A stretch of 64,000 nt of DNA from NCBI GenBank assembly GCA_041658625.1, contig JBAZZW010000002.1, positions 344,299 to 408,298 of the forward strand. The letters run 5' to 3'. The position numbers were made by a program, and so were the translations under genes. Below are positions 1-64,000 of the stretch, piece after piece; the first letter of the stretch is position 1, and each line of letters begins with the position of its first letter. This DNA comes from Actinomycetota bacterium. Its GTDB lineage: Bacteria; Actinomycetota; JAHEXW01. The notes beneath the pieces were generated by a model, which saw nothing but the letters and a program-made list of their open reading frames with translations, did not search any database and was not told the origin of the DNA.

Positions 1-153
1 TTGTGCATTATCAAAGGTAAGTCAAGCTTAACCTAGGCATGACCTGGCTAATTAACAATCAAGACTGGGTAAACACCTAGTGTGAACGGCCTCTAGCCTC
101 GGCTTAAAGGAAAGCGTTTAAGACTAATAAACTAGGCCGCCCCTTCGCAGATT

Positions 154-190
154 TGACCGGGAGCGAGTGAGCGTGATATTTTAAATAAAG
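154..190 (+). promoter_or_regulatory. candidate sigma-A promoter upstream of the metK leader
   Basis: TTGACC followed ~17 nt later by GATATTTT, just 5' of the riboswitch aptamer. Approximate. Confidence 0.3.
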
Positions 191-195
191 CGAAT

Positions 196-306
196 ACGCT
201 ATCCAGAGAGGCGGAGGGACCGAGCCCTGTGAAGCCTCGGCAACCTAGCTCGAAAACGAGCCAAGGTGCCAACTCTCGCCGGTCTATTCCGGGCAGATAG
301 GGAATG
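196..306 (+). promoter_or_regulatory. SAM-I (S-box) riboswitch aptamer
   Basis: ATCCAGAGAGGCGGAGGGAC...GCCCTGTGAAGCC.CGGCAACC...AAGGTGCCAA...GGGCAGATAGG matches the S-box consensus blocks (…TCAAGAGAGGnGGAGGGAcnGGCCC.ATGAAnCC.GGCAACC…GGTGCnAAnnC…GATnAG). It sits directly 5' of metK. Confidence 0.8.
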
Positions 307-317
307 AACTTATCTGA

Positions 318-356
318 ATGCCTGCGAGTAAACCTCGTGGGCATTTGCTTTTGGAA
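318..356 (+). terminator. riboswitch expression-platform attenuator/terminator
   Basis: Hairpin ATGCCTGCGAG/CTCGTGGGCAT (with G-U pairs) followed by TTGCTTTT, between the aptamer and the metK RBS. Confidence 0.5.
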
Positions 357-383
357 GATTGAGAGATTGGAGAAAGGGGAGAC

Positions 384-1580
384 ATGAGGGAGAAACATCT
401 GTTTACATCGGAGTCGGTAACGGAAGGCCATCCGGACAAGATATGCGATCAGATATCCGACGCGATTCTTGACGCGGTTATCGCTGACGATCCGGCTGGC
501 CGGGTGGCTTGCGAAACGTTGGTCACAACGGGCCTCGTGGTCGTGGCCGGCGAGATATCCACGGAGACGTATGTCGATATCCCGAAAGTCGTCAGACAGA
601 CGGTGAAAGATGTCGGCTACACAAGGGCGAAATACGGTTTTGATTATGAAACGTGCGGCGTCGTAACCTCGATCGACGAGCAGTCGCCCGATATCGCCGG
701 CGGGGTCGACCATGCTCTTGAGGAACGTTCGGGCGAGGCCAAAGACGCCGCGTTCGACCAGCTTGGGGCAGGCGACCAGGGTATGATGTTCGGGTACGCG
801 GTCAATGAAACGCCGGAGCTTATGCCGATGCCGATCATGGCCGCGCATAAGCTGGCGATGCGATTGACAGAGGTCAGAAAGGACCATACGCTGCGGTATC
901 TGAGGCCGGACGGCAAGACGCAGGTAACAGTGAGATATGAAGACGGACAGCCAAAACACATCGAAACGGTAATCGTGTCGACCCAGCACGGACCGGACAT
1001 CGACCAGGATCAACTGGCGGCCGATTTGCTGGAGCACGTGGTTAAGCCCGTCCTGCCGGCCTCGATGGTCGATTACGACAAACTAAACCTCTACGTCAAC
1101 CCGAGCGGCTACTTCGTTATCGGGGGACCGCAAGGAGACACCGGCGTGACCGGCAGGAAGATAATCGTCGACACTTACGGCGGATTAGCCCGGCACGGCG
1201 GCGGCTGTTTCTCCGGCAAGGACCCGACAAAGGTGGACCGGACCGGCGCCTACTATGCCCGTTACGCGGCCAAGAACATCGTCGCGGCCGGACTGGCCGA
1301 CAAGTGCGAGATTCAGGTCGCCTACGCCATCGGCAGGGCTCATCCTGTTTCCATTATGGTAGAAACCTTCGGAACGGAAAAAATCGATAACGCGAAAATA
1401 GGAAAATTGATTCGCGAACATTTTGATTTCCGCCCAGCGGCGATTATAGAGAACCTTAACCTGCGCCGGCCGATTTTTAAGAAGACTGCCGCCTATGGAC
1501 ATTTCGGACGCGACGACGCCGATTTTACCTGGGAGAAGACGGATATCGCGCCGGCGCTAGCCAAGGCGGCCGGCGTCTAG
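384..1580 (+). CDS. metK: S-adenosylmethionine synthetase
   Basis: [26 protein letters not shown]-type motifs ([19 protein letters not shown]), length 398 aa. RBS AAAGGGGAG. Confidence 0.97.
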
Positions 1581-1614
1581 CCAACAAACCGGCATTCTAA
1601 TAGAATAATCATTA

Positions 1615-2160
1615 ATGGCGAACACCCTAACGGTTTTTCGGCTAATCTCGGTCCCTGTCTTTTTCGGCCTGCTCGCGTGGTCCAATCCTAGCGCCGATAA
1701 GGTCGCCTTTGCCGTATTCGGGATCGCGGCAATTACCGATTTGTTTGACGGTTATATAGCCAGACGCTTTAAACAGGTAACCGAGTTCGGGCGACTTGTC
1801 GACCCGCTGGCCGACAGGGCCTTGATCGTCACGGCGATTGTCGCGCTTTTTATGCGCGGCGTCATTCCGACATGGGCCTTGGCCGCGTTGCTGCTCAGGG
1901 ACGGCATGATGGTTTTAGGCTATTGGCTGACCAAAGAGCTTAACAAACCCCTGGTTCCGGTTAATCAGATGGGCCGGGTATCGAACTTCTACCTAATGGT
2001 AACCATATTCCTCCTATTGTTTCACTTAAGCTTCAACCCCTTGCTGCTTTTTGTTTGGGCGTTTTACCTGGGCGTCGTCCTTTATATGGTGAGCGGCTTG
2101 GTGTATATTATTCAGGAGGCGACGCTGTTGAATAAAACCGCCAAGGAGACCGATAAATGA
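1615..2160 (+). CDS. pgsA: CDP-alcohol phosphatidyltransferase (CDP-diacylglycerol--glycerol-3-phosphate 3-phosphatidyltransferase-like)
   Basis: CDP-OH_P_transf motif D-x2-DG-x2-AR-x8-G-x3-D-x3-D (DLFDGYIARRF...GRLVDPLADR). Multi-TM. Confidence 0.8.
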   Translation: MANTLTVFRLISVPVFFGLLAWSNPSADKVAFAVFGIAAITDLFDGYIARRFKQVTEFGRLVDPLADRALIVTAIVALFMRGVIPTWALAALLLRDGMMVLGYWLTKELNKPLVPVNQMGRVSNFYLMVTIFLLLFHLSFNPLLLFVWAFYLGVVLYMVSGLVYIIQEATLLNKTAKETDK

Positions 2161-2609
2161 ACTTAAAAGCCAGGATTGCCGAGGACATGAAAACGGCCAT
2201 GAAGGCCGGCGAAAAGCTAAAGGTTTCAACACTCAGACTGACCTCCTCGGCCATGACTTACGCCGAGAAAGACAAGAAACGCGAACTTAACGAAGACGAG
2301 GCCATGGAAGTGGTTGTTCGCGAAGTCAAGAAGCGCCGCGAGGCCGCCACCGAATACGCCAAGGCCGAACGGGAAGATCTAGCCGGCAAGGAGCGAGACG
2401 AGGCTGCGATATTGACCGCCTACCTGCCGGAACAGATGAGCGAGGCCGAAATAAACGAAATCGTAAAACAGGCTATCGAAGACGCCGGCGCGATGGGGCC
2501 GGGCGACCTCGGTAAGGTAATGAGTGTTGTTATCCCCAAAACTAAGGGCCGGGCTGACGGCAAGCTGGTCAACGAGATCGTCCGCCGGCTTCTCGAACAA
2601 GGGGCTTAG
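2157..2609 (+). CDS. GatB/YqeY domain protein
   Basis: YqeY-like 150 aa (…LTSSAMTYAEKDKKRELNEDE…). Start overlaps the pgsA stop (ATGA). Confidence 0.75.
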   Translation: MNLKARIAEDMKTAMKAGEKLKVSTLRLTSSAMTYAEKDKKRELNEDEAMEVVVREVKKRREAATEYAKAEREDLAGKERDEAAILTAYLPEQMSEAEINEIVKQAIEDAGAMGPGDLGKVMSVVIPKTKGRADGKLVNEIVRRLLEQGA

Positions 2610-2658
2610 GATTCTAAAACACAAAGAAACCAAGCTGACAATCCCGTCATATCTGTCC

Positions 2659-3567
2659 ATGGTGGACATTACTGGCCGCGCAGACGAGTGGCTTAAGATT
2701 ATCGAACCCCGATTCAATTGCGTCATATCCGTCAGAGGCAACGAGATTACCATCAGCGGGGACGAAAAAGAGGTAGATTCGGCGGTCAAGCTGTTTGAGG
2801 AAATGATCGCCCTGCTGGAGAAGAAGCGGCCGTTAACGCCCGAGGGGCTGAATGTCGCCATCGACATGGTAAAAAGCGGCGCCGGACGACCCAGCAAGGT
2901 GTTTTCTGATGTGGTGCTGGTCCACCGCGGCAAGACCATCGCGCCCAAAACGCCCGGCCAGAAAGCCTACGTCGACGCTATCCGCAAACACACCATCGTT
3001 TTTGGCATCGGACCGGCCGGAACCGGTAAGACGTATCTGGCCATGGCCCTCGCCGCGTCGGCTCTGGCTAATAAACAATACGGCCGCGTCGTCCTGGTCA
3101 GGCCGGCGGTTGAGGCCGGGGAGAAACTGGGTTATCTGCCGGGGACGCTCTACGAGAAAGTCGACCCTTATCTTAGGCCGCTTTACGACGCGCTATACGA
3201 AATGATGGACCCGGACCACTTCCGTTACCTCATGGAACGGGGGACCATAGAAGTGGCTCCGCTCGCCTACATGAGAGGCCGGACATTGAACGATTCGTTC
3301 ATCGTCTTGGACGAAGCCCAGAACACCAGCCCGGAGCAGATGAAGATGTTCCTGACGCGGCTGGGCTTTGGCAGCAAAGCGGTCGTTACCGGGGACGTCA
3401 CGCAGATCGACCTCCCGCCAGGTCAGGAGTCTGGTTTAACGGTGATCGAGAAGATTCTGACCAACGTGGAAGACGTAGAATTTATCCATCTTGACGCCAA
3501 GGACGTAGTCCGGCATAAGCTGGTCCAGCAAATTGTGGAAGCTTACCGGACGGCGGGATTGTCTTGA
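2659..3567 (+). CDS. phoH: PhoH-family ATPase
   Basis: Walker A GIGPAGTGKTYLA; PhoH signature VLDEAQNT...TGDVTQIDLP. The track ORF begins at 2524 inside yqeY. ATG 2659 (MVDITGRADEWLKIIE) is the plausible start. Confidence 0.85.
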   Translation: MVDITGRADEWLKIIEPRFNCVISVRGNEITISGDEKEVDSAVKLFEEMIALLEKKRPLTPEGLNVAIDMVKSGAGRPSKVFSDVVLVHRGKTIAPKTPGQKAYVDAIRKHTIVFGIGPAGTGKTYLAMALAASALANKQYGRVVLVRPAVEAGEKLGYLPGTLYEKVDPYLRPLYDALYEMMDPDHFRYLMERGTIEVAPLAYMRGRTLNDSFIVLDEAQNTSPEQMKMFLTRLGFGSKAVVTGDVTQIDLPPGQESGLTVIEKILTNVEDVEFIHLDAKDVVRHKLVQQIVEAYRTAGLS

Positions 3568-3588
3568 TTGGAGCGGGGTAGGTAGACC

Positions 3589-5073
3589 ATGGAGAAATCC
3601 GCCGTATCCACACCGAGGCGTCTGCGAGCCAGCCTGGCCAGCAAGGAGATAACATCAAAGCACTGGTTGCTGGCGGCCGGCATGTTTGGCGCGCTGACAG
3701 CGATTCTATCCGTTAACTTATTGCCGCCGGACTATGTGTTTAAAGCCGTCGATGTTAAAGAACTCGCGGGGATCGCCCTGCTGGTTCTGGGAATTATTAC
3801 GATATCCGGCTTGTACCTTTATGACTACCGGCCTTACGCTTTCGCCAGACCATCTCTTTTGCTGCTTTTAGGATTCATGTTCGTAGTCTTTACCGTGATC
3901 GCGAAAGCATTTTCGATCCTGGCGCTGACCAACGCCGCTTACTGGGGATACCTGATACCGGTCGCGTTCATCGCCATGCTGGTTACCATTTTGTTCGATC
4001 CTCACTTGGCGATCATGCTTGTCATTAGCGCGTCGATCATGGTCGGCTACGAAACGCACTACAACTTTTCTTACACGATAACGGCGCTTATGGGCGGGAT
4101 GATAGCGGTCTATTCGACGACAGGAATATCCCAGAGGACGGAATTGGCCAAAGCCGGCGTGGTAACCGGCATCGGCATCGCGTTCTTCGCGATAACCGCC
4201 GGGTTGCTTCAAGACACCACCTCGGCCGCTTTTATAAACGGCATGATCGGGGTGGCCAACGGCGTGTTTTCAGCCGTCCTGGCGCTGGGAACATTGCCGT
4301 TCCTGGAGAGAGAATTCGGCATCTTAACGCCGATGCGCTTACTGGAGCTATCCAACCCCAGTCAACCGCTTCTAAGGCGGCTGATGACTGAGGCGCCAGG
4401 CACTTATAGCCATAGCATAGGCGTCGGTAATTTGGCGGAAGCGGCCGCCGAGGCTATCGGCGCAGACTCGTTGCTGGTCAGGGTAGGCGCCTATTACCAT
4501 GACATCGGTAAGCTGAAAAGACCGTCGTTCTTTGTCGAGAATCAGGCGGAAGAGGAAAGCCGGCACGAGAAAATCAATCCGCAATTGTCATGCCTGGTAA
4601 TCACATCTCATGTCAGGGAAGGCGTGGACATGGCCAGGGGTGAGAGCCTGCCGCAACCGATTATTGATTTAATCGACCAGCATCACGGCAAGAGCATCGT
4701 AACTTTCTTTTTCCACGAAGCCAAGAAGAGGAAGTTGAAAGAAGACGTCTGTGACGACGCTTTCCGGTACCCAGGGGATAAACCGCACAGCCGCGAGGCC
4801 GCGATTTTGATGCTGGCCGATGCCGTGGAAGCCGCGGCTAAAACAATTAAGGATCCGAGCGCGGTAAAATTCGAGACGTTGATCAAGAAGATAATTCAAG
4901 AGAGAATCGACGACCACCAATTGGATGAAAGCGATATGACGCTGGCCGACCTGAGTAAGGTCGCCAAAACGTTTACCCAGATTCTGAGCGGCGTCTACCA
5001 CAAACGCGTCGCCTATCCGGACCTGAAAGATGAAGATATGCCGGCCAAGCATAAAGGCGCGGTCCATGGATGA
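3589..5073 (+). CDS. 7TM receptor with intracellular HD hydrolase (YqfF/PgpH family, c-di-AMP phosphodiesterase-like)
   Basis: N-terminal 7 TM helices followed by an HD domain (HSIGVGNLAEAAA...YYHDIGK...DQHHG). Conserved phoH-yqfF-ybeY order. Confidence 0.85.
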   Translation: MEKSAVSTPRRLRASLASKEITSKHWLLAAGMFGALTAILSVNLLPPDYVFKAVDVKELAGIALLVLGIITISGLYLYDYRPYAFARPSLLLLLGFMFVVFTVIAKAFSILALTNAAYWGYLIPVAFIAMLVTILFDPHLAIMLVISASIMVGYETHYNFSYTITALMGGMIAVYSTTGISQRTELAKAGVVTGIGIAFFAITAGLLQDTTSAAFINGMIGVANGVFSAVLALGTLPFLEREFGILTPMRLLELSNPSQPLLRRLMTEAPGTYSHSIGVGNLAEAAAEAIGADSLLVRVGAYYHDIGKLKRPSFFVENQAEEESRHEKINPQLSCLVITSHVREGVDMARGESLPQPIIDLIDQHHGKSIVTFFFHEAKKRKLKEDVCDDAFRYPGDKPHSREAAILMLADAVEAAAKTIKDPSAVKFETLIKKIIQERIDDHQLDESDMTLADLSKVAKTFTQILSGVYHKRVAYPDLKDEDMPAKHKGAVHG

Positions 5074-5545
5074 GGCTAATCGAAAGTCCGGCGACGTTAC
5101 CATCGCCAATGAGCAAGACTCTGTGGCCGTAGACAACGAGAAAGCCATACTTCTTGCCGAGTATGTCTTATCCGAGGAAAAAGCGTCCGGCCAAGGTGAA
5201 CTGGCGATAACCTTCGTCGTCAAAGACGAGATGGCTTCCCTTAACTCAAGATACAGGCGCCTGGAGGGACCGACCGATGTGCTTTCTTTTTCCCTAAGAA
5301 AAAGCGGGGAGGACGAGTTTGTCTCGCCGGTGCCCTTGATGGGAAACGTCATAATCTGCCCGGAGGTGGCCGCGGCCAACGCGGCTAAAGACGGCCGCAG
5401 CCTCCAAAGCGAAATAGACCAACTGGTGGTTCACGGCATACTCCATATCCTGGACTACGGGCACTCAACGGCAGAGGATGAGGCTAAAATGTTCGAGCGC
5501 CAGGCCGAACTGGTGGACAGGTTCAAAAACGCGGGGCAGCTTTAG
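5066..5545 (+). CDS. ybeY: rRNA maturation endoribonuclease YbeY
   Basis: HGILHILDYGH zinc-binding motif. The track ORF starts at 5030. ATG 5066 (MDEANRK) overlaps the upstream stop and gives 159 aa. Confidence 0.85.
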   Translation: MDEANRKSGDVTIANEQDSVAVDNEKAILLAEYVLSEEKASGQGELAITFVVKDEMASLNSRYRRLEGPTDVLSFSLRKSGEDEFVSPVPLMGNVIICPEVAAANAAKDGRSLQSEIDQLVVHGILHILDYGHSTAEDEAKMFERQAELVDRFKNAGQL

Positions 5546-5905
5546 GTGAAGCACAGGAACGTGTTTGAGAGTTCCGTGACGGCTTTCCAGGGTTTGATGT
5601 TTGCTTTGAGGCATCAAAGAAGCGTCAAAGCCATCGCCGCCATCGCCATTATCGTTACAGCGGTAAGCGCTTTTTTAAAGTTGACGGCCGTCGAGTACAT
5701 GATTCTGACGACCACGATATCCTTGGTTTTCATAACGGAGCTGATCAACTCGGGACTGGAATACGCGATCGACCTTGTGACCGAGGACTATCACGACCTG
5801 GCCAAAGCGGCCAAGGACGTTGCGGCCGCGGCTGTCTTACTGGCCTGCGTCAACGCCGTACTCGTAGGAGCGATCTGGCTAATGGGACGATTGGGGTGGA
5901 TGTAG
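5546..5905 (+). CDS. dgkA: diacylglycerol/undecaprenol kinase family protein
   Basis: 119 aa, 3 TM, DgkA-like (…ELINSGLEYAIDLVT…). Synteny after ybeY as in Bacillus. Confidence 0.75.
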   Translation: MKHRNVFESSVTAFQGLMFALRHQRSVKAIAAIAIIVTAVSAFLKLTAVEYMILTTTISLVFITELINSGLEYAIDLVTEDYHDLAKAAKDVAAAAVLLACVNAVLVGAIWLMGRLGWM

Positions 5906-5906
5906 T

Positions 5907-7190
5907 TTGGCGCCAAGCACGATATTTGGATTAACAAGCTTGTTTTTGTTGCTTGTGTCGGCGGCCTATATGGCTTTAGCCGAGACGGCCATTCTGACAG
6001 TTACCCTTGTACAGGCGAGAAGGATGGAAGAGGAAGGACGCCGGGGAGCGGTCGCCCTGGGAAAGATACTTAAGAAACGCAGCGATTATCTGACTACGAT
6101 CCTTCTCTTAACGCTGGTAACAAATCTCACCGCGACCAGTATAGCCAGTACGCTCGCTTACCGTTCTTTCAAAAGCACGGGCGTCGCTTTGGCGACGGCG
6201 GTAATGACCATAATAATCTTCATCTATTGCGAGGTGGCGCCGAAGACTTACGCCGTCCGTTACGCCGATAAGATGGCCGCGCGCGTCGCCGGTTCGGTCG
6301 TCTTCCTGGGCACCGTTTTCGGCCCGGTTGTGCATCTGCTGGCTCGTATCGCCATTTTATCGATGCGCCTGGTCGGTATACGGGTTAGCGCACCAGGACC
6401 GTATATGACGGAAGAAGAACTTTTGACGGCTGTTGAAATCAGCGAGGAAGAAGGCGTTATCAAGGAAGAGGAGAAACGCCTTATCCATCACATTTTCGAG
6501 TTCGGAGACACCATTGTCCGAGAGGTCATGATGCCAAGGCCGGATATGATTTGCATAGACGAGAACGTTTCCATGGACAAAGCGATCGATACGGTTGTCA
6601 AGGCGGGGCACTCTCGTTTTCCCGTCTTCAAGGATAATGTCGATAACATAGTCGGCATCCTTTACGCCAGAGACCTTTTAGCCATGGTGGCCAAGAAAAC
6701 GACCGGCGGCGCGGTTAAGGACGTAATGCGGCCGGCCATTTTCGTGCCGGAGACGAAGCGGGTCGCCGACCTGCTTAGGGAGATACAGAAAGAGCGGGTG
6801 CACCTGGCGGTCGTTATCGACGAATACGGAAGCACGGCCGGCTTGGTGACGATGGAGGACCTGCTGGAGGAGATCGTAGGTGAGATATACGACGAGTACG
6901 ACGCGGCTATAGCGGAAATCGAGACACTGGCTGAAGGCCGGCTGCGGGTTGACGGCCGGGCGCCGGTCGACGACGTAAGCGATTATTTTCAGGTTAAACT
7001 TGATTATCCGGAAGTGGACACTATCGGAGGTTTGATGCTAGAAATATTCGGGCGTGTGCCCTCGCGGGGCGAAAACATCGAATCTGACGGCCTGGAGTTC
7101 AAAATAGAAAAGGTAGCCGGGAAGCGGGTAAGGACTGTTCTGATTACCAGGGCGGAAGAAACCGATGAAGATATGAAAGGCGAGCGTTAA
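5907..7190 (+). CDS. HlyC/CorC-family transporter (DUF21-CBS pair-CorC_HlyC)
   Basis: N-terminal DUF21 TM domain, two CBS domains, C-terminal CorC/HlyC transporter-associated domain. TTG start. Confidence 0.85.
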   Translation: MAPSTIFGLTSLFLLLVSAAYMALAETAILTVTLVQARRMEEEGRRGAVALGKILKKRSDYLTTILLLTLVTNLTATSIASTLAYRSFKSTGVALATAVMTIIIFIYCEVAPKTYAVRYADKMAARVAGSVVFLGTVFGPVVHLLARIAILSMRLVGIRVSAPGPYMTEEELLTAVEISEEEGVIKEEEKRLIHHIFEFGDTIVREVMMPRPDMICIDENVSMDKAIDTVVKAGHSRFPVFKDNVDNIVGILYARDLLAMVAKKTTGGAVKDVMRPAIFVPETKRVADLLREIQKERVHLAVVIDEYGSTAGLVTMEDLLEEIVGEIYDEYDAAIAEIETLAEGRLRVDGRAPVDDVSDYFQVKLDYPEVDTIGGLMLEIFGRVPSRGENIESDGLEFKIEKVAGKRVRTVLITRAEETDEDMKGER

Positions 7191-8444
7191 GTGGAGATAA
7201 AAGCGCCGAAAGGCACAAAAGACATTTTACCGGCGGAGTCGCGGAAATGGGACAGGTTTTTCGCCGACGTCGAGATGGTTTTTAAGAACTACGGTTACGG
7301 GCGGATCGAAACGCCCGTATTTGAGTCCGAAGGGCTATTCGCCCGGGCGATCGGGGAAAGTACGGACATCGTCAAAAAAGAGATGTACGTTTTTGAGGAC
7401 AAAGGCGGACGCCGACTGGCGCTTCGTCCGGAAGAAACAGCCGGCGTCGTCCGGGCTTTTATCGAACACAAAATGTACACGGGGAACGGTCTGGAAAAGA
7501 TTTACTACAAAGGCCAGATGTTCCGTTACGAGCGGCCGCAAGGCGGGCGGCAGCGGCAATTCTGGCAGATAGGCGTGGAGGCGTTGGGAAGCTCTGACCC
7601 GGCGCTTGACGCCGAGGTTATAGACATGGCCGTGACTTGCCTTGACGCGACCGGCTTGGGCGGATTAGAGCTGAAAATAAACAGCGTCGGCTGCCCGATT
7701 TGCCGCCCCGCTTACACAAAGGCCCTCAAGACGTTCTTGAACGAGAACCAAGAGGAGCTATGCGCCACCTGCCGGGAAAGAACCTCGACTAATCCGTTAA
7801 GGGTTTTTGACTGCAAGAACGAGCAGTGCAGAGCGGCGATAAAAAACGCGCCACTGGTAATCGATCATCTGTGCGAAGACTGCGCGGACAATTTTAATAA
7901 AGTTAAAGCTTACCTTGATACTATGTCCGTGGATTATACAGCTGACCCCCATCTGGTCAGGGGCCTTGACTACTATACAAAAACAACCTTCGAGATAACG
8001 GCGCCGGGATTAGGAGCCCAAAACGCGGTGGCGGCCGGCGGACGTTACGATAACCTAGTAAAATCTTACGGCGGCCCCGATACGCCCGGTTTAGGATTTG
8101 CCATCGGGATTGAACGGGCTTTACTAGCGTTGGGAGACGAGGCGGCCGAGGCGGATGAAGCGCTGGACGCTTATATTATCACGCTGGATGAGGAATCGAA
8201 ACAAGCGGGCCTGGCTTTGGCCAAGACGGCCCGGGCGTCGGGACTCGCGGTGGAGATGGATTTCACGGGGAAGAATATGAAGAAGCAGATGGCCAACGCG
8301 GATAAGTCGGGAGCGAGATACGCTGTAATTATCGGGAGCGACGAACTGTTGACAGGCTCGCTGACCATCCGGGACATGGCCTCAGGCGAACAGAGGGGCG
8401 TCGACGCGGAAGCGATGATCGACGTCCTGTCGGGACATATCTAA
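7191..8444 (+). CDS. hisS: histidyl-tRNA synthetase
   Basis: Class II aaRS motifs (…FRYERPQGGRQRQFWQ…; GGRYD). 417 aa, GTG start. Confidence 0.95.
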   Translation: MEIKAPKGTKDILPAESRKWDRFFADVEMVFKNYGYGRIETPVFESEGLFARAIGESTDIVKKEMYVFEDKGGRRLALRPEETAGVVRAFIEHKMYTGNGLEKIYYKGQMFRYERPQGGRQRQFWQIGVEALGSSDPALDAEVIDMAVTCLDATGLGGLELKINSVGCPICRPAYTKALKTFLNENQEELCATCRERTSTNPLRVFDCKNEQCRAAIKNAPLVIDHLCEDCADNFNKVKAYLDTMSVDYTADPHLVRGLDYYTKTTFEITAPGLGAQNAVAAGGRYDNLVKSYGGPDTPGLGFAIGIERALLALGDEAAEADEALDAYIITLDEESKQAGLALAKTARASGLAVEMDFTGKNMKKQMANADKSGARYAVIIGSDELLTGSLTIRDMASGEQRGVDAEAMIDVLSGHI

Positions 8445-8459
8445 AGGCAAGGAGAAAAG

Positions 8460-10226
8460 GTGTCGCATAAGTACAAAGACATTGGCTGCGGAGAGATTAA
8501 GAGGGAAGACATAGGAAAGACGGTGACCTTGTCCGGCTGGATAGACACCAGACGTGATCACGGCGGCCTCATATTCATGGATTTAAGGGACCGGAGCGGA
8601 GTTGTCCAACTGGTCTTCAACCCTGAACGAGACGCGGCGGTGCACGCGACCGGGGAGTTGCTGCGCGGCGAGTACGTAGTGACGGCGAAGGGAGAGGTCT
8701 CGCCGCGTCCTGAGGAAAACGTGAACCCGAAGTTGCCGACGGGAGAGATCGAGCTAATCGTCGACGAGCTTACAATATTAAGTAAAGCCAAGACGCCGCC
8801 GTTTGAAATAGAGGACGGGATTAACGTCGACGAATCCATCAGGCTTAAGTATCGTTATCTGGATATCCGGCGTCCCGAGGTCGCCGGCGCCTTGCTGCTA
8901 AGAAGCCGGGTCGTGAAGACGATACACAAGTATCTTGATGACAGGGGTTTTATCGAAGTGGAAACCCCGTATCTGACCAAAAGCACGCCGGAGGGCGCGC
9001 GCGATTTTCTGGTGCCCAGCCGGTTAAGCCCCGGTCATTTCTTCGCGTTGCCGCAATCGCCGCAGCTTTTTAAACAGATTTTGATGGTCGCCGGCATGGA
9101 GCGCTATTACCAGCTGGCCAGATGTTTCAGAGACGAAGATCTCAGGGCCGACCGGCAGCCTGAGCACACCCAGATAGACCTGGAAATGTCCTTTGTTACC
9201 AGGGACGATGTTATGGACGTGGCCGAGGGCATGATCAGAGAGATATTCCGCCAAGACATCGGCGTAGACATACCCGACCCGCTGCCGAGGATGACTTACC
9301 GAGAGGCGCTGGAAAATTACGGCACGGACAGGCCGGAGCTAAGGTTCGGATTGACGATCAAGGATCTTACTGGGGTTTTCGCGAGATCAGAATTCAAGGT
9401 GTTCAGCGGGGCGATTGCCGCGGGCGGCAGGATAAAGGGACTTGTCGCGCCGGGAGCGGCCGGATATTCCCGTAAGGACATGGACGAGCTGACGGAGTTC
9501 GTTAAGATCTACGGCGCGAAGGGCCTGGCTTGGGCGGGAGTCGGCGAGGACGGCGTTTTGACGGGGCCGATAGCTAAGTTCATCACGGATAACGAAGCGG
9601 ACGCCGCGAAAGGCGCCCTGGGGGCAAGCCCTAACGATATGATCCTGATGGTCGCGGACAAAGAAGACACCGCCTTGAACGCGATCGGCAACCTGCGTCT
9701 CGAAATCGGCAAAAGGCTCGATTTGATAAAGGAAAGTGACTTCAGACTAACATGGGTCGTTGATTTCCCGCTGGTTCAATGGGACGAAGAAGAAGACCGG
9801 CCGAAGGCTGTCCACCATCCTTTCACCATGCCGACCGTCGATTCCATGGGGCTGCTTGAGGACGACCCGCTGAGCGCCAACGCAGATGCCTATGACCTGG
9901 TTATCAATGGTGTGGAGGTTGGCGGCGGAAGCCTTCGTATCCACGACGCGGACCTGCAGCGGCGGATGTTTAGGCTGTTGAAAATGTCCGATGAAGAAGC
10001 CAGGGATAAATTCGGATTTTTGCTGGAGGCGTTCGAGTACGGGGCGCCGCCGCACGGCGGTTTGGCTTTCGGCCTGGACCGCCTGGTTATGCTTCTGGCC
10101 GGCCAGTCTTCGATCAGAGACGTAATCGCTTTCCCCAAAACACAAACCGGGACCTGTCTGATGACGGGGGCGCCGGACACCGTACAAGACGAGCAGTTGC
10201 GCGATCTGGACATCAAGCTGCGATAA
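8460..10226 (+). CDS. aspS: aspartyl-tRNA synthetase
   Basis: OB-fold N-terminus, QSPQLFKQ, FRDEDLRADRQPEHTQ, GGGSLRIH motifs. 588 aa. Confidence 0.95.
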   Translation: MSHKYKDIGCGEIKREDIGKTVTLSGWIDTRRDHGGLIFMDLRDRSGVVQLVFNPERDAAVHATGELLRGEYVVTAKGEVSPRPEENVNPKLPTGEIELIVDELTILSKAKTPPFEIEDGINVDESIRLKYRYLDIRRPEVAGALLLRSRVVKTIHKYLDDRGFIEVETPYLTKSTPEGARDFLVPSRLSPGHFFALPQSPQLFKQILMVAGMERYYQLARCFRDEDLRADRQPEHTQIDLEMSFVTRDDVMDVAEGMIREIFRQDIGVDIPDPLPRMTYREALENYGTDRPELRFGLTIKDLTGVFARSEFKVFSGAIAAGGRIKGLVAPGAAGYSRKDMDELTEFVKIYGAKGLAWAGVGEDGVLTGPIAKFITDNEADAAKGALGASPNDMILMVADKEDTALNAIGNLRLEIGKRLDLIKESDFRLTWVVDFPLVQWDEEEDRPKAVHHPFTMPTVDSMGLLEDDPLSANADAYDLVINGVEVGGGSLRIHDADLQRRMFRLLKMSDEEARDKFGFLLEAFEYGAPPHGGLAFGLDRLVMLLAGQSSIRDVIAFPKTQTGTCLMTGAPDTVQDEQLRDLDIKLR

Positions 10227-10241
10227 GTCAAAGGGGGCAAC

Positions 10242-10805
10242 ATGGAACAAGTTGTATCGGATGAAAGGGTGCCTAAGATGCCTTTGCTGACCTGGTGGTT
10301 GATTCTTATCGACGGGATATTCGTCACAAATCTGGGCATCTTGCTGCTGGTGTCTCCACAATCTACGTTAACGCTTCTAATTATTTTCCTTGGCGCATAT
10401 TGGTTCGTGACAGGTATTTTTCAGTTTGCCGGGGCTTTTATGCACATAGAACACCGCGTCGCGAACATATTTATGGGTCTCTTGGGTTTAGCCGCCGGCG
10501 CAATCCTCTTAGTAAATCCCTTGATGGGCGACGTTATTATTCCCGGCATGATCGTCATAATCCTGGGAGCGGAGGGCATTTTGATGGGCGCGGCGGCGAT
10601 GTTCCAGGCTTTCAAAGGCGCCGGCGCCGGCCGCTTTATTTTCGGCCTGTTCAGTATGGCCATCGGATTGATACTGCTTCTTAACCAACCGTTCGCCATA
10701 GGCGTTACGGCCTTACCGTTCGCGATTGGCTTATTCGCCCTCTTCATTGGGCCGGCCGTAATCGTAGCGTCTTTCAGGGTTCGCAAAATTCAGCAAGCAT
10801 CCTAG
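10242..10805 (+). CDS. DUF308/HdeD-like membrane protein
   Basis: 187 aa, ~6 TM, repeated G-rich helix pairs. Confidence 0.5.
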   Translation: MEQVVSDERVPKMPLLTWWLILIDGIFVTNLGILLLVSPQSTLTLLIIFLGAYWFVTGIFQFAGAFMHIEHRVANIFMGLLGLAAGAILLVNPLMGDVIIPGMIVIILGAEGILMGAAAMFQAFKGAGAGRFIFGLFSMAIGLILLLNQPFAIGVTALPFAIGLFALFIGPAVIVASFRVRKIQQAS

Positions 10806-10828
10806 GGCTGCCGACTAAGGAGACTACG

Positions 10829-12169
10829 ATGGCGGAGAAGAAATCGGTAAAGAAAAAGTCAAGCGCAAATAAGAAATCAACCCCCACGGCCGCGGTTACC
10901 CCGCCGCGGGCGGAAGCGTCGGCCGCAACCTCGGCAACGGAGAGACACGGCTTCAGACGGTTCTTAGCCGGGACCTGCGTAGCAATCGCCTGCGTCATAA
11001 TCATTTTAAGTATCTACGCGGTCTTCCTGCAGCAAACAATACTCGACACCGAGCGATATACGGCGAACATGCGCGAGATAATCAAGGAACCGGCGGTTAA
11101 GAAAGCGGTCAGCGAATACGCCACCGACGAACTTTTCACGGCGCTCAAGGTTCAGAAAAGAATCAGCGACGTCCTGCCGGAAAAAATCAGGATCGTCGCC
11201 GTTCCCGCTACGACCTGGCTGAAAGGCTTTACCGAGCAGCAAATCGAGGCTCTGATGGAGACCAAACAGTTCCAGGACGTCTGGGTAAGCGTAAACGAAA
11301 CCGCCCATGAGAATATAGTGGCGGTCATCAGAGGCGAGACCAGGCAAGTGAAGATGACTTCCGACGGAACTGTTTACATAGATTTTATGCCTATCGTTAA
11401 GGATCTGGCGCTCAAGCTGACCGAGGACACAAGATTACACAGTCTGGTCAGTAAGATTCCGGAGGGGGCCGTCGGACCGGCCTTAAAAACAGCCTTGTCA
11501 ACCGCTGGGGTCGAACTGCCGGATGATTTCGGCCAGTTGAAAATCATGCAGGCCAAACAGCTGGTCAGGGCACGACAGATTGTCGCGGCGTTGGACGCCG
11601 CGGCGACATGGCTGCCGGTCGCGTCGCTTTTATTCGTCGGCCTGGCCATGGGAATATCGGTCGGGCGGCGGCGGACGGCGATGCAGCTTGGCGCGGGCGT
11701 TACGGCTGCCGCGGTCATCGGTACTTTGCTTTCCCAGATTGCCGTCGAGCAGGCCTTGCTGTCGATAGCCGACGACACGGTCCGGAATATGATGACCACG
11801 ATCGTTGAAATCGAGTTACGAGGACTACCTGAGTTGTTCTTGTACGCCGGTATAGCCGGAGCGGTCATTTGGGCGGTCGCGTTCCTGGCGGGCAAGAGGA
11901 TTTGGATTGAGAAAATGGACGCCTGGTGGAGGTCGAGGATCGGCTACGCGACGCCGGAAGATTTAGCCAAACACCCGCTTATTCGCTGGATCAACTTAAA
12001 CGTCAACATATTAAGGCTGGTTCTAGTTTTCACGGCGGTAATCGTCCTTCTGCTGATTAAAGGCTGGTGGGGCGTTGCCGCCTTCGGCATGATTCTGGCG
12101 GTCGGTGAAGCGAAACTGCGTTACCTGACGGGATGGTACTGGTTCAGCAAACCTGACGCCCGGGCTTGA
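10829..12169 (+). CDS. hypothetical membrane protein
   Basis: 446 aa. K/S/T-rich N-terminus, one N-terminal TM, a soluble middle domain and C-terminal TM bundle. No recognisable family. Confidence 0.5.
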   Translation: MAEKKSVKKKSSANKKSTPTAAVTPPRAEASAATSATERHGFRRFLAGTCVAIACVIIILSIYAVFLQQTILDTERYTANMREIIKEPAVKKAVSEYATDELFTALKVQKRISDVLPEKIRIVAVPATTWLKGFTEQQIEALMETKQFQDVWVSVNETAHENIVAVIRGETRQVKMTSDGTVYIDFMPIVKDLALKLTEDTRLHSLVSKIPEGAVGPALKTALSTAGVELPDDFGQLKIMQAKQLVRARQIVAALDAAATWLPVASLLFVGLAMGISVGRRRTAMQLGAGVTAAAVIGTLLSQIAVEQALLSIADDTVRNMMTTIVEIELRGLPELFLYAGIAGAVIWAVAFLAGKRIWIEKMDAWWRSRIGYATPEDLAKHPLIRWINLNVNILRLVLVFTAVIVLLLIKGWWGVAAFGMILAVGEAKLRYLTGWYWFSKPDARA

Positions 12170-12423
12170 TGGCGGTCCGCCTTTGCACTAACATTACAGG
12201 TAGGCATTAAAATTCTGCCTTGTTCGTGATTTGCGAAGCGTATATTTGAGCCAACACTCAAATACAGGGAGCCGAGTAAGGGGGCACCCACCTGCGTGCG
12301 CACAGGGTTCAATTGCGCGGCGGACACGGCAAGGCGGAACCCTGCTAAATAGGAAATAATATATAAGAAACAAGAAACCCGCTTATGCGAGCCAAAGAAA
12401 CAATTAATAAAAAACCTGAACAG

Positions 12424-12431
12424 GCCGATAA
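12424..12431 (+). promoter_or_regulatory. GCCGATAA motif (sigma-28-type -10 element) in the unexplained intergenic region
   Basis: Exact 8-mer match to the FliA/SigD -10 consensus. The -35 TAAA is only ~12 nt upstream (suboptimal spacing). Coordinates +/- 2. Confidence 0.25.
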
Positions 12432-12498
12432 CCTTAAACATGAAATAATAAACATGGTAAGAACCGTCATCCTGGGCGAGCGGCATTTGCGAGCGCAG

Positions 12499-12518
12499 CC
12501 TGCCTGCCGGCAGGCAGG
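12499..12518. repeat. perfect palindrome CCTGCCTGCC|GGCAGGCAGG (copy 1 of 3)
   Basis: 20-nt perfect inverted repeat; identical cores near 62024-62046 and 62967-62986. Confidence 0.8.
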
Positions 12519-12605
12519 GAACTGAGACGAGGCTATGCATTCGGTCCTAGTCGTGTTTGGTGGAACAGAAACAGTAAGCAATAAACCTTAGGAAGGGAGA
12601 TTAAG

Positions 12606-13199
12606 CTGAAGAGTCGGAGGCTACTAGCGGCAATATCTTTAATCGCCCTGACGGCATTGTTAGCGGCCGGATGCGGCGGCGGAGAAGAGACCACCACCAC
12701 AACCACTAACACGCCCGCCACGTCAACAACAACGCCGACGACGACCACCGGCGGCACCGGCAACTTAAGAAAAGTGCCAACGCCGTCCACTCTCGAGGTC
12801 AAGCCGGTCGAAAAATTCAACGACAAATTCCCGGACGAGTTCGCCGTAAACATTGTATTTACGCCGAACACGGACACCCCGCAGTTCTTTACCGACGCGC
12901 TAAAGAAAAAGATGCCGATGGTAGTGGAATTCTATGGTCAGGTAGATTCGATAAGCTCAAGCATGACGCAAGGTATCTCGGAGTTGCAGTCGAAGTACAG
13001 CGGTAAGGTTTTGTTTATCCTGCTTGACGCGGACAATCCGCAATCATACGGCTCTCTGTCGGCCCAGCTGCCGGTTCAGTATATTCCTCAAATATTTGTC
13101 TTCAACAAAAACTCGACGATAATTCGGAGCTATACCGGTTACGTTGATAAAACTCGCTTAGACCAGGCTCTTTATGACGCCGTCAACCGCGGATACTGA
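12606..13199 (+). CDS. lipoprotein with poly-Thr linker and thioredoxin-like C-terminal domain (no CxxC)
   Basis: The track ORF starts at TTG 12657 (MLAAGC…), which would delete the signal peptide. In-frame upstream codons encode KLKSRRLLAAISLIALTALLAAGC, a classic lipoprotein signal with lipobox LAAGC. Only CTG (12606) or ATT (12600) are available as starts. RBS GGAAGGGAG sits 6 nt before the CTG. Confidence 0.55.
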   Translation: MKSRRLLAAISLIALTALLAAGCGGGEETTTTTTNTPATSTTTPTTTTGGTGNLRKVPTPSTLEVKPVEKFNDKFPDEFAVNIVFTPNTDTPQFFTDALKKKMPMVVEFYGQVDSISSSMTQGISELQSKYSGKVLFILLDADNPQSYGSLSAQLPVQYIPQIFVFNKNSTIIRSYTGYVDKTRLDQALYDAVNRGY

Positions 13200-14514
13200 T
13201 CGGCCGCTCTCACTTCGCATGCGGCCCAGGCGGCTTGAAGACTTCGCCGGGCAGGAAGAAATTGTCGGGCAGGGCACCGTCTTACGTCAGGCAATCCAAG
13301 AAGACACCTTAAGTTCCGCCATTTTTTGGGGTCCCCCGGGCTGCGGCAAAACCACGCTGGCTGAGATAATCGCCGAAATGACGTCGGCGGAATTCGTGAA
13401 AATCAGCGCGGTTACGGCGACCGTCGGCGACGTGAGAAAGGTTATCGCGGCGGCCAGGGAGAGGCAAAAAGCATACGGCCGCCGTACGATCATGCTTCTA
13501 GACGAGGTCCACCGTTTCAACAAGGCTCAGCAGGACACCCTGTTACCGGCCGTTGAGGACGGCACGCTCATCCTTATCGGCACAACGACAGAAAACCCCT
13601 ATTTCGAAGTAAACTCGGCCCTGATATCCAGATCGCGAGTATTCCAGTTAAACGGGCTAAGAGACGGAGACCTTTCAGCCATCCTTAAAAGAGCGCTCAA
13701 GGACAATGAGAACGGCCTGGGGCGGGAGAAAGTCGTTTTGGACAAAGGGGCCGAGGAACACTTGATTAAAACAGCGGCCGGCGACGCAAGATCTCTTTTA
13801 AACGGGTTGGAGACGGCCGCGCTGGCGGCTCGTCCCGACGCGAAGGGGCGGAGACTGATTACCCTGGAAATCGCCGAAGACGCAATGCAGCGACGCGCCC
13901 TTTTGTACGACATGAAGGGCGAAGCTCATTACGATGTAGCCAGCGCGTTTATTAAAAGTATGCGAGGAAGCGACCCGCAAGCGGCTGTATATTGGCTGGC
14001 TGTTATGATTTACGGCGGCGAGGACCCGAAGTTTATCGCGCGCCGGATGATCATTTTCGCCAGCGAGGACGTGGGCAACGCCGACCCGATGGCGCTGGTC
14101 GTGGCGACGGCCACCGCTCAGGCCATGCAGAACGTAGGCTTGCCCGAGGCCCGGATAAATCTGTCGCAGGCGGCCATATATCTGGCGACCGCGCCAAAAA
14201 GCAACGCCTCCTACGCGGCCATAGACGCGGCCTTAAAGGATGTGGCCCAGGGACCTTTATCGCCGCCGCCCAAACACATCAGGAATGCGCCTCACCCGGG
14301 GATGAAAGAACAAGGATACGGCGTGGGGTATAAATATCCCCACAATTATCCCGGCCACGTCGTCGAGCAGGAATACCTGCCGCCGGAGCTGAAGGGACGG
14401 GAATACTACAAGCCGAGTGATTCCGGAGCGGAAGCCCTTATCAAGAAGCGAATGACTGACAACAAGTATGATAAAATCAAAGCACCGGACAAAGGATCCG
14501 GCGGTAAACCTTAA
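13174..14514 (+). CDS. rarA: replication-associated recombination protein A (AAA+ ATPase RarA/MgsA)
   Basis: Walker A GPPGCGKTT, Walker B LLDEVHRFNK, MgsA C-terminal domain. ATG 13219 is an alternative start that avoids overlap. Confidence 0.9.
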   Translation: MTPSTADTDRPLSLRMRPRRLEDFAGQEEIVGQGTVLRQAIQEDTLSSAIFWGPPGCGKTTLAEIIAEMTSAEFVKISAVTATVGDVRKVIAAARERQKAYGRRTIMLLDEVHRFNKAQQDTLLPAVEDGTLILIGTTTENPYFEVNSALISRSRVFQLNGLRDGDLSAILKRALKDNENGLGREKVVLDKGAEEHLIKTAAGDARSLLNGLETAALAARPDAKGRRLITLEIAEDAMQRRALLYDMKGEAHYDVASAFIKSMRGSDPQAAVYWLAVMIYGGEDPKFIARRMIIFASEDVGNADPMALVVATATAQAMQNVGLPEARINLSQAAIYLATAPKSNASYAAIDAALKDVAQGPLSPPPKHIRNAPHPGMKEQGYGVGYKYPHNYPGHVVEQEYLPPELKGREYYKPSDSGAEALIKKRMTDNKYDKIKAPDKGSGGKP

Positions 14515-14532
14515 AGAGGAGGCGAGCGGGAC

Positions 14533-14868
14533 GTGATCTATGTGCAACTGGCAGGCGCGGTGGCGTTGCTGGCGTTGGCTGTCTTGATTTCCGCTTTTGT
14601 TCCGGCGGCTTACCGTTTGAAGAATACCGTCGATTCCCTGGACGACATCCTCGGGAAGCTAAAAACAACAGTTGACGAGGTTAATGCTGAATTGGCTAAG
14701 GTAAACGAAACAACGGAATCCGTCCAGAAGGCCGTGTCCAGGATAGACAAAATCGCCAGCCTGCTTCAGGAAACAGTCTCTTCGCCGCTAATAAAGGTGG
14801 CCGGTTACGGGGCTGGTCTTGGCGGCGTCATTAAATCGTGGCGCGGCGGCTCGCGGAAGGGCAAATAA
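14533..14868 (+). CDS. DUF948-family membrane-anchored coiled-coil protein
   Basis: 111 aa, N-terminal TM then coiled coil. Confidence 0.5.
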   Translation: MIYVQLAGAVALLALAVLISAFVPAAYRLKNTVDSLDDILGKLKTTVDEVNAELAKVNETTESVQKAVSRIDKIASLLQETVSSPLIKVAGYGAGLGGVIKSWRGGSRKGK

Positions 14869-14874
14869 GCAAAG

Positions 14875-15999
14875 GTGGCAGACTTGAAGAACCGGAAGTT
14901 CTTTACGGAACGAACGGTCGAGCGATTCAAGGATACCGCCTTGGTAAGCTGGGCCCTGATCGGATTGATCGGCGTCGGCTACTTGGTCTGGAAAGGCATC
15001 GCCGAAATCAGCTTCATCCTTCGTCCATTCTTCTTCGCTTTGGTTATCGCGTTCATTCTCAAACCGTTTCTGGAATTCCTGGAAAAGCGCGGCCTGAATC
15101 GCACCATAGCTTTGGCCTTGACGTACATATGTTTCTTTACCGTTTTGGGAGTTATCGTGGGATTCCTGATTCCGATAATCAGCAACGAGGTCAGTGACTT
15201 GGTAAAGGCTTTTCCCAAGTACGCGCGGGATATGAGCGACACCTTTGCGTATTACCAGATGAGGCTGGCAGCTTTCCGGCTGCCGGCGCCCGCGGCGAGC
15301 GCCCTTGATTCCGCCTTGACCAACGCGCAGACCTCTACCTATGACGTTTTGAGAAAAGCCCCCAGCTATACCATGAGCTTCCTGTCGCTTATAATGGACT
15401 TTTTTTTATCGCCTTTGATTGCTTTTTTCATTCTTAAGGACAGAGCTTCGATAAGCCGCGGATTCTTCAGAATCGTACCGTCGGCGTGGCGTCCGGAGGC
15501 GATGTATCTTACTTTTCGGATAAACATCGTCATTCAGGGCGTTTTCCGGGTAATGCTGCTTCTGGCGTTGCTGGTTAGCGTGCTGGCGTCAATCGGGCTT
15601 TTCATAACTGGTATCCCGTACGCTCTGCTGCTCGGATTTGTTTGCGGCATCTTTCAGGTTATCCCTTATATTGGCCCCGTTGTCGGCGTCGTGCCGGCGG
15701 TCATCGTTGCCTTCGTTGTTAAAGGCGGTTGGTTCGCCTTAGGCATAGGCATTTATTTCGCGGTGCTGACCCAGGTGGCCAGCCTGATTCTGACGCCGAT
15801 CATGATGAAGGACCGCGTGGGGGTGCCGCCGATACTGGTTATCTTTATTCTGCTGCTGTTCGGCGCCCTCTTCGGTTTCTGGGGCGTCCTGCTGGCCGTA
15901 CCGGCGGCCGCGATCATCAATGAGATCGCGATTTTCGCGCTGATGAAGGACTTCGAGCGCGAAGCGGCGATCAAAGCCGAAGGTATACCGGTCGACTGA
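14875..15999 (+). CDS. AI-2E family transporter (PerM-like)
   Basis: 374 aa, 8 TM, AI-2E/UPF0118 topology. GTG start. Confidence 0.8.
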   Translation: MADLKNRKFFTERTVERFKDTALVSWALIGLIGVGYLVWKGIAEISFILRPFFFALVIAFILKPFLEFLEKRGLNRTIALALTYICFFTVLGVIVGFLIPIISNEVSDLVKAFPKYARDMSDTFAYYQMRLAAFRLPAPAASALDSALTNAQTSTYDVLRKAPSYTMSFLSLIMDFFLSPLIAFFILKDRASISRGFFRIVPSAWRPEAMYLTFRINIVIQGVFRVMLLLALLVSVLASIGLFITGIPYALLLGFVCGIFQVIPYIGPVVGVVPAVIVAFVVKGGWFALGIGIYFAVLTQVASLILTPIMMKDRVGVPPILVIFILLLFGALFGFWGVLLAVPAAAIINEIAIFALMKDFEREAAIKAEGIPVD

Positions 16000-16000
16000 T

Positions 16001-18625
16001 ATGAAAAGCGCCGAAATCAGGTCCAAGTTTCTGGAGTATTTCGCTCGCCTTGACCACACAATCTTGCCCGGCTCCTCGCTGGTGCCTGATGAACCGTCGC
16101 TATTGCTTACGACGGCCGGTATGGTTCAGTTCATCCCGTATCTCCGGGGAGACAAAAAACCCGAGCATGCCCGTATGGCAACCGTCCAGCGATGTCTTCG
16201 CACGACTGACATAGACCATATCGGCCATACGGCCAGACACCTCACGTTTTTCGAGATGTTGGGAAATTTCAGCGTCGGCGATTACTACAAAAAGGAAGCC
16301 ATCCCCTGGGCCTGGGAGTTTGTCACCAAAGAGCTCAAAATCGATTCCGCGAATTTATGGGTCAGCATATTCCTGGATGACGACGAGGCTTTTGACGTTT
16401 GGCATAAGGACGTCGGCTTGCCGGATGAGAGGATAGTCAGGCTGGGTGAGGACGAGAATTTTTGGAGCATGGGTCCGACGGGACCCTGCGGCCCGTGCTC
16501 GGAGATACATTATGATTTCGGCCCGGACAAGGCTTGCGGACCTGATTGCGCGGTCGGTTGCGACTGCGATCGGTTCTTGGAGATTTGGAACCTCGTGTTT
16601 ATGCAGTACGACAGGGACGAAGACGGAGAACTTAAACCACTGCCAAAGAAAAACATCGACACTGGTATGGGTCTGGAGCGCGTGGCCAGCATCCTTCAGG
16701 GCGTCGACAACAATTTTGAATCGGACCTTCTAAAAGCCTTGATCGATAAGATGAGCGAGATCAGCGGCGTGGCATACAAGAGCGGCGAGCGCCAGGACGT
16801 TAGTCTGAAAATAGTCGCCGACCATAGCCGGGCCGTCGCGTTTATAATCAACGACGGCGTCTTGCCTAGCAACGAAGGCCGCGGTTACGTGTTGCGGCGG
16901 CTTCTGCGGAGAGCGGTCAGACACGGCCGCCTTTTGGGTGTGGAGCGGCCGTTTATGAAGGAAATGGCCGGCGCGGTGATCGATCTTATGGGCGGCGATT
17001 ACAAGGACATCGCCAAGAACAGGCATTCGATCGAGGATATTGTCAAGAGTGAAGAGGTCAGGTTCCTGGATACCCTAAAAGCCGGCCTGTCCGTTTTGGA
17101 CGGGTATCTTGATGACGCGGCAGCGGCGGGCGCTGATATGCTGGAAGCAGACAAAACGTTTAAACTCTACGATACTTACGGCTTCCCGTTCGAACTGACT
17201 AAAGAGATTGCCGCCGAGCAGGGCATCGGGGTAGACGAGACCGGATTCGCGGGGTTGATGGACAAACAAAAGGAAACGGCGCGCCAGGCGGTGGGCGAAA
17301 CCAAAGGTAAAGCCGGGGAAGAGGCGCTGGTTGCGCTGGCGGAGGAGTGCGGCCAGACGGAGTTCACCGGCTATGGCAACGCGAGCGCCGAAGCGAAAAT
17401 AAAGGCTATCTTCCGCGAAGGCAAAGAAGTCAAAACGGCCAAAGCGGAAGAAAAGGTGGAAATCATTTTAGATAGAACGCCGTTCTACGCCGAGATGGGC
17501 GGACAAATCGGGGATACGGGTTCGATAAAAACTAAGACCGGCCGGGTGGAAGTGTCCAGCGCTTTTCCGAACAGCGGTTTAACCGTTCATGTAGGAAAGG
17601 TGGCGGAAGGGTCGATCAAAGAGGCCCAGGAGGCCGAGGCCGCTATCGATATGGACCGCCGCCAGGCTGTCAGAAGGAACCATACCGCGACGCACATATT
17701 GCACTGGGCCCTCCGGATGACGTTGGGCGATCACGTCAGACAAGGCGGCAGTTACGTCGACAACAAGAGGCTGCGGTTCGATTTCACCCACGGTAAAGCC
17801 TTGACAAAACAGGAGCTAGACCAGGTCGAAAGGCTGATAAACAAAAAGGTCATCGAGGACAGCCCGGTTAGGGCTTATGCGACGACTTATAAATATGCCA
17901 CCGAAAGCGGCGCTCTGGCGTTTTTTGGCGAGAAGTACGGTAAGCATGTCCGAGTCTTGGAGGTCGGTGACTATTCCCGCGAGCTCTGCGGCGGCACTCA
18001 CGTGGCCAGGTCGGGCGAGATCGGCTTGGTCAAGATCATCAGCGAATCTTCAATCGGCGCCAATTTGCGCCGGATCGAGGCTGTTACCGGGCTGAACACT
18101 CTCGAGCGGGCCAGGGAGTCGGAGGCGCTGCTGCTACAGTTTGAGAACGAGCTAAAGACGGGCCGGGCCGGGATTGCCGGGCGCCTAAGCCACCTTATGC
18201 TGGCGCTGAAGGCCAGTGAGAAAGAGGTGCACCGGTTGAAGTCCAAGTTGGGCAGCGCCGATACGGCCGGTTTATGGGCCGGGGCGGAATCTGTTAACGG
18301 CGTGAAACTTGTTTTTACGATTGTCAAGGATAAGAAGCCGGACGAGTTGCGGGTTATCGCGGACGATATCAGAGGCAGAGGCGAACCGGCCGTGGTCGGT
18401 CTGGCCTCGGAGTCGGACGGCAACGTAGGCCTGATAATAGCGATGACCAAAGACCTGACCGCCAAAGGCTTGGACGCGGGCAAGATCATCCGCGAGGTCG
18501 CGCCGAGAATTGGCGGCGGCGGCGGCGGCCGGCCCGACCTAGCGCAGGCCGGGGGAAGCGAGGCCGGCGGCATGGTCGCGGCTATCGACGCGGCCAGACA
18601 AAAGGTTATCCAGAAGCTTTCATGA
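16001..18625 (+). CDS. alaS: alanyl-tRNA synthetase
   Basis: 874 aa. Class II motifs, HTATHILHWALR editing-domain zinc motif, C-terminal DHHA1 (GGGGGGRPDLAQAGG). Confidence 0.97.
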   Translation: MKSAEIRSKFLEYFARLDHTILPGSSLVPDEPSLLLTTAGMVQFIPYLRGDKKPEHARMATVQRCLRTTDIDHIGHTARHLTFFEMLGNFSVGDYYKKEAIPWAWEFVTKELKIDSANLWVSIFLDDDEAFDVWHKDVGLPDERIVRLGEDENFWSMGPTGPCGPCSEIHYDFGPDKACGPDCAVGCDCDRFLEIWNLVFMQYDRDEDGELKPLPKKNIDTGMGLERVASILQGVDNNFESDLLKALIDKMSEISGVAYKSGERQDVSLKIVADHSRAVAFIINDGVLPSNEGRGYVLRRLLRRAVRHGRLLGVERPFMKEMAGAVIDLMGGDYKDIAKNRHSIEDIVKSEEVRFLDTLKAGLSVLDGYLDDAAAAGADMLEADKTFKLYDTYGFPFELTKEIAAEQGIGVDETGFAGLMDKQKETARQAVGETKGKAGEEALVALAEECGQTEFTGYGNASAEAKIKAIFREGKEVKTAKAEEKVEIILDRTPFYAEMGGQIGDTGSIKTKTGRVEVSSAFPNSGLTVHVGKVAEGSIKEAQEAEAAIDMDRRQAVRRNHTATHILHWALRMTLGDHVRQGGSYVDNKRLRFDFTHGKALTKQELDQVERLINKKVIEDSPVRAYATTYKYATESGALAFFGEKYGKHVRVLEVGDYSRELCGGTHVARSGEIGLVKIISESSIGANLRRIEAVTGLNTLERARESEALLLQFENELKTGRAGIAGRLSHLMLALKASEKEVHRLKSKLGSADTAGLWAGAESVNGVKLVFTIVKDKKPDELRVIADDIRGRGEPAVVGLASESDGNVGLIIAMTKDLTAKGLDAGKIIREVAPRIGGGGGGRPDLAQAGGSEAGGMVAAIDAARQKVIQKLS

Positions 18626-19032
18626 GATTTCTTGGACTAGACATAGGCGGGCGCCGCATAGGCGTGGCCGTTTCCGATCCAGGCGGCATAACCGCTCAAC
18701 CCTTGACCGTAATCATCAGGGAGACCGACGATCAGGCGGTGGCCGACATAGTCAAGTTGGCCGTCGAGTATGAAGCGGAGGAAATAGTCTACGGCGTTCC
18801 TATGGAAGCGGACGGCGACTACGGGAAACAGGCGGAACTAACGCAAGACTTCGCCTATAAATTAAAGGCTGCCGGGTTAAACGTGAAAGGCCATGACGAA
18901 AGGTTCAGCACAGCTGAGGCGGAGAGAGTACTGATAGACCAGGACGTGTCGAGGATGAAAAGACGTGAAGTCGTCGATAAGATAGCGGCCTCGATTATTC
19001 TGCAAGGTTACTTAGACAGGCGGAATGGCTAG
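18622..19032 (+). CDS. ruvX: Holliday junction resolvase-like pre-16S rRNA nuclease YqgF/RuvX
   Basis: LGLDIGGRRIGVAVSD N-terminus. Follows alaS as in Bacillus (yrrK). Confidence 0.9.
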   Translation: MRFLGLDIGGRRIGVAVSDPGGITAQPLTVIIRETDDQAVADIVKLAVEYEAEEIVYGVPMEADGDYGKQAELTQDFAYKLKAAGLNVKGHDERFSTAEAERVLIDQDVSRMKRREVVDKIAASIILQGYLDRRNG

Positions 19033-20044
19033 AAGAGAGATATCAAACAAACGCAACGGATACGGCAAGACGCTGACATCGCTCGCGGCGGTGGCGGTGT
19101 TGCTTATCGTGGTCGTCGGCCTGGTATTCTTATGGCCTCAACCGCATCAGAAAGTAACGGTGACGATAAAACCGGGTTCTTCCAGCGGTGAGATCGCGTC
19201 GGTTATGGCCGGTCAGGGCGTTGTCAGGAACGCGTTCTTGTTTAAGTTATTCATCGGCCGGCAAAACGCCCAGAACAAATTGCAGGCCGGCGATTACGCG
19301 CTGGAAACCGGCATGTCGTTCGCCGAGGCTTTGGCAGCCCTGCTAAAAGGTCCGGCGGTTAGACTTTATAAGGTGACGACGCCGGAAGGCCTGACCATCG
19401 AGCAGACAGCCGAGACTGTAGCCGCTAATTCTCCGATCAAGAAGGACGATTTATTGGCGGCCAACGATAAATCGAAATACAAGTTCGATTTTCTGGACGA
19501 TGTGCCGGAAAACGATTTGGAAGGGTATTTGTTCCCGAAAACCTACACCGTCAGGCAGACGACGACTGCAGAAGATCTGATAAGGACGATGCTCAAACAG
19601 TTCGAAGAGGAGACGGCGATCTTGGATATGAGCTTGGCCGAGAAGAGGGGCATGAAGCTCTTTCAAATTGTCACCATCGCCTCCATCATTGAAAAGGAAG
19701 TTAAGATACCGGAGGAAAGACCGCTGGTAGCGGCGGTTATATATAACAGGCTGGACAAAGATATGTACCTGCAAATCTGCGCGACGGTAGAATACGCTCT
19801 GCCGGAACACAAGGAGTCCCTGTCATATCAAGACCTGGAATACGATTCTCCGTACAATACCTACAAGTATCCGGGCCTGCCGCCCGGACCCATCTGCTCG
19901 CCAGGTATGGCCTCGATGGAAGCGGCCTTGAAGCCGGCTCCGGTCGATTACCTTTATTATGTCCTCACCGGCGAGAACGGCAGTCACACCTTCACCAATA
20001 ACTACGAAGAATTCGCCAAGATAAAAGAAGAAAAAGGACTTTGA
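19025..20044 (+). CDS. mltG: endolytic murein transglycosylase MltG (YceG family)
   Basis: N-terminal TM plus YceG domain (…YNTYKYPGLPPGPICSPG…). Confidence 0.9.
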   Translation: MARREISNKRNGYGKTLTSLAAVAVLLIVVVGLVFLWPQPHQKVTVTIKPGSSSGEIASVMAGQGVVRNAFLFKLFIGRQNAQNKLQAGDYALETGMSFAEALAALLKGPAVRLYKVTTPEGLTIEQTAETVAANSPIKKDDLLAANDKSKYKFDFLDDVPENDLEGYLFPKTYTVRQTTTAEDLIRTMLKQFEEETAILDMSLAEKRGMKLFQIVTIASIIEKEVKIPEERPLVAAVIYNRLDKDMYLQICATVEYALPEHKESLSYQDLEYDSPYNTYKYPGLPPGPICSPGMASMEAALKPAPVDYLYYVLTGENGSHTFTNNYEEFAKIKEEKGL

Positions 20045-20050
20045 TAAGCG

Positions 20051-20533
20051 GTGAGCTTGCTGAGGCCCAACCACAGGTTCCGCGAAGCGACTGAGATTAC
20101 GCCCGAATTCCTGACCGCCAACGATATCACCGGCCTTCTTGTAGACATCGACAACACGATCGTTCCTTGGCGAGGTGAAAATCCGTCGACTGAGATCCAG
20201 GGCTGGATAAAGAGACTGAAACAAGCCGGCGTCGTCCTCACGCTATTAAGTAACGCCGGTGGACGGAGAGCAGCGCGCATGTCGGAGATACTAGACGTGC
20301 CGGTCGTCGCTCCGGCCAAGAAGCCTTTCAGGTCCGGTTACAGGCGCGGGCTGGAGATCTTGGGACTGTCTAAACAGCAAGTCGCGGCCGTTGGCGATCA
20401 GGTTTTCATGGACGTATTCGGCGGCAACCGGTCAGGAGTCAGGACGATTCTCGTGGAGCCGGTAAGCCGTCACGAGTTCTTCGGCACGAGACTTTTAAGG
20501 CAGGCGGAGAAAATCGTAAGAAAACCCCTTTAA
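20051..20533 (+). CDS. YqeG-family HAD phosphatase (HAD-IIIA)
   Basis: LLVDIDNTIV DxD motif, GDQVFMD. Precedes aroE as yqeG does in Bacillus. Confidence 0.7.
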   Translation: MSLLRPNHRFREATEITPEFLTANDITGLLVDIDNTIVPWRGENPSTEIQGWIKRLKQAGVVLTLLSNAGGRRAARMSEILDVPVVAPAKKPFRSGYRRGLEILGLSKQQVAAVGDQVFMDVFGGNRSGVRTILVEPVSRHEFFGTRLLRQAEKIVRKPL

Positions 20534-20552
20534 GGTAAAATCAATTTAGACT

Positions 20553-20578
20553 TAAAGTTTCCTCGCAGTTGCCGATAA
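20553..20578 (+). promoter_or_regulatory. sigma-28 (FliA/SigD)-type promoter upstream of aroE and the pil operon
   Basis: TAAAGTTT-cctcgcagtt-GCCGATAA: both halves are exact matches to the enterobacterial FliA consensus (TAAAGTTT N11 GCCGATAA; Bacillus form TAAA N15 GCCGATAT) with a 10/14-nt spacer. It lies in the 143-nt gap between yqeG-like and aroE. Confidence 0.55.
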
Positions 20579-20676
20579 TATGCATAGGGTAAAATGCAAG
20601 CGTGCGCTTACTTACACGGCGTAGTCTTTGGGCGAAAGACAGGCGGACCGCGCTGCATAAGGAGGAACAGACTAAA

Positions 20677-21516
20677 GTGATTACCGGAACGACAAAAATA
20701 GTCGGTATTATCGGCGACCCGGTTGCCGGGTCGTTGTCTCCGCAAATGCACAACGCCGCTTTCTCCCACGACGGATTGGACTGGGTCTACGCCGCCTGGA
20801 AGGTATCGCAAGATGATCTGGCTGACGCGATCGCGGCGGTTAGGGCTCTAGGCATAGCAGGTTTAAACGTGACGATGCCCCACAAAGGACCGGTCATCAA
20901 GTATTTGGACAGCGTTGACGATGAAGCCTTGGCGATCGGGTCTGTCAACACCATCGTTAATACTCACGGTAGGCTTAAGGGTTACACAACAGACGGAGAG
21001 GGTTTCCGTCTTTCATTAAAAGACGCCGGATATGACCCAACCGGAAAAAAAGCAATCATAATAGGCGCAGGCGGGGCGGCCAGGGCGGTCGCCCGAAAGC
21101 TGGCCGAGAGACGGGCCGCGGTGGTCGACGTCGCCTGCCGGAATCAGGAAAGCGGGCGGAAGCTCGCGGATATCGTAAAGTCGGGCGGCGCGGAATCCAC
21201 TCAATATGACATCAATGAAGAAGCGGCGGCCCCGCTAAAGCGGGCCGATATGATCATAAACGCGACACCATTAGGCAAATACTCTTTAGACGACATAAAA
21301 TTCCTGGCGGACGGGCTCAATCCCGAACAATTCGTGGCCGACTTGAGCACCGTTCCTCCGCTCAGCGCATTCCTCGTCGCCGCCCAAGAACGAGGCTGCA
21401 CCGTCATGGGCGGTTTGGGCATGCTCGTCCGTCAGGGATCTTTATCTTATAAGCTGTGGACCGGCCTGGACGCGCCCTTGGACGTCATGCGCCGGGCGGT
21501 CGGTGAGGAAAAATGA
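20677..21516 (+). CDS. aroE: shikimate dehydrogenase
   Basis: IGDPVAGSLSP…NVTMPHK…GAGGAARA motifs. GTG 20677 after AAGGAGGA is the likely start (the track ORF begins at 20602). Confidence 0.9.
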   Translation: MITGTTKIVGIIGDPVAGSLSPQMHNAAFSHDGLDWVYAAWKVSQDDLADAIAAVRALGIAGLNVTMPHKGPVIKYLDSVDDEALAIGSVNTIVNTHGRLKGYTTDGEGFRLSLKDAGYDPTGKKAIIIGAGGAARAVARKLAERRAAVVDVACRNQESGRKLADIVKSGGAESTQYDINEEAAAPLKRADMIINATPLGKYSLDDIKFLADGLNPEQFVADLSTVPPLSAFLVAAQERGCTVMGGLGMLVRQGSLSYKLWTGLDAPLDVMRRAVGEEK

Positions 21517-23189
21517 GAGAAGGAAGGAAACAGCTCGGCGACCTGTTGGTCGAACGTGGCAAAATTACAGCCGAACAACTTGACGAGGCCTTGACCCGCC
21601 AGCGCGCCAATGGGGAACCGCTGGGGCAGATGCTGGTCGACTCCGGTTACATAACGGAAACGGACCTATTAAAGATGCTGGCCGAGCAGCTGGGGCTAGA
21701 TTTTGTCGACCTTACCGAATATAAGATCGACCTGTCGGCGGTCGCTATGCTGCCGCATAACGTCGCTAAGAAGAACCTGGTCCTGCCGGTGGGTTTCGAG
21801 GAGAACAAGCTGGTCGTAGCAACGGCCGACCCTACCAACGTGTTTATCTTCGACGACTTGAGGATTATGACTGGATTTGAGATAAAACCGGTTGTCGCCT
21901 CCAAGGAAGACCTTATCGGAGCGACCGAGCGTTTTGCCCAGAGCGAAGACGTTCTTGAGGAAGCGTCCAAGGGAGAGGAGACTTTTTCCGAAGCGCAGAC
22001 GGCGGCCAAGGAAGCGGAAGAAGCGGCCGAGGAAGCGCCGATCGTCAAGCTGGTTAACCTGATAATTAACCAGGCGGTCGAGGAACGGGCGTCGGATATT
22101 CATATAGAACCCCAGGAAGACGACATGAGGATCAGATATAGGGTGGACGGTGTTTTACACGAAGTCATGCGGAGTCCCAAGAAGATTCAAGCCGGTCTTA
22201 TATCAAGACTGAAGATCATGGCCGACATGAATATTGCCGAACGCCGGGTACCGCAAGACGGCCGGATCGGTCTGGTCGTCGGCGACCGCGCGGTTGATTT
22301 CCGGGTGGCCAGCCTGCCCAGCGTCTACGGAGAACAGATGGTTTTACGTATCCTGGAGAAGGAAAGCATCATGCTGGACCTGGAGGATCTGGGATTCTTC
22401 CCGGAAACGCTCGAGGTATTTCGCAAGGCCGTCGGCAAACCTTACGGAACGGTGCTGGTCACCGGTCCAACCGGCTCGGGCAAATCAACGACTCTATACG
22501 CCACTTTAAACGTCCTCAACGTGCCGGAGAAAAATATTATGACTATCGAGGACCCCGTTGAGTACCGCCTGTCGGGCATTAGCCAGATGCAGGTCAACCT
22601 GAAGGCGGGGATGACCTTCGCGGCCGGCTTAAGAGCGGTCTTGCGCGGCGACCCGGATTGCCTGCTCGTCGGCGAGATCCGGGACAGAGAGACCGCGCTG
22701 ATCGCCATAGAAAGCGCCTTAACCGGACATCTCGTTCTCTCGACGCTTCACACAAATGACGCTCCGTCAGCGGTGACCAGGCTAATTGAGATGGGCGTGG
22801 AACCGTTTCTGATAGCCTCGGCCTTGGATTGCGTGTTGGCCCAGCGGCTGGCCCGGCGTTTGTGTAAGTACTGCAAAGAAAAGCACGTTTTGACGGGCAA
22901 AGAGGTAAAGAACCTCGGTTTTCCCGCGGATGAAACTAAGAAATACGAGTTTTACAAACCGATCGGCTGTACCCGCTGCAACAACACCGGATATAAAGGC
23001 CGGATGGGCGTTCACGAGGTAATGTTAATGACGCCGACTGTCGGGGAGCTCGCCGTTAAGAAAGCGAGCTCGGATGAGCTTATGAGAAATGCTATCAAGG
23101 AAGGCATGAATACCCTGCGGCAAGACGGCTTCAACAAAGCTCTGGCTGGCATGACGTCGTTAGAAGAGGTTATTAGGGTGGTCGCTTAA
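21513..23189 (+). CDS. pilB: type IV pilus assembly ATPase PilB/GspE (copy 1) with N-terminal tandem MshEN motifs
   Basis: Walker A GPTGSGKST, Asp/His boxes, tetracysteine CKYC…CTRC. N-terminus KQLGDLLVERGKITAEQLDEALTRQ and PLGQMLVDSGYITETDLLKMLAEQ match the 24-residue MshEN c-di-GMP-binding motif. Confidence 0.9.
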   Translation: MREGRKQLGDLLVERGKITAEQLDEALTRQRANGEPLGQMLVDSGYITETDLLKMLAEQLGLDFVDLTEYKIDLSAVAMLPHNVAKKNLVLPVGFEENKLVVATADPTNVFIFDDLRIMTGFEIKPVVASKEDLIGATERFAQSEDVLEEASKGEETFSEAQTAAKEAEEAAEEAPIVKLVNLIINQAVEERASDIHIEPQEDDMRIRYRVDGVLHEVMRSPKKIQAGLISRLKIMADMNIAERRVPQDGRIGLVVGDRAVDFRVASLPSVYGEQMVLRILEKESIMLDLEDLGFFPETLEVFRKAVGKPYGTVLVTGPTGSGKSTTLYATLNVLNVPEKNIMTIEDPVEYRLSGISQMQVNLKAGMTFAAGLRAVLRGDPDCLLVGEIRDRETALIAIESALTGHLVLSTLHTNDAPSAVTRLIEMGVEPFLIASALDCVLAQRLARRLCKYCKEKHVLTGKEVKNLGFPADETKKYEFYKPIGCTRCNNTGYKGRMGVHEVMLMTPTVGELAVKKASSDELMRNAIKEGMNTLRQDGFNKALAGMTSLEEVIRVVA

Positions 23190-24869
23190 ATGAAGGAAAG
23201 CCGGAAACAATTGGGCGACTTGCTGGTCGCTCAAGGCGTAATCAAACAGGAGCAGTTGGACGAGGCCCTGAAGACGCAGAAGGAGAGCGGGGAGCCGCTC
23301 GGCCGCGTCTTGGTTAAGAGAGGGCTCGTCACCGAGGCCGACCTGTTAAGAATTCTGGCCAACCAGCTCGGTTTGGACTACGTTGACCTGAACGAATACA
23401 AGATCGATTTAAGCGCGGTGTCGCTGATTCCGGAAAGAATAGCCAAGAAAAATGTAGTCTTACCGATAGGATTCGAGGACGACAAGTTGATTGTGGCCGT
23501 AGCGAATCCGACGGACGTCTTTATTTTTGATGACCTAAGGATGATGACGGGATTCGAGGTCCGGCCGGTGGTCAGCACAAAAGAAGATATTCTGGCTTCA
23601 ATCAGTCGGTACGCCAGGGCGGACCAGCTGGTCGGCGAGGGGCTTGACGAGTTAACTCGCGAGGTGGCCGGCGAAGCCGAGGAAGAGGAATCTATCGCCG
23701 CGGCGATAGACGAAGCGCCGATCGTGAAACTGGCCAACTTGATTATCAACCAGGCCATAAACGATAGAGCCTCGGATATTCATATCGAACCGCAGGAGAA
23801 GGACGTTCGCGTCCGTTACCGCATAGACGGCGTTTTACACGAGATCATGACGCCGCCGAAGAGAGTTCAAGCCGGGTTGATTTCCCGCATCAAAATCATG
23901 TCGGACCTTAACATCGCGGAAAATCGCGTGCCGCAAGACGGCCGCATCGGCCTGAACGTTGCCGGGCGGGCTGTCGACTTACGGGTGGCGACGCTGCCGA
24001 CGGTTTACGGGGAAAAGATCGTCATGCGTATTCTGGAAAAGGAAAGCATCATGATCGACCTCAAAGACCTTGGTTTTTTACCTGACACCCTGGAGAGATA
24101 CCAGAGATCGTTTAAGAAACCGTACGGAGCCATCCTTATAACAGGACCGACCGGTTCCGGCAAAACGACGTCGCTGTACGCGGCGCTGAACGTGCTTAAC
24201 ACGATAGAGAAGAAGATCATTACGGTCGAGGACCCCGTGGAATACAAACTACCAGGCGTCATCCAGGTTCAAATCAACGCCAGGGTCGGCCTGACGTTCG
24301 CGGCCGCCCTAAGGTCTATATTACGCAACGACCCCGATATTGTAATGATCGGTGAGATACGGGATAGGGAGACAGCCCTGATCTCCGTTGAAAGCGCGCT
24401 GACGGGCCACCTGGTTTTAGCCACCCTGCATACCAATGACGCGCCGCAAGCCTTGACCAGGCTGACCGAGATGGGTATAGAACCATTCTTGTCAGCCTCG
24501 GCCGTCGATTGCGTCGTCGCTCAGCGATTGGCAAGAAAGCTCTGCAAATCCTGCAAAGAAGCTTATACGCCGGACGAGGAATCACTAAAGGCGGCGGGCT
24601 TTCCGTTCGAAAAAGGAGAGAAGCTGACATTTTATAAGGCGGTCGGTTGCGGAAAATGTAAGGGGAGCGGATACAAAGGGCGATTGGGGATTTATGAAGT
24701 AATGCTGGTCAGTGAGACGATTGAAAAGCTGTCGGTGGAACGGGCTTCGTCCGACGAAATCGGGCGACAGGCTGTCATAGAAGGCATGAGCACGTTGAAA
24801 GACGACGGTTATGAGAAAGTCAGGCAGGGGACGACAAGCTTGGAAGAGGTTCTGAGGGTCGTCGCGTAA
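23190..24869 (+). CDS. pilB: type IV pilus assembly ATPase PilB/GspE (copy 2, tandem paralog)
   Basis: 559 aa, collinear with copy 1 (~65% identity by eye). Walker A GPTGSGKTT, tetracysteine CKSC…CGKC, intact MshEN motifs (KQLGDLLVAQGVIKQEQLDEALKTQ). Confidence 0.9.
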   Translation: MKESRKQLGDLLVAQGVIKQEQLDEALKTQKESGEPLGRVLVKRGLVTEADLLRILANQLGLDYVDLNEYKIDLSAVSLIPERIAKKNVVLPIGFEDDKLIVAVANPTDVFIFDDLRMMTGFEVRPVVSTKEDILASISRYARADQLVGEGLDELTREVAGEAEEEESIAAAIDEAPIVKLANLIINQAINDRASDIHIEPQEKDVRVRYRIDGVLHEIMTPPKRVQAGLISRIKIMSDLNIAENRVPQDGRIGLNVAGRAVDLRVATLPTVYGEKIVMRILEKESIMIDLKDLGFLPDTLERYQRSFKKPYGAILITGPTGSGKTTSLYAALNVLNTIEKKIITVEDPVEYKLPGVIQVQINARVGLTFAAALRSILRNDPDIVMIGEIRDRETALISVESALTGHLVLATLHTNDAPQALTRLTEMGIEPFLSASAVDCVVAQRLARKLCKSCKEAYTPDEESLKAAGFPFEKGEKLTFYKAVGCGKCKGSGYKGRLGIYEVMLVSETIEKLSVERASSDEIGRQAVIEGMSTLKDDGYEKVRQGTTSLEEVLRVVA

Positions 24870-24914
24870 AAAGAAAACAAATTAGCGTTATCATATATAG
24901 CGACAGGAGGATTA

Positions 24915-25970
24915 ATGCCGAAAATCGAAGAGTTGATGGAAACAGTCATGGCCAAGGACGCCTCCGACCTTCACCTCACGGCGGGTATCCCGCCAACCCT
25001 TCGGATCCATGGGAAGTTGGAACACATGGACAAACCCATCTTGGAACACGAAGACGTTATGGCTCTAGTCTACGAGATTCTCAACGACAGCCAGAGACGT
25101 CGTTTGGAGGCGGACCGCGAACTGGATTTGTCGTATGCTTACGAAGACAAGGCCCGATTCAGAATCAATGTTTACTGGCAGCGCGGCAACTTGGCCGCGG
25201 CGCTCCGTCTGATTCCGCCGGCGGTAAAGTCCCCGCGCGATCTGGGGTTGCCGCCGATCGTGGAGATGCTGGCCGCGAAACCTCGAGGTTTTATCTTGGT
25301 GACCGGGCCGACGGGCTGCGGCAAGTCGACCACGTTGGCGGCGATGATCAATATCATCAACCGGACCAGAAGCGAACACGTCCTGACCATTGAGGATCCG
25401 ATCGAGTTTATGCACAAACACGATAAGAGCATGGTCAATCAGCGGGAGGTTGGCGCCGATACCCATTCATTTTCCAGCGCGTTACGCCATGTACTTAGGC
25501 AGGACCCGGACGTTATTCTGGTCGGCGAGATGCGCGACCTGGAGACGATCTCCATCGCGCTGACGGCCGCGGAAACCGGCCACTTGGTTTTCGCCACCTT
25601 GCACACGCAGGACGCGCCTCAAAGCATCGAGCGTGTTATCGATGTTTTCCCGTCTCAACAGCAGCACCAGATTCGGATTCAGCTGGCCAGCACGCTGCAG
25701 GCGATTCTGGCCCAGCAATTGATTCCGGCCAAAGGAGGCGGCGAGAGAAAAGTCGCCGTCGAGGTCATGATGGCCACGCCGGCTATCAGAAACATGATCA
25801 GGGACGATAAGACACATCAGATAATCTCGGCCATGCAGGCGGGTTACAGCACAGGCATGCAGACCATGGATCAGGCGCTGGCAGCCCTCGTTAAAACGAA
25901 TCAGGTCACGTACGACGACGCTATGCAAAGGGCAATCGACCCTGACGTTTTCAAGAGACTGGTCGGGTAG
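24915..25970 (+). CDS. pilT: twitching-motility retraction ATPase PilT
   Basis: 351 aa with no N-terminal extension. GPTGCGKSTT, AIRNMIRD-type PilT signature. Confidence 0.9.
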   Translation: MPKIEELMETVMAKDASDLHLTAGIPPTLRIHGKLEHMDKPILEHEDVMALVYEILNDSQRRRLEADRELDLSYAYEDKARFRINVYWQRGNLAAALRLIPPAVKSPRDLGLPPIVEMLAAKPRGFILVTGPTGCGKSTTLAAMINIINRTRSEHVLTIEDPIEFMHKHDKSMVNQREVGADTHSFSSALRHVLRQDPDVILVGEMRDLETISIALTAAETGHLVFATLHTQDAPQSIERVIDVFPSQQQHQIRIQLASTLQAILAQQLIPAKGGGERKVAVEVMMATPAIRNMIRDDKTHQIISAMQAGYSTGMQTMDQALAALVKTNQVTYDDAMQRAIDPDVFKRLVG

Positions 25971-25980
25971 GTGGGAATAA

Positions 25981-27201
25981 ATGGCGACAACATTCGCGTA
26001 TAAGGGTCGCGACGCATCCGGGAAAACGATTTCCGGAACGCTGGAGGGAGATAACGAGACTCAGGTGGCGGAGAGCCTTCGCCGGATGGGTTACTTGGTT
26101 AACTCCATAACTGCCGAAAAGGGCGGCCTGCAGATGCAAATCGGCGGGGGCTCCAAGCGGAGGAAAAGGGTTAAGAGCGGCGAGCTGGTCGTATTCACGC
26201 GACAGTTCGCGACGATGATCAACGCGGGTTTGCCGTTAGCCCGCTGTCTGGGGGTAATGTCGCAGCAGTCGCCTAATCCGGGAATGGCCGCGACCATCGA
26301 AGACGTGCTGCACGACGTCGAAGGCGGTTTGGCGCTGTCGAACGCCATGGCCAAGCACCCCAAGGTTTTCAACACGCTTTACGTAAGCATGGTCAAAGCG
26401 GGTGAAACCGGCGGTATATTGGACGAGGTCCTAACCAATGTCGCCGAGAACCTGGAGAAGAACGAAGAGATTAAAAGCAAGATAAAATCGGCCATGGCTT
26501 ACCCGGTGTTGATGTTCATCATGTCGATCGTCCTGGTCATTGTCATGTTGGTGTTTATCGTACCGGTCTTTACGGGGATGTTCGCGCAGCTAGGCGGGGA
26601 GCTGCCGCTGCCGACGCAGATACTTGTTAACTTAAGCGCTCTAATCAGTTCAACCTGGTGGTTCGGCATCCCGTTGACCATCCTGGCGATTTACGGAATC
26701 AGGAAATCTTTAAGCATCCCGGCGGTCAGGTTCAAATGGGACACCGTTAAACTGAGGATTCCCATCGTCGGTCCGGTTGTCAAACAACAGTCGGTGTCGA
26801 GGTTCGCGAGAACACTGGGGACCTTATCCAGCGCCGGCGTACCGATCCTAGAGGCGCTGGACGTTGTGGAGAATACCGTCGGAAACGCTTTGATTTCATC
26901 AGAAGTGGCCAAGATAGCGCTGGGGGTAAAAGAGGGACAGACGATTGCCCAGCCCCTCGGTAAGATAAAGGTCTTTCCGCCTATGGTCGTGCAAATGGTC
27001 GCCGTTGGAGAAGAATCGGGCGCCATGGACACGATGCTTATCAAAGTGGCTGAGTTTTACGACAAGGAGGTTGCGACGACCATCGAAGGGCTATCGTCGA
27101 TTCTCGAGCCGGTCATGCTTATCGGCGTAGGTTTGGTTATCGGCGGCATCCTGATATCTCTATACCTGCCGATGTTCAAACTGGCCAGTTTGATTAAATA
27201 A
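25981..27201 (+). CDS. pilC: type IV pilus platform protein PilC/GspF
   Basis: 406 aa. Two T2SSF repeats, 3-4 TM. Confidence 0.9.
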   Translation: MATTFAYKGRDASGKTISGTLEGDNETQVAESLRRMGYLVNSITAEKGGLQMQIGGGSKRRKRVKSGELVVFTRQFATMINAGLPLARCLGVMSQQSPNPGMAATIEDVLHDVEGGLALSNAMAKHPKVFNTLYVSMVKAGETGGILDEVLTNVAENLEKNEEIKSKIKSAMAYPVLMFIMSIVLVIVMLVFIVPVFTGMFAQLGGELPLPTQILVNLSALISSTWWFGIPLTILAIYGIRKSLSIPAVRFKWDTVKLRIPIVGPVVKQQSVSRFARTLGTLSSAGVPILEALDVVENTVGNALISSEVAKIALGVKEGQTIAQPLGKIKVFPPMVVQMVAVGEESGAMDTMLIKVAEFYDKEVATTIEGLSSILEPVMLIGVGLVIGGILISLYLPMFKLASLIK

Positions 27202-27311
27202 GAAAATTATCAAATAAACAAATAATTCTAAAGTCGACAGGCGCCGCGTCCGACAATCAATAGGAAAGAAAGATACAGGTTTATTAAGGCATATGGAGGG
27301 AGGTGACTCAA

Positions 27312-27743
27312 ATGCTAACGAAAATCCGCAAGATGTCAAGGCGGGAAGAGGGCTTCACTCTGATCGAACTCATGGTCGTTATTCTTATCATAGGTATCCT
27401 CATGGCTATCGCCATCCCGTCTTTCATCGCTGTACGCAACAGAGGTTATGCGTCAACCGCGAAGGCGATCCGTTCAACAGCTGTCAAGACAATGGAGTTG
27501 TACGGAGTCGACAACAGCGGCGACTATTCTGGAGCGACGGCCCTCGCCTTAGGCGCGTTGGAGAAGAGCATTCCTTTCCTGAATGCGGCTCCCGCCGCCG
27601 GTGATTTCAAATCGGCCGGTATGTCCGGATTAGCCGCTGACGCGTACACCATCACGGTTAACGGCCGTGACGGAAACACTTACACGGCAGTCAAGGCTGC
27701 CGGCCTGGCTGTTGTCTATAACACGAACGGCGTACCTGAATAG
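27312..27743 (+). CDS. pilA: type IV major pilin (prepilin, class III signal peptide)
   Basis: MLTKIRKMSRREEG|FTLIELMVVILIIGIL: prepilin cleavage/N-methylation motif G|FTLIE plus a hydrophobic helix. ATG 27312 is preferred over track GTG 27303 because of GGAGGGAGG RBS spacing. Confidence 0.85.
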   Translation: MLTKIRKMSRREEGFTLIELMVVILIIGILMAIAIPSFIAVRNRGYASTAKAIRSTAVKTMELYGVDNSGDYSGATALALGALEKSIPFLNAAPAAGDFKSAGMSGLAADAYTITVNGRDGNTYTAVKAAGLAVVYNTNGVPE

Positions 27744-27769
27744 ACACAAGCCGGCGCAAGAACAGAACT

Positions 27770-27812
27770 TAAAAAAAGAGGCGGCGCGGAAAAAACCGCG
27801 CCGCCTCTTTAG
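27770..27812. terminator. strong GC-rich hairpin terminator after pilA (bidirectional character)
   Basis: aaaaaaa-GAGGCGGCGCGG-aaaaaa-CCGCGCCGCCTC-ttt: 12-bp perfect stem. A-tract 5' and T-run 3'. Confidence 0.7.
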
Positions 27813-27914
27813 CTAAGCGGCGAAGGCGGCAGGCAGGCACGTGGTGAACCGAACCAACGGCGTGAACGAATAGAGCGGAAATATGCTTATAGGCTTATTT
27901 CTGTAAAGCCGGAT

Positions 27915-27922
27915 GCCGATAA
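27915..27922 (+). promoter_or_regulatory. GCCGATAA motif upstream of the minor-pilin genes
   Basis: Exact FliA -10-like 8-mer, 9 nt before the GTG of the FN3 pilin-like gene. No properly spaced TAAA -35. Confidence 0.25.
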
Positions 27923-27930
27923 TAGACTAG

Positions 27931-29019
27931 GTGAACACGATGAACCGTTTGAACAGCATACGCAATAATGAATCGGGTTTTACGTTAACCGAGATCATGG
28001 CCGCCTCGGCCATCATTACAATAGGCATTCTAGGTATTATGATCGTGTTCAACTCCACCTTAAACACGCAAACAAACACAAAGGTCAGAACCCTGGCGAC
28101 GAATATCGCGACCGAGAAAGTGGAAGCCGCCAGGACGATCGCGTACGATACGCTGACGCAAGAATACCTGGCGGCCAATCTCGGAACGACCGCCACAAAA
28201 GGCGGCGTAACGTTTACTATTACATATACTGTGGCGTTTGTTGACGATCCTTCGGACGGCACTGGCACAGGCGATTTAAATCCTAACGATTTTAAAAATG
28301 TGCAGATTACCGTGGCTTGGACGAACCCTCAGCCTTCGTCCTCGGTCGTTATAGATACATTGATTAATAAGAACCCGGTCGCGCCGGCTAGCGCCAGCAC
28401 CGACACGACCGCGCCGGTTTGGCCTAACGCGGGTGTAGGCGTTCTGTCCGGGCGCGCGGAACAGACAACGCCAGGGCTGGGTATGTATATCCAATGGTCG
28501 CCAAACTGGGCCACGGACGCCAACGGCGTCGTCGGCTATCTAATATACCGCCAGCCGCCGGACGACACGAGCTACATGCTTATCGCTACGGTTGCACCGA
28601 GCGTGGGTTGGTTCCTGGACAATTATTATACGGCGGGTGGCTCGTACAATTTTTATGTCAAGGCCTTCGACGGCGCGGGCAATTTGAGCGGACCGTGTAA
28701 TATTGTGACGATTGTCGGTCCGGCGGATACGATTGCGCCCAGTATCCCCCTCAATGTAACCGGACAGGCTACCAGCCCGACGACGGGGACATTAAGCTGG
28801 TCGTTGGCAACGGACAACTCGGGCGTGGTCGATCACTACAACATATACAGAACGCATTCAGGCAATCCTTTCGGGAACACGCCTTATACGTCGAAAAGTT
28901 CCCCGCCGTTTAACGATACCGGACTTAGCACAGGCATTACTTACCAGTATTATATTGCGGCCGTCGATCCGACCGGCAATGAGGGCGGCAAGTCCACAAC
29001 CGTATCAATAACTCCCTAG
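27931..29019 (+). CDS. pilin-like protein with N-terminal prepilin signal and two fibronectin-III-like domains
   Basis: MNTMNRLNSIRNNESG|FTLTEIMAASAIITIGILGIM prepilin N-terminus. C-terminal repeats (…WSPNWATDANGVVGYLIYRQ…YVKAFDGAGNLSGP… and …LSWSLATDNSGVVDHYNIYRT…YQYYIAAVDPTGNEGG…) look like FN3 folds. Confidence 0.7.
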   Translation: MNTMNRLNSIRNNESGFTLTEIMAASAIITIGILGIMIVFNSTLNTQTNTKVRTLATNIATEKVEAARTIAYDTLTQEYLAANLGTTATKGGVTFTITYTVAFVDDPSDGTGTGDLNPNDFKNVQITVAWTNPQPSSSVVIDTLINKNPVAPASASTDTTAPVWPNAGVGVLSGRAEQTTPGLGMYIQWSPNWATDANGVVGYLIYRQPPDDTSYMLIATVAPSVGWFLDNYYTAGGSYNFYVKAFDGAGNLSGPCNIVTIVGPADTIAPSIPLNVTGQATSPTTGTLSWSLATDNSGVVDHYNIYRTHSGNPFGNTPYTSKSSPPFNDTGLSTGITYQYYIAAVDPTGNEGGKSTTVSITP

Positions 29020-29032
29020 CGGGGAGGGTCCA

Positions 29033-29665
29033 ATGACATTCGGCAACAAGCACATCGGGAAAGCATATCGAGGAAAAGGACAAGCCGGTTACACGCTTCC
29101 GGAAGTGCTGGTTTCCGCGATCATCGGCGTGCTTCTCCTAACGGCCGTGTTCGGGATATTGCAGTCGGTGATGAGCAGTTATTACGTGCAAAACGCACAA
29201 GCCGAGGCGCAAGCCGAGGCGCAGTTCACGATGATGAGACTTGTCAAGGAAATCAGGCAAGCGGAGAAGCCGCTATTGGCTATATCCATAAATCCGGGCA
29301 GCGTTGAAACGCTGGCTTTTAAAGCGGATTTAAACAATGACGGAACGTCTGAAGCGATCCTTTACTCATATAACGGATACTTGCATAAGATTGTCAAACA
29401 AGTAAATACAACCGGAGTATATGATTTTACCGCTTCGCCGCAAGAGACGATAGCCTCGAATATCCGGAACAATTACAGCCAAACGCTCTTTACTTTTTAT
29501 GGAACCAGCCTGACAACGCCGCTTGATCCGACTAATCCGAGCGCCGATATTATTAATAAAACAAAACTAATAAAGATCAGAGTGGTAATCGACAAGGATG
29601 TGGCAAAACCGCCGGCGCCTATAGACTTGACGTCGGAAATCAAGCTACGCAATTTTGGCTACTAG
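29033..29665 (+). CDS. minor pilin / pseudopilin (PilW-like, prepilin N-terminus)
   Basis: …GKGQAG|YTLPEVLVSAIIGVLLLTAV class III signal motif. 210 aa. RBS GGGGAGGG. Confidence 0.65.
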   Translation: MTFGNKHIGKAYRGKGQAGYTLPEVLVSAIIGVLLLTAVFGILQSVMSSYYVQNAQAEAQAEAQFTMMRLVKEIRQAEKPLLAISINPGSVETLAFKADLNNDGTSEAILYSYNGYLHKIVKQVNTTGVYDFTASPQETIASNIRNNYSQTLFTFYGTSLTTPLDPTNPSADIINKTKLIKIRVVIDKDVAKPPAPIDLTSEIKLRNFGY

Positions 29666-29679
29666 ACTGGTGGTTTAAG

Positions 29680-31074
29680 ATGACACGCAAGAGAATTTTC
29701 AGTTTTGACGAGAAAGGTTCGGCCTTAATAGCGGCCATAGGCGTCATGATGGTACTGGACCTTTTCGCGGTCGCGGTGCTGGCCATTTCGGCAAGCCAAA
29801 TGACGTTGGCTACAACCGAAAGAAAGACAAACCAGGCATTCAATGTCGCCGAAGCGGGCTTTAACAATGCACTCTGGAAGATCGACAATATCGCCAACTA
29901 TGCTCCGGCTGAAAGCGCGCCTGATTACGGCTCCGTGTCAGGCGGCGATTATAAAATCGTCGTTACCGATGTCACAGGTACGACGAACCAGAAGAGGGTG
30001 GAAGTCACCGGCTACGTTCCGAATAGGTATCACTCCAATCCCGGAAGGCGAAAGATAGTGGCCATGGTTGAGGTGGCACCGAAGGTCTTAAGCTATGGCA
30101 TGTACGCATTTTCCTGGATCGACATCCAGGGGGCGACCGCCAGAACATATCTGGCGCCGCTGGATTATCGCGCCTCCGACGCCAAAGGCGGAGACATGGG
30201 CTCCAACTTTGATATCTTTTTCAACGACGCGGCCATAAGGTTGAATGAAAGAGGAACCCAGCAGGGCGAGCAAAATACTTATGACGCGCTTTTCGGCGTT
30301 CCGGCGGTGCCGATGGGAGATCTTATAACGGCGGGACCGACGGCCGAGGTCCACGCGGTAAATACGGTGGTAAATACGATCCAGGAGCTAAACGCCAAGT
30401 GCCAGTACGTCAAGATGGCCAGCATAAAACACATGAACCAGCCGATCACCTTCCCGACTTTGAATTTCGAGGGCGCCGGCGGCTACAGAGAAATGGCCCA
30501 GAACAACTTTACGAACGGTACAAAATATTGGGCGACCGAGCATTCCGGGTATTTCACCAAAGCGGATTTTACCGCCTTGTTCTCCGGCCGGAACAACGTC
30601 GAGCTGACGGGTATGATTTTTATCGACGGCGAAGTTGACCTTCCCAACAACAAGAACCTGACCATTACCAACGGCGGGCTGGTCATCAAGGACGATCCCA
30701 ATGACCCCAGTCAGGCGCTGTCGCTCGCCAATCGAGCGTCGCTTATAGTCAGACACTCGTCCGAAGCGAGCAAGGTCTTTCCCGGCTTGATCGTCTTCAC
30801 GACCGTGGGGAGCACGGCGTCCGTCGTTGATAGGGGAACGATGGAGATTGAAGGACTAGTATACTCAGAGAGAACTTATAGCGAATCCAACTCGACAGTG
30901 CGCATTAAAGGAGCCCTGCTGGCCAGCGGTACTTCTGCGGCGGCCAGTATAGTTAACATGAATGCCAGCATTATCATCCAGTATGACCCGAACGTCACGA
31001 ACATGTTAGGCTTAAAAACATTCGGCGACGTATTCGTAAAAAAGGTGACGAGCTGGCGCGAGGTTACGCCATAG
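29680..31074 (+). CDS. PilX-like pilus assembly protein (PilX N-terminal domain) with large C-terminal domain
   Basis: N-terminus GSALIAAIGVMMVLDLFAVAVLAISASQMTLATTERKTNQAFNVAEAGFNNALWKI matches the PilX_N family signature. 464 aa. Confidence 0.65.
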   Translation: MTRKRIFSFDEKGSALIAAIGVMMVLDLFAVAVLAISASQMTLATTERKTNQAFNVAEAGFNNALWKIDNIANYAPAESAPDYGSVSGGDYKIVVTDVTGTTNQKRVEVTGYVPNRYHSNPGRRKIVAMVEVAPKVLSYGMYAFSWIDIQGATARTYLAPLDYRASDAKGGDMGSNFDIFFNDAAIRLNERGTQQGEQNTYDALFGVPAVPMGDLITAGPTAEVHAVNTVVNTIQELNAKCQYVKMASIKHMNQPITFPTLNFEGAGGYREMAQNNFTNGTKYWATEHSGYFTKADFTALFSGRNNVELTGMIFIDGEVDLPNNKNLTITNGGLVIKDDPNDPSQALSLANRASLIVRHSSEASKVFPGLIVFTTVGSTASVVDRGTMEIEGLVYSERTYSESNSTVRIKGALLASGTSAAASIVNMNASIIIQYDPNVTNMLGLKTFGDVFVKKVTSWREVTP

Positions 31075-31171
31075 CGGCAACGCACCGTCCATTCCAATAC
31101 ACGGCCCAACCTCCTATAACAGTCCGCTATAATGATATAATTCTTTAGGCGTCAACAAATGGGAGGTAAGC

Positions 31172-31513
31172 ATGGCAGATTGTATCTTTTGCCTGATTGC
31201 AGGCGGTGAAATACCAGCCGATATTATTTTTAAAGGGGTAAACGTTATCGCTTTCAGAGACATCCAGCCGATGGCCCCGACGCATGTTGTTATCATTCCA
31301 AAAAAACACATCAACCCAATGGAGGATCTGTCCGAGTCGGATATAGCAGTTATCCCGGAAATCTATATGGCGGCGCGAGCGATAGCTGCCGGAGAGGGGA
31401 TAGCGGAGAGCGGTTACCGTTTGCTTACCAACCACGGGCCGGACGCGGGCCAGGAAGTCGAACACCTTCATTTCCATCTTCTGGGCGGCCGCCGGCTGGG
31501 CGGTATTTGTTAA
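31172..31513 (+). CDS. HIT-family (Hint-like) nucleotide hydrolase
   Basis: Histidine triad EHLHFHLLGG; 113 aa. Confidence 0.85.
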   Translation: MADCIFCLIAGGEIPADIIFKGVNVIAFRDIQPMAPTHVVIIPKKHINPMEDLSESDIAVIPEIYMAARAIAAGEGIAESGYRLLTNHGPDAGQEVEHLHFHLLGGRRLGGIC

Positions 31514-31536
31514 CATGGATAAGGGATAGCTAGCCC

Positions 31537-34029
31537 ATGAAAGCGGTCATCATGGCCGGCGGAGAAGGCACCCGCTTACGGCCGCTCACCAGCAACCAAC
31601 CTAAACCCATGGTACCGGTATTGAACAAGCCGGTCATGGAGTATATTATCGAACTTCTTAAGAAACATGGCGTGACGGATATCGTCGCGACGCTGCAGTT
31701 TCTGCCTGCCATCATCAGGAACTATTTCGGCGACGGCAAAGACCTGGGCGTGGATCTTGCTTATAGCACCGAAGAAACGCCTCTAGGCACGGCAGGCAGC
31801 GTTAAGAAAGTCGAGGACTATCTCGACGAAACCTTCATTGTCATCTCGGGCGACGCGGTCACCAATGTCGATCTGACGGAAGCCGTCGCTTTCCACAAGG
31901 CCAACAAATCGGTCGCCACGTTGATATTGAAAAGCGTTGAGAATCCGCTCCAGTTCGGCGTGGTTATCACCGACGAAAGCGGCCGAATCCAAAGGTTTGT
32001 GGAGAAACCGAATTGGAGCCAGGTCTTCAGCGACACAGTCAACACAGGCATATACATCCTGGAGCCGAATGTCCTGAAGATGATTCCCGCCAATAAACCT
32101 TTCGACTTCAGCAAGGATCTGTTTCCGAAACTCTTAAAGGCCAAGAAGAGGATGTTCGGCTATGTTACCGAAGCTTACTGGCAGGACATCGGGAGCATAG
32201 AGCAATATATGCAGGTCCACCACGACATCCTCAAGCGGGAGACGGGCATCGAGCCGGAAGGGTTCAAGATCGGGCGCAGTATATGGGTCAACGGAGGAGC
32301 CAAGGTCGATCCTCTGGCTAAGATGAGGGGGCCGATCGTCATCGGCCGGAACGCAAAGGTTGAAGCGGGCGCCCGTCTAAATCCATACACGGTTATCGGC
32401 AATAACACGGTCGTCAAAGCCGGCTCTCTGGTCAGCCGGTCGGTAGTTTGGGAGAACTGCTATATCGGAGCGGGGGCCGAGCTTAGGGGCTGCACGATCG
32501 GCCGAACCTGCGATATTAAGAATAACGCCAGACTGGGGGAGGGCGTAGCCGTCGGTGACAACTGCACCATCGGCGAAAACGCCGTCATCAGCCCGAATGT
32601 GAGGATCTACCCGTTCAAAACGGTCGAAGCGGGGGCCGGCATCAGCAGCTCGATCATCTGGGAAACCAGGGGATTCAGGACTTTGTTCGGCCGGCAGGGA
32701 ATAGCGGGCTTAATCAATATCGACATCACGCCAAGGCTGGCGATGCGGATCGCCGTGTCGTATGGCACTGCTTTGCCCGCCGGGGCGACGGTCGCGGTCA
32801 GCTGCGACAACATCAGAGCCTGTGAAATCATGAAGAACAGCATTATCGCCGGTTTGAATTCAACCGGCGTTAACGTCTGGGACATGGATAACGGGCCTTC
32901 GGGAGCTAATCGCTACGCGATTATTGGCGACCATCTGGCCGGAGGCGTCGACATCCGCCTGATGCACGACGACATCCAGTCCGTGGAGATGGATTTCTTC
33001 GACTCCAACGGCATCAACATAGGCGAAGACATGCAAAGCGCCATTGAGAAATACTTTTACCGGGGCGATTTCAGACGGGCTTTTTACGATGAAATGGGCG
33101 AGGTTATCTTCCCTGTTCGGGCGACAGAAACCTATATCAACAACATTTTAGAACATGCTGACCTGGGCTTAATCGGGAGATCAAGACTTAAACTAGTCGT
33201 GGATTACGGATTTGGCCGGGGCATAAAAGTCGGACCGGACATCCTGGCCAGGCTAGGGCTGGCCGTCATCTCGCTAAACGGCATTCCCGGCAGCGATCGG
33301 TCGGCCATGACTAAAGACGACATGGAGAGGGCTTTGCGGCAGGTATCGACCAGCGTCCGCGCCTTAAAGGCCGATCTAGGCGTATTGATTGACGGGCCGA
33401 GCGAACGAATCACCCTGGTGGACGAGAAGGGTCAGCGCATAAACCATTCGGTTGCCCTAATGATGATGCTTAAGATGGTCTGCGCTAAAGCGAAACAGGG
33501 GACCGTAGTTTTGCCGATGAGCGTGACTCAAATAGCAGACGATATCGTCGCGGTAAGCGGATGCGATGTTAAAAGGGTCGGCATCAGCTCGGCGGCGCTA
33601 ATGGAAGCCGCTCTGGAAGAACACGCGATTTTTGCCGGCGCCGAAGGCGGAGGCTATATATTTCCGGAGATTGTTCCCGCCTATGCCGCCTTACCAAGCT
33701 TGGTAAAGTTGCTGGAAATTATGGCCGGATCCAAGAAACCGCTCAGCCAGCTGGCCGGATCTGTTCCCAGGTATCACGTGCTGCACCGGACAGAGGTATG
33801 CGCCTGGGATCGCAAAGGCTACGTCATGCGGCAGTTAATCGATTCGATCAAAGGGAAGAAGGTCGAGCTGATAGACGGCATAAAGGTTTATAGTCCCCGC
33901 GGTTGGGCGTTGATGCTGCCGGATCCCGTCGACCCGGTCTGCCACATCTACGTGGAAGGCGACACCGAGCAGCGCGCGGAGGCGCTAGCCGCTAAATACG
34001 CCGCGTTGATCAGAAAATTCAGGTCTTGA
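31537..34029 (+). CDS. fusion protein: sugar-1-phosphate nucleotidyltransferase + left-handed beta-helix + phosphomannomutase/phosphoglucomutase-like domains
   Basis: N-terminus MKAVIMAGGEGTRLRPLT (NTP-transferase G-x-G-T-R-L), hexapeptide-repeat middle, C-terminal alpha-D-phosphohexomutase-like region. 830 aa. Confidence 0.8.
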   Translation: MKAVIMAGGEGTRLRPLTSNQPKPMVPVLNKPVMEYIIELLKKHGVTDIVATLQFLPAIIRNYFGDGKDLGVDLAYSTEETPLGTAGSVKKVEDYLDETFIVISGDAVTNVDLTEAVAFHKANKSVATLILKSVENPLQFGVVITDESGRIQRFVEKPNWSQVFSDTVNTGIYILEPNVLKMIPANKPFDFSKDLFPKLLKAKKRMFGYVTEAYWQDIGSIEQYMQVHHDILKRETGIEPEGFKIGRSIWVNGGAKVDPLAKMRGPIVIGRNAKVEAGARLNPYTVIGNNTVVKAGSLVSRSVVWENCYIGAGAELRGCTIGRTCDIKNNARLGEGVAVGDNCTIGENAVISPNVRIYPFKTVEAGAGISSSIIWETRGFRTLFGRQGIAGLINIDITPRLAMRIAVSYGTALPAGATVAVSCDNIRACEIMKNSIIAGLNSTGVNVWDMDNGPSGANRYAIIGDHLAGGVDIRLMHDDIQSVEMDFFDSNGINIGEDMQSAIEKYFYRGDFRRAFYDEMGEVIFPVRATETYINNILEHADLGLIGRSRLKLVVDYGFGRGIKVGPDILARLGLAVISLNGIPGSDRSAMTKDDMERALRQVSTSVRALKADLGVLIDGPSERITLVDEKGQRINHSVALMMMLKMVCAKAKQGTVVLPMSVTQIADDIVAVSGCDVKRVGISSAALMEAALEEHAIFAGAEGGGYIFPEIVPAYAALPSLVKLLEIMAGSKKPLSQLAGSVPRYHVLHRTEVCAWDRKGYVMRQLIDSIKGKKVELIDGIKVYSPRGWALMLPDPVDPVCHIYVEGDTEQRAEALAAKYAALIRKFRS

Positions 34030-34035
34030 GAACAG

Positions 34036-35439
34036 ATGATTAAATTCGGCACCGACGGCTGGCGCGATGTTGTCGCCGACGGTTTCACTATTACAAATCT
34101 GAGGCTGGTTACGCGCGGCATATCGGCTTATATAAAGACAAGCGCCGTCGAGCCGCGGCTGGTCGTCGGGTACGACTGCCGGTTCATGGGACGGGAGTTC
34201 GCCGCCGCCGTGGCGGATGAAATGTCGGTCAACGGCGTCAGCGTGATACTCGGTAACGAGGCTTATCCCACGCCAACCGTCGCTTATTCGGCGAAAGCGC
34301 TCGGAGCAGACGGGGCGATTATGCTTACGGCCAGTCATAATCCCTATTATTACAACGGACTTAAGTTCATTCCCGAGTACGCCGGACCGGCGACGGAGGA
34401 GATTACCACCGCCATAGAGGAGGCGATAACTTCAGTCGAGGGCCGCGCCAACCTCGAAGCAAGCGGCCGCCAGGCCACCGCGTCGATAGAGAATAAAGAT
34501 TTAAGCACTGATTATATGAAGGCCTTGGTCGACTACCTGGACATTGACACGATTGCCGGGAGCGGATTAAAGACCGCCATAGATCCTTATCACGGGTCAG
34601 GGCGCAGGCTGATGCCGGAGCTCGCCCGGACGGCCGGATTGGACGCCACGGTCATCAGAGACAATGAAGATCCGCTCTTCGGGGACACCATGCCTGATCC
34701 GTCAGAGAAAAACCTGGGCGAGCTGAGAGAGCTTGTGGTCGGCAAGAAACTGGATGTCGGCCTGGCGCTGGACGGCGACGCCGACCGTTTTGGGATAATC
34801 GCCGACGACGGGTCATACCTGACACCGAACCAGGTGGTCGCGTTGCTCCTCGGGCACATGGTAAGAAACCGGGGCGCGGCCGGAATCGTCGTCAGGACCG
34901 TAGCGACGACGCATCTGCTAGACGCCATGTCGGCCAAGATGGGGCTAAAGATTGTGGAAACCCCTGTAGGATTCAAGCACGTTGGACTGTTGATGAGAGA
35001 GGAGAAGGTGATAATCGGCGGGGAAGAGAGCGGGGGCTTAAGCGTGCTCGGACATATTCCCGAAAAGGACGGCTTGCTGGCGGACATGCTTGTCGTCGAG
35101 ATGATAGCTAAAGAATCAAAACCGCTGTCAACCATCTGGAAAGACCTGGTTGACGAGTTCGGACACTACTATAACGAAAGGCTGGATATACCATATCCGT
35201 CCGATAAGATAAAAATACTTTTTGATTCTTTGAAGGATAAGACGCCGGACAAAATCGGCGGCCTGAAAGTAGAGAGGATTGAGACAATCGACGGCGTCAA
35301 ATTGATCTTAGCCGGTAACGCTTGGCTGCTGATACGACCTTCCGGCACAGAGCCGCTTGTCAGAGCATACATAGAAACCAAGTCAGCCGGCGACATGCAA
35401 GCGCTGAAAACCGCGGCCAGGGAATTGTTATCGGCATGA
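34036..35439 (+). CDS. phosphomannomutase/phosphoglucomutase (alpha-D-phosphohexomutase)
   Basis: Active-site TASHNP, Mg loop DGDADR, sugar-binding GEESGG. 467 aa. Confidence 0.88.
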   Translation: MIKFGTDGWRDVVADGFTITNLRLVTRGISAYIKTSAVEPRLVVGYDCRFMGREFAAAVADEMSVNGVSVILGNEAYPTPTVAYSAKALGADGAIMLTASHNPYYYNGLKFIPEYAGPATEEITTAIEEAITSVEGRANLEASGRQATASIENKDLSTDYMKALVDYLDIDTIAGSGLKTAIDPYHGSGRRLMPELARTAGLDATVIRDNEDPLFGDTMPDPSEKNLGELRELVVGKKLDVGLALDGDADRFGIIADDGSYLTPNQVVALLLGHMVRNRGAAGIVVRTVATTHLLDAMSAKMGLKIVETPVGFKHVGLLMREEKVIIGGEESGGLSVLGHIPEKDGLLADMLVVEMIAKESKPLSTIWKDLVDEFGHYYNERLDIPYPSDKIKILFDSLKDKTPDKIGGLKVERIETIDGVKLILAGNAWLLIRPSGTEPLVRAYIETKSAGDMQALKTAARELLSA

Positions 35440-37301
35440 TAGAAAGAAGAAGACCCAGGGAAAGAAGTTTCAGACGGTCCATGTCCCGCCTGTTTTTACT
35501 TATAATCGTTCTATTCGCTTTTATTATCCATTCATCGGCCTTGTTCGCCGTCGCCGATTACGCGTTTAACCGGGGAAGGATCCACTACGGCGTAAGCATC
35601 TACACCCAGAACGTCTCCCAATCGACCAGGGCGGAAGCAAAAAGCGCTATCTCAGCCAAGGCTAAGAAAGCGGCCGCGAAAAACCTAAGGGTAGAAGACG
35701 CCAACGGAAGCTGGCCGGTCGAGGTGTTGTTCTTGAAGCCTGCTCCGGACATCGAAGACGCGGTGAATGAAGCTTATCTGGCCGGTCGACAGGGAGGCTT
35801 TTTGCCGATGCTCGTGGATCGCGCGCGGCTATATCTAAAACCAAGAACTATCCAAATCACCTCAAAGGTAAACGAGGAATATGTCAAACTGACGACGGCG
35901 AAGATAGCTGGATTCATAGACAAGCCGGCCCAGGACGCGACGGTAGAAATTTCAGGCGAGACCGCTACGGTCAGGTCGGCTAAAAACGGGTGGGAGGTCA
36001 AACAAGCCTCGTTGCGGACTGAAATAATAACGCACGCCGCTGACTTTTCGTCGCGTACCATAAGCGTCCCCCAGGGCGTCGCCAAGGTAAAAGTGCATGA
36101 CGCAGACGCCGGTAAAGCCCGTTTAATAGCCCTGAAAATGATGAAGGAACCGATTGAATACACGATAAACAACAAGGAATATGTTATTGACCCGGCGAAG
36201 ATCGGCACGCTGATAGAGTTCTTGCCGGTCAGAAAGAAAATCAGGAAAGCCGGCAAAACCTCATACGAAACTGTTTTGACCGCGACAATGACCAAGAACA
36301 GACTTGAGCAGTACTTCATCCCCCTCAAGGACGAGTTCGAGGTCAGGCCCGTTAACGCGAGATTTGAAGCGGCCGAGGGTGTTGTTGACATCGTTCCGGG
36401 AATCAACGGTCTGGTCATAGACATGGATTCTGCCGTTAAGGATATCAACAAGCTGGCCCTGGAGCCGCCGCCCAGAAAAGCGACGCTTAAGATGAAAAAC
36501 GTCGAGCCGGAGTTGTCGACGGCCAAGGCGCAAAGCATGGGCATCAAGGAACGGGTGTCGGTACATACCGAAAACTTCGAATTCACGCCTAACAGGTCTC
36601 AGAATATCGGGACTTTGGCAGAGGCATTAGATGGAATGCTGGTGGCGCCCGGGCAGGTTTGGAGTATCAACGAAGCGACCGGGCCGAGGACGGCGGCCAA
36701 AGGATATACGGAAGCGCCGGTCATAGTAAACGGCCAATTGTCTCCCGACATCGGGGGCGGCATCTGCAACGTCTCCACGACCATTTTTAACACGGTATTC
36801 TTCGGCGGATATGAAGCCGTCGACCGCTACCCGCACGAGTTTTATATCAGCCACTATCCGGACGGACGGGACGCCAGCATCTATTACGACGGGGGCATGG
36901 ACTTTAAGTTCAAGAACGATAGTCCTTACTTCATCCTAATAAAAACGGACCACACGAACTCGTCGGTTACGGTCGCCTTCTACAGTACGAATATGGGTAC
37001 CGACGTATCCTATTCCGATACCGGCTTCACAAATATAGTGCCCTATGGGATAGTCTATAAAGACGATCCGACCGTGCCCACGGGGTATGAAAAAGACGCC
37101 GATATGGGCTATGGTGTCGACGGCCGCGATATATCGGTTTTCAGGACCGTCAAACGAGGCGGCAATATATACAGGGAAGACAAGTTTATCAGCCATTACG
37201 AGCCCAAGCAAAGGATCGTTTTAAAGGGCACCGGGCCCGCTTTGCCGCCCGGCACGCCGCCACCTGCCGATTTAAGACCTTTGGGGCAGACACCTAGATA
37301 A
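35436..37301 (+). CDS. VanW-family protein with N-terminal TM anchor
   Basis: C-terminal GGGICNVSTTIFNTVFFGGYEAVDRYPHEFYISHY is a VanW-domain signature. ATG 35436 (MIERRRPRERS) overlaps the upstream stop (ATGA). The track ORF begins at 35322. Confidence 0.8.
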   Translation: MIERRRPRERSFRRSMSRLFLLIIVLFAFIIHSSALFAVADYAFNRGRIHYGVSIYTQNVSQSTRAEAKSAISAKAKKAAAKNLRVEDANGSWPVEVLFLKPAPDIEDAVNEAYLAGRQGGFLPMLVDRARLYLKPRTIQITSKVNEEYVKLTTAKIAGFIDKPAQDATVEISGETATVRSAKNGWEVKQASLRTEIITHAADFSSRTISVPQGVAKVKVHDADAGKARLIALKMMKEPIEYTINNKEYVIDPAKIGTLIEFLPVRKKIRKAGKTSYETVLTATMTKNRLEQYFIPLKDEFEVRPVNARFEAAEGVVDIVPGINGLVIDMDSAVKDINKLALEPPPRKATLKMKNVEPELSTAKAQSMGIKERVSVHTENFEFTPNRSQNIGTLAEALDGMLVAPGQVWSINEATGPRTAAKGYTEAPVIVNGQLSPDIGGGICNVSTTIFNTVFFGGYEAVDRYPHEFYISHYPDGRDASIYYDGGMDFKFKNDSPYFILIKTDHTNSSVTVAFYSTNMGTDVSYSDTGFTNIVPYGIVYKDDPTVPTGYEKDADMGYGVDGRDISVFRTVKRGGNIYREDKFISHYEPKQRIVLKGTGPALPPGTPPPADLRPLGQTPR

Positions 37302-37317
37302 ACCGAAAGGCGAGTCG

Positions 37318-38484
37318 ATGTTTCAGGAAGCCAAAAGGATAAAGCCGATCGGGAGCGGTATTTTCGCGGAAATAGCAGCCGTCAAAGCGGCCACCGAAGC
37401 GAAAGGCCTGTCCGTGATCGACTTGGGAATCGGCAGCCCGGATCTGCCTCCCCCGGCGCATGTCATAGAGAGACTCCGGGATGAATTATCAGTCAGAGAA
37501 AACTACGATTACGGAAGCTCGGATGGCCTACAAGAGTTCAGGGACGCAGCCGCTGCCTGGTATTCTGCCAGATTCGGCGTCGACCTAGACCCGAACGGGG
37601 AAGTTTTAACGCTGATGGGCTCCCACGACGGTTTGGCCCACGTGCCCTTGACCGTTCTCAACCCAGGCGATACTGCGCTGATTCCCGATCCGCATTATCC
37701 CGTATACCAGGTCGGCGCGATTCTGGCGGAAGCGGATATCGCGCCTATGCGCCTACGGGAGGAGAACGGTTTCTTGCCCGACCTGAACGCGATTGACGGA
37801 AAAACCGCGGATCGGGCAAAACTTATGGTCCTGAATTATCCGAACAACCCCACCGCGGCTGTCGCCGATTTATCGTTTCTTGAGGAAGCGGTAGCCTTTG
37901 CCAAAAAGCACGACATAGTCCTGGTCCACGACGCCGCTTATTCGGAACTGGCGCTGGACGGGACAAAGCCGCCGAGTTTGCTTCAGGTCGAAGGGGCCAA
38001 GGATATCGCCATAGAATTTCACTCCGTCTCCAAAACCTATAATATCGCCGGCTGCCGGCTGGGATTCGTTGTCGGAAACAGGCGAGTCGTCGGCGCGCTT
38101 GCTCGTCTTAAAAGCAACTTCGATTACGGGGTTTTCAAGGCGATACAGAAAGCAGGTGTAGCGGCGCTGCTCGGGCCTCAGGATATCATAGATAAAAACA
38201 TTGCTGAATACAGGTCGCGCAGCCAGGTGTTCATTGAAGGGGTGGCGGAAAGCGGCTGGCGGATCGAGCCATCGCGGGCGACGATGTTCTTATGGACCCG
38301 GGTTCCCGAGGGCATAATGTCGCTGGACTTTGTATTGACGATGATAAGAGAGGCAGGCGTGGCGGCGATCCCAGGAAACGCGTTCGGTGAATTCGGCGAA
38401 GGGTATGTCCGTCTTGCAATGGTTACGACAATTGATAGACTTAAGGAAGCCGCGAAGCGCATCAACGAGGCGCGGATAATCTGA
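37318..38484 (+). CDS. class I/II PLP-dependent aminotransferase (AspC/LL-DAP-aminotransferase-like)
   Basis: 388 aa. SVSKTYNIAGCRLG (PLP-lysine region), NPNNPTAAV. Confidence 0.85.
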   Translation: MFQEAKRIKPIGSGIFAEIAAVKAATEAKGLSVIDLGIGSPDLPPPAHVIERLRDELSVRENYDYGSSDGLQEFRDAAAAWYSARFGVDLDPNGEVLTLMGSHDGLAHVPLTVLNPGDTALIPDPHYPVYQVGAILAEADIAPMRLREENGFLPDLNAIDGKTADRAKLMVLNYPNNPTAAVADLSFLEEAVAFAKKHDIVLVHDAAYSELALDGTKPPSLLQVEGAKDIAIEFHSVSKTYNIAGCRLGFVVGNRRVVGALARLKSNFDYGVFKAIQKAGVAALLGPQDIIDKNIAEYRSRSQVFIEGVAESGWRIEPSRATMFLWTRVPEGIMSLDFVLTMIREAGVAAIPGNAFGEFGEGYVRLAMVTTIDRLKEAAKRINEARII

Positions 38485-38520
38485 CAAGGTCGATTAAGCT
38501 TAAAGGACGGCGAAGGAATC

Positions 38521-39582
38521 ATGATCGAAAGGGGAACCGTCGCTAAGTACGAAGACGGAGAGATCATCTTCAACGAGAACGATTACGGCCGGGAAATGTA
38601 CGTCATCGAGACAGGCAAGGTCAAGATATTTAGAATCCGAAACAAAAGGGAAATCGTCTTGGCTACCCTGAAGAAGGGCGACTTTTTCGGCGAGATGGCT
38701 TTGTTTTCCGGTCTGTCAAGGTCGGCGTCTGTTCAAGCCATCGGCAACTGCCGCTTGAGAAGTGTTAACCGCATCGACCTGAAGAAGATCGTCGACGAAC
38801 CTGTCATCTGGCGGATTTTGCAGGAGATGAGCCAGAGGATCCGGGAGTTTGACGATAAGATGGAAGATCTTCTGATAGAGGATGAGCTCAGAAAGGTCAT
38901 CCAGCTTTTCCGCAGATATGTCGCGCCTCAGGTCGTAGATGAGATTCTAAAAACCTCAGGTACTGAAACTTTGGACCTAATGGGAGAATTGCGGGAAGTC
39001 ACCGTGTTATTCGCCGATATTAGAAACTTTACGTCGATTGCCGAGAAGATGCAGCCGCACGAGGTCGTTGAGTTATTGAACACATATTTGGGCGAGATGA
39101 CGCACGTGGTGTTCCGTTACGACGGCACGGTCGACAAATATATAGGCGACGCAATTATGGCGGTTTTCAACGCGCCGATGAAGCAGAAAGATCACGCCCG
39201 ACTGGCGGTAACGGCGGCGATGCATATCCAGGAAGCCGTGACGCGACTGCAGAAAGACAATCCGAACATATCGGTGGGGATAGGCATCAACACTGGCTCC
39301 GCGATTTTAGGCAATGTTGGCACAGAGCTGCACCTTGACTATACGGTTATAGGCGACGCGGTTAATATTGCCAGCCGGCTTTGCCGAGACGCAAAGGCCG
39401 GCGAGCTGTTGATAAGCCACTCTACATACGTGCAGATAAAAGAATATGTCACAGCTAACTGTCTGGACAGCAGGATGTTTAAAGGCAAGACGGAACCCGT
39501 GAAAGTCTACAACGTAAAGAACATGATAGAGGACGTCAAAGCGCCAAGGAAAACGGAAGGGAGCGTTTATGTCACCGGATAG
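38521..39582 (+). CDS. class III adenylyl cyclase with N-terminal cyclic-nucleotide-binding (CNB) domain
   Basis: N-terminal CNB (GDFFGEMALFSGLSRSASVQA). C-terminal CHD has metal Asps (VLFADIRNFT, KYIGDAIM), adenine-specifying K (DKYIGD) and D (LDYTVIGD), and transition-state N/R (GDAVNIASRL). Confidence 0.8.
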   Translation: MIERGTVAKYEDGEIIFNENDYGREMYVIETGKVKIFRIRNKREIVLATLKKGDFFGEMALFSGLSRSASVQAIGNCRLRSVNRIDLKKIVDEPVIWRILQEMSQRIREFDDKMEDLLIEDELRKVIQLFRRYVAPQVVDEILKTSGTETLDLMGELREVTVLFADIRNFTSIAEKMQPHEVVELLNTYLGEMTHVVFRYDGTVDKYIGDAIMAVFNAPMKQKDHARLAVTAAMHIQEAVTRLQKDNPNISVGIGINTGSAILGNVGTELHLDYTVIGDAVNIASRLCRDAKAGELLISHSTYVQIKEYVTANCLDSRMFKGKTEPVKVYNVKNMIEDVKAPRKTEGSVYVTG

Positions 39583-39991
39583 GGGTACGGTCAAGAAATA
39601 TGCGGACAAACAGGTCATATTCGAAGAAGGCGACCGAGGAGACAGGATGTACGTTGTCGTGTCCGGCTATGTGAGGATCTACCGGACGCGGGGCGGAAAG
39701 AACATTGATTACGGGATTATCGGACCCGGGGAATTTTTCGGAGAAATGGCGATGTTCGCCGAACACAAGCGGAGCGCGTCCGCGCAAGCCAAAGGCTTGA
39801 CCGAGCTGTCGGTCATCGACGTAGACAATTTTTTAGGCAGAGTCAGGGACCCGCTGGTTCTTAACGTAATCAAGAAGCTTTCTGAAAGAATAAGGGAAAT
39901 CGACGACCGCATCGAAGGTTTGATAATGCAGGATCAGGTCCGGAAGGAACATTTAAGCAACCTTATCACCCACAGTAGAAGGATCTACTAA
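39569..39991 (+). CDS. stand-alone cyclic-nucleotide-binding domain protein (no DNA-binding HTH)
   Basis: 140 aa. GEFFGEMAMFAEHKRSASAQA CNB signature. Overlaps the cyclase gene by 14 nt (operon). Confidence 0.75.
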   Translation: MSPDRGTVKKYADKQVIFEEGDRGDRMYVVVSGYVRIYRTRGGKNIDYGIIGPGEFFGEMAMFAEHKRSASAQAKGLTELSVIDVDNFLGRVRDPLVLNVIKKLSERIREIDDRIEGLIMQDQVRKEHLSNLITHSRRIY

Positions 39992-40005
39992 AACCGGCGC
40001 GGTTT

Positions 40006-40734
40006 ATGGGAGTCGTTGAACTTTTCTACGGGCTGGTCCTCGCACACTTCATCGCCGACTACATGCAACCGGCCGCTTTGGTCGAGTGGACGAAAAGAAC
40101 AGGCCGCGGCCTATACGTTCATGTAGGAGTCTATACCGTATTGACGGCTGTCGTCTTATACGGTTACGGCGGCAATCTTTGGATCCCCGTGCTCATCGTA
40201 ATGTCGTTAACTCATTTTCTGTTCGACAAGCTCAAATATTCGCTAGGCGATCAGACTGCCGGTCATTATCTATGGTCTTTCCTGCTCGATCAAGCCTTAC
40301 ATGGTCTGGTCATTATCGCGGCGACCGCATACCTTGCAGCAGCGACGGCGGGGCAGATCGATTTTCCGCCCTTTATCCGGTTAACCGCTCCTTACGTACG
40401 CGCGCTGATCGGCACGACCTGCGTAATCGGAGCCGGCTTTGGCGGATCGATCCTCGTCTTCGAGGCTTTGCGAACTTTTGCGCCGGCTGATGACGGGAAG
40501 ATAATCACGTTCAGAGACCGGTTGCCGGGAATTTTGGAAAGATCGGCCGCCGGGATTTTCCTTTTTCTGACGCCCCTGCTTTGGCTAACTCCGCTAGCGC
40601 TTGGATTTTCGTTGGCCAGAAGCTTCTTTAACCGGAAGGATGTCGGCAATAGACGGGCGATGGTGGAATTCATTGCCGGCCTGGTTGGCTTTGGCATGGC
40701 CGCGGCATTGTATTATGGTAGGTATCTGGTTTAA
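40006..40734 (+). CDS. DUF3307-like polytopic membrane protein
   Basis: 242 aa, ~6 TM. N-terminal LAHFIADYMQ motif. Confidence 0.45.
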   Translation: MGVVELFYGLVLAHFIADYMQPAALVEWTKRTGRGLYVHVGVYTVLTAVVLYGYGGNLWIPVLIVMSLTHFLFDKLKYSLGDQTAGHYLWSFLLDQALHGLVIIAATAYLAAATAGQIDFPPFIRLTAPYVRALIGTTCVIGAGFGGSILVFEALRTFAPADDGKIITFRDRLPGILERSAAGIFLFLTPLLWLTPLALGFSLARSFFNRKDVGNRRAMVEFIAGLVGFGMAAALYYGRYLV

Positions 40735-40742
40735 GGAGAAGA

Positions 40743-41153
40743 ATGATCCCTATTGTCTCGGTTATCGGATATGACAAAGAAGCGAAGACGGCAGCCGTGA
40801 CGGCGCTGGTCAAGGAGATGACAGGCCGAGGATATCGCGTCGGTACGATAAAACATCACGTGCATAACGACTTCGAGATCGACGTGCCGGGCAAGGCGAG
40901 CCATAAGCACAGAGAAGCCGGCGCTTCCGAAGTCGCCATTGCCTCTCCGACCATGCTGGCCTATATAAGAACCCATGCTTCAGATCCCATGCTGGTCGAC
41001 GTGGCGGCGATGTTTTCGCCGGACATCGATATCATAATCACGGAAGGTTACGCGGCCGCGGATACGTATAAGGTCGAGTCGCCGGTGAAAAATGTTGAGG
41101 CCGCGGCCGACGCGATAGAAAAGGAATTCCTGAAAGACAAGGACGGCGGTTAA
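40743..41153 (+). CDS. mobB: molybdopterin-guanine dinucleotide biosynthesis adapter MobB
   Basis: P-loop-like IVSVIGYDKEAKTA…VGTIKHH. 136 aa. Confidence 0.8.
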   Translation: MIPIVSVIGYDKEAKTAAVTALVKEMTGRGYRVGTIKHHVHNDFEIDVPGKASHKHREAGASEVAIASPTMLAYIRTHASDPMLVDVAAMFSPDIDIIITEGYAAADTYKVESPVKNVEAAADAIEKEFLKDKDGG

Positions 41154-41155
41154 AG

Positions 41156-41584
41156 ATGCCTTTTAAGGCAGGGTCAAAGGAAATCGATTTTTCGACAGGT
41201 GGAAACGACGAGGTTGTCGACTTGACCGGCGGTGTTGCCAAAGCTGTTGCTGAGTTCGGCCTGAAAGAGGGAACGGTAACGGTCTTTGCCGTCGGCTCGA
41301 CGGCGGCTATAACGACGCTTGAATTCGAGCCCGGTCTGGAAGCCGATATCAAGGTGTTCCTACGGGATATCGCGCCGGCCGGAGACTGGCGTCACAACGC
41401 GACCTGGGGCGATGGGAACGGGCATAGCCATATAAGGGCCAGCCTTATCGGACCATCGGTCACAATCCCGGTTACAGAAGGAAAGCTCGCGCTCGGAACA
41501 TGGCAGCAAGTGGTCTGCATAGACAACGACATAAGAGGAAGGTCGCGAAGGGTGATCCTGCAAATGACGGGCGAGACAACCTGA
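41156..41584 (+). CDS. yjbQ: YjbQ/UPF0047 family protein (secondary thiamine-phosphate synthase-like)
   Basis: 142 aa. UPF0047 fold motifs (…TLEFEPGLEADIKVFL…HIRASLIGPSVTIPV…). Confidence 0.8.
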   Translation: MPFKAGSKEIDFSTGGNDEVVDLTGGVAKAVAEFGLKEGTVTVFAVGSTAAITTLEFEPGLEADIKVFLRDIAPAGDWRHNATWGDGNGHSHIRASLIGPSVTIPVTEGKLALGTWQQVVCIDNDIRGRSRRVILQMTGETT

Positions 41585-41606
41585 ACAACAAAGGAAGGGG
41601 GCAAAC

Positions 41607-42089
41607 ATAAAGATAAGGCACCTGGCCGCCGCTTCACTTTTTGCCGCGGGGCTGATTCTGCTGACGGCGGGTTGTTCGAACCGCCCGGAACTGGAACTGA
41701 ATTATAGAAACTCTTTTAAGAAGATTTGGGACAAAGCGATGTCCGATACGGAAGCGGCCAGGAAGAAAATCGACCAGGCCTACGCTGCCGGTGACATAAA
41801 AGAGGCGTCCGACGAGTACAAAAAGCTTGGTTTGACCTACGTCAAAGCCCGGGAAGATACGCGGCGCTTGAAGGAACCGGCAGGATACTCAAAAATCCAG
41901 CAGCTCGTTATCAGCTATTTCAACGAAGGGGCCAGCTATTATACGACGACGGCCCGCGTTATCGAGGACAGCGGCGGCAATTATGATTCGGAACAGGAAG
42001 CGGACCTAAAGGCTCAAGAAAAGAAATGGAACGAAGCCGCCGAGAATCTTGCCAAGGCGCTTAAGGCGAAGAAGATACAGGTCAAGTAG
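41607..42089 (+). CDS. lipoprotein (Lys-rich coiled-coil); signal peptide only with non-canonical start
   Basis: The track ORF starts at ATG 41739. In-frame upstream codons encode (I)KIRHLAAASLFAAGLILLTAGCSN, with lipobox LTAGC. No ATG/GTG/TTG is available; ATA 41607 sits 5 nt after RBS AAGGAAGGGGG. Confidence 0.45.
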   Translation: MKIRHLAAASLFAAGLILLTAGCSNRPELELNYRNSFKKIWDKAMSDTEAARKKIDQAYAAGDIKEASDEYKKLGLTYVKAREDTRRLKEPAGYSKIQQLVISYFNEGASYYTTTARVIEDSGGNYDSEQEADLKAQEKKWNEAAENLAKALKAKKIQVK

Positions 42090-42091
42090 CG

Positions 42092-42382
42092 CTACAGACC
42101 GGTCGGGTCCGAGGCGTACAGTTCGATATAGCCGCACTTGCGGCAGACATAGACGTTGATCTGGGAGCGGCGCTTAGGGTTGATGTAGAAAGTCTTATGA
42201 GGGCCTACAAGCAGGTTGTGCCCGAAATCAGCTTGGATGAAGTTAAGGATCTCGAAACTCGCCTCGATCATGGGGCCGCCGCACTTGTCACAACGTTTGT
42301 CGCCATTGTCCTTGTTGACGCCTTCCTCGATTTCCTCCATTATCTGGGCTTCTTGCTCGGCGAACTTGTCATTATCAGCCAT
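42092..42382 (-). CDS. small zinc-ribbon protein (hypothetical)
   Basis: 96 aa. CDKCGG…CRKCGY (C-x2-C…C-x2-C). Overlaps the mobA start by 8 nt. Confidence 0.55.
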   Translation of the reverse strand: MADNDKFAEQEAQIMEEIEEGVNKDNGDKRCDKCGGPMIEASFEILNFIQADFGHNLLVGPHKTFYINPKRRSQINVYVCRKCGYIELYASDPTGL

Positions 42383-42986
42383 TTAACCCTCCGCGTTCAC
42401 GTAGAATCCGGCCGGCTTCGTCCATATTCTCGGGCGTATTGACGTTAAAAAACGACAGACCGCCGCCGGCGAACTTATTTATAGTATCGTCATCGATATA
42501 TTGTACCCTGATCTTATCGAAAATAGAGGAGATGCGAAAGAGGCCGTCGTTTAACGAAGAGTCGATTGCGGGCACACAGGCTTTTGAATAAACAGCGTTT
42601 ACCGTGTGCTCGCGCCCTTCGTAGCGGGGAACAAGAGCGTCGACATTGGCGTCAGCGGCGGTCTTAAGCATGTATTCCACCAGACCGGTATCTATGAACG
42701 GAGAATCACAGGGGGCGACGATGCTATATCGGTCCGGAGCGGCCTTCAAACCCGCGTACAAGCCTCCCAGCGGTCCCAAACCCGGCACTTCGTCAGTTAC
42801 TATGGTGAACCTTCCGTCATGATCAACAAAACGTTCGGCCGAGTCCGCGACTACTATGAGGTTACCGGCCACCGGAGCAAGGGCTTCGACGACATAGTCA
42901 ATAAGAGGTTTATCGTTGAGTTTCTCGAAAGCCTTGTCGCGTCCGAAACGACGGCTTCGTCCGCCCGCAAGTATCAATCCCGCCAA
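42375..42986 (-). CDS. mobA: molybdenum cofactor guanylyltransferase MobA
   Basis: LILAGGRSRRFGRDKAFE N-terminal signature. 203 aa. Confidence 0.85.
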   Translation of the reverse strand: MAGLILAGGRSRRFGRDKAFEKLNDKPLIDYVVEALAPVAGNLIVVADSAERFVDHDGRFTIVTDEVPGLGPLGGLYAGLKAAPDRYSIVAPCDSPFIDTGLVEYMLKTAADANVDALVPRYEGREHTVNAVYSKACVPAIDSSLNDGLFRISSIFDKIRVQYIDDDTINKFAGGGLSFFNVNTPENMDEAGRILRERGGLNG

Positions 42987-43087
42987 CAGCGCCGCGCCTC
43001 CTTTGCTTGAACGAGAGGATTATATCACTATTCGACTAGGGTATTTGTGGTAGAATTACAGGTATCAAATGTTACGGAGGGAAATGG

Positions 43088-43426
43088 ATGTTCGGCCTTG
43101 GCATGCCCGAGATTATCGTCATATTGCTTGTCGCTCTGGTTATTTTCGGACCGGATAAATTGCCGGAAATGGCCCGCGGAATAGGCAAGGGCATTCAGGA
43201 GTTTAGAAACCTGACAATGGGTGTCGAGAAACAAATGAAGGACGAGTTTGAAGCGATAATCAAGGAAGGCGAGGAGCCTCCAAAAACCGTCGCGGCCAAA
43301 CCGGAACCGGCTGAAACGAAACCGGAAACCGCTGAAACAAAAACCGAAACGCCGGCCCAAGAAGAAAAAGCTGACGCCGAGACCGAGGCGGCTTCAGAGG
43401 ACGGGCCGGAAGAAAAGAAGAATTGA
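43088..43426 (+). CDS. tatA: twin-arginine translocase subunit TatA/E
   Basis: LLVALVIFGPDKLPEMARGIGKGIQEFR TatA signature. Acidic repetitive tail. Confidence 0.85.
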   Translation: MFGLGMPEIIVILLVALVIFGPDKLPEMARGIGKGIQEFRNLTMGVEKQMKDEFEAIIKEGEEPPKTVAAKPEPAETKPETAETKTETPAQEEKADAETEAASEDGPEEKKN

Positions 43427-43483
43427 CATAGGACGGAAATCCGTTCGCGAATAAGAGATTCAAACGGGAGCTGCTATGAATCA

Positions 43484-43575
43484 AGCAAGCGGGGCGGCTG
43501 AGAGGACGCGGACGCGTCGACCGTTAACACCTGATCCGGGTAATGCCGGCGGAGGAAACTCAAAAGCTAATCGAG
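43484..43575 (+). promoter_or_regulatory. TPP (THI-box) riboswitch
   Basis: GGGGCGGCTGAGAGG…ACCTGATCCGGGTAATGCCGGCGGAGGAAA matches the THI element (CUGAGA … ACCUGAUCUGGAUAAUGCCAGCGNAGGGA). Sits 5' of thiM. Confidence 0.8.
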
Positions 43576-43615
43576 AGGCTTAACCGACGCCGGTGGAGTC
43601 TCTTTTTTATTTTTA
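43576..43615 (+). terminator. probable TPP riboswitch expression-platform terminator
   Basis: GC-rich segment CGACGCCGGTGGAGTCTC followed by TTTTTTATTTTT. Stem pairing is imperfect. Confidence 0.4.
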
Positions 43616-43646
43616 AAACAGGGAAACGGGATTAAGGAGGAAACGT

Positions 43647-44450
43647 ATGAATTGGGGAGTTAAGGCTGCAGATTTGATGGTAGCGGTAAGGGAGAAGAAA
43701 CCACTGGTTCACCACATCACCAACTTTGTCGTCATGAACGAAACTGCCAATATCACGCTGGCCTGCGGCGCGCTGCCGGTTATGGCCCACGCCAAGGAAG
43801 AGGCGGCTGAGATGGCAGGCCAGGCCTCGGTTTTGGTACTCAATATCGGAACGCTTTGGCCTGACGAAGTCGAGGCGATGAAGTTGGCCGGACATCGGGC
43901 GAACGAACGCGGCATTCCAGTTGTGTTGGATCCGGTCGGGGCGGGCGCGACCGCCTACCGGACGCGCGTCTCGCGAGAACTGCTGGACGAACTTAAGATA
44001 AGCCTGGTTAGAGGCAATGTCGCTGAGATAGGTGTTTTGGCCGGGCTGGACGCTGAGATCGCAGGAGTAGAAGCAGCCGGCGGGCCGGGCGGAGAGAAGG
44101 AAGCGGCCGTCGCTTTCGTCGGTAAATACGGCTGCGCGGCGGCGGTCACCGGACCGGTAGACGTCGTCGCGGCGCCAGGAATCGTCCTGGTGATCGCCAA
44201 CGGACATAAAATGATGGGGACTGTTACCGGAACGGGCTGCATGGCGACAACCGTCCTCGCGGCTTTCGCCGCGGTTAATGATAATATGGCGGAAGCGGCG
44301 GCGGCGGGATTGGCAGTCTACGGGCTGGCCGGTCAAATAGCCGCCGGCGAGGCCAAAGGGCCGGGGACGTTTCACGTGCTCCTGTACGACGCCATGGCCA
44401 ACCTGACTGAAGATGAGATAAGGGCTGGAGCAAAAATAGATGAGATCTGA
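43647..44450 (+). CDS. thiM: hydroxyethylthiazole kinase
   Basis: HHITNFVVMNETAN…VTGTGC motifs. 267 aa. Confidence 0.9.
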   Translation: MNWGVKAADLMVAVREKKPLVHHITNFVVMNETANITLACGALPVMAHAKEEAAEMAGQASVLVLNIGTLWPDEVEAMKLAGHRANERGIPVVLDPVGAGATAYRTRVSRELLDELKISLVRGNVAEIGVLAGLDAEIAGVEAAGGPGGEKEAAVAFVGKYGCAAAVTGPVDVVAAPGIVLVIANGHKMMGTVTGTGCMATTVLAAFAAVNDNMAEAAAAGLAVYGLAGQIAAGEAKGPGTFHVLLYDAMANLTEDEIRAGAKIDEI

Positions 44451-45090
44451 GAAGAAAAGCATCGACTGCAGCCTGTGCGCGATCACAGTCGATAACCCCA
44501 CACTTGGGAGGTCGCACAACGACATAGCAGTAGCGGCTATTCGCGGCGGCGCGACGATGATCCAGTTCCGCGATAAGACCATGGACGATGCTATATTCGA
44601 GAAAGAGGCTGAGAGAGTCGGCGATATCGCTAAGGACGCGGGCGTTTTGTTTATCGTTAACGACCGGGTAGATATAGCCAAACGGTGTGGTGCCGACGGA
44701 GTCCACGTCGGCCGGGAGGATACCGACATCGTTGCGGCCAGGACGGCCTTAGGACTGGACGCGATCATAGGAGTGTCAGTTTCCGGCCGGGAAGAAGCGT
44801 TGGCGGCTGAGGCGGCGGGGGCGGACTATCTGGGCGCGGGACCAGTTTTCGAGACTGGCAGCAAGGACGACGCGGGCCGGCCGATTGGACTGGAAGAAAT
44901 GGCGGAGATTTGCCGGTCGGTGATCTTGCCGGTAATCGCGATCGGAGGAATCACAATGGCCAACGCGGCCGATGTTATGGCCGCCGGGGCGGCCGGCATA
45001 GCGGTTATCGCGGCTATCGCCGAAGCCCCGGACATGACGCTGGCCGCCAACGATTTAAGAGGATGTGTTGAACGCAATGTCGCTTCTTGA
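44440..45090 (+). CDS. thiE: thiamine-phosphate synthase
   Basis: TIM-barrel ThiE (…IQFRDK…FIVNDRVDIA…IAIGGI…). 216 aa. Confidence 0.9.
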   Translation: MRSEKKSIDCSLCAITVDNPTLGRSHNDIAVAAIRGGATMIQFRDKTMDDAIFEKEAERVGDIAKDAGVLFIVNDRVDIAKRCGADGVHVGREDTDIVAARTALGLDAIIGVSVSGREEALAAEAAGADYLGAGPVFETGSKDDAGRPIGLEEMAEICRSVILPVIAIGGITMANAADVMAAGAAGIAVIAAIAEAPDMTLAANDLRGCVERNVAS

Positions 45091-46381
45091 CGATTTGAGA
45101 AACGGAATAACGAGGCAGGAAACCGCCGACGTCGCGGCGATTGAGAATATAGACGAAAGCCGGCTGGTTGAGGATGTATTAAGCGGACACACGGTTATTA
45201 TCAAGAGCGCGGCCAGGCCGGATCAGATTCCTTTGGGCGTAGGCGTAAGGCTTAGGACAAAGGTGAATGCCAACATAGGCACCTCAGACACCTTTCGTTC
45301 CGCGGACGAGGAGATGCTTAAGTTAGACGCCGCCGTTAGCGCCGGAGCCGACGCCGTCATGGACTTGTCTACTGGCGGGGACATCTACGGCATACTCGGA
45401 GCGATTATTAAACGTTCCCCGGTTGTTGTGGGGACGGTGCCCGTTTACGGCGCGGCCGTGGCCGCGATCGACAAGCGGGGGAGCATAGTCGATATGACGA
45501 GCGGCGATTTATTCGCCGCCGTCGAGAAACACTGCCGGATGGGGGCGGATTTCATCACCGTCCACTGCGGCACAAACCGGGAGTCGGTCGGGGCTCTGGC
45601 CAAAGACAGACGCGTAACGGATGTCGTCAGCCGGGGAGGCGCCTTGTTGACCGGCTGGATTCTTCATAACGACTGCGAGAATCCGCTCTTTGAGGAATAT
45701 GATCGTTTGCTGGAAATCGCCCGGAAATACGACACGGTTCTCAGCTTAGGCGACGGTATGCGGCCCGGCTGCATAGCGGACGCGACGGACACCGCCCAGC
45801 TGACGGAGCTTAGGATTCTTGGAGAACTGGCCGCGAGAGCCAGGCAAGCGGGCGTGCAGGCGATGATCGAAGGACCGGGACACATTCCGTTGGACCAGGT
45901 AGAGATGAACGTGCGACTGGAAAAGGAATACTGCGACGGGGCGCCGTTTTACGTGTTGGGTCCGCTGGTCACCGACATAGCGCCGGGATATGATGAGCTG
46001 ACGGCCGGCATAGGCGGCGCCATCGCGGCGGCCGCCGGGGCGGATTTTCTTTGCTACGTGACGCCGAGAGAACATTTGGGCCTGCCGGATATTAACGATG
46101 TGCACAGGGGCGTTATCGCTTCAAGAATAGCCGCCCACGCCGGGGATGTTGTGAAAGGCGTTCCAGGTGCGGCGGAATGGGATTTGAATATGGCCAAAGC
46201 CAGGAAGGCGTTGGACTGGGAAGCGCAGATCGCTCTGGCGATTGACCCGGAACGCGCGTCGGCCATGAGGGCGGAGCGCGGCCGGATCGAAGGCGAGGCC
46301 TGTTCCATGTGCGGACGCTTATGCGCGATGAAAGTCGTCGGTGAATACCTGGGCAGCCCTGTTTCCGAAGGATGTTCGTAG
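45065..46381 (+). CDS. thiC: phosphomethylpyrimidine synthase (radical SAM)
   Basis: C-terminal CSMCGRLCAM (C-x2-C-x4-C) ThiC cluster motif. 438 aa. Confidence 0.92.
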   Translation: MLNAMSLLDDLRNGITRQETADVAAIENIDESRLVEDVLSGHTVIIKSAARPDQIPLGVGVRLRTKVNANIGTSDTFRSADEEMLKLDAAVSAGADAVMDLSTGGDIYGILGAIIKRSPVVVGTVPVYGAAVAAIDKRGSIVDMTSGDLFAAVEKHCRMGADFITVHCGTNRESVGALAKDRRVTDVVSRGGALLTGWILHNDCENPLFEEYDRLLEIARKYDTVLSLGDGMRPGCIADATDTAQLTELRILGELAARARQAGVQAMIEGPGHIPLDQVEMNVRLEKEYCDGAPFYVLGPLVTDIAPGYDELTAGIGGAIAAAAGADFLCYVTPREHLGLPDINDVHRGVIASRIAAHAGDVVKGVPGAAEWDLNMAKARKALDWEAQIALAIDPERASAMRAERGRIEGEACSMCGRLCAMKVVGEYLGSPVSEGCS

Positions 46382-46399
46382 ATCAAGCCGGAGCGGCGT

Positions 46400-47428
46400 A
46401 TGAAGATTGACGACATAGGCGAATTCGGCTTAATCGAACAAATAGCGGAGCTCGTCAAAAAGGAGCAGAAAAAGAACGCTCGCGTCAGCGTGGGTATCGG
46501 CGACGACACGGCCGTTGTCGCCCCGCCCGACGCCGACCGGATGCTTTTAACAACCGACACGATGGTGGAAAACGTTCACTTTAACAGGGCATACGTCCGA
46601 GGCGAGGACATCGGATATAAGGCCATGGCGACAAATATAAGCGATATCGCAGCCATGGGAGGCCGGCCTGACTACGCGACGGTAACGCTCGGATTACCGA
46701 GGGACACGGAAGTTGAGTTCATCAAGGACATCTATCGCGGCCTTTTGGATTGTGGCCAAGAGTACGGGGCGACCATCGTCGGCGGGGATTTAACCAAAGC
46801 CAACAAGATTTTTATAACCGTCAGTCTTACCGGCCACGCTGGCACGGATTATGTAAAACTAAGATCTTATGCCGAACCGGGCGATGTAGTGATGGTAACG
46901 GGCGCTTTGGGCGGCGCCGGGGCGGCCTTAAAAGGTCTTAAGGCCGGCGCACGACCAGGCCGGGGGATGCCCAAGTCTCTTTTCCTGCGATTTGCCCGAC
47001 CAACGCCCAGACTTGCCGAAGGTCTGACTGCGGCCAAAGAAGGGGCCGGCGCGATGCAGGATATTAGCGACGGATTGCTGGCCGACCTAAAGCATATCTG
47101 CCAGGCCAGCGGGCATGGGGCAAAGATACGGCTAAACTCTATTCCTGTCTTTCCGGAAGCCAGCCGCTTACCGGGATTGTCAAAAGCCAGCGCTTTGCGG
47201 CTGGCTTTAACCGGAGGGGAAGACTACGAGCTGATTATTACGGCCAACCCGGCCCAAGCAAACATAATTAAAGCCAAAGTTGAGGTTGAGACTAACACGC
47301 AGGTCTCATTTATCGGAGAGATTACGGAAGCCGGCGGCGGGGTTGAGATGATAGACGAGGAGGGACGGGCCGTTGTCCAAAGAAGGACAGGTTATGACCA
47401 CTTTACAGGAGGAAGCATCCGAGAATAA
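46400..47428 (+). CDS. thiL: thiamine-monophosphate kinase
   Basis: AIR-synthase-related N and C domains (VSVGIGDDTAVV). 342 aa. Confidence 0.85.
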   Translation: MKIDDIGEFGLIEQIAELVKKEQKKNARVSVGIGDDTAVVAPPDADRMLLTTDTMVENVHFNRAYVRGEDIGYKAMATNISDIAAMGGRPDYATVTLGLPRDTEVEFIKDIYRGLLDCGQEYGATIVGGDLTKANKIFITVSLTGHAGTDYVKLRSYAEPGDVVMVTGALGGAGAALKGLKAGARPGRGMPKSLFLRFARPTPRLAEGLTAAKEGAGAMQDISDGLLADLKHICQASGHGAKIRLNSIPVFPEASRLPGLSKASALRLALTGGEDYELIITANPAQANIIKAKVEVETNTQVSFIGEITEAGGGVEMIDEEGRAVVQRRTGYDHFTGGSIRE

Positions 47429-48209
47429 AACGCCCCTGGTGATCGTCGCGGGCGGCCTGGATCCCAGCGGGGGAGCCGGCCTGGCCGTAGACATAGGCGC
47501 CGTCCACGCTTCCGGAGCGATAGCTTTGCCTATCGCGACCTGCCTGACAGCCCAAAGCGCCGCTACAGCCTACGCCGTCTATCCCGTCGATCCGGAGATA
47601 GTCGGCTTGCAGCTTGAAGCCCTTTTTAAGGACAGCCGTCCTTCGATCATAAAGACCGGCCTTATTCAATCGTCGGCCATGGCCAAGCTCCTGGTCGAGT
47701 TTACCCGTCAGCATAACCTAAAACTTATTGCAGACCCGGTCATAAAAAGCACCTCGGGTTTGTTGATGGCCGGAGAAGGGGCCCCCGAATTCATGAGCAA
47801 TATTCTAGTTCCCGCGGCTTATCTGGTAACTCCAAATGCCAAGGAAGCGGAGATCCTGACAGGATTGAAAGTCAATGACGCGGCTGGAGCGAAATCGGCC
47901 GCGAAGAAGCTGGTCGAGTCGGGCGCGGCTAACGCGCTGGTTACCGGCGGACATATAAATTCCGATGGCGATATTTCCGCTGACTACTTGTATAATGGAT
48001 TTGATTTTGTCGAATTCAAAGCCAAACGGGAATCCGGCGGAGAAACGCGAGGGACCGGTTGTATGCTGGCGTCAGCTATCGCCGGTCGCTTGGCCGGCGG
48101 AGAGGATTTGGAGGAAGCAATAACCGAGTCAAAGACCTTCGTATCGGAAAGAATCGTCAAGGCAGCAAATATTGCGGGAACACGTGTGGCGACATTTGGC
48201 GGGGCTTAA
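47394..48209 (+). CDS. thiD: hydroxymethylpyrimidine/phosphomethylpyrimidine kinase
   Basis: VIVAGGLDPSGGAGLAVD…TGCMLASAIA. ATG 47394 is the likely start (the track ORF begins at 47373). Confidence 0.85.
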   Translation: MTTLQEEASENKTPLVIVAGGLDPSGGAGLAVDIGAVHASGAIALPIATCLTAQSAATAYAVYPVDPEIVGLQLEALFKDSRPSIIKTGLIQSSAMAKLLVEFTRQHNLKLIADPVIKSTSGLLMAGEGAPEFMSNILVPAAYLVTPNAKEAEILTGLKVNDAAGAKSAAKKLVESGAANALVTGGHINSDGDISADYLYNGFDFVEFKAKRESGGETRGTGCMLASAIAGRLAGGEDLEEAITESKTFVSERIVKAANIAGTRVATFGGA

Positions 48210-48233
48210 GAAAGGGTAAGGGATAAGAATAAG

Positions 48234-48947
48234 TTGGCTAACAAAAGAGACAAAGCGCTCTTGGAGCTGCAGGAAATTGACTCAACACTGGATAGGCTGA
48301 AGAAAGATCTGGAAACAATGCCGGAGAAGCAGGAACTGGCCGAGATAGAGTCTCAGCTTCAGGCGTCGCGGGATGAACTGGCCGAAGCCGAAAAATCGGT
48401 AGTGGATGTCGAACACAGCCAGAAAAAACGGGAAGACGAGTCGACGCGCTTCGAAGACAAAATAAAGAATGAAGAGAAAAAACTGTACGCGGGGACGGTA
48501 ACGAATCCGAAGGAGCTTATGTCGCTACAACAGGAGATAAAGGTCTTGTCGGACGAGAAGGACACAGTCGACACGGAGTACTTGATCGGCCTTGACGAGT
48601 TGTCGGAAGCCCAAGGCCTGGAAGCCGGGTTGAAAAACGATTTACGCGACAGGGAAGAAAAAGCCAAAACACTGGCCGAAACAATCAGTAAGAAAAGCCG
48701 CGAGCTCAAGGAAGCTATTGCCGGCTTAGCGGAAAAAAGAGATGCTGCGCTAAAAGACATTGATGAAATGACGCTGAAGACATACGAGCAGATGAGAGTC
48801 AAGGGTCACGGGAAAGCAGTCGCGATCGCGGCGGAAGGGGTTTGCGGGGGCTGCAACCTTGAGAACTCGGAAGACAGCGGACACGGTCCCAGCGGCGGTC
48901 CAGTAAGGCGGTGCGAATATTGCCACAGAATACTGATTTCGAAATAA
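48234..48947 (+). CDS. COG1579 zinc-ribbon/coiled-coil protein (Rv2229c-like)
   Basis: Long coiled coil then C4 zinc ribbon CGGCNL…CEYCHRIL. Sits immediately upstream of the RNase H gene, as in the mycobacterial Rv2229c-Rv2228c pair. Confidence 0.8.
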   Translation: MANKRDKALLELQEIDSTLDRLKKDLETMPEKQELAEIESQLQASRDELAEAEKSVVDVEHSQKKREDESTRFEDKIKNEEKKLYAGTVTNPKELMSLQQEIKVLSDEKDTVDTEYLIGLDELSEAQGLEAGLKNDLRDREEKAKTLAETISKKSRELKEAIAGLAEKRDAALKDIDEMTLKTYEQMRVKGHGKAVAIAAEGVCGGCNLENSEDSGHGPSGGPVRRCEYCHRILISK

Positions 48948-50170
48948 CCTTATTCGTTGACGGCGGCTCCCGCGGCAATCCGGGACCGGCGGCCATCGGC
49001 GCCATAATCAAAAAGGACGGCTCTGAAATAGAACGGATTTCCGAGTACATTGGCGAGACCACAAACAACCTGGCGGAATACAGCGCGCTGGTAGCAGGCT
49101 TGCGGCGGGCGGCTATGCATAACGCGGGCTCGATTCACGTTAAAGCCGACAGCGAGCTTATGGTCAACCAGTTGCTGGGAAAATTCAAGGTCAAGAATGC
49201 CGCCATTAAGCCGCTGTATGAAGAAGCAGTTGCCATCCTTAAGAAATTCGATAATGTGGGTATCGAAAGAATCCCCCGGGAGAAGAACGGCGAAGCCGAC
49301 GCTCTGGTTAACGAGGCCCTTGACGCGCGTACCGGCAAGAAGAAAAAGCCTAAACCGGGCAAAGGCGGGCTGGTAGGATTCTTGTCGGATTTCGGAACCG
49401 GAGACGCTTGGGCGGCGGTCGTCAAAGGCGTTATGAAAAAGGCCAATCCGTCGGTTGAGATAATCGACATCAGCCACGATGTACCCGCCTATAATATCCG
49501 TAAAGGAGCTTTTGTTCTGGAAACCGCCGTTGAACATATCCCGGCCGCGGTGTTTCTAGCGGTTGTCGACCCGGAAGTCGGCGGGCAAAGGAGATGCCTG
49601 ATTATAAGCACGACTTCGGGCACATATTTGGTCGGACCGGACAACGGCTTGCTGATGCCGGCCGCCGGCAGACTGGGCGGCACGGTGGAGGCTTACGCGA
49701 TATCGGTCCCTAAAGGAACAGAAAAGAGTGTGTCGGAAACCTTTCACGCCCGGGATGTTTTCGGTCCCGCGGCGGCGCGGCTGGCCGACGGAGTTCTACC
49801 TTCGGAACTTGGCGAGGAGATCGACCGGTCCGGATTAATTGCGGCGCCGTACGGACGGACGGATGTCGTCGACGGCGTGATTAATGCCGAGATCATTGAC
49901 GTTGACCGCTACGGCACGCTGCGTCTGAACATACGAAGGAGTGAAGCCGAACCGGCGGGATATACAATCGATAGATCGGTTACAATCGTTTTTGACGACG
50001 GCAAAACGACTCTAAAGGTAGTCAGGACTTTCCGCGATGTCGAGCAGGGCCGCGCCATGCTGCTCTATGATTCCTCCGATTACTTATGCGTTTCCGTAAA
50101 CGGGGCGCACGCCGGATTAGCCTTTGGCCTCAACGCCGGCGACCGACTGACCCTTAAGCTAACTGGCTAA
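48911..50170 (+). CDS. fusion protein: Rv2228c-type RNase H domain + DUF62 (SAM hydroxide adenosyltransferase/SalL-FlA-like) domain
   Basis: N-terminus ITLFVDGGSRGNPGPAAIGAII…TNNLAEYSAL…KADSELMV…NGEADALVNEALD (DEDD catalytic residues). C-terminus GFLSDFGTGDAWAAVVKGVM…IIDISHDVPAYNIRKGAFVL…VVDPEVGGQRR…VGPDNGLL matches the DUF62 signature. Confidence 0.8.
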   Translation: MRILPQNTDFEITLFVDGGSRGNPGPAAIGAIIKKDGSEIERISEYIGETTNNLAEYSALVAGLRRAAMHNAGSIHVKADSELMVNQLLGKFKVKNAAIKPLYEEAVAILKKFDNVGIERIPREKNGEADALVNEALDARTGKKKKPKPGKGGLVGFLSDFGTGDAWAAVVKGVMKKANPSVEIIDISHDVPAYNIRKGAFVLETAVEHIPAAVFLAVVDPEVGGQRRCLIISTTSGTYLVGPDNGLLMPAAGRLGGTVEAYAISVPKGTEKSVSETFHARDVFGPAAARLADGVLPSELGEEIDRSGLIAAPYGRTDVVDGVINAEIIDVDRYGTLRLNIRRSEAEPAGYTIDRSVTIVFDDGKTTLKVVRTFRDVEQGRAMLLYDSSDYLCVSVNGAHAGLAFGLNAGDRLTLKLTG

Positions 50171-50175
50171 GAAAG

Positions 50176-51066
50176 ATGGAAGAGGATCTGGCCCGATACC
50201 TTGGTTACCTAGAAAGCCAGAACCGGTATTCTCCGCACACGATAGACGCCTTCGGACGCGACGTAAAAACCTTTCTGGAGTTCTTGTCACGCTCGGGAAA
50301 GACGGATTTAGGGGCTGTCGATTACCGCTTTCTTAGAAGATATCTCGCCTATTGCGACACGTTAAAGCTCTCCAAAAATACCGTCAAAAGACGTCTTTCC
50401 GCTATCAGATCGTTTCTGTCTTTTCTCTGCAGCGAAGGCCGGTTGGAGGCCAACGCGGCTATGTTGGTAGGTTTCCCCAAGGCGCCGAAAACCTTGCCTA
50501 GGGTTCTAAGCCGGGACGAGGTCGTCAAGATGATCGAGGAGCCCGGGCCCAACCTCAAAAGGTCCTTGCGCGACCGGGCGGTACTGGAACTTCTTTACGC
50601 GACCGGCCTCCGAGTCAGCGAACTCGCGTCGCTTAATGTAAGGGATTTGAATCCGGAGACAAAGGAACTACGCGTCAAGGGAAAAGGAGATAAGGAACGG
50701 ATCGTTTTCTATACCGCGGTCGCCTCGCAAGCCCTGGCCGATTATGTGGCTATTGCGCGGACCAAAGACGCGGTAACGGAACCGCCTCCGGAAGCTTTGT
50801 TCATAAACAACCGAGGCGGCCGCCTGTCGGTGAGAAGCCTTCAGTATGTCGTCGAAGCGGCGGCCGGAAGAAGCCGGCTGGGACGGCGGGCCAGCCCGCA
50901 TATGCTCAGGCATTCTTTCGCCACGCATCTGCTGGAGGAGGGCGCCGATTTGAGGACCATCCAGGAGCTTTTGGGGCACGCCGACCTGGCGACAACGCAG
51001 ATTTACACGCATCTTGATAAACGGCGCCTTAAAAACGTCTACCGGCAAGCTCACCCGCGACCCTAA
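50176..51066 (+). CDS. xerC: tyrosine site-specific recombinase XerC/XerD family
   Basis: R…HxxR…Y catalytic set (HMLRHSFATHLL, LGHADLATTQIYTH). 296 aa. Confidence 0.9.
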   Translation: MEEDLARYLGYLESQNRYSPHTIDAFGRDVKTFLEFLSRSGKTDLGAVDYRFLRRYLAYCDTLKLSKNTVKRRLSAIRSFLSFLCSEGRLEANAAMLVGFPKAPKTLPRVLSRDEVVKMIEEPGPNLKRSLRDRAVLELLYATGLRVSELASLNVRDLNPETKELRVKGKGDKERIVFYTAVASQALADYVAIARTKDAVTEPPPEALFINNRGGRLSVRSLQYVVEAAAGRSRLGRRASPHMLRHSFATHLLEEGADLRTIQELLGHADLATTQIYTHLDKRRLKNVYRQAHPRP

Positions 51067-51085
51067 GTTGTAGTATTCTTTATTC

Positions 51086-51895
51086 ATGAATCGAATAGAG
51101 GCGAAACCGCAACAGGACAAGGAAAAGACACAAGAGCAGAACGAGATTCAGGAGGTCTGGCGGCAATACAAAGAAACGGCGGCGCCGGAGCTTCGCGACA
51201 GGTTGATTCTGCATTATGCGCCGCTCGTGAAATACGTTGCCGGCCGCATCTATGTTAGAGTCCCCCCAAACGTCGACCACGGAGATCTGGTAAGCTGCGG
51301 CGTCTTTGGTTTAATCGACGCCATCGAGAAATTCGACTTATCAAAGAACATTAAGTTCGAAACCTACGCCATCGCCCGAGTCAAAGGCGCCATCATCGAT
51401 GAACTTCGGTCCCTGGATTGGATTCCCCGCTCGATTCGCTTTAAAGCCAAAGAGCTGGAGAAGACCTACGTGGAACTCGAGGGACGCCTGAAAAGGACAC
51501 CGACGGACGAGGAAGTCTGCCGGGAACTCGGAATATCCAAGGATAAGCTCCATGAAACCATTAGTCAGATCGGCAACACGGCCGTAGTAGCCCTGGACGA
51601 CACCTTTACTGTCGGCAAGGATATGGACGGGCGCGTCGGCTTAATCGACATTATTGAAGACGAGACCAGCGCCGAACCGGCCGCGACCTTTGAGGTCGAG
51701 GAGATGAAGACGCTGCTCGCGCAGTCTATCGACCGCCTGCCGGAGCGGGAAAAGACCGTTATCGCGCTTTACTACTACGAAGGCCTAACATTGAAGGAGA
51801 TCGGCGAGGTTCTGGGGGTAACGGAATCACGCGTCTCGCAGATGCACACGAAGGCCATTCTGCAGCTAAAAGCAAAGCTGAAGCAGTATATTTAA
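51086..51895 (+). CDS. sigD: FliA/SigD (sigma-28)-family RNA polymerase sigma factor
   Basis: Collinear similarity to Bacillus SigD over regions 2-4 (LILHYAPLVKYVAGRI…GVFGLIDAIEKFDLSKNIKFETYAIARVKGAIIDELR…IALYYYEGLTLKEIGEVLGVTESRVSQMHTKA). Confidence 0.85.
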   Translation: MNRIEAKPQQDKEKTQEQNEIQEVWRQYKETAAPELRDRLILHYAPLVKYVAGRIYVRVPPNVDHGDLVSCGVFGLIDAIEKFDLSKNIKFETYAIARVKGAIIDELRSLDWIPRSIRFKAKELEKTYVELEGRLKRTPTDEEVCRELGISKDKLHETISQIGNTAVVALDDTFTVGKDMDGRVGLIDIIEDETSAEPAATFEVEEMKTLLAQSIDRLPEREKTVIALYYYEGLTLKEIGEVLGVTESRVSQMHTKAILQLKAKLKQYI

Positions 51896-51933
51896 TTTGA
51901 ACGGGTAAAAATATCTGTGATAAACTAGACGTT

Positions 51934-51966
51934 GCGTCTCTAAGGAAGAGACGCGCGTATTTTTTT
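51934..51966 (+). terminator. rho-independent terminator after sigD
   Basis: GCGTCTCT-aagga-AGAGACGC followed by GCGTATTTTTTT. Confidence 0.75.
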
Positions 51967-51991
51967 GCAAAAAAAGGGGGTGAGACAAGAA

Positions 51992-52855
51992 TTGGCAATT
52001 ATCTCGATGAAGAGCCTTTTAGAAGCGGGCGTACATTTCGGTCATCAGACAAGACGCTGGAATCCCAAGATGAAGAAGTACATCTACACCGAACGCAACG
52101 GAATCCACATTATCGACCTGGAACAATCGCTCGACTTCATTGATAAGGCCTACGGATTCGTTAAGGATGTGTCGACGAAAGGCGGGATGGTGCTGTTCGT
52201 GGGGACCAAGAAACAGGCCCAGGAAGGCATCAGGGAACAGGCCGACCGGTGTGATATGCCGTATGTGAACCAGCGCTGGTTGGGCGGTACGCTGACCAAT
52301 TTCGTCACCATTAAGGAGCGGTTGCGCCGACTGGAAGAGCTCGAAAAGAAAGACGAGAGCGACGACTGGGGAGGCCTGCCCAAAAAGACCATCCTGCAAC
52401 TAAAGCGCGAAAAGGAAAAGCTGGCCATCAGTTTAGGCGGTTTACGCAGGATGAATAAGCTGCCGGACATTATGTTCGTCATAGATGGCCGCAAAGAAGC
52501 CCTCGCCATAAAGGAGGGCCGGAAACTGGGAACGCCCATTATCGGGCTGATAGACACGAACAGCGATCCGGACGATGTGGACTACATCATCCCGGGCAAT
52601 GACGACGCTATCCGCTCGGTCAACCTGATCGCCAGGGTAATAGCCGACGCCGTCATGGAAGGCAAAGCGGGCTCCCAGGCGGTAAAGGACGCCGAGGCGG
52701 CCGCGGCGGAAACAGCCGCCGCAGAAGCTCCAACAAGCGAGCCAGCCTCTGCCGAGCCAGCCTCTGCCGAGGCTCCATCCTCGGCCAAGGATCCCGCCGC
52801 CGCTGAAGCTCCGGCGGGCAGGACGGCTGGTAAACCGGCTGTGGAAACAAAATAA
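51992..52855 (+). CDS. rpsB: 30S ribosomal protein S2 with low-complexity Ala/Glu/Pro C-terminal tail
   Basis: (M)[29 protein letters not shown] 51992 after RBS AAAAAGGGGGTGA. The track ORF starts at TTG 51965. Confidence 0.95.
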
Positions 52856-52874
52856 ACGAAAGGAAGAGAAGAAC

Positions 52875-53408
52875 TTGGCATCAGTAGATGAAATCAAGAA
52901 CCTTCGCGAAGTTACCGGCGCCGGCGTCATGGACTGCAAACGGGCGCTGACCGAATGCGGCGGTGACGCTGCCAAGGCGGCTGATTTCCTAAGGGAGAAA
53001 GGCCTCTTGAAAGCGGCCGATAAAAGCGAGAGAACGGCCAACGAAGGCCTGGTCGAGCCCTACATTCACGGGGGAGGCCGGCTGGGGGTCCTGGTCGAGA
53101 TAAACTGCGAGACGGACTTCGTCGCCAGAAATGAAGCGTTCAAGCAGTTCGCTCACAACGTCGCCATGCATATCGCGGCGGCCGCGCCGGATTACGTTAA
53201 GGAAGACGATGTGCCCAAGGAAATCCTGAAGGGCATGTCCGACGCCGAGGCGAAGGATTATCTTAAGGAAAAAGTCCTTTTGAACCAAGGCTTTGTCAGG
53301 GATGAGTCGATGACTATCGGTCAATTGCTGACCGACCTGGCCTCAAAGACCGGAGAGAATGTTGTCATCAGACGATTCGCTCGTTTCGGCCTGGGCGAGG
53401 AAGGATAA
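52875..53408 (+). CDS. tsf: elongation factor Ts (short form)
   Basis: N-terminal UBA-like [22 protein letters not shown]; TDFVARNE. 177 aa. Confidence 0.9.
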
Positions 53409-53411
53409 CAG

Positions 53412-54128
53412 ATGCCGGAACCGGTATATAAACGGGTTCTGTTAAAGCTGAGCGGAGAATCGTTGGCCGACCCCGACTCCGGAACCGGCTTGTGCTACGA
53501 AATAATCGGCGCCATCGCCGAACAGATTAAAGCCGTCCACGATGAAGGTGTGGAAATAGCCATCGTCGTGGGCGGCGGTAACATTTTTCGGGGCGCTCCG
53601 GCCGAGAAACATGGTATCGAGCGGGCGACCGGAGACTATATGGGTATGGTGGCGACGGTAATCAACGCGCTGGCCATGCAGAACGCGCTGGAGCAGCACG
53701 GCGTTTTCACCCGCGTCCAATCGGCCATCTCCATGCAGGAGGTCGCCGAACCCTATATCAGGCGGCGGGCTGTCAGGCACCTTGAGAAAGGCCGAGTCGT
53801 CATCTTCGCGGCCGGCACCGGCAACCCGTACTTCACAACGGACACGGCCGCTTCGCTTAGGGCTTTGGAGGTCGAGGCGGACGCGATTATAAAAGCCACT
53901 CGCGTCGACGGCGTTTACGACTCAGACCCGGAAACCAATCCGTCGGCGAAGCTGTTTGACTCTTTGTCATACATGGACGTAATAAACCGCGATTTAAAGG
54001 TGATGGACGCAACGTCAATCACACTTTGCCGGGACAACAGCCTGCCCATAATCGTCTTCAACATCACCGAACCCGCCAATATCAAGAAAGTCATCCTGGG
54101 GGAGAAAATCGGTACTATCGTTTCCTAG
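53412..54128 (+). CDS. pyrH: UMP kinase
   Basis: VLLKLSGE…GGGNIFRG…[10 protein letters not shown] motifs. Confidence 0.95.
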
Positions 54129-54148
54129 AACCAACTCAAGGAGGGACA

Positions 54149-54715
54149 ATGGACCAGTTCAGCGGCAAAATCGAGGTTGACGCCGAGCACCGGATGAAAA
54201 AAGCGATCCAGGTTTTGAGAGACGAGTTCATGACCGTCCGTACAGGCAGGGCGTCGACTGCTTTGCTAGACAGGCTAATGGTGGAATATTACGGCGCCGA
54301 AGCGCCGCTTATCCAGCTGGCGACCGTATCCGCGCCGGAACCGCGGCTTCTTGTAGTGCATCCGTTCGACAAAACGTCCATCCCGGCCATTGAGAAAGCC
54401 ATTCAACAGTCGGACTTGGGGATAACCCCCGGCAACGACGGCAACGTAGTGCATCTGCCTATTCCTCCGCTAAACGAAGAGCGCCGCAAAGACCTGATTA
54501 AAGTAGTCAAAACGATGGCCGAGGAAAGCCGGGTTGCCATCAGAAACGTCAGACGCGACGCCAACGAACATCTGAAGTCTCTCAAGAAGGACAAGAAAGT
54601 TTCCGAGGACGATGAACGTCGGGCTGAGGAAGAAACGCAGAGACTAACCGACAAATACATTAAAGAAATCGACGAGATGCTTAAGAATAAGGAGCAGGAG
54701 ATATTGGAGGTGTAG
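54149..54715 (+). CDS. frr: ribosome recycling factor
   Basis: …VRTGRAS…LD.I.VEYYG… ATG 54149 after GGAGGGA. The track ORF begins at 54026 inside pyrH. Confidence 0.95.
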   Translation: MDQFSGKIEVDAEHRMKKAIQVLRDEFMTVRTGRASTALLDRLMVEYYGAEAPLIQLATVSAPEPRLLVVHPFDKTSIPAIEKAIQQSDLGITPGNDGNVVHLPIPPLNEERRKDLIKVVKTMAEESRVAIRNVRRDANEHLKSLKKDKKVSEDDERRAEEETQRLTDKYIKEIDEMLKNKEQEILEV

Positions 54716-54737
54716 CGCGGGCCTCCGGTATATTGAT

Positions 54738-55520
54738 ATGAAAAAGACAACAGGTCTTCGCGCGGACGGTTCCGGCGAAGACCTATTTCTAGGAAAAATA
54801 GATAGGGCTAGAGTCCCGGCGCATGTCGCCATCATCATGGACGGCAACGGCCGCTGGGCCAAGAAACGCGCATTGCCGCGCATCGCAGGTCACAGGGCTG
54901 GCGTCAAATCGGTAAAGAGAGCGCTTGAAGCCGCCCGGAACTTGGGGGTCGATTACCTTACCCTGTACGCTTTCTCGCTGGAGAACTGGCGCCGGCCGGA
55001 GGATGAAGTCAGCGGGCTGATGAAGCTTTTGGTCGAAACGATCAAGGGCGAGCTGAAAGAACTGAACGATCAAGGCATAAGGTTAAAAGCCTTGGGCAGA
55101 TGGCGCGAGTTGCCGCCAGAGATTGTCGCGGAGATTGAAAAGTCGTTGGACTTGACGGCGGGCAACACAAAAGGCAACCTGGTCCTGGCGGTCAACTACG
55201 GCGGCCGCGCGGAGATCGTCGACGCCGCCAAGCGCTTGGCGGCCGAGGCCTCCTCGGGCGCGATAAATCCTGAGGATATCGACGAGGATGTTTTCGCTGC
55301 CAGATTATATGACCCCGAAATCCCGGATCCGGATTTGTTCATAAGAACCAGCGGGGAGATGCGCGTCAGCAACTTTCTATTATGGGAAATCGCCTACACG
55401 GAAATGTGGGTTACGCCGGTTTTATGGCCTGATTTCGACAAGAGAGACTTTTACGAGGCGGTCTACGAGTATCAAAAGCGTTCCAGGCGGTTCGGCGGCC
55501 TGGACCCTGAGGCAGGTTAA
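54738..55520 (+). CDS. uppS: undecaprenyl pyrophosphate synthase (cis-prenyltransferase)
   Basis: HVAIIMDGNGRWA…RTSGEMRVSNFLLWE. Confidence 0.93.
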   Translation: MKKTTGLRADGSGEDLFLGKIDRARVPAHVAIIMDGNGRWAKKRALPRIAGHRAGVKSVKRALEAARNLGVDYLTLYAFSLENWRRPEDEVSGLMKLLVETIKGELKELNDQGIRLKALGRWRELPPEIVAEIEKSLDLTAGNTKGNLVLAVNYGGRAEIVDAAKRLAAEASSGAINPEDIDEDVFAARLYDPEIPDPDLFIRTSGEMRVSNFLLWEIAYTEMWVTPVLWPDFDKRDFYEAVYEYQKRSRRFGGLDPEAG

Positions 55521-55522
55521 AC

Positions 55523-56305
55523 ATGCTGTGGGTTAGGATTGTCAGCGGACTTATCGGGGCTCCGATTCTGGTCGGCTTGATATGGCTGGGGTACTGGCCG
55601 TTCGCGGTGGCGGTTATCGCTTTATCTCTGATTGCGTTGCTGGAATACTACGCGCCGTGGCCGAACAAAAACATATTTCCGGTGACCTGGCTGGGCGTCT
55701 TGTTTGGTCTCACTTTTCCGGTTATGGTGGCGGCGGGTTTCCGTCAATTGATTATGGTTTTCATGGCGGCGCTGGTCGCCTCTGTCTTGATATGGCAGAT
55801 ATTTACGGCCCGCCGGGCGCGCGCCGGTCTTGACGCGGGTGTAACAGTCTTGGGATCGCTCTATGCGGGGCTTTTCCCAAGTTTTCTGATCTTGACCTAC
55901 CGTCTGGGATCCGGCCGGGACATTATCCTGGCCGCGGTCGTCTGCGTCTGGGCTTGCGATATGGCCGCGTTCTTTATCGGTAAGGCCATCGGAAGACACA
56001 AATTAGCGCCGGAAATCAGCCCCCAGAAAACGATTGAGGGAGCGGTGGCCGGCGCGGTCGCGGCGCTGTCGACTGGCGTTTTCTTTTCGGTTATTGGTTG
56101 GCTGAGCTGGCCCAAGGGCATTTCGCTGGGAATTACCGTAGCCGTCATCGCGCAGCTGGGAGACTTGGTCGCCTCGATGCTTAAGAGGGAAGTGGGCATT
56201 AAGGATTTCGGCCGCATCATCCCCGGTCACGGAGGAGTTTTAGACAGATTCGACGGTTTGTTTTTCGCCGCCCCGTTTATTTACATTTTGTTCTACCTGT
56301 ATTAG
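55523..56305 (+). CDS. cdsA: phosphatidate cytidylyltransferase
   Basis: Polytopic. C-terminal DLVASMLKREVGIKDFGRIIPGHGGVLDRFD signature. Confidence 0.9.
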   Translation: MLWVRIVSGLIGAPILVGLIWLGYWPFAVAVIALSLIALLEYYAPWPNKNIFPVTWLGVLFGLTFPVMVAAGFRQLIMVFMAALVASVLIWQIFTARRARAGLDAGVTVLGSLYAGLFPSFLILTYRLGSGRDIILAAVVCVWACDMAAFFIGKAIGRHKLAPEISPQKTIEGAVAGAVAALSTGVFFSVIGWLSWPKGISLGITVAVIAQLGDLVASMLKREVGIKDFGRIIPGHGGVLDRFDGLFFAAPFIYILFYLY

Positions 56306-56317
56306 GAGACCGTATTT

Positions 56318-57436
56318 ATGGAAAATATCGTAATCCTCGGCTCGACCGGCTCCATCGGCCGCCAAGCGCTGGACGTGATAGCCGCTTACCCCGACGAATA
56401 CAATGTTGTCGGGTTGTCGGCATTCTCAAACGCGGTTCTTTTAAAAGAGCAGGCAGCGGCCTTACCCGGCAACCCGAAGACCGCGCTGGCTTCAGGCATC
56501 GGCCTTGAAGGCATCCTGGAGCTGTGCCGTCTGAAAGAAGCCGACACGGTCATAAACGCCCTGGTTGGTTCAGCTGGCTTACGGCCGACTCTAGAATCCC
56601 TTAAAGCGGGCAAGCGCCTGCTTCTGTCAAACAAGGAGAGCCTGGTGGCGGGAGGTGAGCTTGTGATGAGGGCGGCCAGAGCTGCCGGCTGCGACATAAT
56701 CCCGATCGATTCGGAGCATTCGGCCATCTTCCAGTGCCTGACGGGTGAAAACATGTCCGAAGTCAAAAGGATTATTATAACCGCGTCCGGCGGACCGTTT
56801 CGCGGCCGGACGCGCGCGCAGTTGCTGAATGTGACTGTGGAAGACGCGCTGGCGCATCCCCGCTGGACCATGGGCCCGAAGATTACAATCGACTCAGCGA
56901 CCTTGATGAATAAGGGGCTTGAGGTCATCGAGGCGCATTTCCTGTTCGGCCTGCCGTACGAGCAGATCGACGTGGTTGTTCACCCGCAGAGCATTGTCCA
57001 TTCTTTGGTCGAGTTCGTCGACGGCAGCGTGCTGTCGCAACTGGGTCCGACCGATATGAGGTTGCCGATCCAATACGCGTTGACCTATCCTACCCGGCGT
57101 CCGACGCCGGCGGGCTTCATCGACCTGATACACCTTGGCAAGCTGACGTTTGAGGCCGCCGATAGAAAGACATTTCCGTGTCTGGAATACGGCTATGAGG
57201 CGGGGCGGCGGGGCGGCACCTACCCGGCCGCCGTCAACGCGGCTAACGAGGAAGCCGTGACGGCCTTCCTGAAAGCGGATATCGGGTTATCCGACATCCC
57301 GGCCGTTATCGAAGAGATTTTGGAAAGCCACACCGGCCAAGCCGCCGACTCTATAGAGGCCATCGAAAACGCGGAGAAGTCGGCTCGCGCCGGCGCTTTG
57401 GCCTATATCAATACGGTCACGGAGGGCTGGTCTTAA
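56318..57436 (+). CDS. dxr: 1-deoxy-D-xylulose 5-phosphate reductoisomerase
   Basis: ILGSTGSIGRQALDV NADPH motif; SEHSAIFQC; LANKESLV. Confidence 0.95.
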   Translation: MENIVILGSTGSIGRQALDVIAAYPDEYNVVGLSAFSNAVLLKEQAAALPGNPKTALASGIGLEGILELCRLKEADTVINALVGSAGLRPTLESLKAGKRLLLSNKESLVAGGELVMRAARAAGCDIIPIDSEHSAIFQCLTGENMSEVKRIIITASGGPFRGRTRAQLLNVTVEDALAHPRWTMGPKITIDSATLMNKGLEVIEAHFLFGLPYEQIDVVVHPQSIVHSLVEFVDGSVLSQLGPTDMRLPIQYALTYPTRRPTPAGFIDLIHLGKLTFEAADRKTFPCLEYGYEAGRRGGTYPAAVNAANEEAVTAFLKADIGLSDIPAVIEEILESHTGQAADSIEAIENAEKSARAGALAYINTVTEGWS

Positions 57437-57437
57437 C

Positions 57438-58481
57438 GTGTGGTATATTCTGCTAGGAATCCTGGTCATCAGCATAATTGTGATTGTTCATGAGTTCGGA
57501 CATTTCGGATTCGCCAAGCTGTTCGGCATTCCGGTAGATGTTTTTTGTCTGGGCTACGGCAAACCGATCATCAAGAAAAAGATCGGCGGCACCGTCTATG
57601 GCGTCGGGCCGATACCGTTTGGCGGCTACGTTAAAATCCCAGGTCTGGACCCGCGGGAGAAGGAAATGCTCCCCCCGGAAGAAGCTGAGAAGTTTTTTCT
57701 ATACCCATACTGGAAGCGCGTCCTGATGGTGACGGGCGGGCCGGTCGCCAATACGATTCTGGCCTTCCTGGTCTATGTGGTTATCTTCATGGTCGGCGTC
57801 CCTGGCGTAACGACGACCATAGATAGCGTAGAAGCCAAATCCCCGGCGGCCAAAGCGGGTATAAAAGCCGGCGACAAGATTGTGGCGATTAACGGCGCCA
57901 GTGTTACGACATGGCAGCGGGCGGTCGAGAAACTACAGGGCGCCAAGGGCGATACGGTTAAAGTCACCGTCGTGCGAGATGGCAAGAAAATTACCTTAAC
58001 CAGCGGTTTCGGCACAAAGGACGGCGCCCGCTATATCGGCATCGTCGCCAAGAGGACTACCTATAACATCGGTATGGGTTTCTTTCCGGCAGTTCAAGCT
58101 GCTTTCATATGGGTAGCCACGTTGTTCTACGAGATATTTAGAAGCCTTGTCCTGCTGCTGATGGGAAGGTTGCCGTTCCGGCCGATGAGTCCTGTCGGCA
58201 TCGTACAGGTAACGAGCCAAGCCGCCCAACACGGCTATATAATCTTCCTGAATTTCGTGGCCTTTATAAACGTCGCGATCGGAGCGACAAATCTGATACC
58301 GATTTTCCCGTTGGACGGGGCGAGGGCCCTGCTATGGACGGTCGAGCGGGTGATAAGACGGCAGCTTTCCAACCGCGCGGTTTACGCTTACCAGTTCACC
58401 GGCGTCGGCCTGCTGCTCTTGGCCACTATTTGGGCTCTTTATCTTGATATTTTTAAGGCCATACCCGATCCGTTTAAGTAG
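57438..58481 (+). CDS. rseP: RIP site-2 metalloprotease RseP/YluC family
   Basis: HEFGHF zinc motif, PDZ domain, LDG motif (NLIPIFPLDG). Confidence 0.9.
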   Translation: MWYILLGILVISIIVIVHEFGHFGFAKLFGIPVDVFCLGYGKPIIKKKIGGTVYGVGPIPFGGYVKIPGLDPREKEMLPPEEAEKFFLYPYWKRVLMVTGGPVANTILAFLVYVVIFMVGVPGVTTTIDSVEAKSPAAKAGIKAGDKIVAINGASVTTWQRAVEKLQGAKGDTVKVTVVRDGKKITLTSGFGTKDGARYIGIVAKRTTYNIGMGFFPAVQAAFIWVATLFYEIFRSLVLLLMGRLPFRPMSPVGIVQVTSQAAQHGYIIFLNFVAFINVAIGATNLIPIFPLDGARALLWTVERVIRRQLSNRAVYAYQFTGVGLLLLATIWALYLDIFKAIPDPFK

Positions 58482-58595
58482 ACTGAAGTGAAAATGGAAG
58501 TGAGTTTTGGGGTGATTGTTGAAGTGAAGATAGATGCTCTTTTTCACTAACATCACTCCGAAATTAACCTAGGTCACTAGAAAAAGGTCAATCTT

Positions 58596-59681
58596 TTGAA
58601 CATTGTCAGATTGAAGACTCGACAAATCAATATCGGCGGTGTAACGGTCGGCGGCAACGCCCCTGTCCGCGTTCAATCCATGACCAACACCAAGACCGCC
58701 GACGTCGAGAAAACGCTCAAGCAGATCAAACGGTTGGAGAAAGCGGGCTGCGAGTTGATCCGCGTTTCGGTGCCTGACGAACAATCGGGCAACGCGATTA
58801 AGGACATAAAGCCCGACATGAAGGTTCCGCTTATCGCCGACGTTCATTTCGACTGGCGGATGGCCATACTGGCCATGCAAAACGGCGCGGACTGCGTCCG
58901 GATAAATCCCGGCAACATGCGAGACCAGGATATATCGGCGGTGGCCGCGGAGGCTAAGAAACTCGACAAAGCCATGCGCGTCGGCGTCAACGCCGGCTCA
59001 ATCAGGGAAGACATCCTTAAGAAACACGGCCACCCGACGCCGGAGGCTCTAGTGGAAAGCGCGGTCGCCGCGTCCGCCGTTCTGGAGAAGGCCGGCTTTA
59101 ACGAGTTCAAGATATCCGTCAAAGCCAGCTCGCCGACCTCGACCATTGACGCCTATCGGCTGCTATCGAAGCAATCCGAATACCCGCTTCACATCGGCGT
59201 AAGCGAGGCCGGTCCTTTTGTCTCCGGGACTGTCAAATCGTCGGTAGGTTTGGGAATTCTCCTCTCTGAAGGCATCGGGGACACAATGCGTGTTTCCTTG
59301 ACGGCCGATCCCGTGGACGAGGTGTTTATCGCCAGGGAGATCTTGTCGTCGCTGGGTTTGATTAAGAAACTAGACATTATCTCCTGCCCGACCTGCGCCC
59401 GGACAAGTTTTGACTTAATCGAACTGGTCAGGGACGTCGAGGAAGAGCTTGGCAAGGGCGATTATCCGCCTATCACGGTGGCCATAATGGGATGCGTTGT
59501 GAACGGACCGGGCGAAGCCAGGGAAGCAGATATAGGCCTGGCGGCGGGTAAGGGCAAGGGAGCGATTTTTAAGAACGGTGAGGTAGTTCGCACGGTCAAT
59601 GAAGACGATTACCTCGACGAATTAATGCGCGAGATAGATATAATAAAGCGGGATTATAAAGAAAACGACTGGCAACACTAA
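58596..59681 (+). CDS. ispG: 4-hydroxy-3-methylbut-2-enyl diphosphate synthase
   Basis: VRVQSMTNT…CPTCAR…GCVVNGPGE 4Fe-4S cysteines. TTG start. Confidence 0.95.
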   Translation: MNIVRLKTRQINIGGVTVGGNAPVRVQSMTNTKTADVEKTLKQIKRLEKAGCELIRVSVPDEQSGNAIKDIKPDMKVPLIADVHFDWRMAILAMQNGADCVRINPGNMRDQDISAVAAEAKKLDKAMRVGVNAGSIREDILKKHGHPTPEALVESAVAASAVLEKAGFNEFKISVKASSPTSTIDAYRLLSKQSEYPLHIGVSEAGPFVSGTVKSSVGLGILLSEGIGDTMRVSLTADPVDEVFIAREILSSLGLIKKLDIISCPTCARTSFDLIELVRDVEEELGKGDYPPITVAIMGCVVNGPGEAREADIGLAAGKGKGAIFKNGEVVRTVNEDDYLDELMREIDIIKRDYKENDWQH

Positions 59682-59745
59682 AGATTTCCTCTCCCCTACG
59701 GGGAGAGGATTAAGGTGAGGGGACCAAGCCCCACAAGGAGCGCAT

Positions 59746-61197
59746 GTGACCGATCTAACTATAGATGAGAAGATGCCCGAGAAGCTGACCAAGAAGAGTC
59801 AGAATATGTCCCGCTGGTACACAGACGTCATCAGGATGGCTAAACTGGCCGACTATGCGCCCGTCAAGGGCTGTATGGTTATCATGCCGTACGGTTTCGC
59901 TCTGTGGGAGAACGTCAGGGACGCGCTGGACAGCCGCATCAAGGAAACCGGCCACGTAAACGCGTATTTCCCGCTCCTCATTCCGGAGAGTCTCCTCCAA
60001 AAAGAGGCCGAGCACGTGGAAGGCTTTGCGCCGGAGGTCGCCTGGGTGACGGTCGGGGGCGGGGAAGTGCTGGAAGAGCGCCTGGCCATCAGACCGACCA
60101 GCGAAGCTATTATATGCTCAATGTACAGCAAATGGATCAGGAGCTACCGCGACCTGCCGGTCCTAATCAATCAGTGGGCCAATATCCTTCGTTGGGAGAA
60201 GGTCACGCGGCTATTCCTGAGGACAACGGAGTTTCTCTGGCAAGAAGGGCACACTGTGCACGCTACGGCCGAAGAGGCCGAAGCCGAGGCTTTGAAAATG
60301 CTCGACGTCTACCGGGAGTTTGCCGAGAACGTCCTGGCCATGCCGGTACTGGTCGGCCTCAAATCGGAATCGGAGAAATTCGCCGGCGCGTCAACGACCT
60401 ACGCAATAGAGGCTTTGATGAGCGACGGGAAGGCTTTGCAGGCCGGCACCTCGCACGACCTGGGCCAGCATTTCGCCAAGGCCTTTGATATCAAGTTCCT
60501 GGACAAGGACGAAACCGAGAAGTTCGGCTGGCAAACGTCATGGGGCGTATCAACGCGGTTGATCGGAGGATTGGTCATGACGCACGGCGACGACGCGGGC
60601 TTGATCATGCCGCCTCGCATCGCGCCCGTCCAAGCTGTAATCGTGCCGATATGGGACGACACCAACAAAGAGGCGGTCGGGGCGGTCGCCAACGCTTTAA
60701 AGGACGCGCTGAGTAAGAAGTTTCGTGTAGAAGCGGACCTTCGCGACGAGTACAGACCGGGCTGGAAATTCAATGAACACGAGCTTCGCGGTGTACCTCT
60801 GCGAATTGAAATCGGTCCCAAAGACATAGAGAAAGACCAGGTTGTAGTGGTTAGACGGGACACCAAAGAAAAGATATTCATACCTCAGGCACAACTTGAA
60901 TGTGAGGTTGAGCGTTTACTGGAGGAAATCCAGCAATCTCTATACGCAAAGGCCTTAATATTCCAGAAGGAGAATACATTCAAAGTAAAAACGCTGGACG
61001 AGATGAAGAACGTGATGCGACAAACGCGCGGATTCATGGACGCGCACTGGTGTGAGTGTCCCGAGTGCGAGGATAAGGTCAAAGCAGAAACCAAAGCGAC
61101 CATACGGGTGCTGCCGTTCAACGAAGAGCAGACGGATGGAAAGTGCGCAGTCTGCGGAAAACCGGGAAGGCGAGCAATCTTTGCCCAAGCATATTAA
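59746..61197 (+). CDS. proS: prolyl-tRNA synthetase (archaeal/eukaryote-like short form)
   Basis: 483 aa. Class II motifs 1-3, C-terminal zinc motif CAVCGKPG…. Confidence 0.93.
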   Translation: MTDLTIDEKMPEKLTKKSQNMSRWYTDVIRMAKLADYAPVKGCMVIMPYGFALWENVRDALDSRIKETGHVNAYFPLLIPESLLQKEAEHVEGFAPEVAWVTVGGGEVLEERLAIRPTSEAIICSMYSKWIRSYRDLPVLINQWANILRWEKVTRLFLRTTEFLWQEGHTVHATAEEAEAEALKMLDVYREFAENVLAMPVLVGLKSESEKFAGASTTYAIEALMSDGKALQAGTSHDLGQHFAKAFDIKFLDKDETEKFGWQTSWGVSTRLIGGLVMTHGDDAGLIMPPRIAPVQAVIVPIWDDTNKEAVGAVANALKDALSKKFRVEADLRDEYRPGWKFNEHELRGVPLRIEIGPKDIEKDQVVVVRRDTKEKIFIPQAQLECEVERLLEEIQQSLYAKALIFQKENTFKVKTLDEMKNVMRQTRGFMDAHWCECPECEDKVKAETKATIRVLPFNEEQTDGKCAVCGKPGRRAIFAQAY

Positions 61198-61206
61198 GCT
61201 CAAGAT

Positions 61207-61302
61207 AAATAGACTCGCATGCTGCTCGCGATCTACCATCGTTAGTGCTTTGGGGTCAGGCCCTTTCTTCTTAAGTGATAGGGCCTGACCCCATGTTTCA
61301 AG
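61207..61302 (+). repeat. ~95-nt direct repeat with 12-bp-stem hairpin (copy A, 3' of proS)
   Basis: AAATAGACTCGCATGC…CTACCATCGTT…GGGGTCAGGCCC-(17 nt)-GGGCCTGACCCC-ATGTTTCAAG. Near-identical copy at 62008-62122. Confidence 0.85.
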
Positions 61303-61316
61303 AAAAGCATTGGTTT

Positions 61317-61324
61317 GCCGATAA
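61317..61324 (+). promoter_or_regulatory. GCCGATAA motif upstream of the GT2 gene
   Basis: Exact 8-mer 27 nt before ATG 61351. Confidence 0.25.
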
Positions 61325-61350
61325 ACCCTTCGATAAAGGATAATCAGAGC

Positions 61351-61998
61351 ATGAAAGTAATCGTGATCATTCCGGCATATAACGAAGCGGAGAGGATCGG
61401 AGCCGTCATCGGCGCCGCTAAGGCCTGCCGGGAGGTTGACGATATCCTGGTAGTTGATGACGGAAGCAAGGATGATACCGTAGAGGCGGCCAAGGAATAC
61501 GGCGTAAACGTACTGGCTTTGTCTCACAACATAGGCAAAGGCGGGGCAATGTGGTCCGCGATCATGGCCACGGACGCTGACGTGGTCGTTTTTATAGACG
61601 CCGACCTGCAGGGATTACGCCCCAAACACCTAGCGGCATTGATCCGGCCGATGCGGGAAGACGAAACCCTGGACATGACGGCCGGCCGTTTTACAGGCGG
61701 CCGCATGGCAACCGACATGTCGCAGAAGTTCATGCCCAGCATAAACAGCCAGCGTGCCATCAAACGATCTCTCTTGCTGAAGGTCCCCGACTTTAGTAAA
61801 TCCAGGTTCGGCGTTGAAACAATTATTAATGAATATATCAAGAAAAACGGGGCCAACGTCCTGGAAGTGCAGCTGGCGGGCGTTTCTCATGTTATGAAAG
61901 AAGAGAAAGACGGCCTTGTCAAAGGCGCTTCTGAACGCGCGAAAATGTACGGAGACATAATTAAGTCAAAGGTCAAGAAACAAGAACCTAAGAAATAG
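61351..61998 (+). CDS. family 2 glycosyltransferase (Dpm1/GpgS-like)
   Basis: MKVIVIIPAYNEAERI…VVDDGSKDDT…FIDADLQ (DxD). ATG 61351 after AAAGGA. The track ORF begins at 61315. Confidence 0.8.
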   Translation: MKVIVIIPAYNEAERIGAVIGAAKACREVDDILVVDDGSKDDTVEAAKEYGVNVLALSHNIGKGGAMWSAIMATDADVVVFIDADLQGLRPKHLAALIRPMREDETLDMTAGRFTGGRMATDMSQKFMPSINSQRAIKRSLLLKVPDFSKSRFGVETIINEYIKKNGANVLEVQLAGVSHVMKEEKDGLVKGASERAKMYGDIIKSKVKKQEPKK

Positions 61999-62007
61999 TA
62001 GGGAAAG

Positions 62008-62122
62008 AAATAGACTCGCATGCAGCCTGCCTGCCGCAGGCAGGCTCGCGGCCTACCATCGTTTTTGCTTTGGGGTCAGGCCCTTTCTTCATAAGCGACA
62101 GGGCCTGACCCCGTGTTTCAAG
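62008..62122 (+). repeat. direct repeat copy B (3' of GT2) carrying an inserted 23-nt palindrome
   Basis: Same module as 61207-61302, but with AGCCTGCCTGC-C-GCAGGCAGGCT inserted between GCATGC and CGCG. Confidence 0.85.
62024..62046. repeat. palindrome AGCCTGCCTGCcGCAGGCAGGCT (copy 2 of 3)
   Basis: Perfect 11-1-11 inverted repeat sharing the CCTGCCTGCC…GGCAGGCAGG core with 12499 and 62967. Confidence 0.8.
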
Positions 62123-62331
62123 TCGCAACGCCTTCGCGAACAATGCTCTCCGCTCGTGCGTGATTTGTCTGCATGCACGATATTATAAGTGCTAATTTTT
62201 CCCCCTGGGGGAGAGGAAGGAAACCCAGGGTCGAGGCTCCCGCCCGCCCTCAGTCGAGACTCGCACAACATGGGCGCTCGGCCATACTATTTAAAGACTA
62301 TTTACCGAATATAACTTATAGGATATAATTA

Positions 62332-62670
62332 GTGAAGAAGTGGAAGATTGAGTACTACACAACTGAAGCAGGGCATGTACCGGTTCGTGATTTCATCGAC
62401 GACATGCCAATAAAAGCGAAAGCCAAAACCTTTCACACGTTCGTTCTTATCGAAGAATACGGGCCGTTAGTCGGAGAACCGCACGTCAAGTATCTTGAGA
62501 AGGGTCTGTGGGAGATCCGGATTAGCGCGCTCGAGGGCATTTACAGACTAATGTTCACAACAGTAAAAGGGAAGATTATTATTCTGCTTCATGGATTTCA
62601 AAAGAAATCTCAAAAAACGCCTTTAGGTGAATTAAGGACCGCGAGAGCTAGGTTGCGGGAGGTCAAATGA
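62332..62670 (+). CDS. higB: type II toxin, RelE/ParE superfamily (HigB-like; Gp49/DUF891 family)
   Basis: 112 aa: …GLWEIRISALEGIYRLMFTTVKGKIIILLHGFQKKSQKTP… Toxin-first order with a downstream XRE antitoxin. Confidence 0.8.
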   Translation: MKKWKIEYYTTEAGHVPVRDFIDDMPIKAKAKTFHTFVLIEEYGPLVGEPHVKYLEKGLWEIRISALEGIYRLMFTTVKGKIIILLHGFQKKSQKTPLGELRTARARLREVK

Positions 62671-62945
62671 AAAACTACACGTGGGAAGAACATAAGAAAG
62701 AATTGCTAAAGGATCCCGAATTCTGCCGCGACCTAGAGGCGTGCGAACCGGAATTTGCCTTAGCGCGCGAAATAATTAAAGGTAGGATACAGGCAAGTCT
62801 TACACAGTCGGAATTGGCCAAGAAAGCGGAAACCAGCCAGGTCGTGATATCCCGCCTCGAAAATGGGCGAATGAATCCATCGGTTAACCTGCTCAAACGG
62901 GTTGCCAAAGGTCTCGGCAAACATATCTCAATCTCTTTTAAATAG
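62667..62945 (+). CDS. higA: HTH-XRE family antitoxin (HigA-like)
   Basis: 92 aa: …LTQSELAKKAETSQVVISRLENGRMNPSVNLLKRVAKGLG. 4-nt overlap with the toxin gene. Confidence 0.8.
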   Translation: MKNYTWEEHKKELLKDPEFCRDLEACEPEFALAREIIKGRIQASLTQSELAKKAETSQVVISRLENGRMNPSVNLLKRVAKGLGKHISISFK

Positions 62946-62960
62946 ACGCAACATTGTATT

Positions 62961-63002
62961 CCTCTCCCTGCCTGCCGGCAGGCAGGCCTCGAGAGGGAGA
63001 GG
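62961..63002. repeat. extended hairpin containing the palindrome core (copy 3 of 3)
   Basis: CCTCTCCCT-GCCTGCCGGCAGGCAGG-cctcgag-AGGGAGAGG, immediately 3' of higA after the AAATAGAC motif. Confidence 0.8.
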
Positions 63003-63019
63003 GTAGGGTGAGGGTGAAA

Positions 63020-64000
63020 ATGCGTAAGTTTTTCACGGTCATATTCTTTCTTCTGTTTACTTTACTATTTACCTTCGTTCTGCTGCTTGGCGAACTGAAG
63101 TTCTACGTCCTGACGCCAGCTTTCATCAAAGACCCGATGCGGGAGACGCAAGTCTACAGTAAACTTGTCAAGAATGCCGACGCCTTGACAAGCATCATGC
63201 AAGGCCAGGACCCGGCGATTGAGCAGGGGATCGCACAGATGCCGGAGGCGGCGCAGAAACTATCACAGGCAATGCTGAAATCGGTGGATGAGAAGTGGAT
63301 GGAGAGGGAAGCGGAAAAGGGAATTGACGCGCTTTACGCATACGCGACGACTGACCAGCCGGACGTAAAGATAAGCCTCGACCTGAAAGACTTTAAGACC
63401 AGGTTGCGCAAGAATCTCTACACATACATGCTGGAAGAATATAACAAGTTGCCGGAAGTACCGTTGGAGCAATTCGATCAGCAGATGGCGCAGAAACCAG
63501 GCCAGTTTCCAACCACGCGGCCGGCCGGCTTCACTCTTGAGCAGACTCTAGCCAAAACCGGCCTGAATCCTTTGGACGAGATTATGAAGAACATCCCGGA
63601 CAAGTACGACTCCAGCTTTACTGATAAAAACCAACCCGAAGCTATGGAGGGCCTGGCAGGATTCAAGCAAGTGAAGACCGTGCTTAACGCCCTGAGCATT
63701 ATTTTCTGGGTTTTGCTGGGGGTAATTATCGTCTTCCTCCTACTGTTCGCCAAGCTAACCAGTAGAACACTGTTGGAATTCTTGATGCGTCTAGGCATCT
63801 TCTTATCCGCGGCGCTGGTTCCATTCTTAACATTTGCCATCCTGTGGTATGTGACGACAAACATATTCCTGGTTGAAGGACTGGCTCGCCTAGATTTCCC
63901 GTCGCTGGTGGTCAAGCAGATCGTTGAACCGTTGGCAGCGTACACAGTCGGCCGGGTGTTCATACATCTGTTGGCCTGGTCCGGCGCAATGTCGGTGGTT
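63020..64000 (+). CDS. hypothetical membrane protein (5' partial within window; runs off the end)
   Basis: ATG 63020 after G-rich RBS. MRKFFTVIFFLLFTLLFTFVLLLG N-terminal TM, then C-terminal TMs. No stop before 64000. Confidence 0.5.
   Translation, partial: MRKFFTVIFFLLFTLLFTFVLLLGELKFYVLTPAFIKDPMRETQVYSKLVKNADALTSIMQGQDPAIEQGIAQMPEAAQKLSQAMLKSVDEKWMEREAEKGIDALYAYATTDQPDVKISLDLKDFKTRLRKNLYTYMLEEYNKLPEVPLEQFDQQMAQKPGQFPTTRPAGFTLEQTLAKTGLNPLDEIMKNIPDKYDSSFTDKNQPEAMEGLAGFKQVKTVLNALSIIFWVLLGVIIVFLLLFAKLTSRTLLEFLMRLGIFLSAALVPFLTFAILWYVTTNIFLVEGLARLDFPSLVVKQIVEPLAAYTVGRVFIHLLAWSGAMSVV

Follow-up and report, generated by a model that had tools for sequence, protein, structure and literature searches.

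A WhiG-type sigma-28 factor between xerC and rpsB, and its candidate target promoters in a type IV pilus cluster, in an uncultured actinobacterial lineage

A sigma-28 gene lying between xerC and rpsB in a metagenome-assembled genome (MAG) of an uncultured, deep-branching lineage of the Actinomycetota raises the question of what such a factor does where no flagellar operon adjoins it. The original prediction described the factor as SigD-like, placed it at the position of a missing fla/che operon and left two options, an evolutionary remnant or a rewired regulator. The re-use of regulators has a textbook example in the sigma-28 factors that work without flagella: in Streptomyces WhiG serves sporulation, and in Rubrobacter it serves type IV pili. 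The evidence from the window, i.e. the whole 64-kb stretch of DNA that was analysed, and from its relatives favours the rewired regulator.

The open reading frame list and the gene calls give the order xerC, a 19-nt spacer, a sigma-28 gene (269 aa), a 96-nt spacer and rpsB, with tsf-pyrH-frr-uppS-cdsA-dxr-rseP-ispG-proS following as predicted:

50176-51066, plus strand: xerC-like tyrosine recombinase, 296 aa, best NCBIfam match XerC (TIGR02224)
51067-51085, plus strand: xerC-whiG spacer of 19 nt (GTTGTAGTATTCTTTATTC), without a Shine-Dalgarno sequence, from direct reading of the sequence
51086-51895, plus strand: whiG, a WhiG-type (WhiG2-like) sigma-28 factor, 269 aa, passing NF004935
51933-51965, plus strand: GC-rich hairpin with a T-run after it, between whiG and rpsB, from a terminator scan
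51992-52855, plus strand: rpsB (ribosomal protein S2, TIGR01011), with a TTG start (M-A-I-I-S-M-K...)
52875-53408, downstream of rpsB: tsf
53412-54128: pyrH
about 54149-54715: frr
54738-55520: uppS
55523-56305: cdsA
56318-57436: dxr
57438-58481: rseP
58596-59681: ispG
59746-61197: proS

The sigma factor is thus, as had been claimed, the only gene between xerC and rpsB, with a gap to xerC of 19 rather than 18 nt; the end point of 51992 originally given for this segment reflects the TTG at which rpsB begins, the sigma gene itself ending at 51895. That rpsB start matches the gene call on an identical contig (L081), and the protein scores 332 bits against TIGR01011 (cut-off 76). The xerC-like protein is just short of the XerC cut-off (331.3 bits against 335.15) and passes the tyrosine-recombinase subfamily model NF001399 (289.8, cut-off 279). 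The xerC-whiG spacer is kept in a 95% relative (L085) and is 58-60 nt long in the more distant L092 and L093, that of L093 holding a sigma-70-like TTGACG-N18-TAAAAT; in the window, whiG may have a promoter of its own within the 3' end of xerC or be transcribed by read-through from xerC. The hairpin downstream of whiG (stem of 9 bp with 5 GC pairs, tail CGTATTTTTT) is also kept in L085, and is either a whiG terminator or a piece of the rpsB leader.

The compactness of the locus, with its 19-nt and 96-nt spacers, makes the cross-phylum synteny with Bacillus sigD easily visible. On the established map of B. subtilis, sigD is the penultimate fla/che gene and precedes rpsB, with rpsB-tsf-pyrH-frr-uppS-cdsA-dxr-rseP-proS downstream and the xerC-type codV on the far side. 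SigD belongs to the same sigma-28 family as the window factor and shares its promoter consensus, but is a member of the fla/che operon, whereas the window gene has xerC 19 nt upstream and no flagellar operon; ispG lies between rseP and proS as in Actinomycetota, unlike in B. subtilis. The approximately 60 annotated genes of the window include none for flagella or chemotaxis, again as predicted. The claimed identity of the flanks with those of Bacillus sigD also holds on this map, and agrees with Chandra and Chater (2014; PMC4255298), who noted that B. subtilis keeps part of the whiG synteny.

The sigma factor carries the Pfam domains Sigma70_r2, r3 and r4 and scores 278.5 bits against the FliA/WhiG family model TIGR02479 (cut-off 189.6). 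It passes the WhiG equivalog NF004935 (374.9 bits, cut-off 343) and fails the non-WhiG FliA/WhiG equivalogs NF005809 (233.1, cut-off 326), NF004572 (214.4, cut-off 378) and NF009091 (118.9, cut-off 339). Its best PDB match is Streptomyces venezuelae WhiG (6PFJ; 312 bits, 58% identity over 248 residues, gapless), compared with about 160 bits and 39% identity for FliA chains. The best 80 genome matches are all Actinomycetota WhiG, at 55-61% identity, and NCBI labels the identical protein of the MAG entry MFA5867662.1 'RNA polymerase sigma factor WhiG'. Judged by these scores and alignments, the factor is a WhiG orthologue, i.e. a group-3 sigma-28 factor, so that the predicted family placement (FliA/SigD/WhiG) stands while the more specific likeness to SigD does not.

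Comparison with other Actinomycetota reveals that the position of whiG is not peculiar to this lineage. Among the best 80 matches, whiG has a xerC homologue as its immediate upstream neighbour in 33 of 34 loci from outside the Streptomycetaceae, compared with 0 of 42 Streptomycetaceae loci, the latter also having about 1.7-2.5 kb between whiG and rpsB versus 96 nt in the window. Downstream, rpsB-tsf-pyrH-frr follow in 71 of 72 Actinomycetota loci, with rpsB within 10 kb; the xerC-whiG-rpsB order was found again in every relative examined, and the neighbourhood is identical in the relatives from the lineage itself. The order xerC-whiG-(0.2-8 kb)-rpsB-tsf-pyrH-frr is thus no accident but the standard arrangement in Actinomycetota. 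In none of the best 80 Actinomycetota loci does a flagellar cluster lie between xerC/whiG and rpsB, and the two largest whiG-rpsB inserts (L051 and L014), the two whose content was annotated, hold ROK, amidohydrolase, aminotransferase and ABC-transporter genes. Nothing has been lost at this locus in the genome under study, and a 'missing fla/che operon' at the locus exists solely by analogy with Bacillota.

The same comparison bears on the proposal that the factor is a remnant, left over from a deleted fla/che operon, with no regulon and drifting or kept by accident. Its position, equal on the known map to that of Bacillus sigD at the end of the fla/che operon beside rpsB, and the partial synteny (PMC4255298) speak for such an origin, but whiG is under strong purifying selection. 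The open reading frame is intact, dN/dS relative to L085 is 0.023 with synonymous sites near saturation, and WhiG is 78-95% identical among lineage relatives in which aroE is merely 52-84% identical. The DNA-binding and c-di-GMP contact residues are conserved, as are the candidate target promoters described below, and the slot is kept throughout the phylum, including in Streptomyces, where WhiG function is proven. The selection data effectively refute the remnant reading, which we regard as having a negligible chance of being correct.

Two WhiG clades are distinguished in Actinomycetota, and diagnostic positions for WhiG2 (S. venezuelae numbering) have been set out (PMC12871210): the c-di-GMP contacts Lys57, Gly61 and Arg62 and the sigma-4 contacts to RsiG, Thr235, Leu236, Tyr239, Glu240 and Leu242. 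In the gapless alignment to 6PFJ, all three c-di-GMP contacts are kept in the window WhiG (K49, G53 and R54), where aligned FliA has K, Y and H; they are also present in L085, L092 and L093, whose WhiG proteins are 78-95% identical to that of the window. The RsiG contacts correspond to A227, L228, Y231, E232 and L234, four of the five being identical and T235 being replaced by Ala. WhiG1 genes, by contrast, usually lie in or near a flagellar cluster (62%), and their products lack the conserved K/G/R contacts and do not bind RsiG (PMC12871210). The window WhiG shows the opposite features, with K/G/R kept and no flagellar cluster nearby, and its diagnostic residues, best hits and gene context point to the RsiG-regulated WhiG2 clade. 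Since the c-di-GMP and RsiG contact residues are kept, its activity is probably checked by a c-di-GMP-armed, RsiG-type anti-sigma factor.

The strict RsiG motif E(X)3S(X)2R(X)3Q(X)3D had no match in six frames of the window and of the loci L001-L091, nor had two looser forms in a six-frame regular-expression search of the window, L085 and L089-L091. As rsiG adjoins whiG in none of the best 80 loci, the lack of the motif in the window says little either way. The 64-kb window showed neither a GGDEF nor an EAL gene.

As to what the factor transcribes, the best sigma-28 promoter candidates lie within a type IV pilus cluster situated 30 kb upstream of whiG:

20677-31074, plus strand: type IV pilus cluster (Pfam T2SSE+MshEN twice, T2SSE, T2SSF, N_methyl and fn3)
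20553-20578, plus strand: P1, candidate sigma-28-type promoter TAAA-N14-GCCGATAA, upstream of aroE-pilB1-pilB2-pilT-pilC
20677-21516, plus strand: aroE
21513-23189, plus strand: pilB1
23190-24869, plus strand: pilB2
24915-25970, plus strand: pilT
25981-27201, plus strand: pilC
27229-27256, plus strand: P2, candidate sigma-28-type promoter TAAA-N16-TCCGACAA, between pilC and pilA, upstream of the major pilin gene
27312-27743, plus strand: pilA (major pilin)
27915-27922, plus strand: P3, a weaker candidate, -10-like box GCCGATAA, ahead of the minor pilin gene with fn3
27940-29019, 29033-29665 and 29680-31074, plus strand: minor pilins and proteins of unknown function

The cluster is also present in the relatives L089, L090, L091, L094 and L095; the sequence of L096 stops within the gene for the second ATPase, so that aroE, pilB1 and the start of that gene are all it shows. 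A metagenome scan with the aroE protein gave one irrelevant locus, and the promoter orthologues were gathered by exact-protein look-ups; sigma-28-like matches within genes were left out.

P1 is the sole exact match to TAAA-N14-17-GCCGATA in the window, with 0.12 expected by chance. Both of its boxes are kept in seven of seven related genomes, in which aroE is 52-100% identical, while the spacer diverges (14-16 nt). At P2, CTAAAG-N14-(T/C)CCGA is kept in five of six related genomes, the sixth having TAAG; the CCGA core is invariant, the spacer diverges and the bases after the core vary (CAAT, AAAA, AAGT, TGAA and TGTA). For P3, ATGCCGATA(A/T) is kept in all five genomes that have the fn3 minor pilin gene; the window copy has no canonical -35 box and its predicted leader is only about 10 nt. 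On the plus strand, four of the seven copies of GCCGATAA fall in the intergenic 5.65% of the sequence (binomial estimate, p ~3e-4).

Three further sigma-28-like sites were rejected: that at 12424 is not conserved in relatives, that at 31217 lies within a HIT-family gene, and that at 61298-61324, before a glycosyltransferase gene, is missing from L085, in which the two genes overlap. Between P1 and aroE, a conserved leader of 100 nt could represent a regulatory RNA of the pilus operon that has not yet been described; it had no Rfam match at a permissive E-value, and a search of 383 kb with a covariance model of six orthologues recovered nothing beyond those six.

The pilus boxes might instead be housekeeping (sigma-70/HrdB-type) promoters or other sites, with WhiG controlling unrelated genes, e.g. 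those for c-di-GMP enzymes or the cell envelope. P1 holds a GATAAT, a five-of-six match to TATAAT, with TTAAAG 16 nt upstream, which a housekeeping sigma factor could use; its spacer of 14 nt in four genomes is 1-2 nt under the published sigma-28 optimum (N15, Helmann 1991; N16, PMC12871210); the P3 box is unusually near the ribosome-binding site; and GCCGATAA alone is not rare, the two strands of the window together holding 13 copies. The sigma-70 consensus scan covered positions 48000-53000, not the pilus cluster. The conserved positions, however, are those that sigma-28 rather than sigma-70 needs (TAAA and the G/C-C-G-A core), and at P2 CCGA is invariant while the bases of a would-be TAnnnT vary. 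We thus consider a housekeeping origin of the boxes improbable. With the best sigma-28 promoter candidates inside the pilus cluster, the window WhiG most likely switches pilus production on, a proposal that builds on promoter consensus and conservation.

A further possibility is that the organism is flagellated, with the flagellar regulon elsewhere, and that the sigma factor, alone or together with a WhiG1 paralogue, serves late flagellar genes besides or instead of the pilus. SigD is controlled by FlgM, which is missing from almost all actinobacterial flagellar clusters; neither a FlgM anti-sigma factor nor a flagellar regulon was found in the approximately 160 kb examined. The sequence read amounts to the 64-kb window and about 100 kb from related contigs, and flagellar genes could lie in the remaining genome; of the actinobacterial genomes that have a flagellar cluster, 46% also have WhiG2, and inside such clusters the consensus sequences of WhiG1 and WhiG2 overlap (PMC12871210). 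In Actinoplanes, moreover, both flagella and zoospore pili are driven by WhiG-like (FliA-family) sigma factors (PMC8325347). Nevertheless, neither the window nor the loci of approximately 20 kb read from six relatives yielded a gene for flagella or chemotaxis, all the conserved sigma-28 boxes found here fall in the pilus cluster, and flagellar clusters correlate with WhiG1 (Mantel r = 0.84), not with WhiG2 (r = 0.14) (PMC12871210). A flagellar role is on this evidence unlikely, if less so than a housekeeping origin of the pilus boxes.

The explanation that we favour, and consider probable as a whole, therefore combines a WhiG2-type WhiG at its usual slot, a role in switching on the pilus and a check by RsiG and c-di-GMP. 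In this proposal, WhiG in the RNA polymerase holoenzyme would recognise promoters of the form TAAA-N14-16-(G)CCGAnnn, with P1 driving aroE-pilB-pilB-pilT-pilC, P2 the major pilin and P3 the minor pilins, and a c-di-GMP-armed RsiG-type anti-sigma factor, encoded elsewhere in the genome, would restrain WhiG.

The closest parallel to the proposed circuit is the (RsiG)2-(c-di-GMP)2-WhiG pilus switch of Rubrobacter radiotolerans (Schumacher et al. 2021, PMC8325347), likewise a unicellular-type, early-branching organism, in which three of the 12 WhiG promoters confirmed by transcription start site mapping belong to the pilus cluster. In both, the pilus cluster contains sigma-28 consensus promoters before more than one transcription unit, with three such promoters in Rubrobacter and two to three conserved candidates in the window. 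The Rubrobacter promoters were confirmed by start site mapping and its RsiG was identified and crystallised, whereas those of the window are candidates from sequence and RsiG was not found in the sequence read; unlike in Rubrobacter, no WhiG-type promoter was seen in the window before a c-di-GMP enzyme gene. The WhiG_Rr construct in the PDB aligns to the window WhiG at only 133 bits because it is truncated. The WhiG of S. venezuelae and S. coelicolor (6PFJ and 6PFV, with RsiG and c-di-GMP), which acts in sporulation, belongs to the same equivalog model, is identical to the window WhiG at K57/G61/R62 and four of the five RsiG contacts, and is likewise encoded upstream of rpsB-tsf-pyrH-frr-cdsA; its regulon (whiH, whiI and sporulation) is family-specific and not expected in the window lineage. 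The members of the WhiG1 clade and the Actinoplanes missouriensis FliA paralogues (Denis et al. 2026, PMC12871210) are also actinobacterial sigma-28 factors, and Actinoplanes sigma-28 factors also drive type IV pilus genes (PMC8325347, PMC12871210).

The shared slot also permits a more tentative view of the origin of WhiG2, for which we see some, though a lesser, chance: that WhiG2, rather than WhiG1, is the positional descendant of an ancestral sigma-28 gene that closed a fla/che operon beside rpsB, a place that sigD still occupies in Bacillota. The actinobacterial flagellar cluster, with a duplicated sigma factor (WhiG1), would then have been relocated or lost, and the factor left in the xerC...rpsB slot would have been recruited to c-di-GMP control and to pili or sporulation. 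If true, this would modify the scenario of Denis et al. (2026; PMC12871210), which describes the ancestral association as having been retained by WhiG1.

The overall results present the WhiG of this uncultured, deep-branching lineage as a fresh example of known biology rather than a system of a new type. For five more actinobacterial families, WhiG has been predicted to target pilus clusters (PMC12871210), and to these the window adds an uncultured, early-branching lineage with WhiG apparently wired to a pilus cluster through candidate promoters conserved across at least six to seven genomes. This apparent link supports pilus control as an old and widespread role of WhiG2.

The gene order around the sigma factor gene, whiG, is the same in the ORF list and in the genes called on a public contig of identical sequence, and it bears out the order that was originally noted, as follows:

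50176-51066, plus strand: xerC-like recombinase
51086-51895, plus strand: sigma factor gene whiG, 269 amino acids
51992 (TTG start), plus strand: rpsB

On the same strand, rpsB is followed by tsf, pyrH, frr, uppS, cdsA, dxr, rseP, ispG and proS. The whiG-rpsB spacer is 96 nt, and that between xerC and whiG is 19 nt, not the 18 nt first given; position 51992, at which the feature had been ended, is the start of rpsB. No flagellar or chemotaxis genes are present among the ~60 annotated genes of the window. The original prediction, which read this layout as a SigD-like gene that is either an evolutionary remnant or a rewired regulator, is supported in part: the layout stands as observed, but the SigD identity and the remnant reading do not.

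With respect to identity, the sigma factor passed the general NCBIfam FliA/WhiG model (278.5 bits versus a cut-off of 189.6) and the WhiG equivalog NF004935 (374.9 bits versus a cut-off of 343), and it failed the other FliA/WhiG equivalog models. Its best solved relative is Streptomyces venezuelae WhiG (PDB 6PFJ; 312 bits and 58% identity over 248 residues, gapless), compared with ~160 bits and 39% identity for FliA chains in the PDB comparison. The nearest database proteins (72-95% identity) are on uncultured metagenome contigs, and one member of the 95% cluster (sources NCBI, JGI, ENA and Logan) is labelled 'MAG: RNA polymerase sigma factor WhiG [Actinomycetota bacterium]'. When one genome per species was scanned, the best 80 loci were all Actinomycetota WhiG (55-61% identity), including those of Frankiaceae, Streptomyces, Kitasatospora, and Acidimicrobiia and Coriobacteriia MAGs. 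The NCBIfam scores, the match to 6PFJ and the Actinomycetota-only best loci therefore imply that the window is actinobacterial and that the gene is whiG rather than a SigD-like gene; a Bacillus-type sigD was rejected, with the WhiG equivalog, 6PFJ and the genome matches all pointing to WhiG. The placement of ispG between rseP and proS, which is the actinobacterial order (Mycobacterium tuberculosis map), fits such an origin.

Synteny counts, obtained by tblastn of the window proteins against the 80 genome loci, reveal a same-strand xerC directly upstream of whiG in 33 of the 34 non-Streptomycetaceae loci with enough flank (an adjacent xerC is present in 0 of 42 Streptomycetaceae loci), and rpsB, then tsf-pyrH-frr and usually cdsA, at most 10 kb downstream of whiG in 71 of 72. 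The whiG-to-rpsB gap across the loci has a median of 1.9 kb (range 0.2-7.9 kb), the two largest inserts carrying ROK, amidohydrolase, aminotransferase and ABC-transporter genes and no flagellar genes. Three lineage relatives have the whole neighbourhood in common with the window, i.e. thiC-thiL-thiD, a CT398-like gene, an RNase H/SAM-hydrolase fusion, xerC, whiG, rpsB and a 177-residue tsf product. The xerC-whiG-rpsB position is the phylum norm in Actinomycetota. The likeness of the locus to the Bacillus map is genuine; the fla/che operon described as missing was not deleted at this locus in the window genome, and if such an operon ever stood there, it departed before the Actinomycetota diversified.

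Comparison of whiG with that of L085, the relative with a 95% identical WhiG, gave a pS of 0.60, a pN of 0.027 and a dN/dS of 0.023; against more distant relatives the synonymous sites are saturated, with pN still ~0.1. In one genome WhiG is 78% identical to that of the window where aroE is only 52% identical. The dN/dS value and this difference contradict the claim of an evolutionary remnant, and decay of whiG was rejected on the same dN/dS and the low pN at saturated synonymous sites. Judged from its sequence, the feature is a functional, WhiG2-like sigma factor at a conserved actinobacterial locus.

Actinobacterial WhiG is divided into two clades: WhiG1, which shows linkage to flagellar clusters and no RsiG binding, and WhiG2, which takes in Streptomyces WhiG and is controlled by the c-di-GMP-armed anti-sigma factor RsiG (Denis et al. 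2026, PMC12871210). The contacts diagnostic of WhiG2 are Lys57, Gly61 and Arg62 for c-di-GMP, and Thr235, Leu236, Tyr239, Glu240 and Leu242 for RsiG (PMC12871210); aligned to 6PFJ without a gap, the window WhiG carries K, G and R for the former set and A, L, Y, E and L for the latter, with aligned FliA having K, Y and H at the c-di-GMP contacts. Identical diagnostic residues occur in relatives with 78-95% identical WhiG. These residues, the best hits and the lack of flagellar neighbours make WhiG2 the likely clade, and the kept contacts suggest post-translational control by RsiG and c-di-GMP; an RsiG motif was not found in the window or in the lineage and genome loci searched. On the ~160 kb of this lineage that was covered, it is unlikely that the sigma factor serves flagellar genes in another part of the genome, and the idea keeps the modest weight we give it because roughly a quarter of WhiG2-bearing genomes are also flagellated (our estimate from figures in PMC12871210).

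The 19-nt xerC-whiG spacer, which is kept in the closest relative, has no Shine-Dalgarno sequence. Spacers of 58-60 nt in more distant relatives, one with TTGACG-N18-TAAAAT, make it likely that whiG has its own promoter in the lineage; in the window this promoter may lie inside the 3' end of xerC. Between whiG and rpsB, a hairpin with a T-run (51933-51965) could be the end of the whiG transcript or an attenuator in the rpsB leader. Before it, the spacer (51897-51965) has TTGAAC-N18-TAAACT with an upstream TG, kept as TGnTAnnnT in four genomes. This TGnTAnnnT element, just past the whiG stop codon (51918-51926), could be an rpsB promoter, its score being below the promoter-scan threshold.

Other features of the neighbourhood deserve mention. 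Directly upstream of xerC, 48911-50170 (gene call ~48920-50170) encodes a fusion of RNase H with a DUF62-type SAM hydrolase/SAM hydroxide adenosyltransferase, which is kept in all lineage relatives; in mycobacteria the partner domain of RNase H is an acid phosphatase. Two genes upstream of whiG is a CT398/CdsZ (HP0958-like) coiled-coil zinc-ribbon protein (48234-48947), a family that in Chlamydia and Helicobacter associates with alternative sigma factors and type III/flagellar export; its linkage to whiG may be coincidental. EF-Ts (52875-53408) has only 177 residues, ~100 below the usual bacterial length, and its match to the tsf model is split into two stretches; the short form is kept in L085 and the more distant lineage relatives L092 and L093, and, judged from gene spacing, in a few other Actinomycetota MAGs (L022, L030 and L050 of the 80 loci). 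At 38521-39991, a cyclic-nucleotide-binding and adenylate/guanylate cyclase fusion adjoins a gene for a stand-alone cNMP-binding protein. Three RNA features score above the Rfam gathering threshold:

196-303: SAM riboswitch before metK
12209-12344: 6S RNA gene
43454-43575: TPP riboswitch before the thiM-thiE-thiC-thiL-thiD operon

Candidate targets of WhiG lie in a type IV pilus cluster ~30 kb upstream. The sole exact match in the window to TAAA-N14-17-GCCGATA (0.12 expected), P1 (20553-20578), sits within the 143-nt spacer before aroE. There is a 4-nt overlap between aroE and the first of two pilB genes; pilT and pilC come next, then a type IV pilin that has a classic G/FTLIELMVV site, and finally minor pilins. 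Compared across the window and six further lineage genomes (aroE 52-86% identical), P1 is found in 7 of 7 with a freely varying spacer sequence: as TAAA-N14-GCCGATAA in four, with N15 in two (one carrying GCCGATAC), and as TCAA-N16-GACGATAA in the most distant. A second candidate is located as follows:

27229-27256, plus strand: P2, in the pilC-pilA spacer, TAAA-N16-TCCGACAA in the window

For P2, CTAAAG-N14-(T/C)CCGA is kept in 5 of 6 genomes, the sixth having TAAG; with its constant CCGA core and variable bases after it, the pattern fits sigma-28 and not a sigma-70 TAnnnT box. The P3 box, ATGCCGATA(A/T), precedes a minor pilin gene containing fn3 and is kept in 5/5 genomes; we rate it lower since in the window it lacks a clear -35 box and has a predicted leader of only ~10 nt. 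Four of the seven plus-strand copies of GCCGATAA fall in the intergenic 5.65% of the sequence, P1 and P3 being two of these.

In Rubrobacter radiotolerans, the pilus cluster contains 3 of the 12 TSS-mapped WhiG promoters, which mark out three transcription units there (PMC8325347), an arrangement that the predicted window promoters parallel; they also agree with the pilus targets of WhiG predicted in five other actinobacterial families (PMC12871210). Regulation of type IV pili is the most likely role of the window WhiG.

A further sigma-28-like site, TCAA-N15-GCCGATAA (61298-61324), directly follows a strong hairpin behind proS and stands 27 nt ahead of a gene for a family-2 glycosyltransferase (61351-61998); it is absent in L085, where proS overlaps that gene.

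Between P1 and the aroE start is a conserved, non-coding leader of ~100 nt (20579-20676), in which a CUUUGGGCGAAAGA block is invariant, indels between genomes break the frame, and five base pairs show compensatory changes across six genomes. It has no Rfam match, and the only hits of a covariance model in 383 kb were the six orthologous copies; the leader could be a regulatory RNA, so far undescribed, of the aroE-pilus operon. The tandem PilB-type ATPases (21513-23189 and 23190-24869) each have two N-terminal MshEN-like motifs (LGxxLVxxGxIxxxxLxxxLxxQ, residues 9-30 and 38-59), the c-di-GMP-binding signature of MshE, so that c-di-GMP may have a direct effect on pilus assembly too, as with MshE. 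Directly behind the major pilin gene is a hairpin of very high strength, GAGGCGGCGCGG...CCGCGCCGCCTC, followed by a T-run (27744-27830). Relatives also have it, and it fits a pilA transcript that is made separately and at a high level.

The novelty that remains is twofold: the evolutionary reading of the position beside rpsB that is common to sigD and whiG, and a conserved, uncharacterised putative leader RNA ahead of the pilus operon.

Follow-up and report, generated by a model that had tools for sequence, protein, structure and literature searches.

We found that a repeat flanking a glycosyltransferase (GT2) gene on both sides is probably (at a probability of about 0.7) a member of a new family of small, non-coding, non-autonomous mobile repeats in uncultivated Actinomycetota, possibly of the PATE-like kind derived from IS200/IS605. 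The gene lies in the window, by which we mean the whole 64-kb stretch of DNA that was analysed. The element is dispersed, polymorphic, non-coding and modular, and it is tied to an AATAG target. The family is new and previously undescribed; the kind of element to which it belongs, small intergenic mobile repeats, is well known.

Sequence, extent and distribution of the repeat

According to the original prediction, the same module is present after the stop codons of proS (61207-61302, copy A) and GT2 (62008-62122, copy B), with identical 12-bp stems. Alignment and a hairpin scan confirmed this. The two copies are 90% identical over a gap-free 79 nt, and they start 10 nt past the proS stop and 10 nt past the GT2 stop, respectively. 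Both contain AAATAGACTCGCATGC, CTACCATCGTT and the hairpin GGGGTCAGGCCC-17 nt-GGGCCTGACCCC, which occurred exactly twice in the 64-kb window and was absent from each of 100 shuffles. Four differences had been assigned to the loops; the differences are real, but three of them lie in the 17-nt loops and the fourth is 1 nt 3' of the stem. The identical stems had also been taken to mean a conserved structure. Without compensatory change, identical stems alone show conservation of sequence, not of structure.

Copy B reaches approximately 62187, far beyond the end first given to it, and the extension is common to copies elsewhere. An alignment of all copies indicated that B, C (see below) and others share about 75 nt beyond the module as first noted. 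The full element is about 160-185 nt long (about 180 nt with a nested palindrome), and its copies range from 40 to 185 nt. It starts with ACTCGCATGC and ends near GCATGCTCGATCTTATTA, the terminal sequences being ACTCGCATGC... and ...GCTCGATCTTATTA. Three modules can be recognized: a left end (ACTCGCATGC...CGCGGCCTACCATCGTT), an optional 61-nt middle unit holding the invariant 12-bp hairpin, and a right end (TCGC...AACAATGCTCTCCGCTCG...GCATGCTCGATCTTATTA). Features of the region are listed in Table 1. The 3' 50 nt of copy A showed no homology to the canonical right half (alignments versus shuffles, p>0.19); the proposal that they are a decayed right end whose GCATGC gives the GT2 start codon was rejected, local alignments giving p values of 0.19-0.96 against shuffles. 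Near copy B, AAGAAATAG occurs twice (61990-61998 and 62005-62013).

Table 1. Features of the proS-GT2 region in window coordinates
Feature	Coordinates	Strand	Basis or remark
Second repeat family, solo copy between ispG and proS	59687..59725	+	
proS, class II prolyl-tRNA synthetase, 483 aa	59746..61197	+	PF00587, PF03129, PF09180
AATAG target motif, copy A	61208..61212	+	directly 5' of copy A
Copy A, left-end unit and hairpin unit only, truncated after TTTCAAG	61213..61302	+	profile positions 1-96 only
Copy A hairpin, 12-bp stem, 17-nt loop, without T-run after it	61252..61292	+	hairpin scan, fold, terminator scan
Unique 48-nt spacer with Shine-Dalgarno AAAGGA, outside the repeat	61303..61350	+	adjoins GT2 ATG 61351-61353
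GT2 glycosyltransferase, 215 aa, resident gene of the proS operon	61351..61998	+	PF00535; synteny in L129, L130, L131, L134, L135
AATAG target motif, copy B	62009..62013	+	directly 5' of copy B
Copy B, full-length: left end, nested palindrome, hairpin unit, right-end unit ending ...GCATGCACGATATTATA	62014..62187	+	profile 1-158, E=3.5e-49
Palindrome of 23 nt, AGCCTGCCTGCCGCAGGCAGGCT, nested in the left-end mini-hairpin loop of copy B	62024..62046	.	also occurs elsewhere
Copy B hairpin, stems identical to those of copy A	62072..62112	+	hairpin scan, fold
Degenerate mini copy: ACTCGC, 11 nt, then GCTCGGCCATACTATTTA; termini only, AATAG lost	62259..62293	+	matching minis L024, L139
higB-higA toxin-antitoxin pair, between GT2 and the 378-aa gene	62332..62945	+	absent in relative L129
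Second repeat family (CCTCTCCC...GGGAGAGG and GGTGAGGG), GCCTGCC palindrome nested in loop	62958..63015	+	

A third copy, copy C, is located about 150 nt past the window end, after a 378-aa gene (L121 14406-14583, approximately 64151-64328 in window coordinates), and is 94% identical to copy B over 179 nt. A 22-nt exact scan of JGI metagenomes retrieved five more stretches, including one 104-kb contig with four copies on both strands. Besides A, B and C, five more full copies and three mini copies were found at unrelated sites. One copy follows the apgM stop (L126/L139). Two copies in L127 follow tRNA-Thr(TGT) and a tRNA-Thr 3' pseudo-fragment, respectively; a copy in L128 follows a tRNA-Thr(CGT) fragment, and another (L124/L128) is on the strand opposite to tRNA-Gln, at a distance of about 160 nt. 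Wherever an upstream gene or tRNA was identifiable, the copy was co-oriented with it. In the roughly 180 kb of sequence available, the element occupies eight sites or more, not counting the three mini copies, and a profile search of the window detected no further copy in it. The 8 full or partial and 3 mini copies compared here come from one or two closely related populations. The ENA samples that contain the window contig also contain the apgM contigs, so the 'other' copies may belong to the same genome or a close relative, and we do not argue from identity between genomes. Size variants were also present: the L127a copy lacks the 61-nt hairpin unit, and the mini copies (one in the window, the others in L024 and L139) keep the two termini only. 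Three independent contigs (L123, L142 and L024) end inside the element, as expected of a multi-copy repeat.

A stem-only scan of 185,579 genomes (GGGTCAGGCCC stem) gave 120 hairpins, spread over many phyla, that share the 11-nt stem. Only L024 among them proved to be the same element when compared by BLAST and profile, and L025 was a weak homologue. The stem-only pattern lacks specificity, since half of it is satisfied by any hairpin; shuffled-stem control scans of viral contigs gave 0, 0 and 2 matches and are uninformative on over-representation of the 11-nt stem. L025, the distant homologue, comes from another actinobacterial MAG and is located in a 3' UTR, upstream of a separate canonical terminator. 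Plasmid and phage collections contained no match to the element, and a literature search for the stem sequence returned nothing relevant.

No coding signal was detected, and reading frames are broken between copies. When the element was sought through spurious ORF translations in 5.8 billion proteins, one protein only was found, and it came from L125 itself. A candidate minus-strand small protein (...LETRGQALS..KKGPDPKA...) was rejected, as its frames are shifted by indels and there is a stop in L127b.

The 23-nt palindrome in copy B had been described as a separate, clean insertion. That it is a nested insertion is borne out by its distribution: GCCTGCCTGCCGGCAGGCAGG occurs on its own at 12498, again at 62966 in the loop of the second repeat, and in the loop of another repeat in L128, and only 3 of the 8 module copies carry the palindrome, copy C having a palindrome at the same position as copy B. 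The insertion is not clean, since the palindrome replaces 2 nt of copy B, with a net gain of 19 nt.

Target motif and empty sites

AATAG precedes the element at all nine 5' junctions (9/9), and the sequence further upstream is unrelated. These flanks are the ends of proS, GT2, the 378-aa gene and apgM, and the trailers of tRNA-Thr genes or of their 3' pseudo-fragments. The motif is followed by ACTCGC (TCTCGC in C and ACGAGC in L124). The apgM site is empty in L137 and L138 (a relative with 84% protein identity). With the junction marked by a slash, the empty site reads ...GGAAATAG/TCTTTT, and the filled site reads ...AACAATAG/ACTCGC, in which ACTCGC is the start of ACTCGCATGC. AAATAG pre-exists at the exact position of insertion, indicating that AATAG belongs to the target and that insertion takes place just 3' of this motif. 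A TAG stop codon is often part of AATAG, and for this reason the insertions that are tolerated gather right behind genes and tRNA genes. The TAG is the real stop of the 378-aa gene and of apgM. An in-frame TAG provided by the element for the genes upstream was considered and rejected, as the relative's apgM already ends in AAATAG. proS has its native stop (TAA, 61195-61197), which alignment indicated is kept in relatives; the in-frame TAG located 15 nt after the proS and GT2 stops is possibly a coincidence. The start of the module had also been reported after the higA stop. AAATAGAC is indeed present there, but the rest of the module is absent; with AATAG being the target, AAATAGAC at the higA stop resembles a module start without being one.

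No repeat of the 5' flank was seen at the 3' ends of 8 copies. In the apgM copy, an IS481-like IS is inserted in the 3' tip, and for this reason a clean pair of empty and filled 3' junctions is lacking. This IS was considered as a parent element and rejected; its ends (TGTGAAAGCCGG...) show no relationship, and its presence in the copy tip is a simple insertion.

Folding, conservation and relationship to known elements

RNA folds of both strands were more stable than shuffles, with z-scores of -4.5 to -5.9. The left end forms a small hairpin (TCGC...GCGR), and there is one large central hairpin; a right-end hairpin was not evident. The element ends can pair, GCATGC with GCATGC, and both sides are changed in L128a, to GCGTAC and GTACGC. 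This terminal complementarity spans about 15 nt and is imperfect, with two indels, and its core GCATGC is itself palindromic. Covariation exceeded that of all 500 shuffles in models of either strand, in a set of seven sequences, which is too few for covariation statistics. The strand signals conflict: a G-U pair in the terminal helix speaks for the + strand, and another helix has several U-G pairs that speak for the - strand. The stems and the 14 nt after them (GTGTTTCAAGTCGC) were 100% identical in the six full-length copies; identity was 81% in the left end, 86% in the loop and 77% in the right end. The invariance of the stems and GTGTTTCAAGTCGC suggests a sequence-specific constraint on the hairpin, beyond pairing alone.

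The hairpin had been taken for part of a duplicated 3' terminator, which our results contradict. No T-run follows the stem; the 17-nt-loop hairpin is followed by ATGTTTCAAG or GTGTTTCAAG, and a terminator scan reported only a spurious 5-bp sub-stem. In addition, copies follow tRNA genes, one variant lacks the hairpin, and the L025 homologue precedes a canonical terminator.

The stable folds, the covariation and the compensatory changes in the terminal and small helices would also suit a structured RNA selected by the host, such as a 3'-UTR or intergenic cis-element or a multi-copy small RNA serving in mRNA 3'-end protection, processing or protein binding, which spreads only occasionally by duplication or recombination. 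The invariant hairpin could equally reflect a host function, given ends that are only 77-81% identical, and the co-orientation of copies with the upstream gene or tRNA and the 3'-UTR position of L025 ahead of a true terminator agree with such a role. We nevertheless regard this explanation of the family as unlikely. An Rfam search of 61000-63100 returned no family at the gathering threshold and only chance-level matches (E 2.9-8.3 at E<=10), and the G-U evidence on the strand conflicts between helices. Size variants exist without the hairpin or without the whole interior, the same operons work element-free in relatives, and the fixed AATAG flank and the contig breaks point to mobility.

The copies also hint at a strand bias; in PATEs derived from IS200/IS605, the active strand would be the lagging-strand template. 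GC skew is positive throughout the + strand of the window (+0.05 to +0.11), and all genes and all three copies (A, B and C) are on this strand; on the 104-kb contig, where the direction of replication is not established, 4/5 are on the + strand. This bias is left unexplained if the element is a cut-and-paste MITE with terminal inverted repeats and duplication of TA or a similar target, for example an IS630/Tc1-like one (TA/GACTCGCATGC...GCATGCTCGAYC/TA). The imperfect inverted complementarity of the ends (AATAGACTCGCATGC versus the reverse complement of GCATGCTCGATCTTATT) is consistent with such a MITE, as are the TA before GAC at every 5' end, the TA 0-9 nt after GCTCGAYC at most 3' ends, and the mini copies that keep just both termini. 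However, a TA duplication does not account for the AA 5' of the TA (9/9) or for the G that follows, the position of the 3' TA varies, and the GCGTAC/GTACGC change is explained better by pairing than by a protein that recognizes two identical ends. Like the structured RNA, this origin is unlikely but a serious alternative.

The element has several generic features of a MITE: it is below about 300 bp and non-coding, it is dispersed at non-homologous sites, and empty sites exist in relatives. As in PATEs, a fixed 4-5-nt motif already present in the target adjoins the left end on its 5' side. IS200/IS605 and PATE families are characterized by a fixed 4-5-nt motif 5' of the insertion, no obvious duplication, single-strand folding, strand bias and a transposase supplied in trans (PMC10055086). 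The PATE-like reading follows from the fixed 5' motif, the lack of visible duplication, the intramolecular pairing with compensatory changes, and the three local copies on the G-rich + strand. Like PATEs, which are gene-less IS200/IS605 derivatives, the element is small, non-coding and hairpin-bearing, and it inserts 3' of a fixed motif; unlike them, it has no similar subterminal hairpins at both ends. One large central hairpin with about 15 nt of imperfect terminal complementarity is an atypical layout and argues against membership in IS200/IS605, in which a hairpin usually lies close to either end and terminal inverted repeats are absent. To our knowledge, AATAG is not a motif of any described IS200/IS605 or PATE member. 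A cognate tnpA or tnpB was not found in the window or the fetched loci, and membership is putative; neither did these sequences contain a transposase with matching ends, the only IS adjoining a copy being the unrelated IS481-like one. There was no Y1 HUH transposase (TnpA) near the copies, whose neighbourhoods consist of housekeeping genes.

Other small repeats are similar in part. Correia elements of Neisseria and ERIC/IRU elements of enterobacteria are 100-150-nt intergenic operon repeats that are co-transcribed, form long hairpins affecting mRNA processing or stability, and have size variants produced by internal deletions or insertions. They differ from the present element in having near-perfect long inverted repeats, and in Correia a TA duplication, whereas our element as a whole is no palindrome and its fixed flank is on one side only. 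In Streptococcus pneumoniae, BOX elements are built of boxA-boxB-boxC with optional or repeated middle modules; our element is modular in the same way (left end, optional hairpin unit, right end, optional nested palindromes) but has no sequence relation to BOX, for which we know of no fixed target motif. Mycobacterial MIRUs are actinobacterial repeats located between operon genes, at stop and start codons; they are 40-100-bp tandem direct repeats with small ORFs for translational coupling, while our element is non-coding and single-copy at each site. The nested 23-nt GC-rich palindrome is REP-like (short, intergenic, alone or inside repeats, as in REP/BIME/REPIN), and the 12-bp hairpin unit is perhaps so as well. 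The 160-nt module is far longer than the 20-40-nt imperfect palindromes of REP/REPIN, which often form inverted pairs and are associated with a RAYT, and it is not palindromic overall, and no GTAG-type motif or RAYT gene was seen in the sequence examined.

The proS-GT2 operon and what was inserted into it

In five relatives (L129, L130, L134, L135 and L131), GT2 comes straight after proS with no module between them; their GT2 is 91, 86, 85, 81 and 70% identical, respectively. The first three have GT2 starting at a TTG within the last 17 nt of proS, which makes a 17-nt gene overlap, and L135 and L131 have short, unrelated spacers. In the window, the proS-GT2 distance is 153 nt. The GT2 stop of L129 overlaps the ATG of a membrane-protein gene that is also next in the window. 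A profile search of the five loci detected no copy of the element. The module-free adjacency of proS and GT2 in relatives indicates that the repeats entered an old operon and that GT2 did not enter between repeats. Judging by this gene order, proS-GT2-(378-aa gene) is an old, tightly packed operon, and GT2 merely happens to lie between two element insertions. In the lineage of the window, the operon has received copies A, B and C, the mini copy, the higBA pair and two repeats of the second family.

The original prediction, in which insertion or duplication of a GT2 cassette after proS also duplicated a 3' terminator or stability element, leaving the repeats as scars or att-like borders, would account for two co-oriented copies bracketing GT2 at 10 nt past a stop codon, but it is scarcely credible in view of the five module-free relatives (three with overlapping genes), the third copy after the next gene, the further copies at unrelated loci and after tRNAs, and a stem without a T-run. 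In relatives, the proS 3' region had GT2 already there and the modules absent, and the presence at many unrelated sites that the original prediction had itself counted against its reading was found in kind.

For the mobile repeat that we favour, a transposase acting in trans would recognize the flanking target motif together with ends folded from a single DNA strand. Such movement, of the 'peel and paste' kind known from IS200/IS605, would make the element a PATE-like MITE. The operon in the window was hit three times, giving A, B and C. Once inserted, the element would be transcribed with the operon, where its GC-rich hairpin is more likely to act as a barrier in mRNA processing or stability than as a terminator, and the insertion would uncouple genes that formerly overlapped. 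A more far-reaching version of this scheme, which we put forward as speculation, is that a single-strand 'peel and paste' MITE homes through AATAG to TAG stops and tRNA trailers and acts as a mobile punctuation of operons. Translationally coupled genes would be split, and the transcript would gain an invariant hairpin, to which a transposon or host protein may bind or which may belong to a guide-RNA-like scaffold; the nested palindromes would be a second layer of elements inserting into hairpin loops.

These results remove a false lead: GT2 was not recently acquired, and nothing here suggests horizontal transfer of the glycosyltransferase. They describe a new repeat family, with its boundaries, modules and target motif, in a poorly known Actinomycetota lineage, which aids annotation. 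The family explains contig breaks in these assemblies and provides markers for typing strains. An AATAG-directed mechanism, if it proves correct, would show how a short motif confines a selfish element to a safe zone behind stop codons and tRNAs, and how insertions pull overlapping genes apart.

Hairpin stem and junctions of the module

A scan of genome contigs for the 11-nt stem of the module's hairpin, GGGTCAGGCCC/GGGCCTGACCC, gave hits L001-L120. Among these, at least 12 unrelated lineages had multi-copy palindromic repeats with this stem as their core, including Vicinamibacteria, Ilumatobacter, Prevotella, Omnitrophota, Gaiellales and Lachnospiraceae; a proteobacterial MAG alone contained more than 12 matches. 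The loop and flanks around it differed lineage by lineage. The stem may be over-represented, or it may simply be a frequent GC-rich hairpin.

At both copy A (after proS) and copy B (after GT2), the TAG of the AATAG target was located exactly 15 nt past the native stop codon and in frame with it (window 61195-61212 and 61996-62013). In addition, AAGAAATAG occurred twice, 6 nt apart, 5' of copy B. The in-frame TAG and the doubled AAGAAATAG may represent coincidence, a small duplication or a carried-over flank.

The higBA pair and other features of the window

The higBA pair is an insertion between GT2 and the gene encoding a 378-aa membrane protein. The closest relative (L129) does not contain higBA, and there GT2 and the membrane-protein gene overlap (TAATG).

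All real-looking long ORFs of the window (1-64000) were on the + strand, and GC skew was positive throughout; the window is a strongly co-directional, leading-strand region. Two adjacent ORFs of ~558 aa (21513-23189 and 23190-24869) are probably tandem paralogues. A 300-nt direct repeat with 71% identity and 1680-nt spacing (22029-22328 versus 23709-24008) falls within them. Three structured RNAs were also identified.

Coordinates of the features identified in the window and on other contigs
Feature	Window	Other contigs	Remark
SAM riboswitch	196-303		Rfam gathering threshold
6S RNA	12209-12344		Rfam gathering threshold
TPP riboswitch	43454-43575		Rfam gathering threshold
higB-higA toxin-antitoxin pair	62332-62945		higB: Gp49/DUF891; higA: HTH_3
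Palindrome GCCTGCCTGCCGGCAGGCAGG	12498-12520, 62024-62046, 62965-62987		22-23 nt
Second repeat family	59687-59725, 62958-63015	L121 ~14588-14630; L128 1440-1470, 1528-1585, 1866-1900; L024; L139 11305-11345	
IS481-like insertion sequence		L139 9996-11296; also L140, L141, L125	388-aa rve transposase; ends TGTGAAAGCCGG...

Module copies at tRNA-Thr and apgM

On two contigs (L127 2595-3170 and L128 1163-1960), tRNA-Thr genes had decayed duplicates of their own 3' halves downstream (...GGAGGCGCGAC-AGGTCGGGAGTTCAAATC...GGCTCCA), and a module began 5 nt after each decayed half. The arrangement resembles what integrase att duplications at tRNA-Thr would leave behind, with repeat insertions layered on. 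The IS481-like element had inserted into the module copy next to apgM, at its 3' tip, apparently duplicating TAC.

A nested palindrome and a second repeat family

GCCTGCCTGCCGGCAGGCAGG occurred both solo and nested in the loops of two different repeat families, a pattern suggestive of insertion into hairpin loops or of palindrome growth.

The second repeat family consisted of CCTCTCCCC-loop-GGGGAGAGG, then (A/T)(A/T)AGGTGAGGGG, usually with ...ATT or TTT directly 5'. The module's 3' end directly abutted such a repeat in four cases: copy C (just past the window), L124, the apgM-adjacent copy (L125/L139) and the L024 mini copy, which has only the module termini. Given these adjacencies, the module and the second repeat family may travel or target together.
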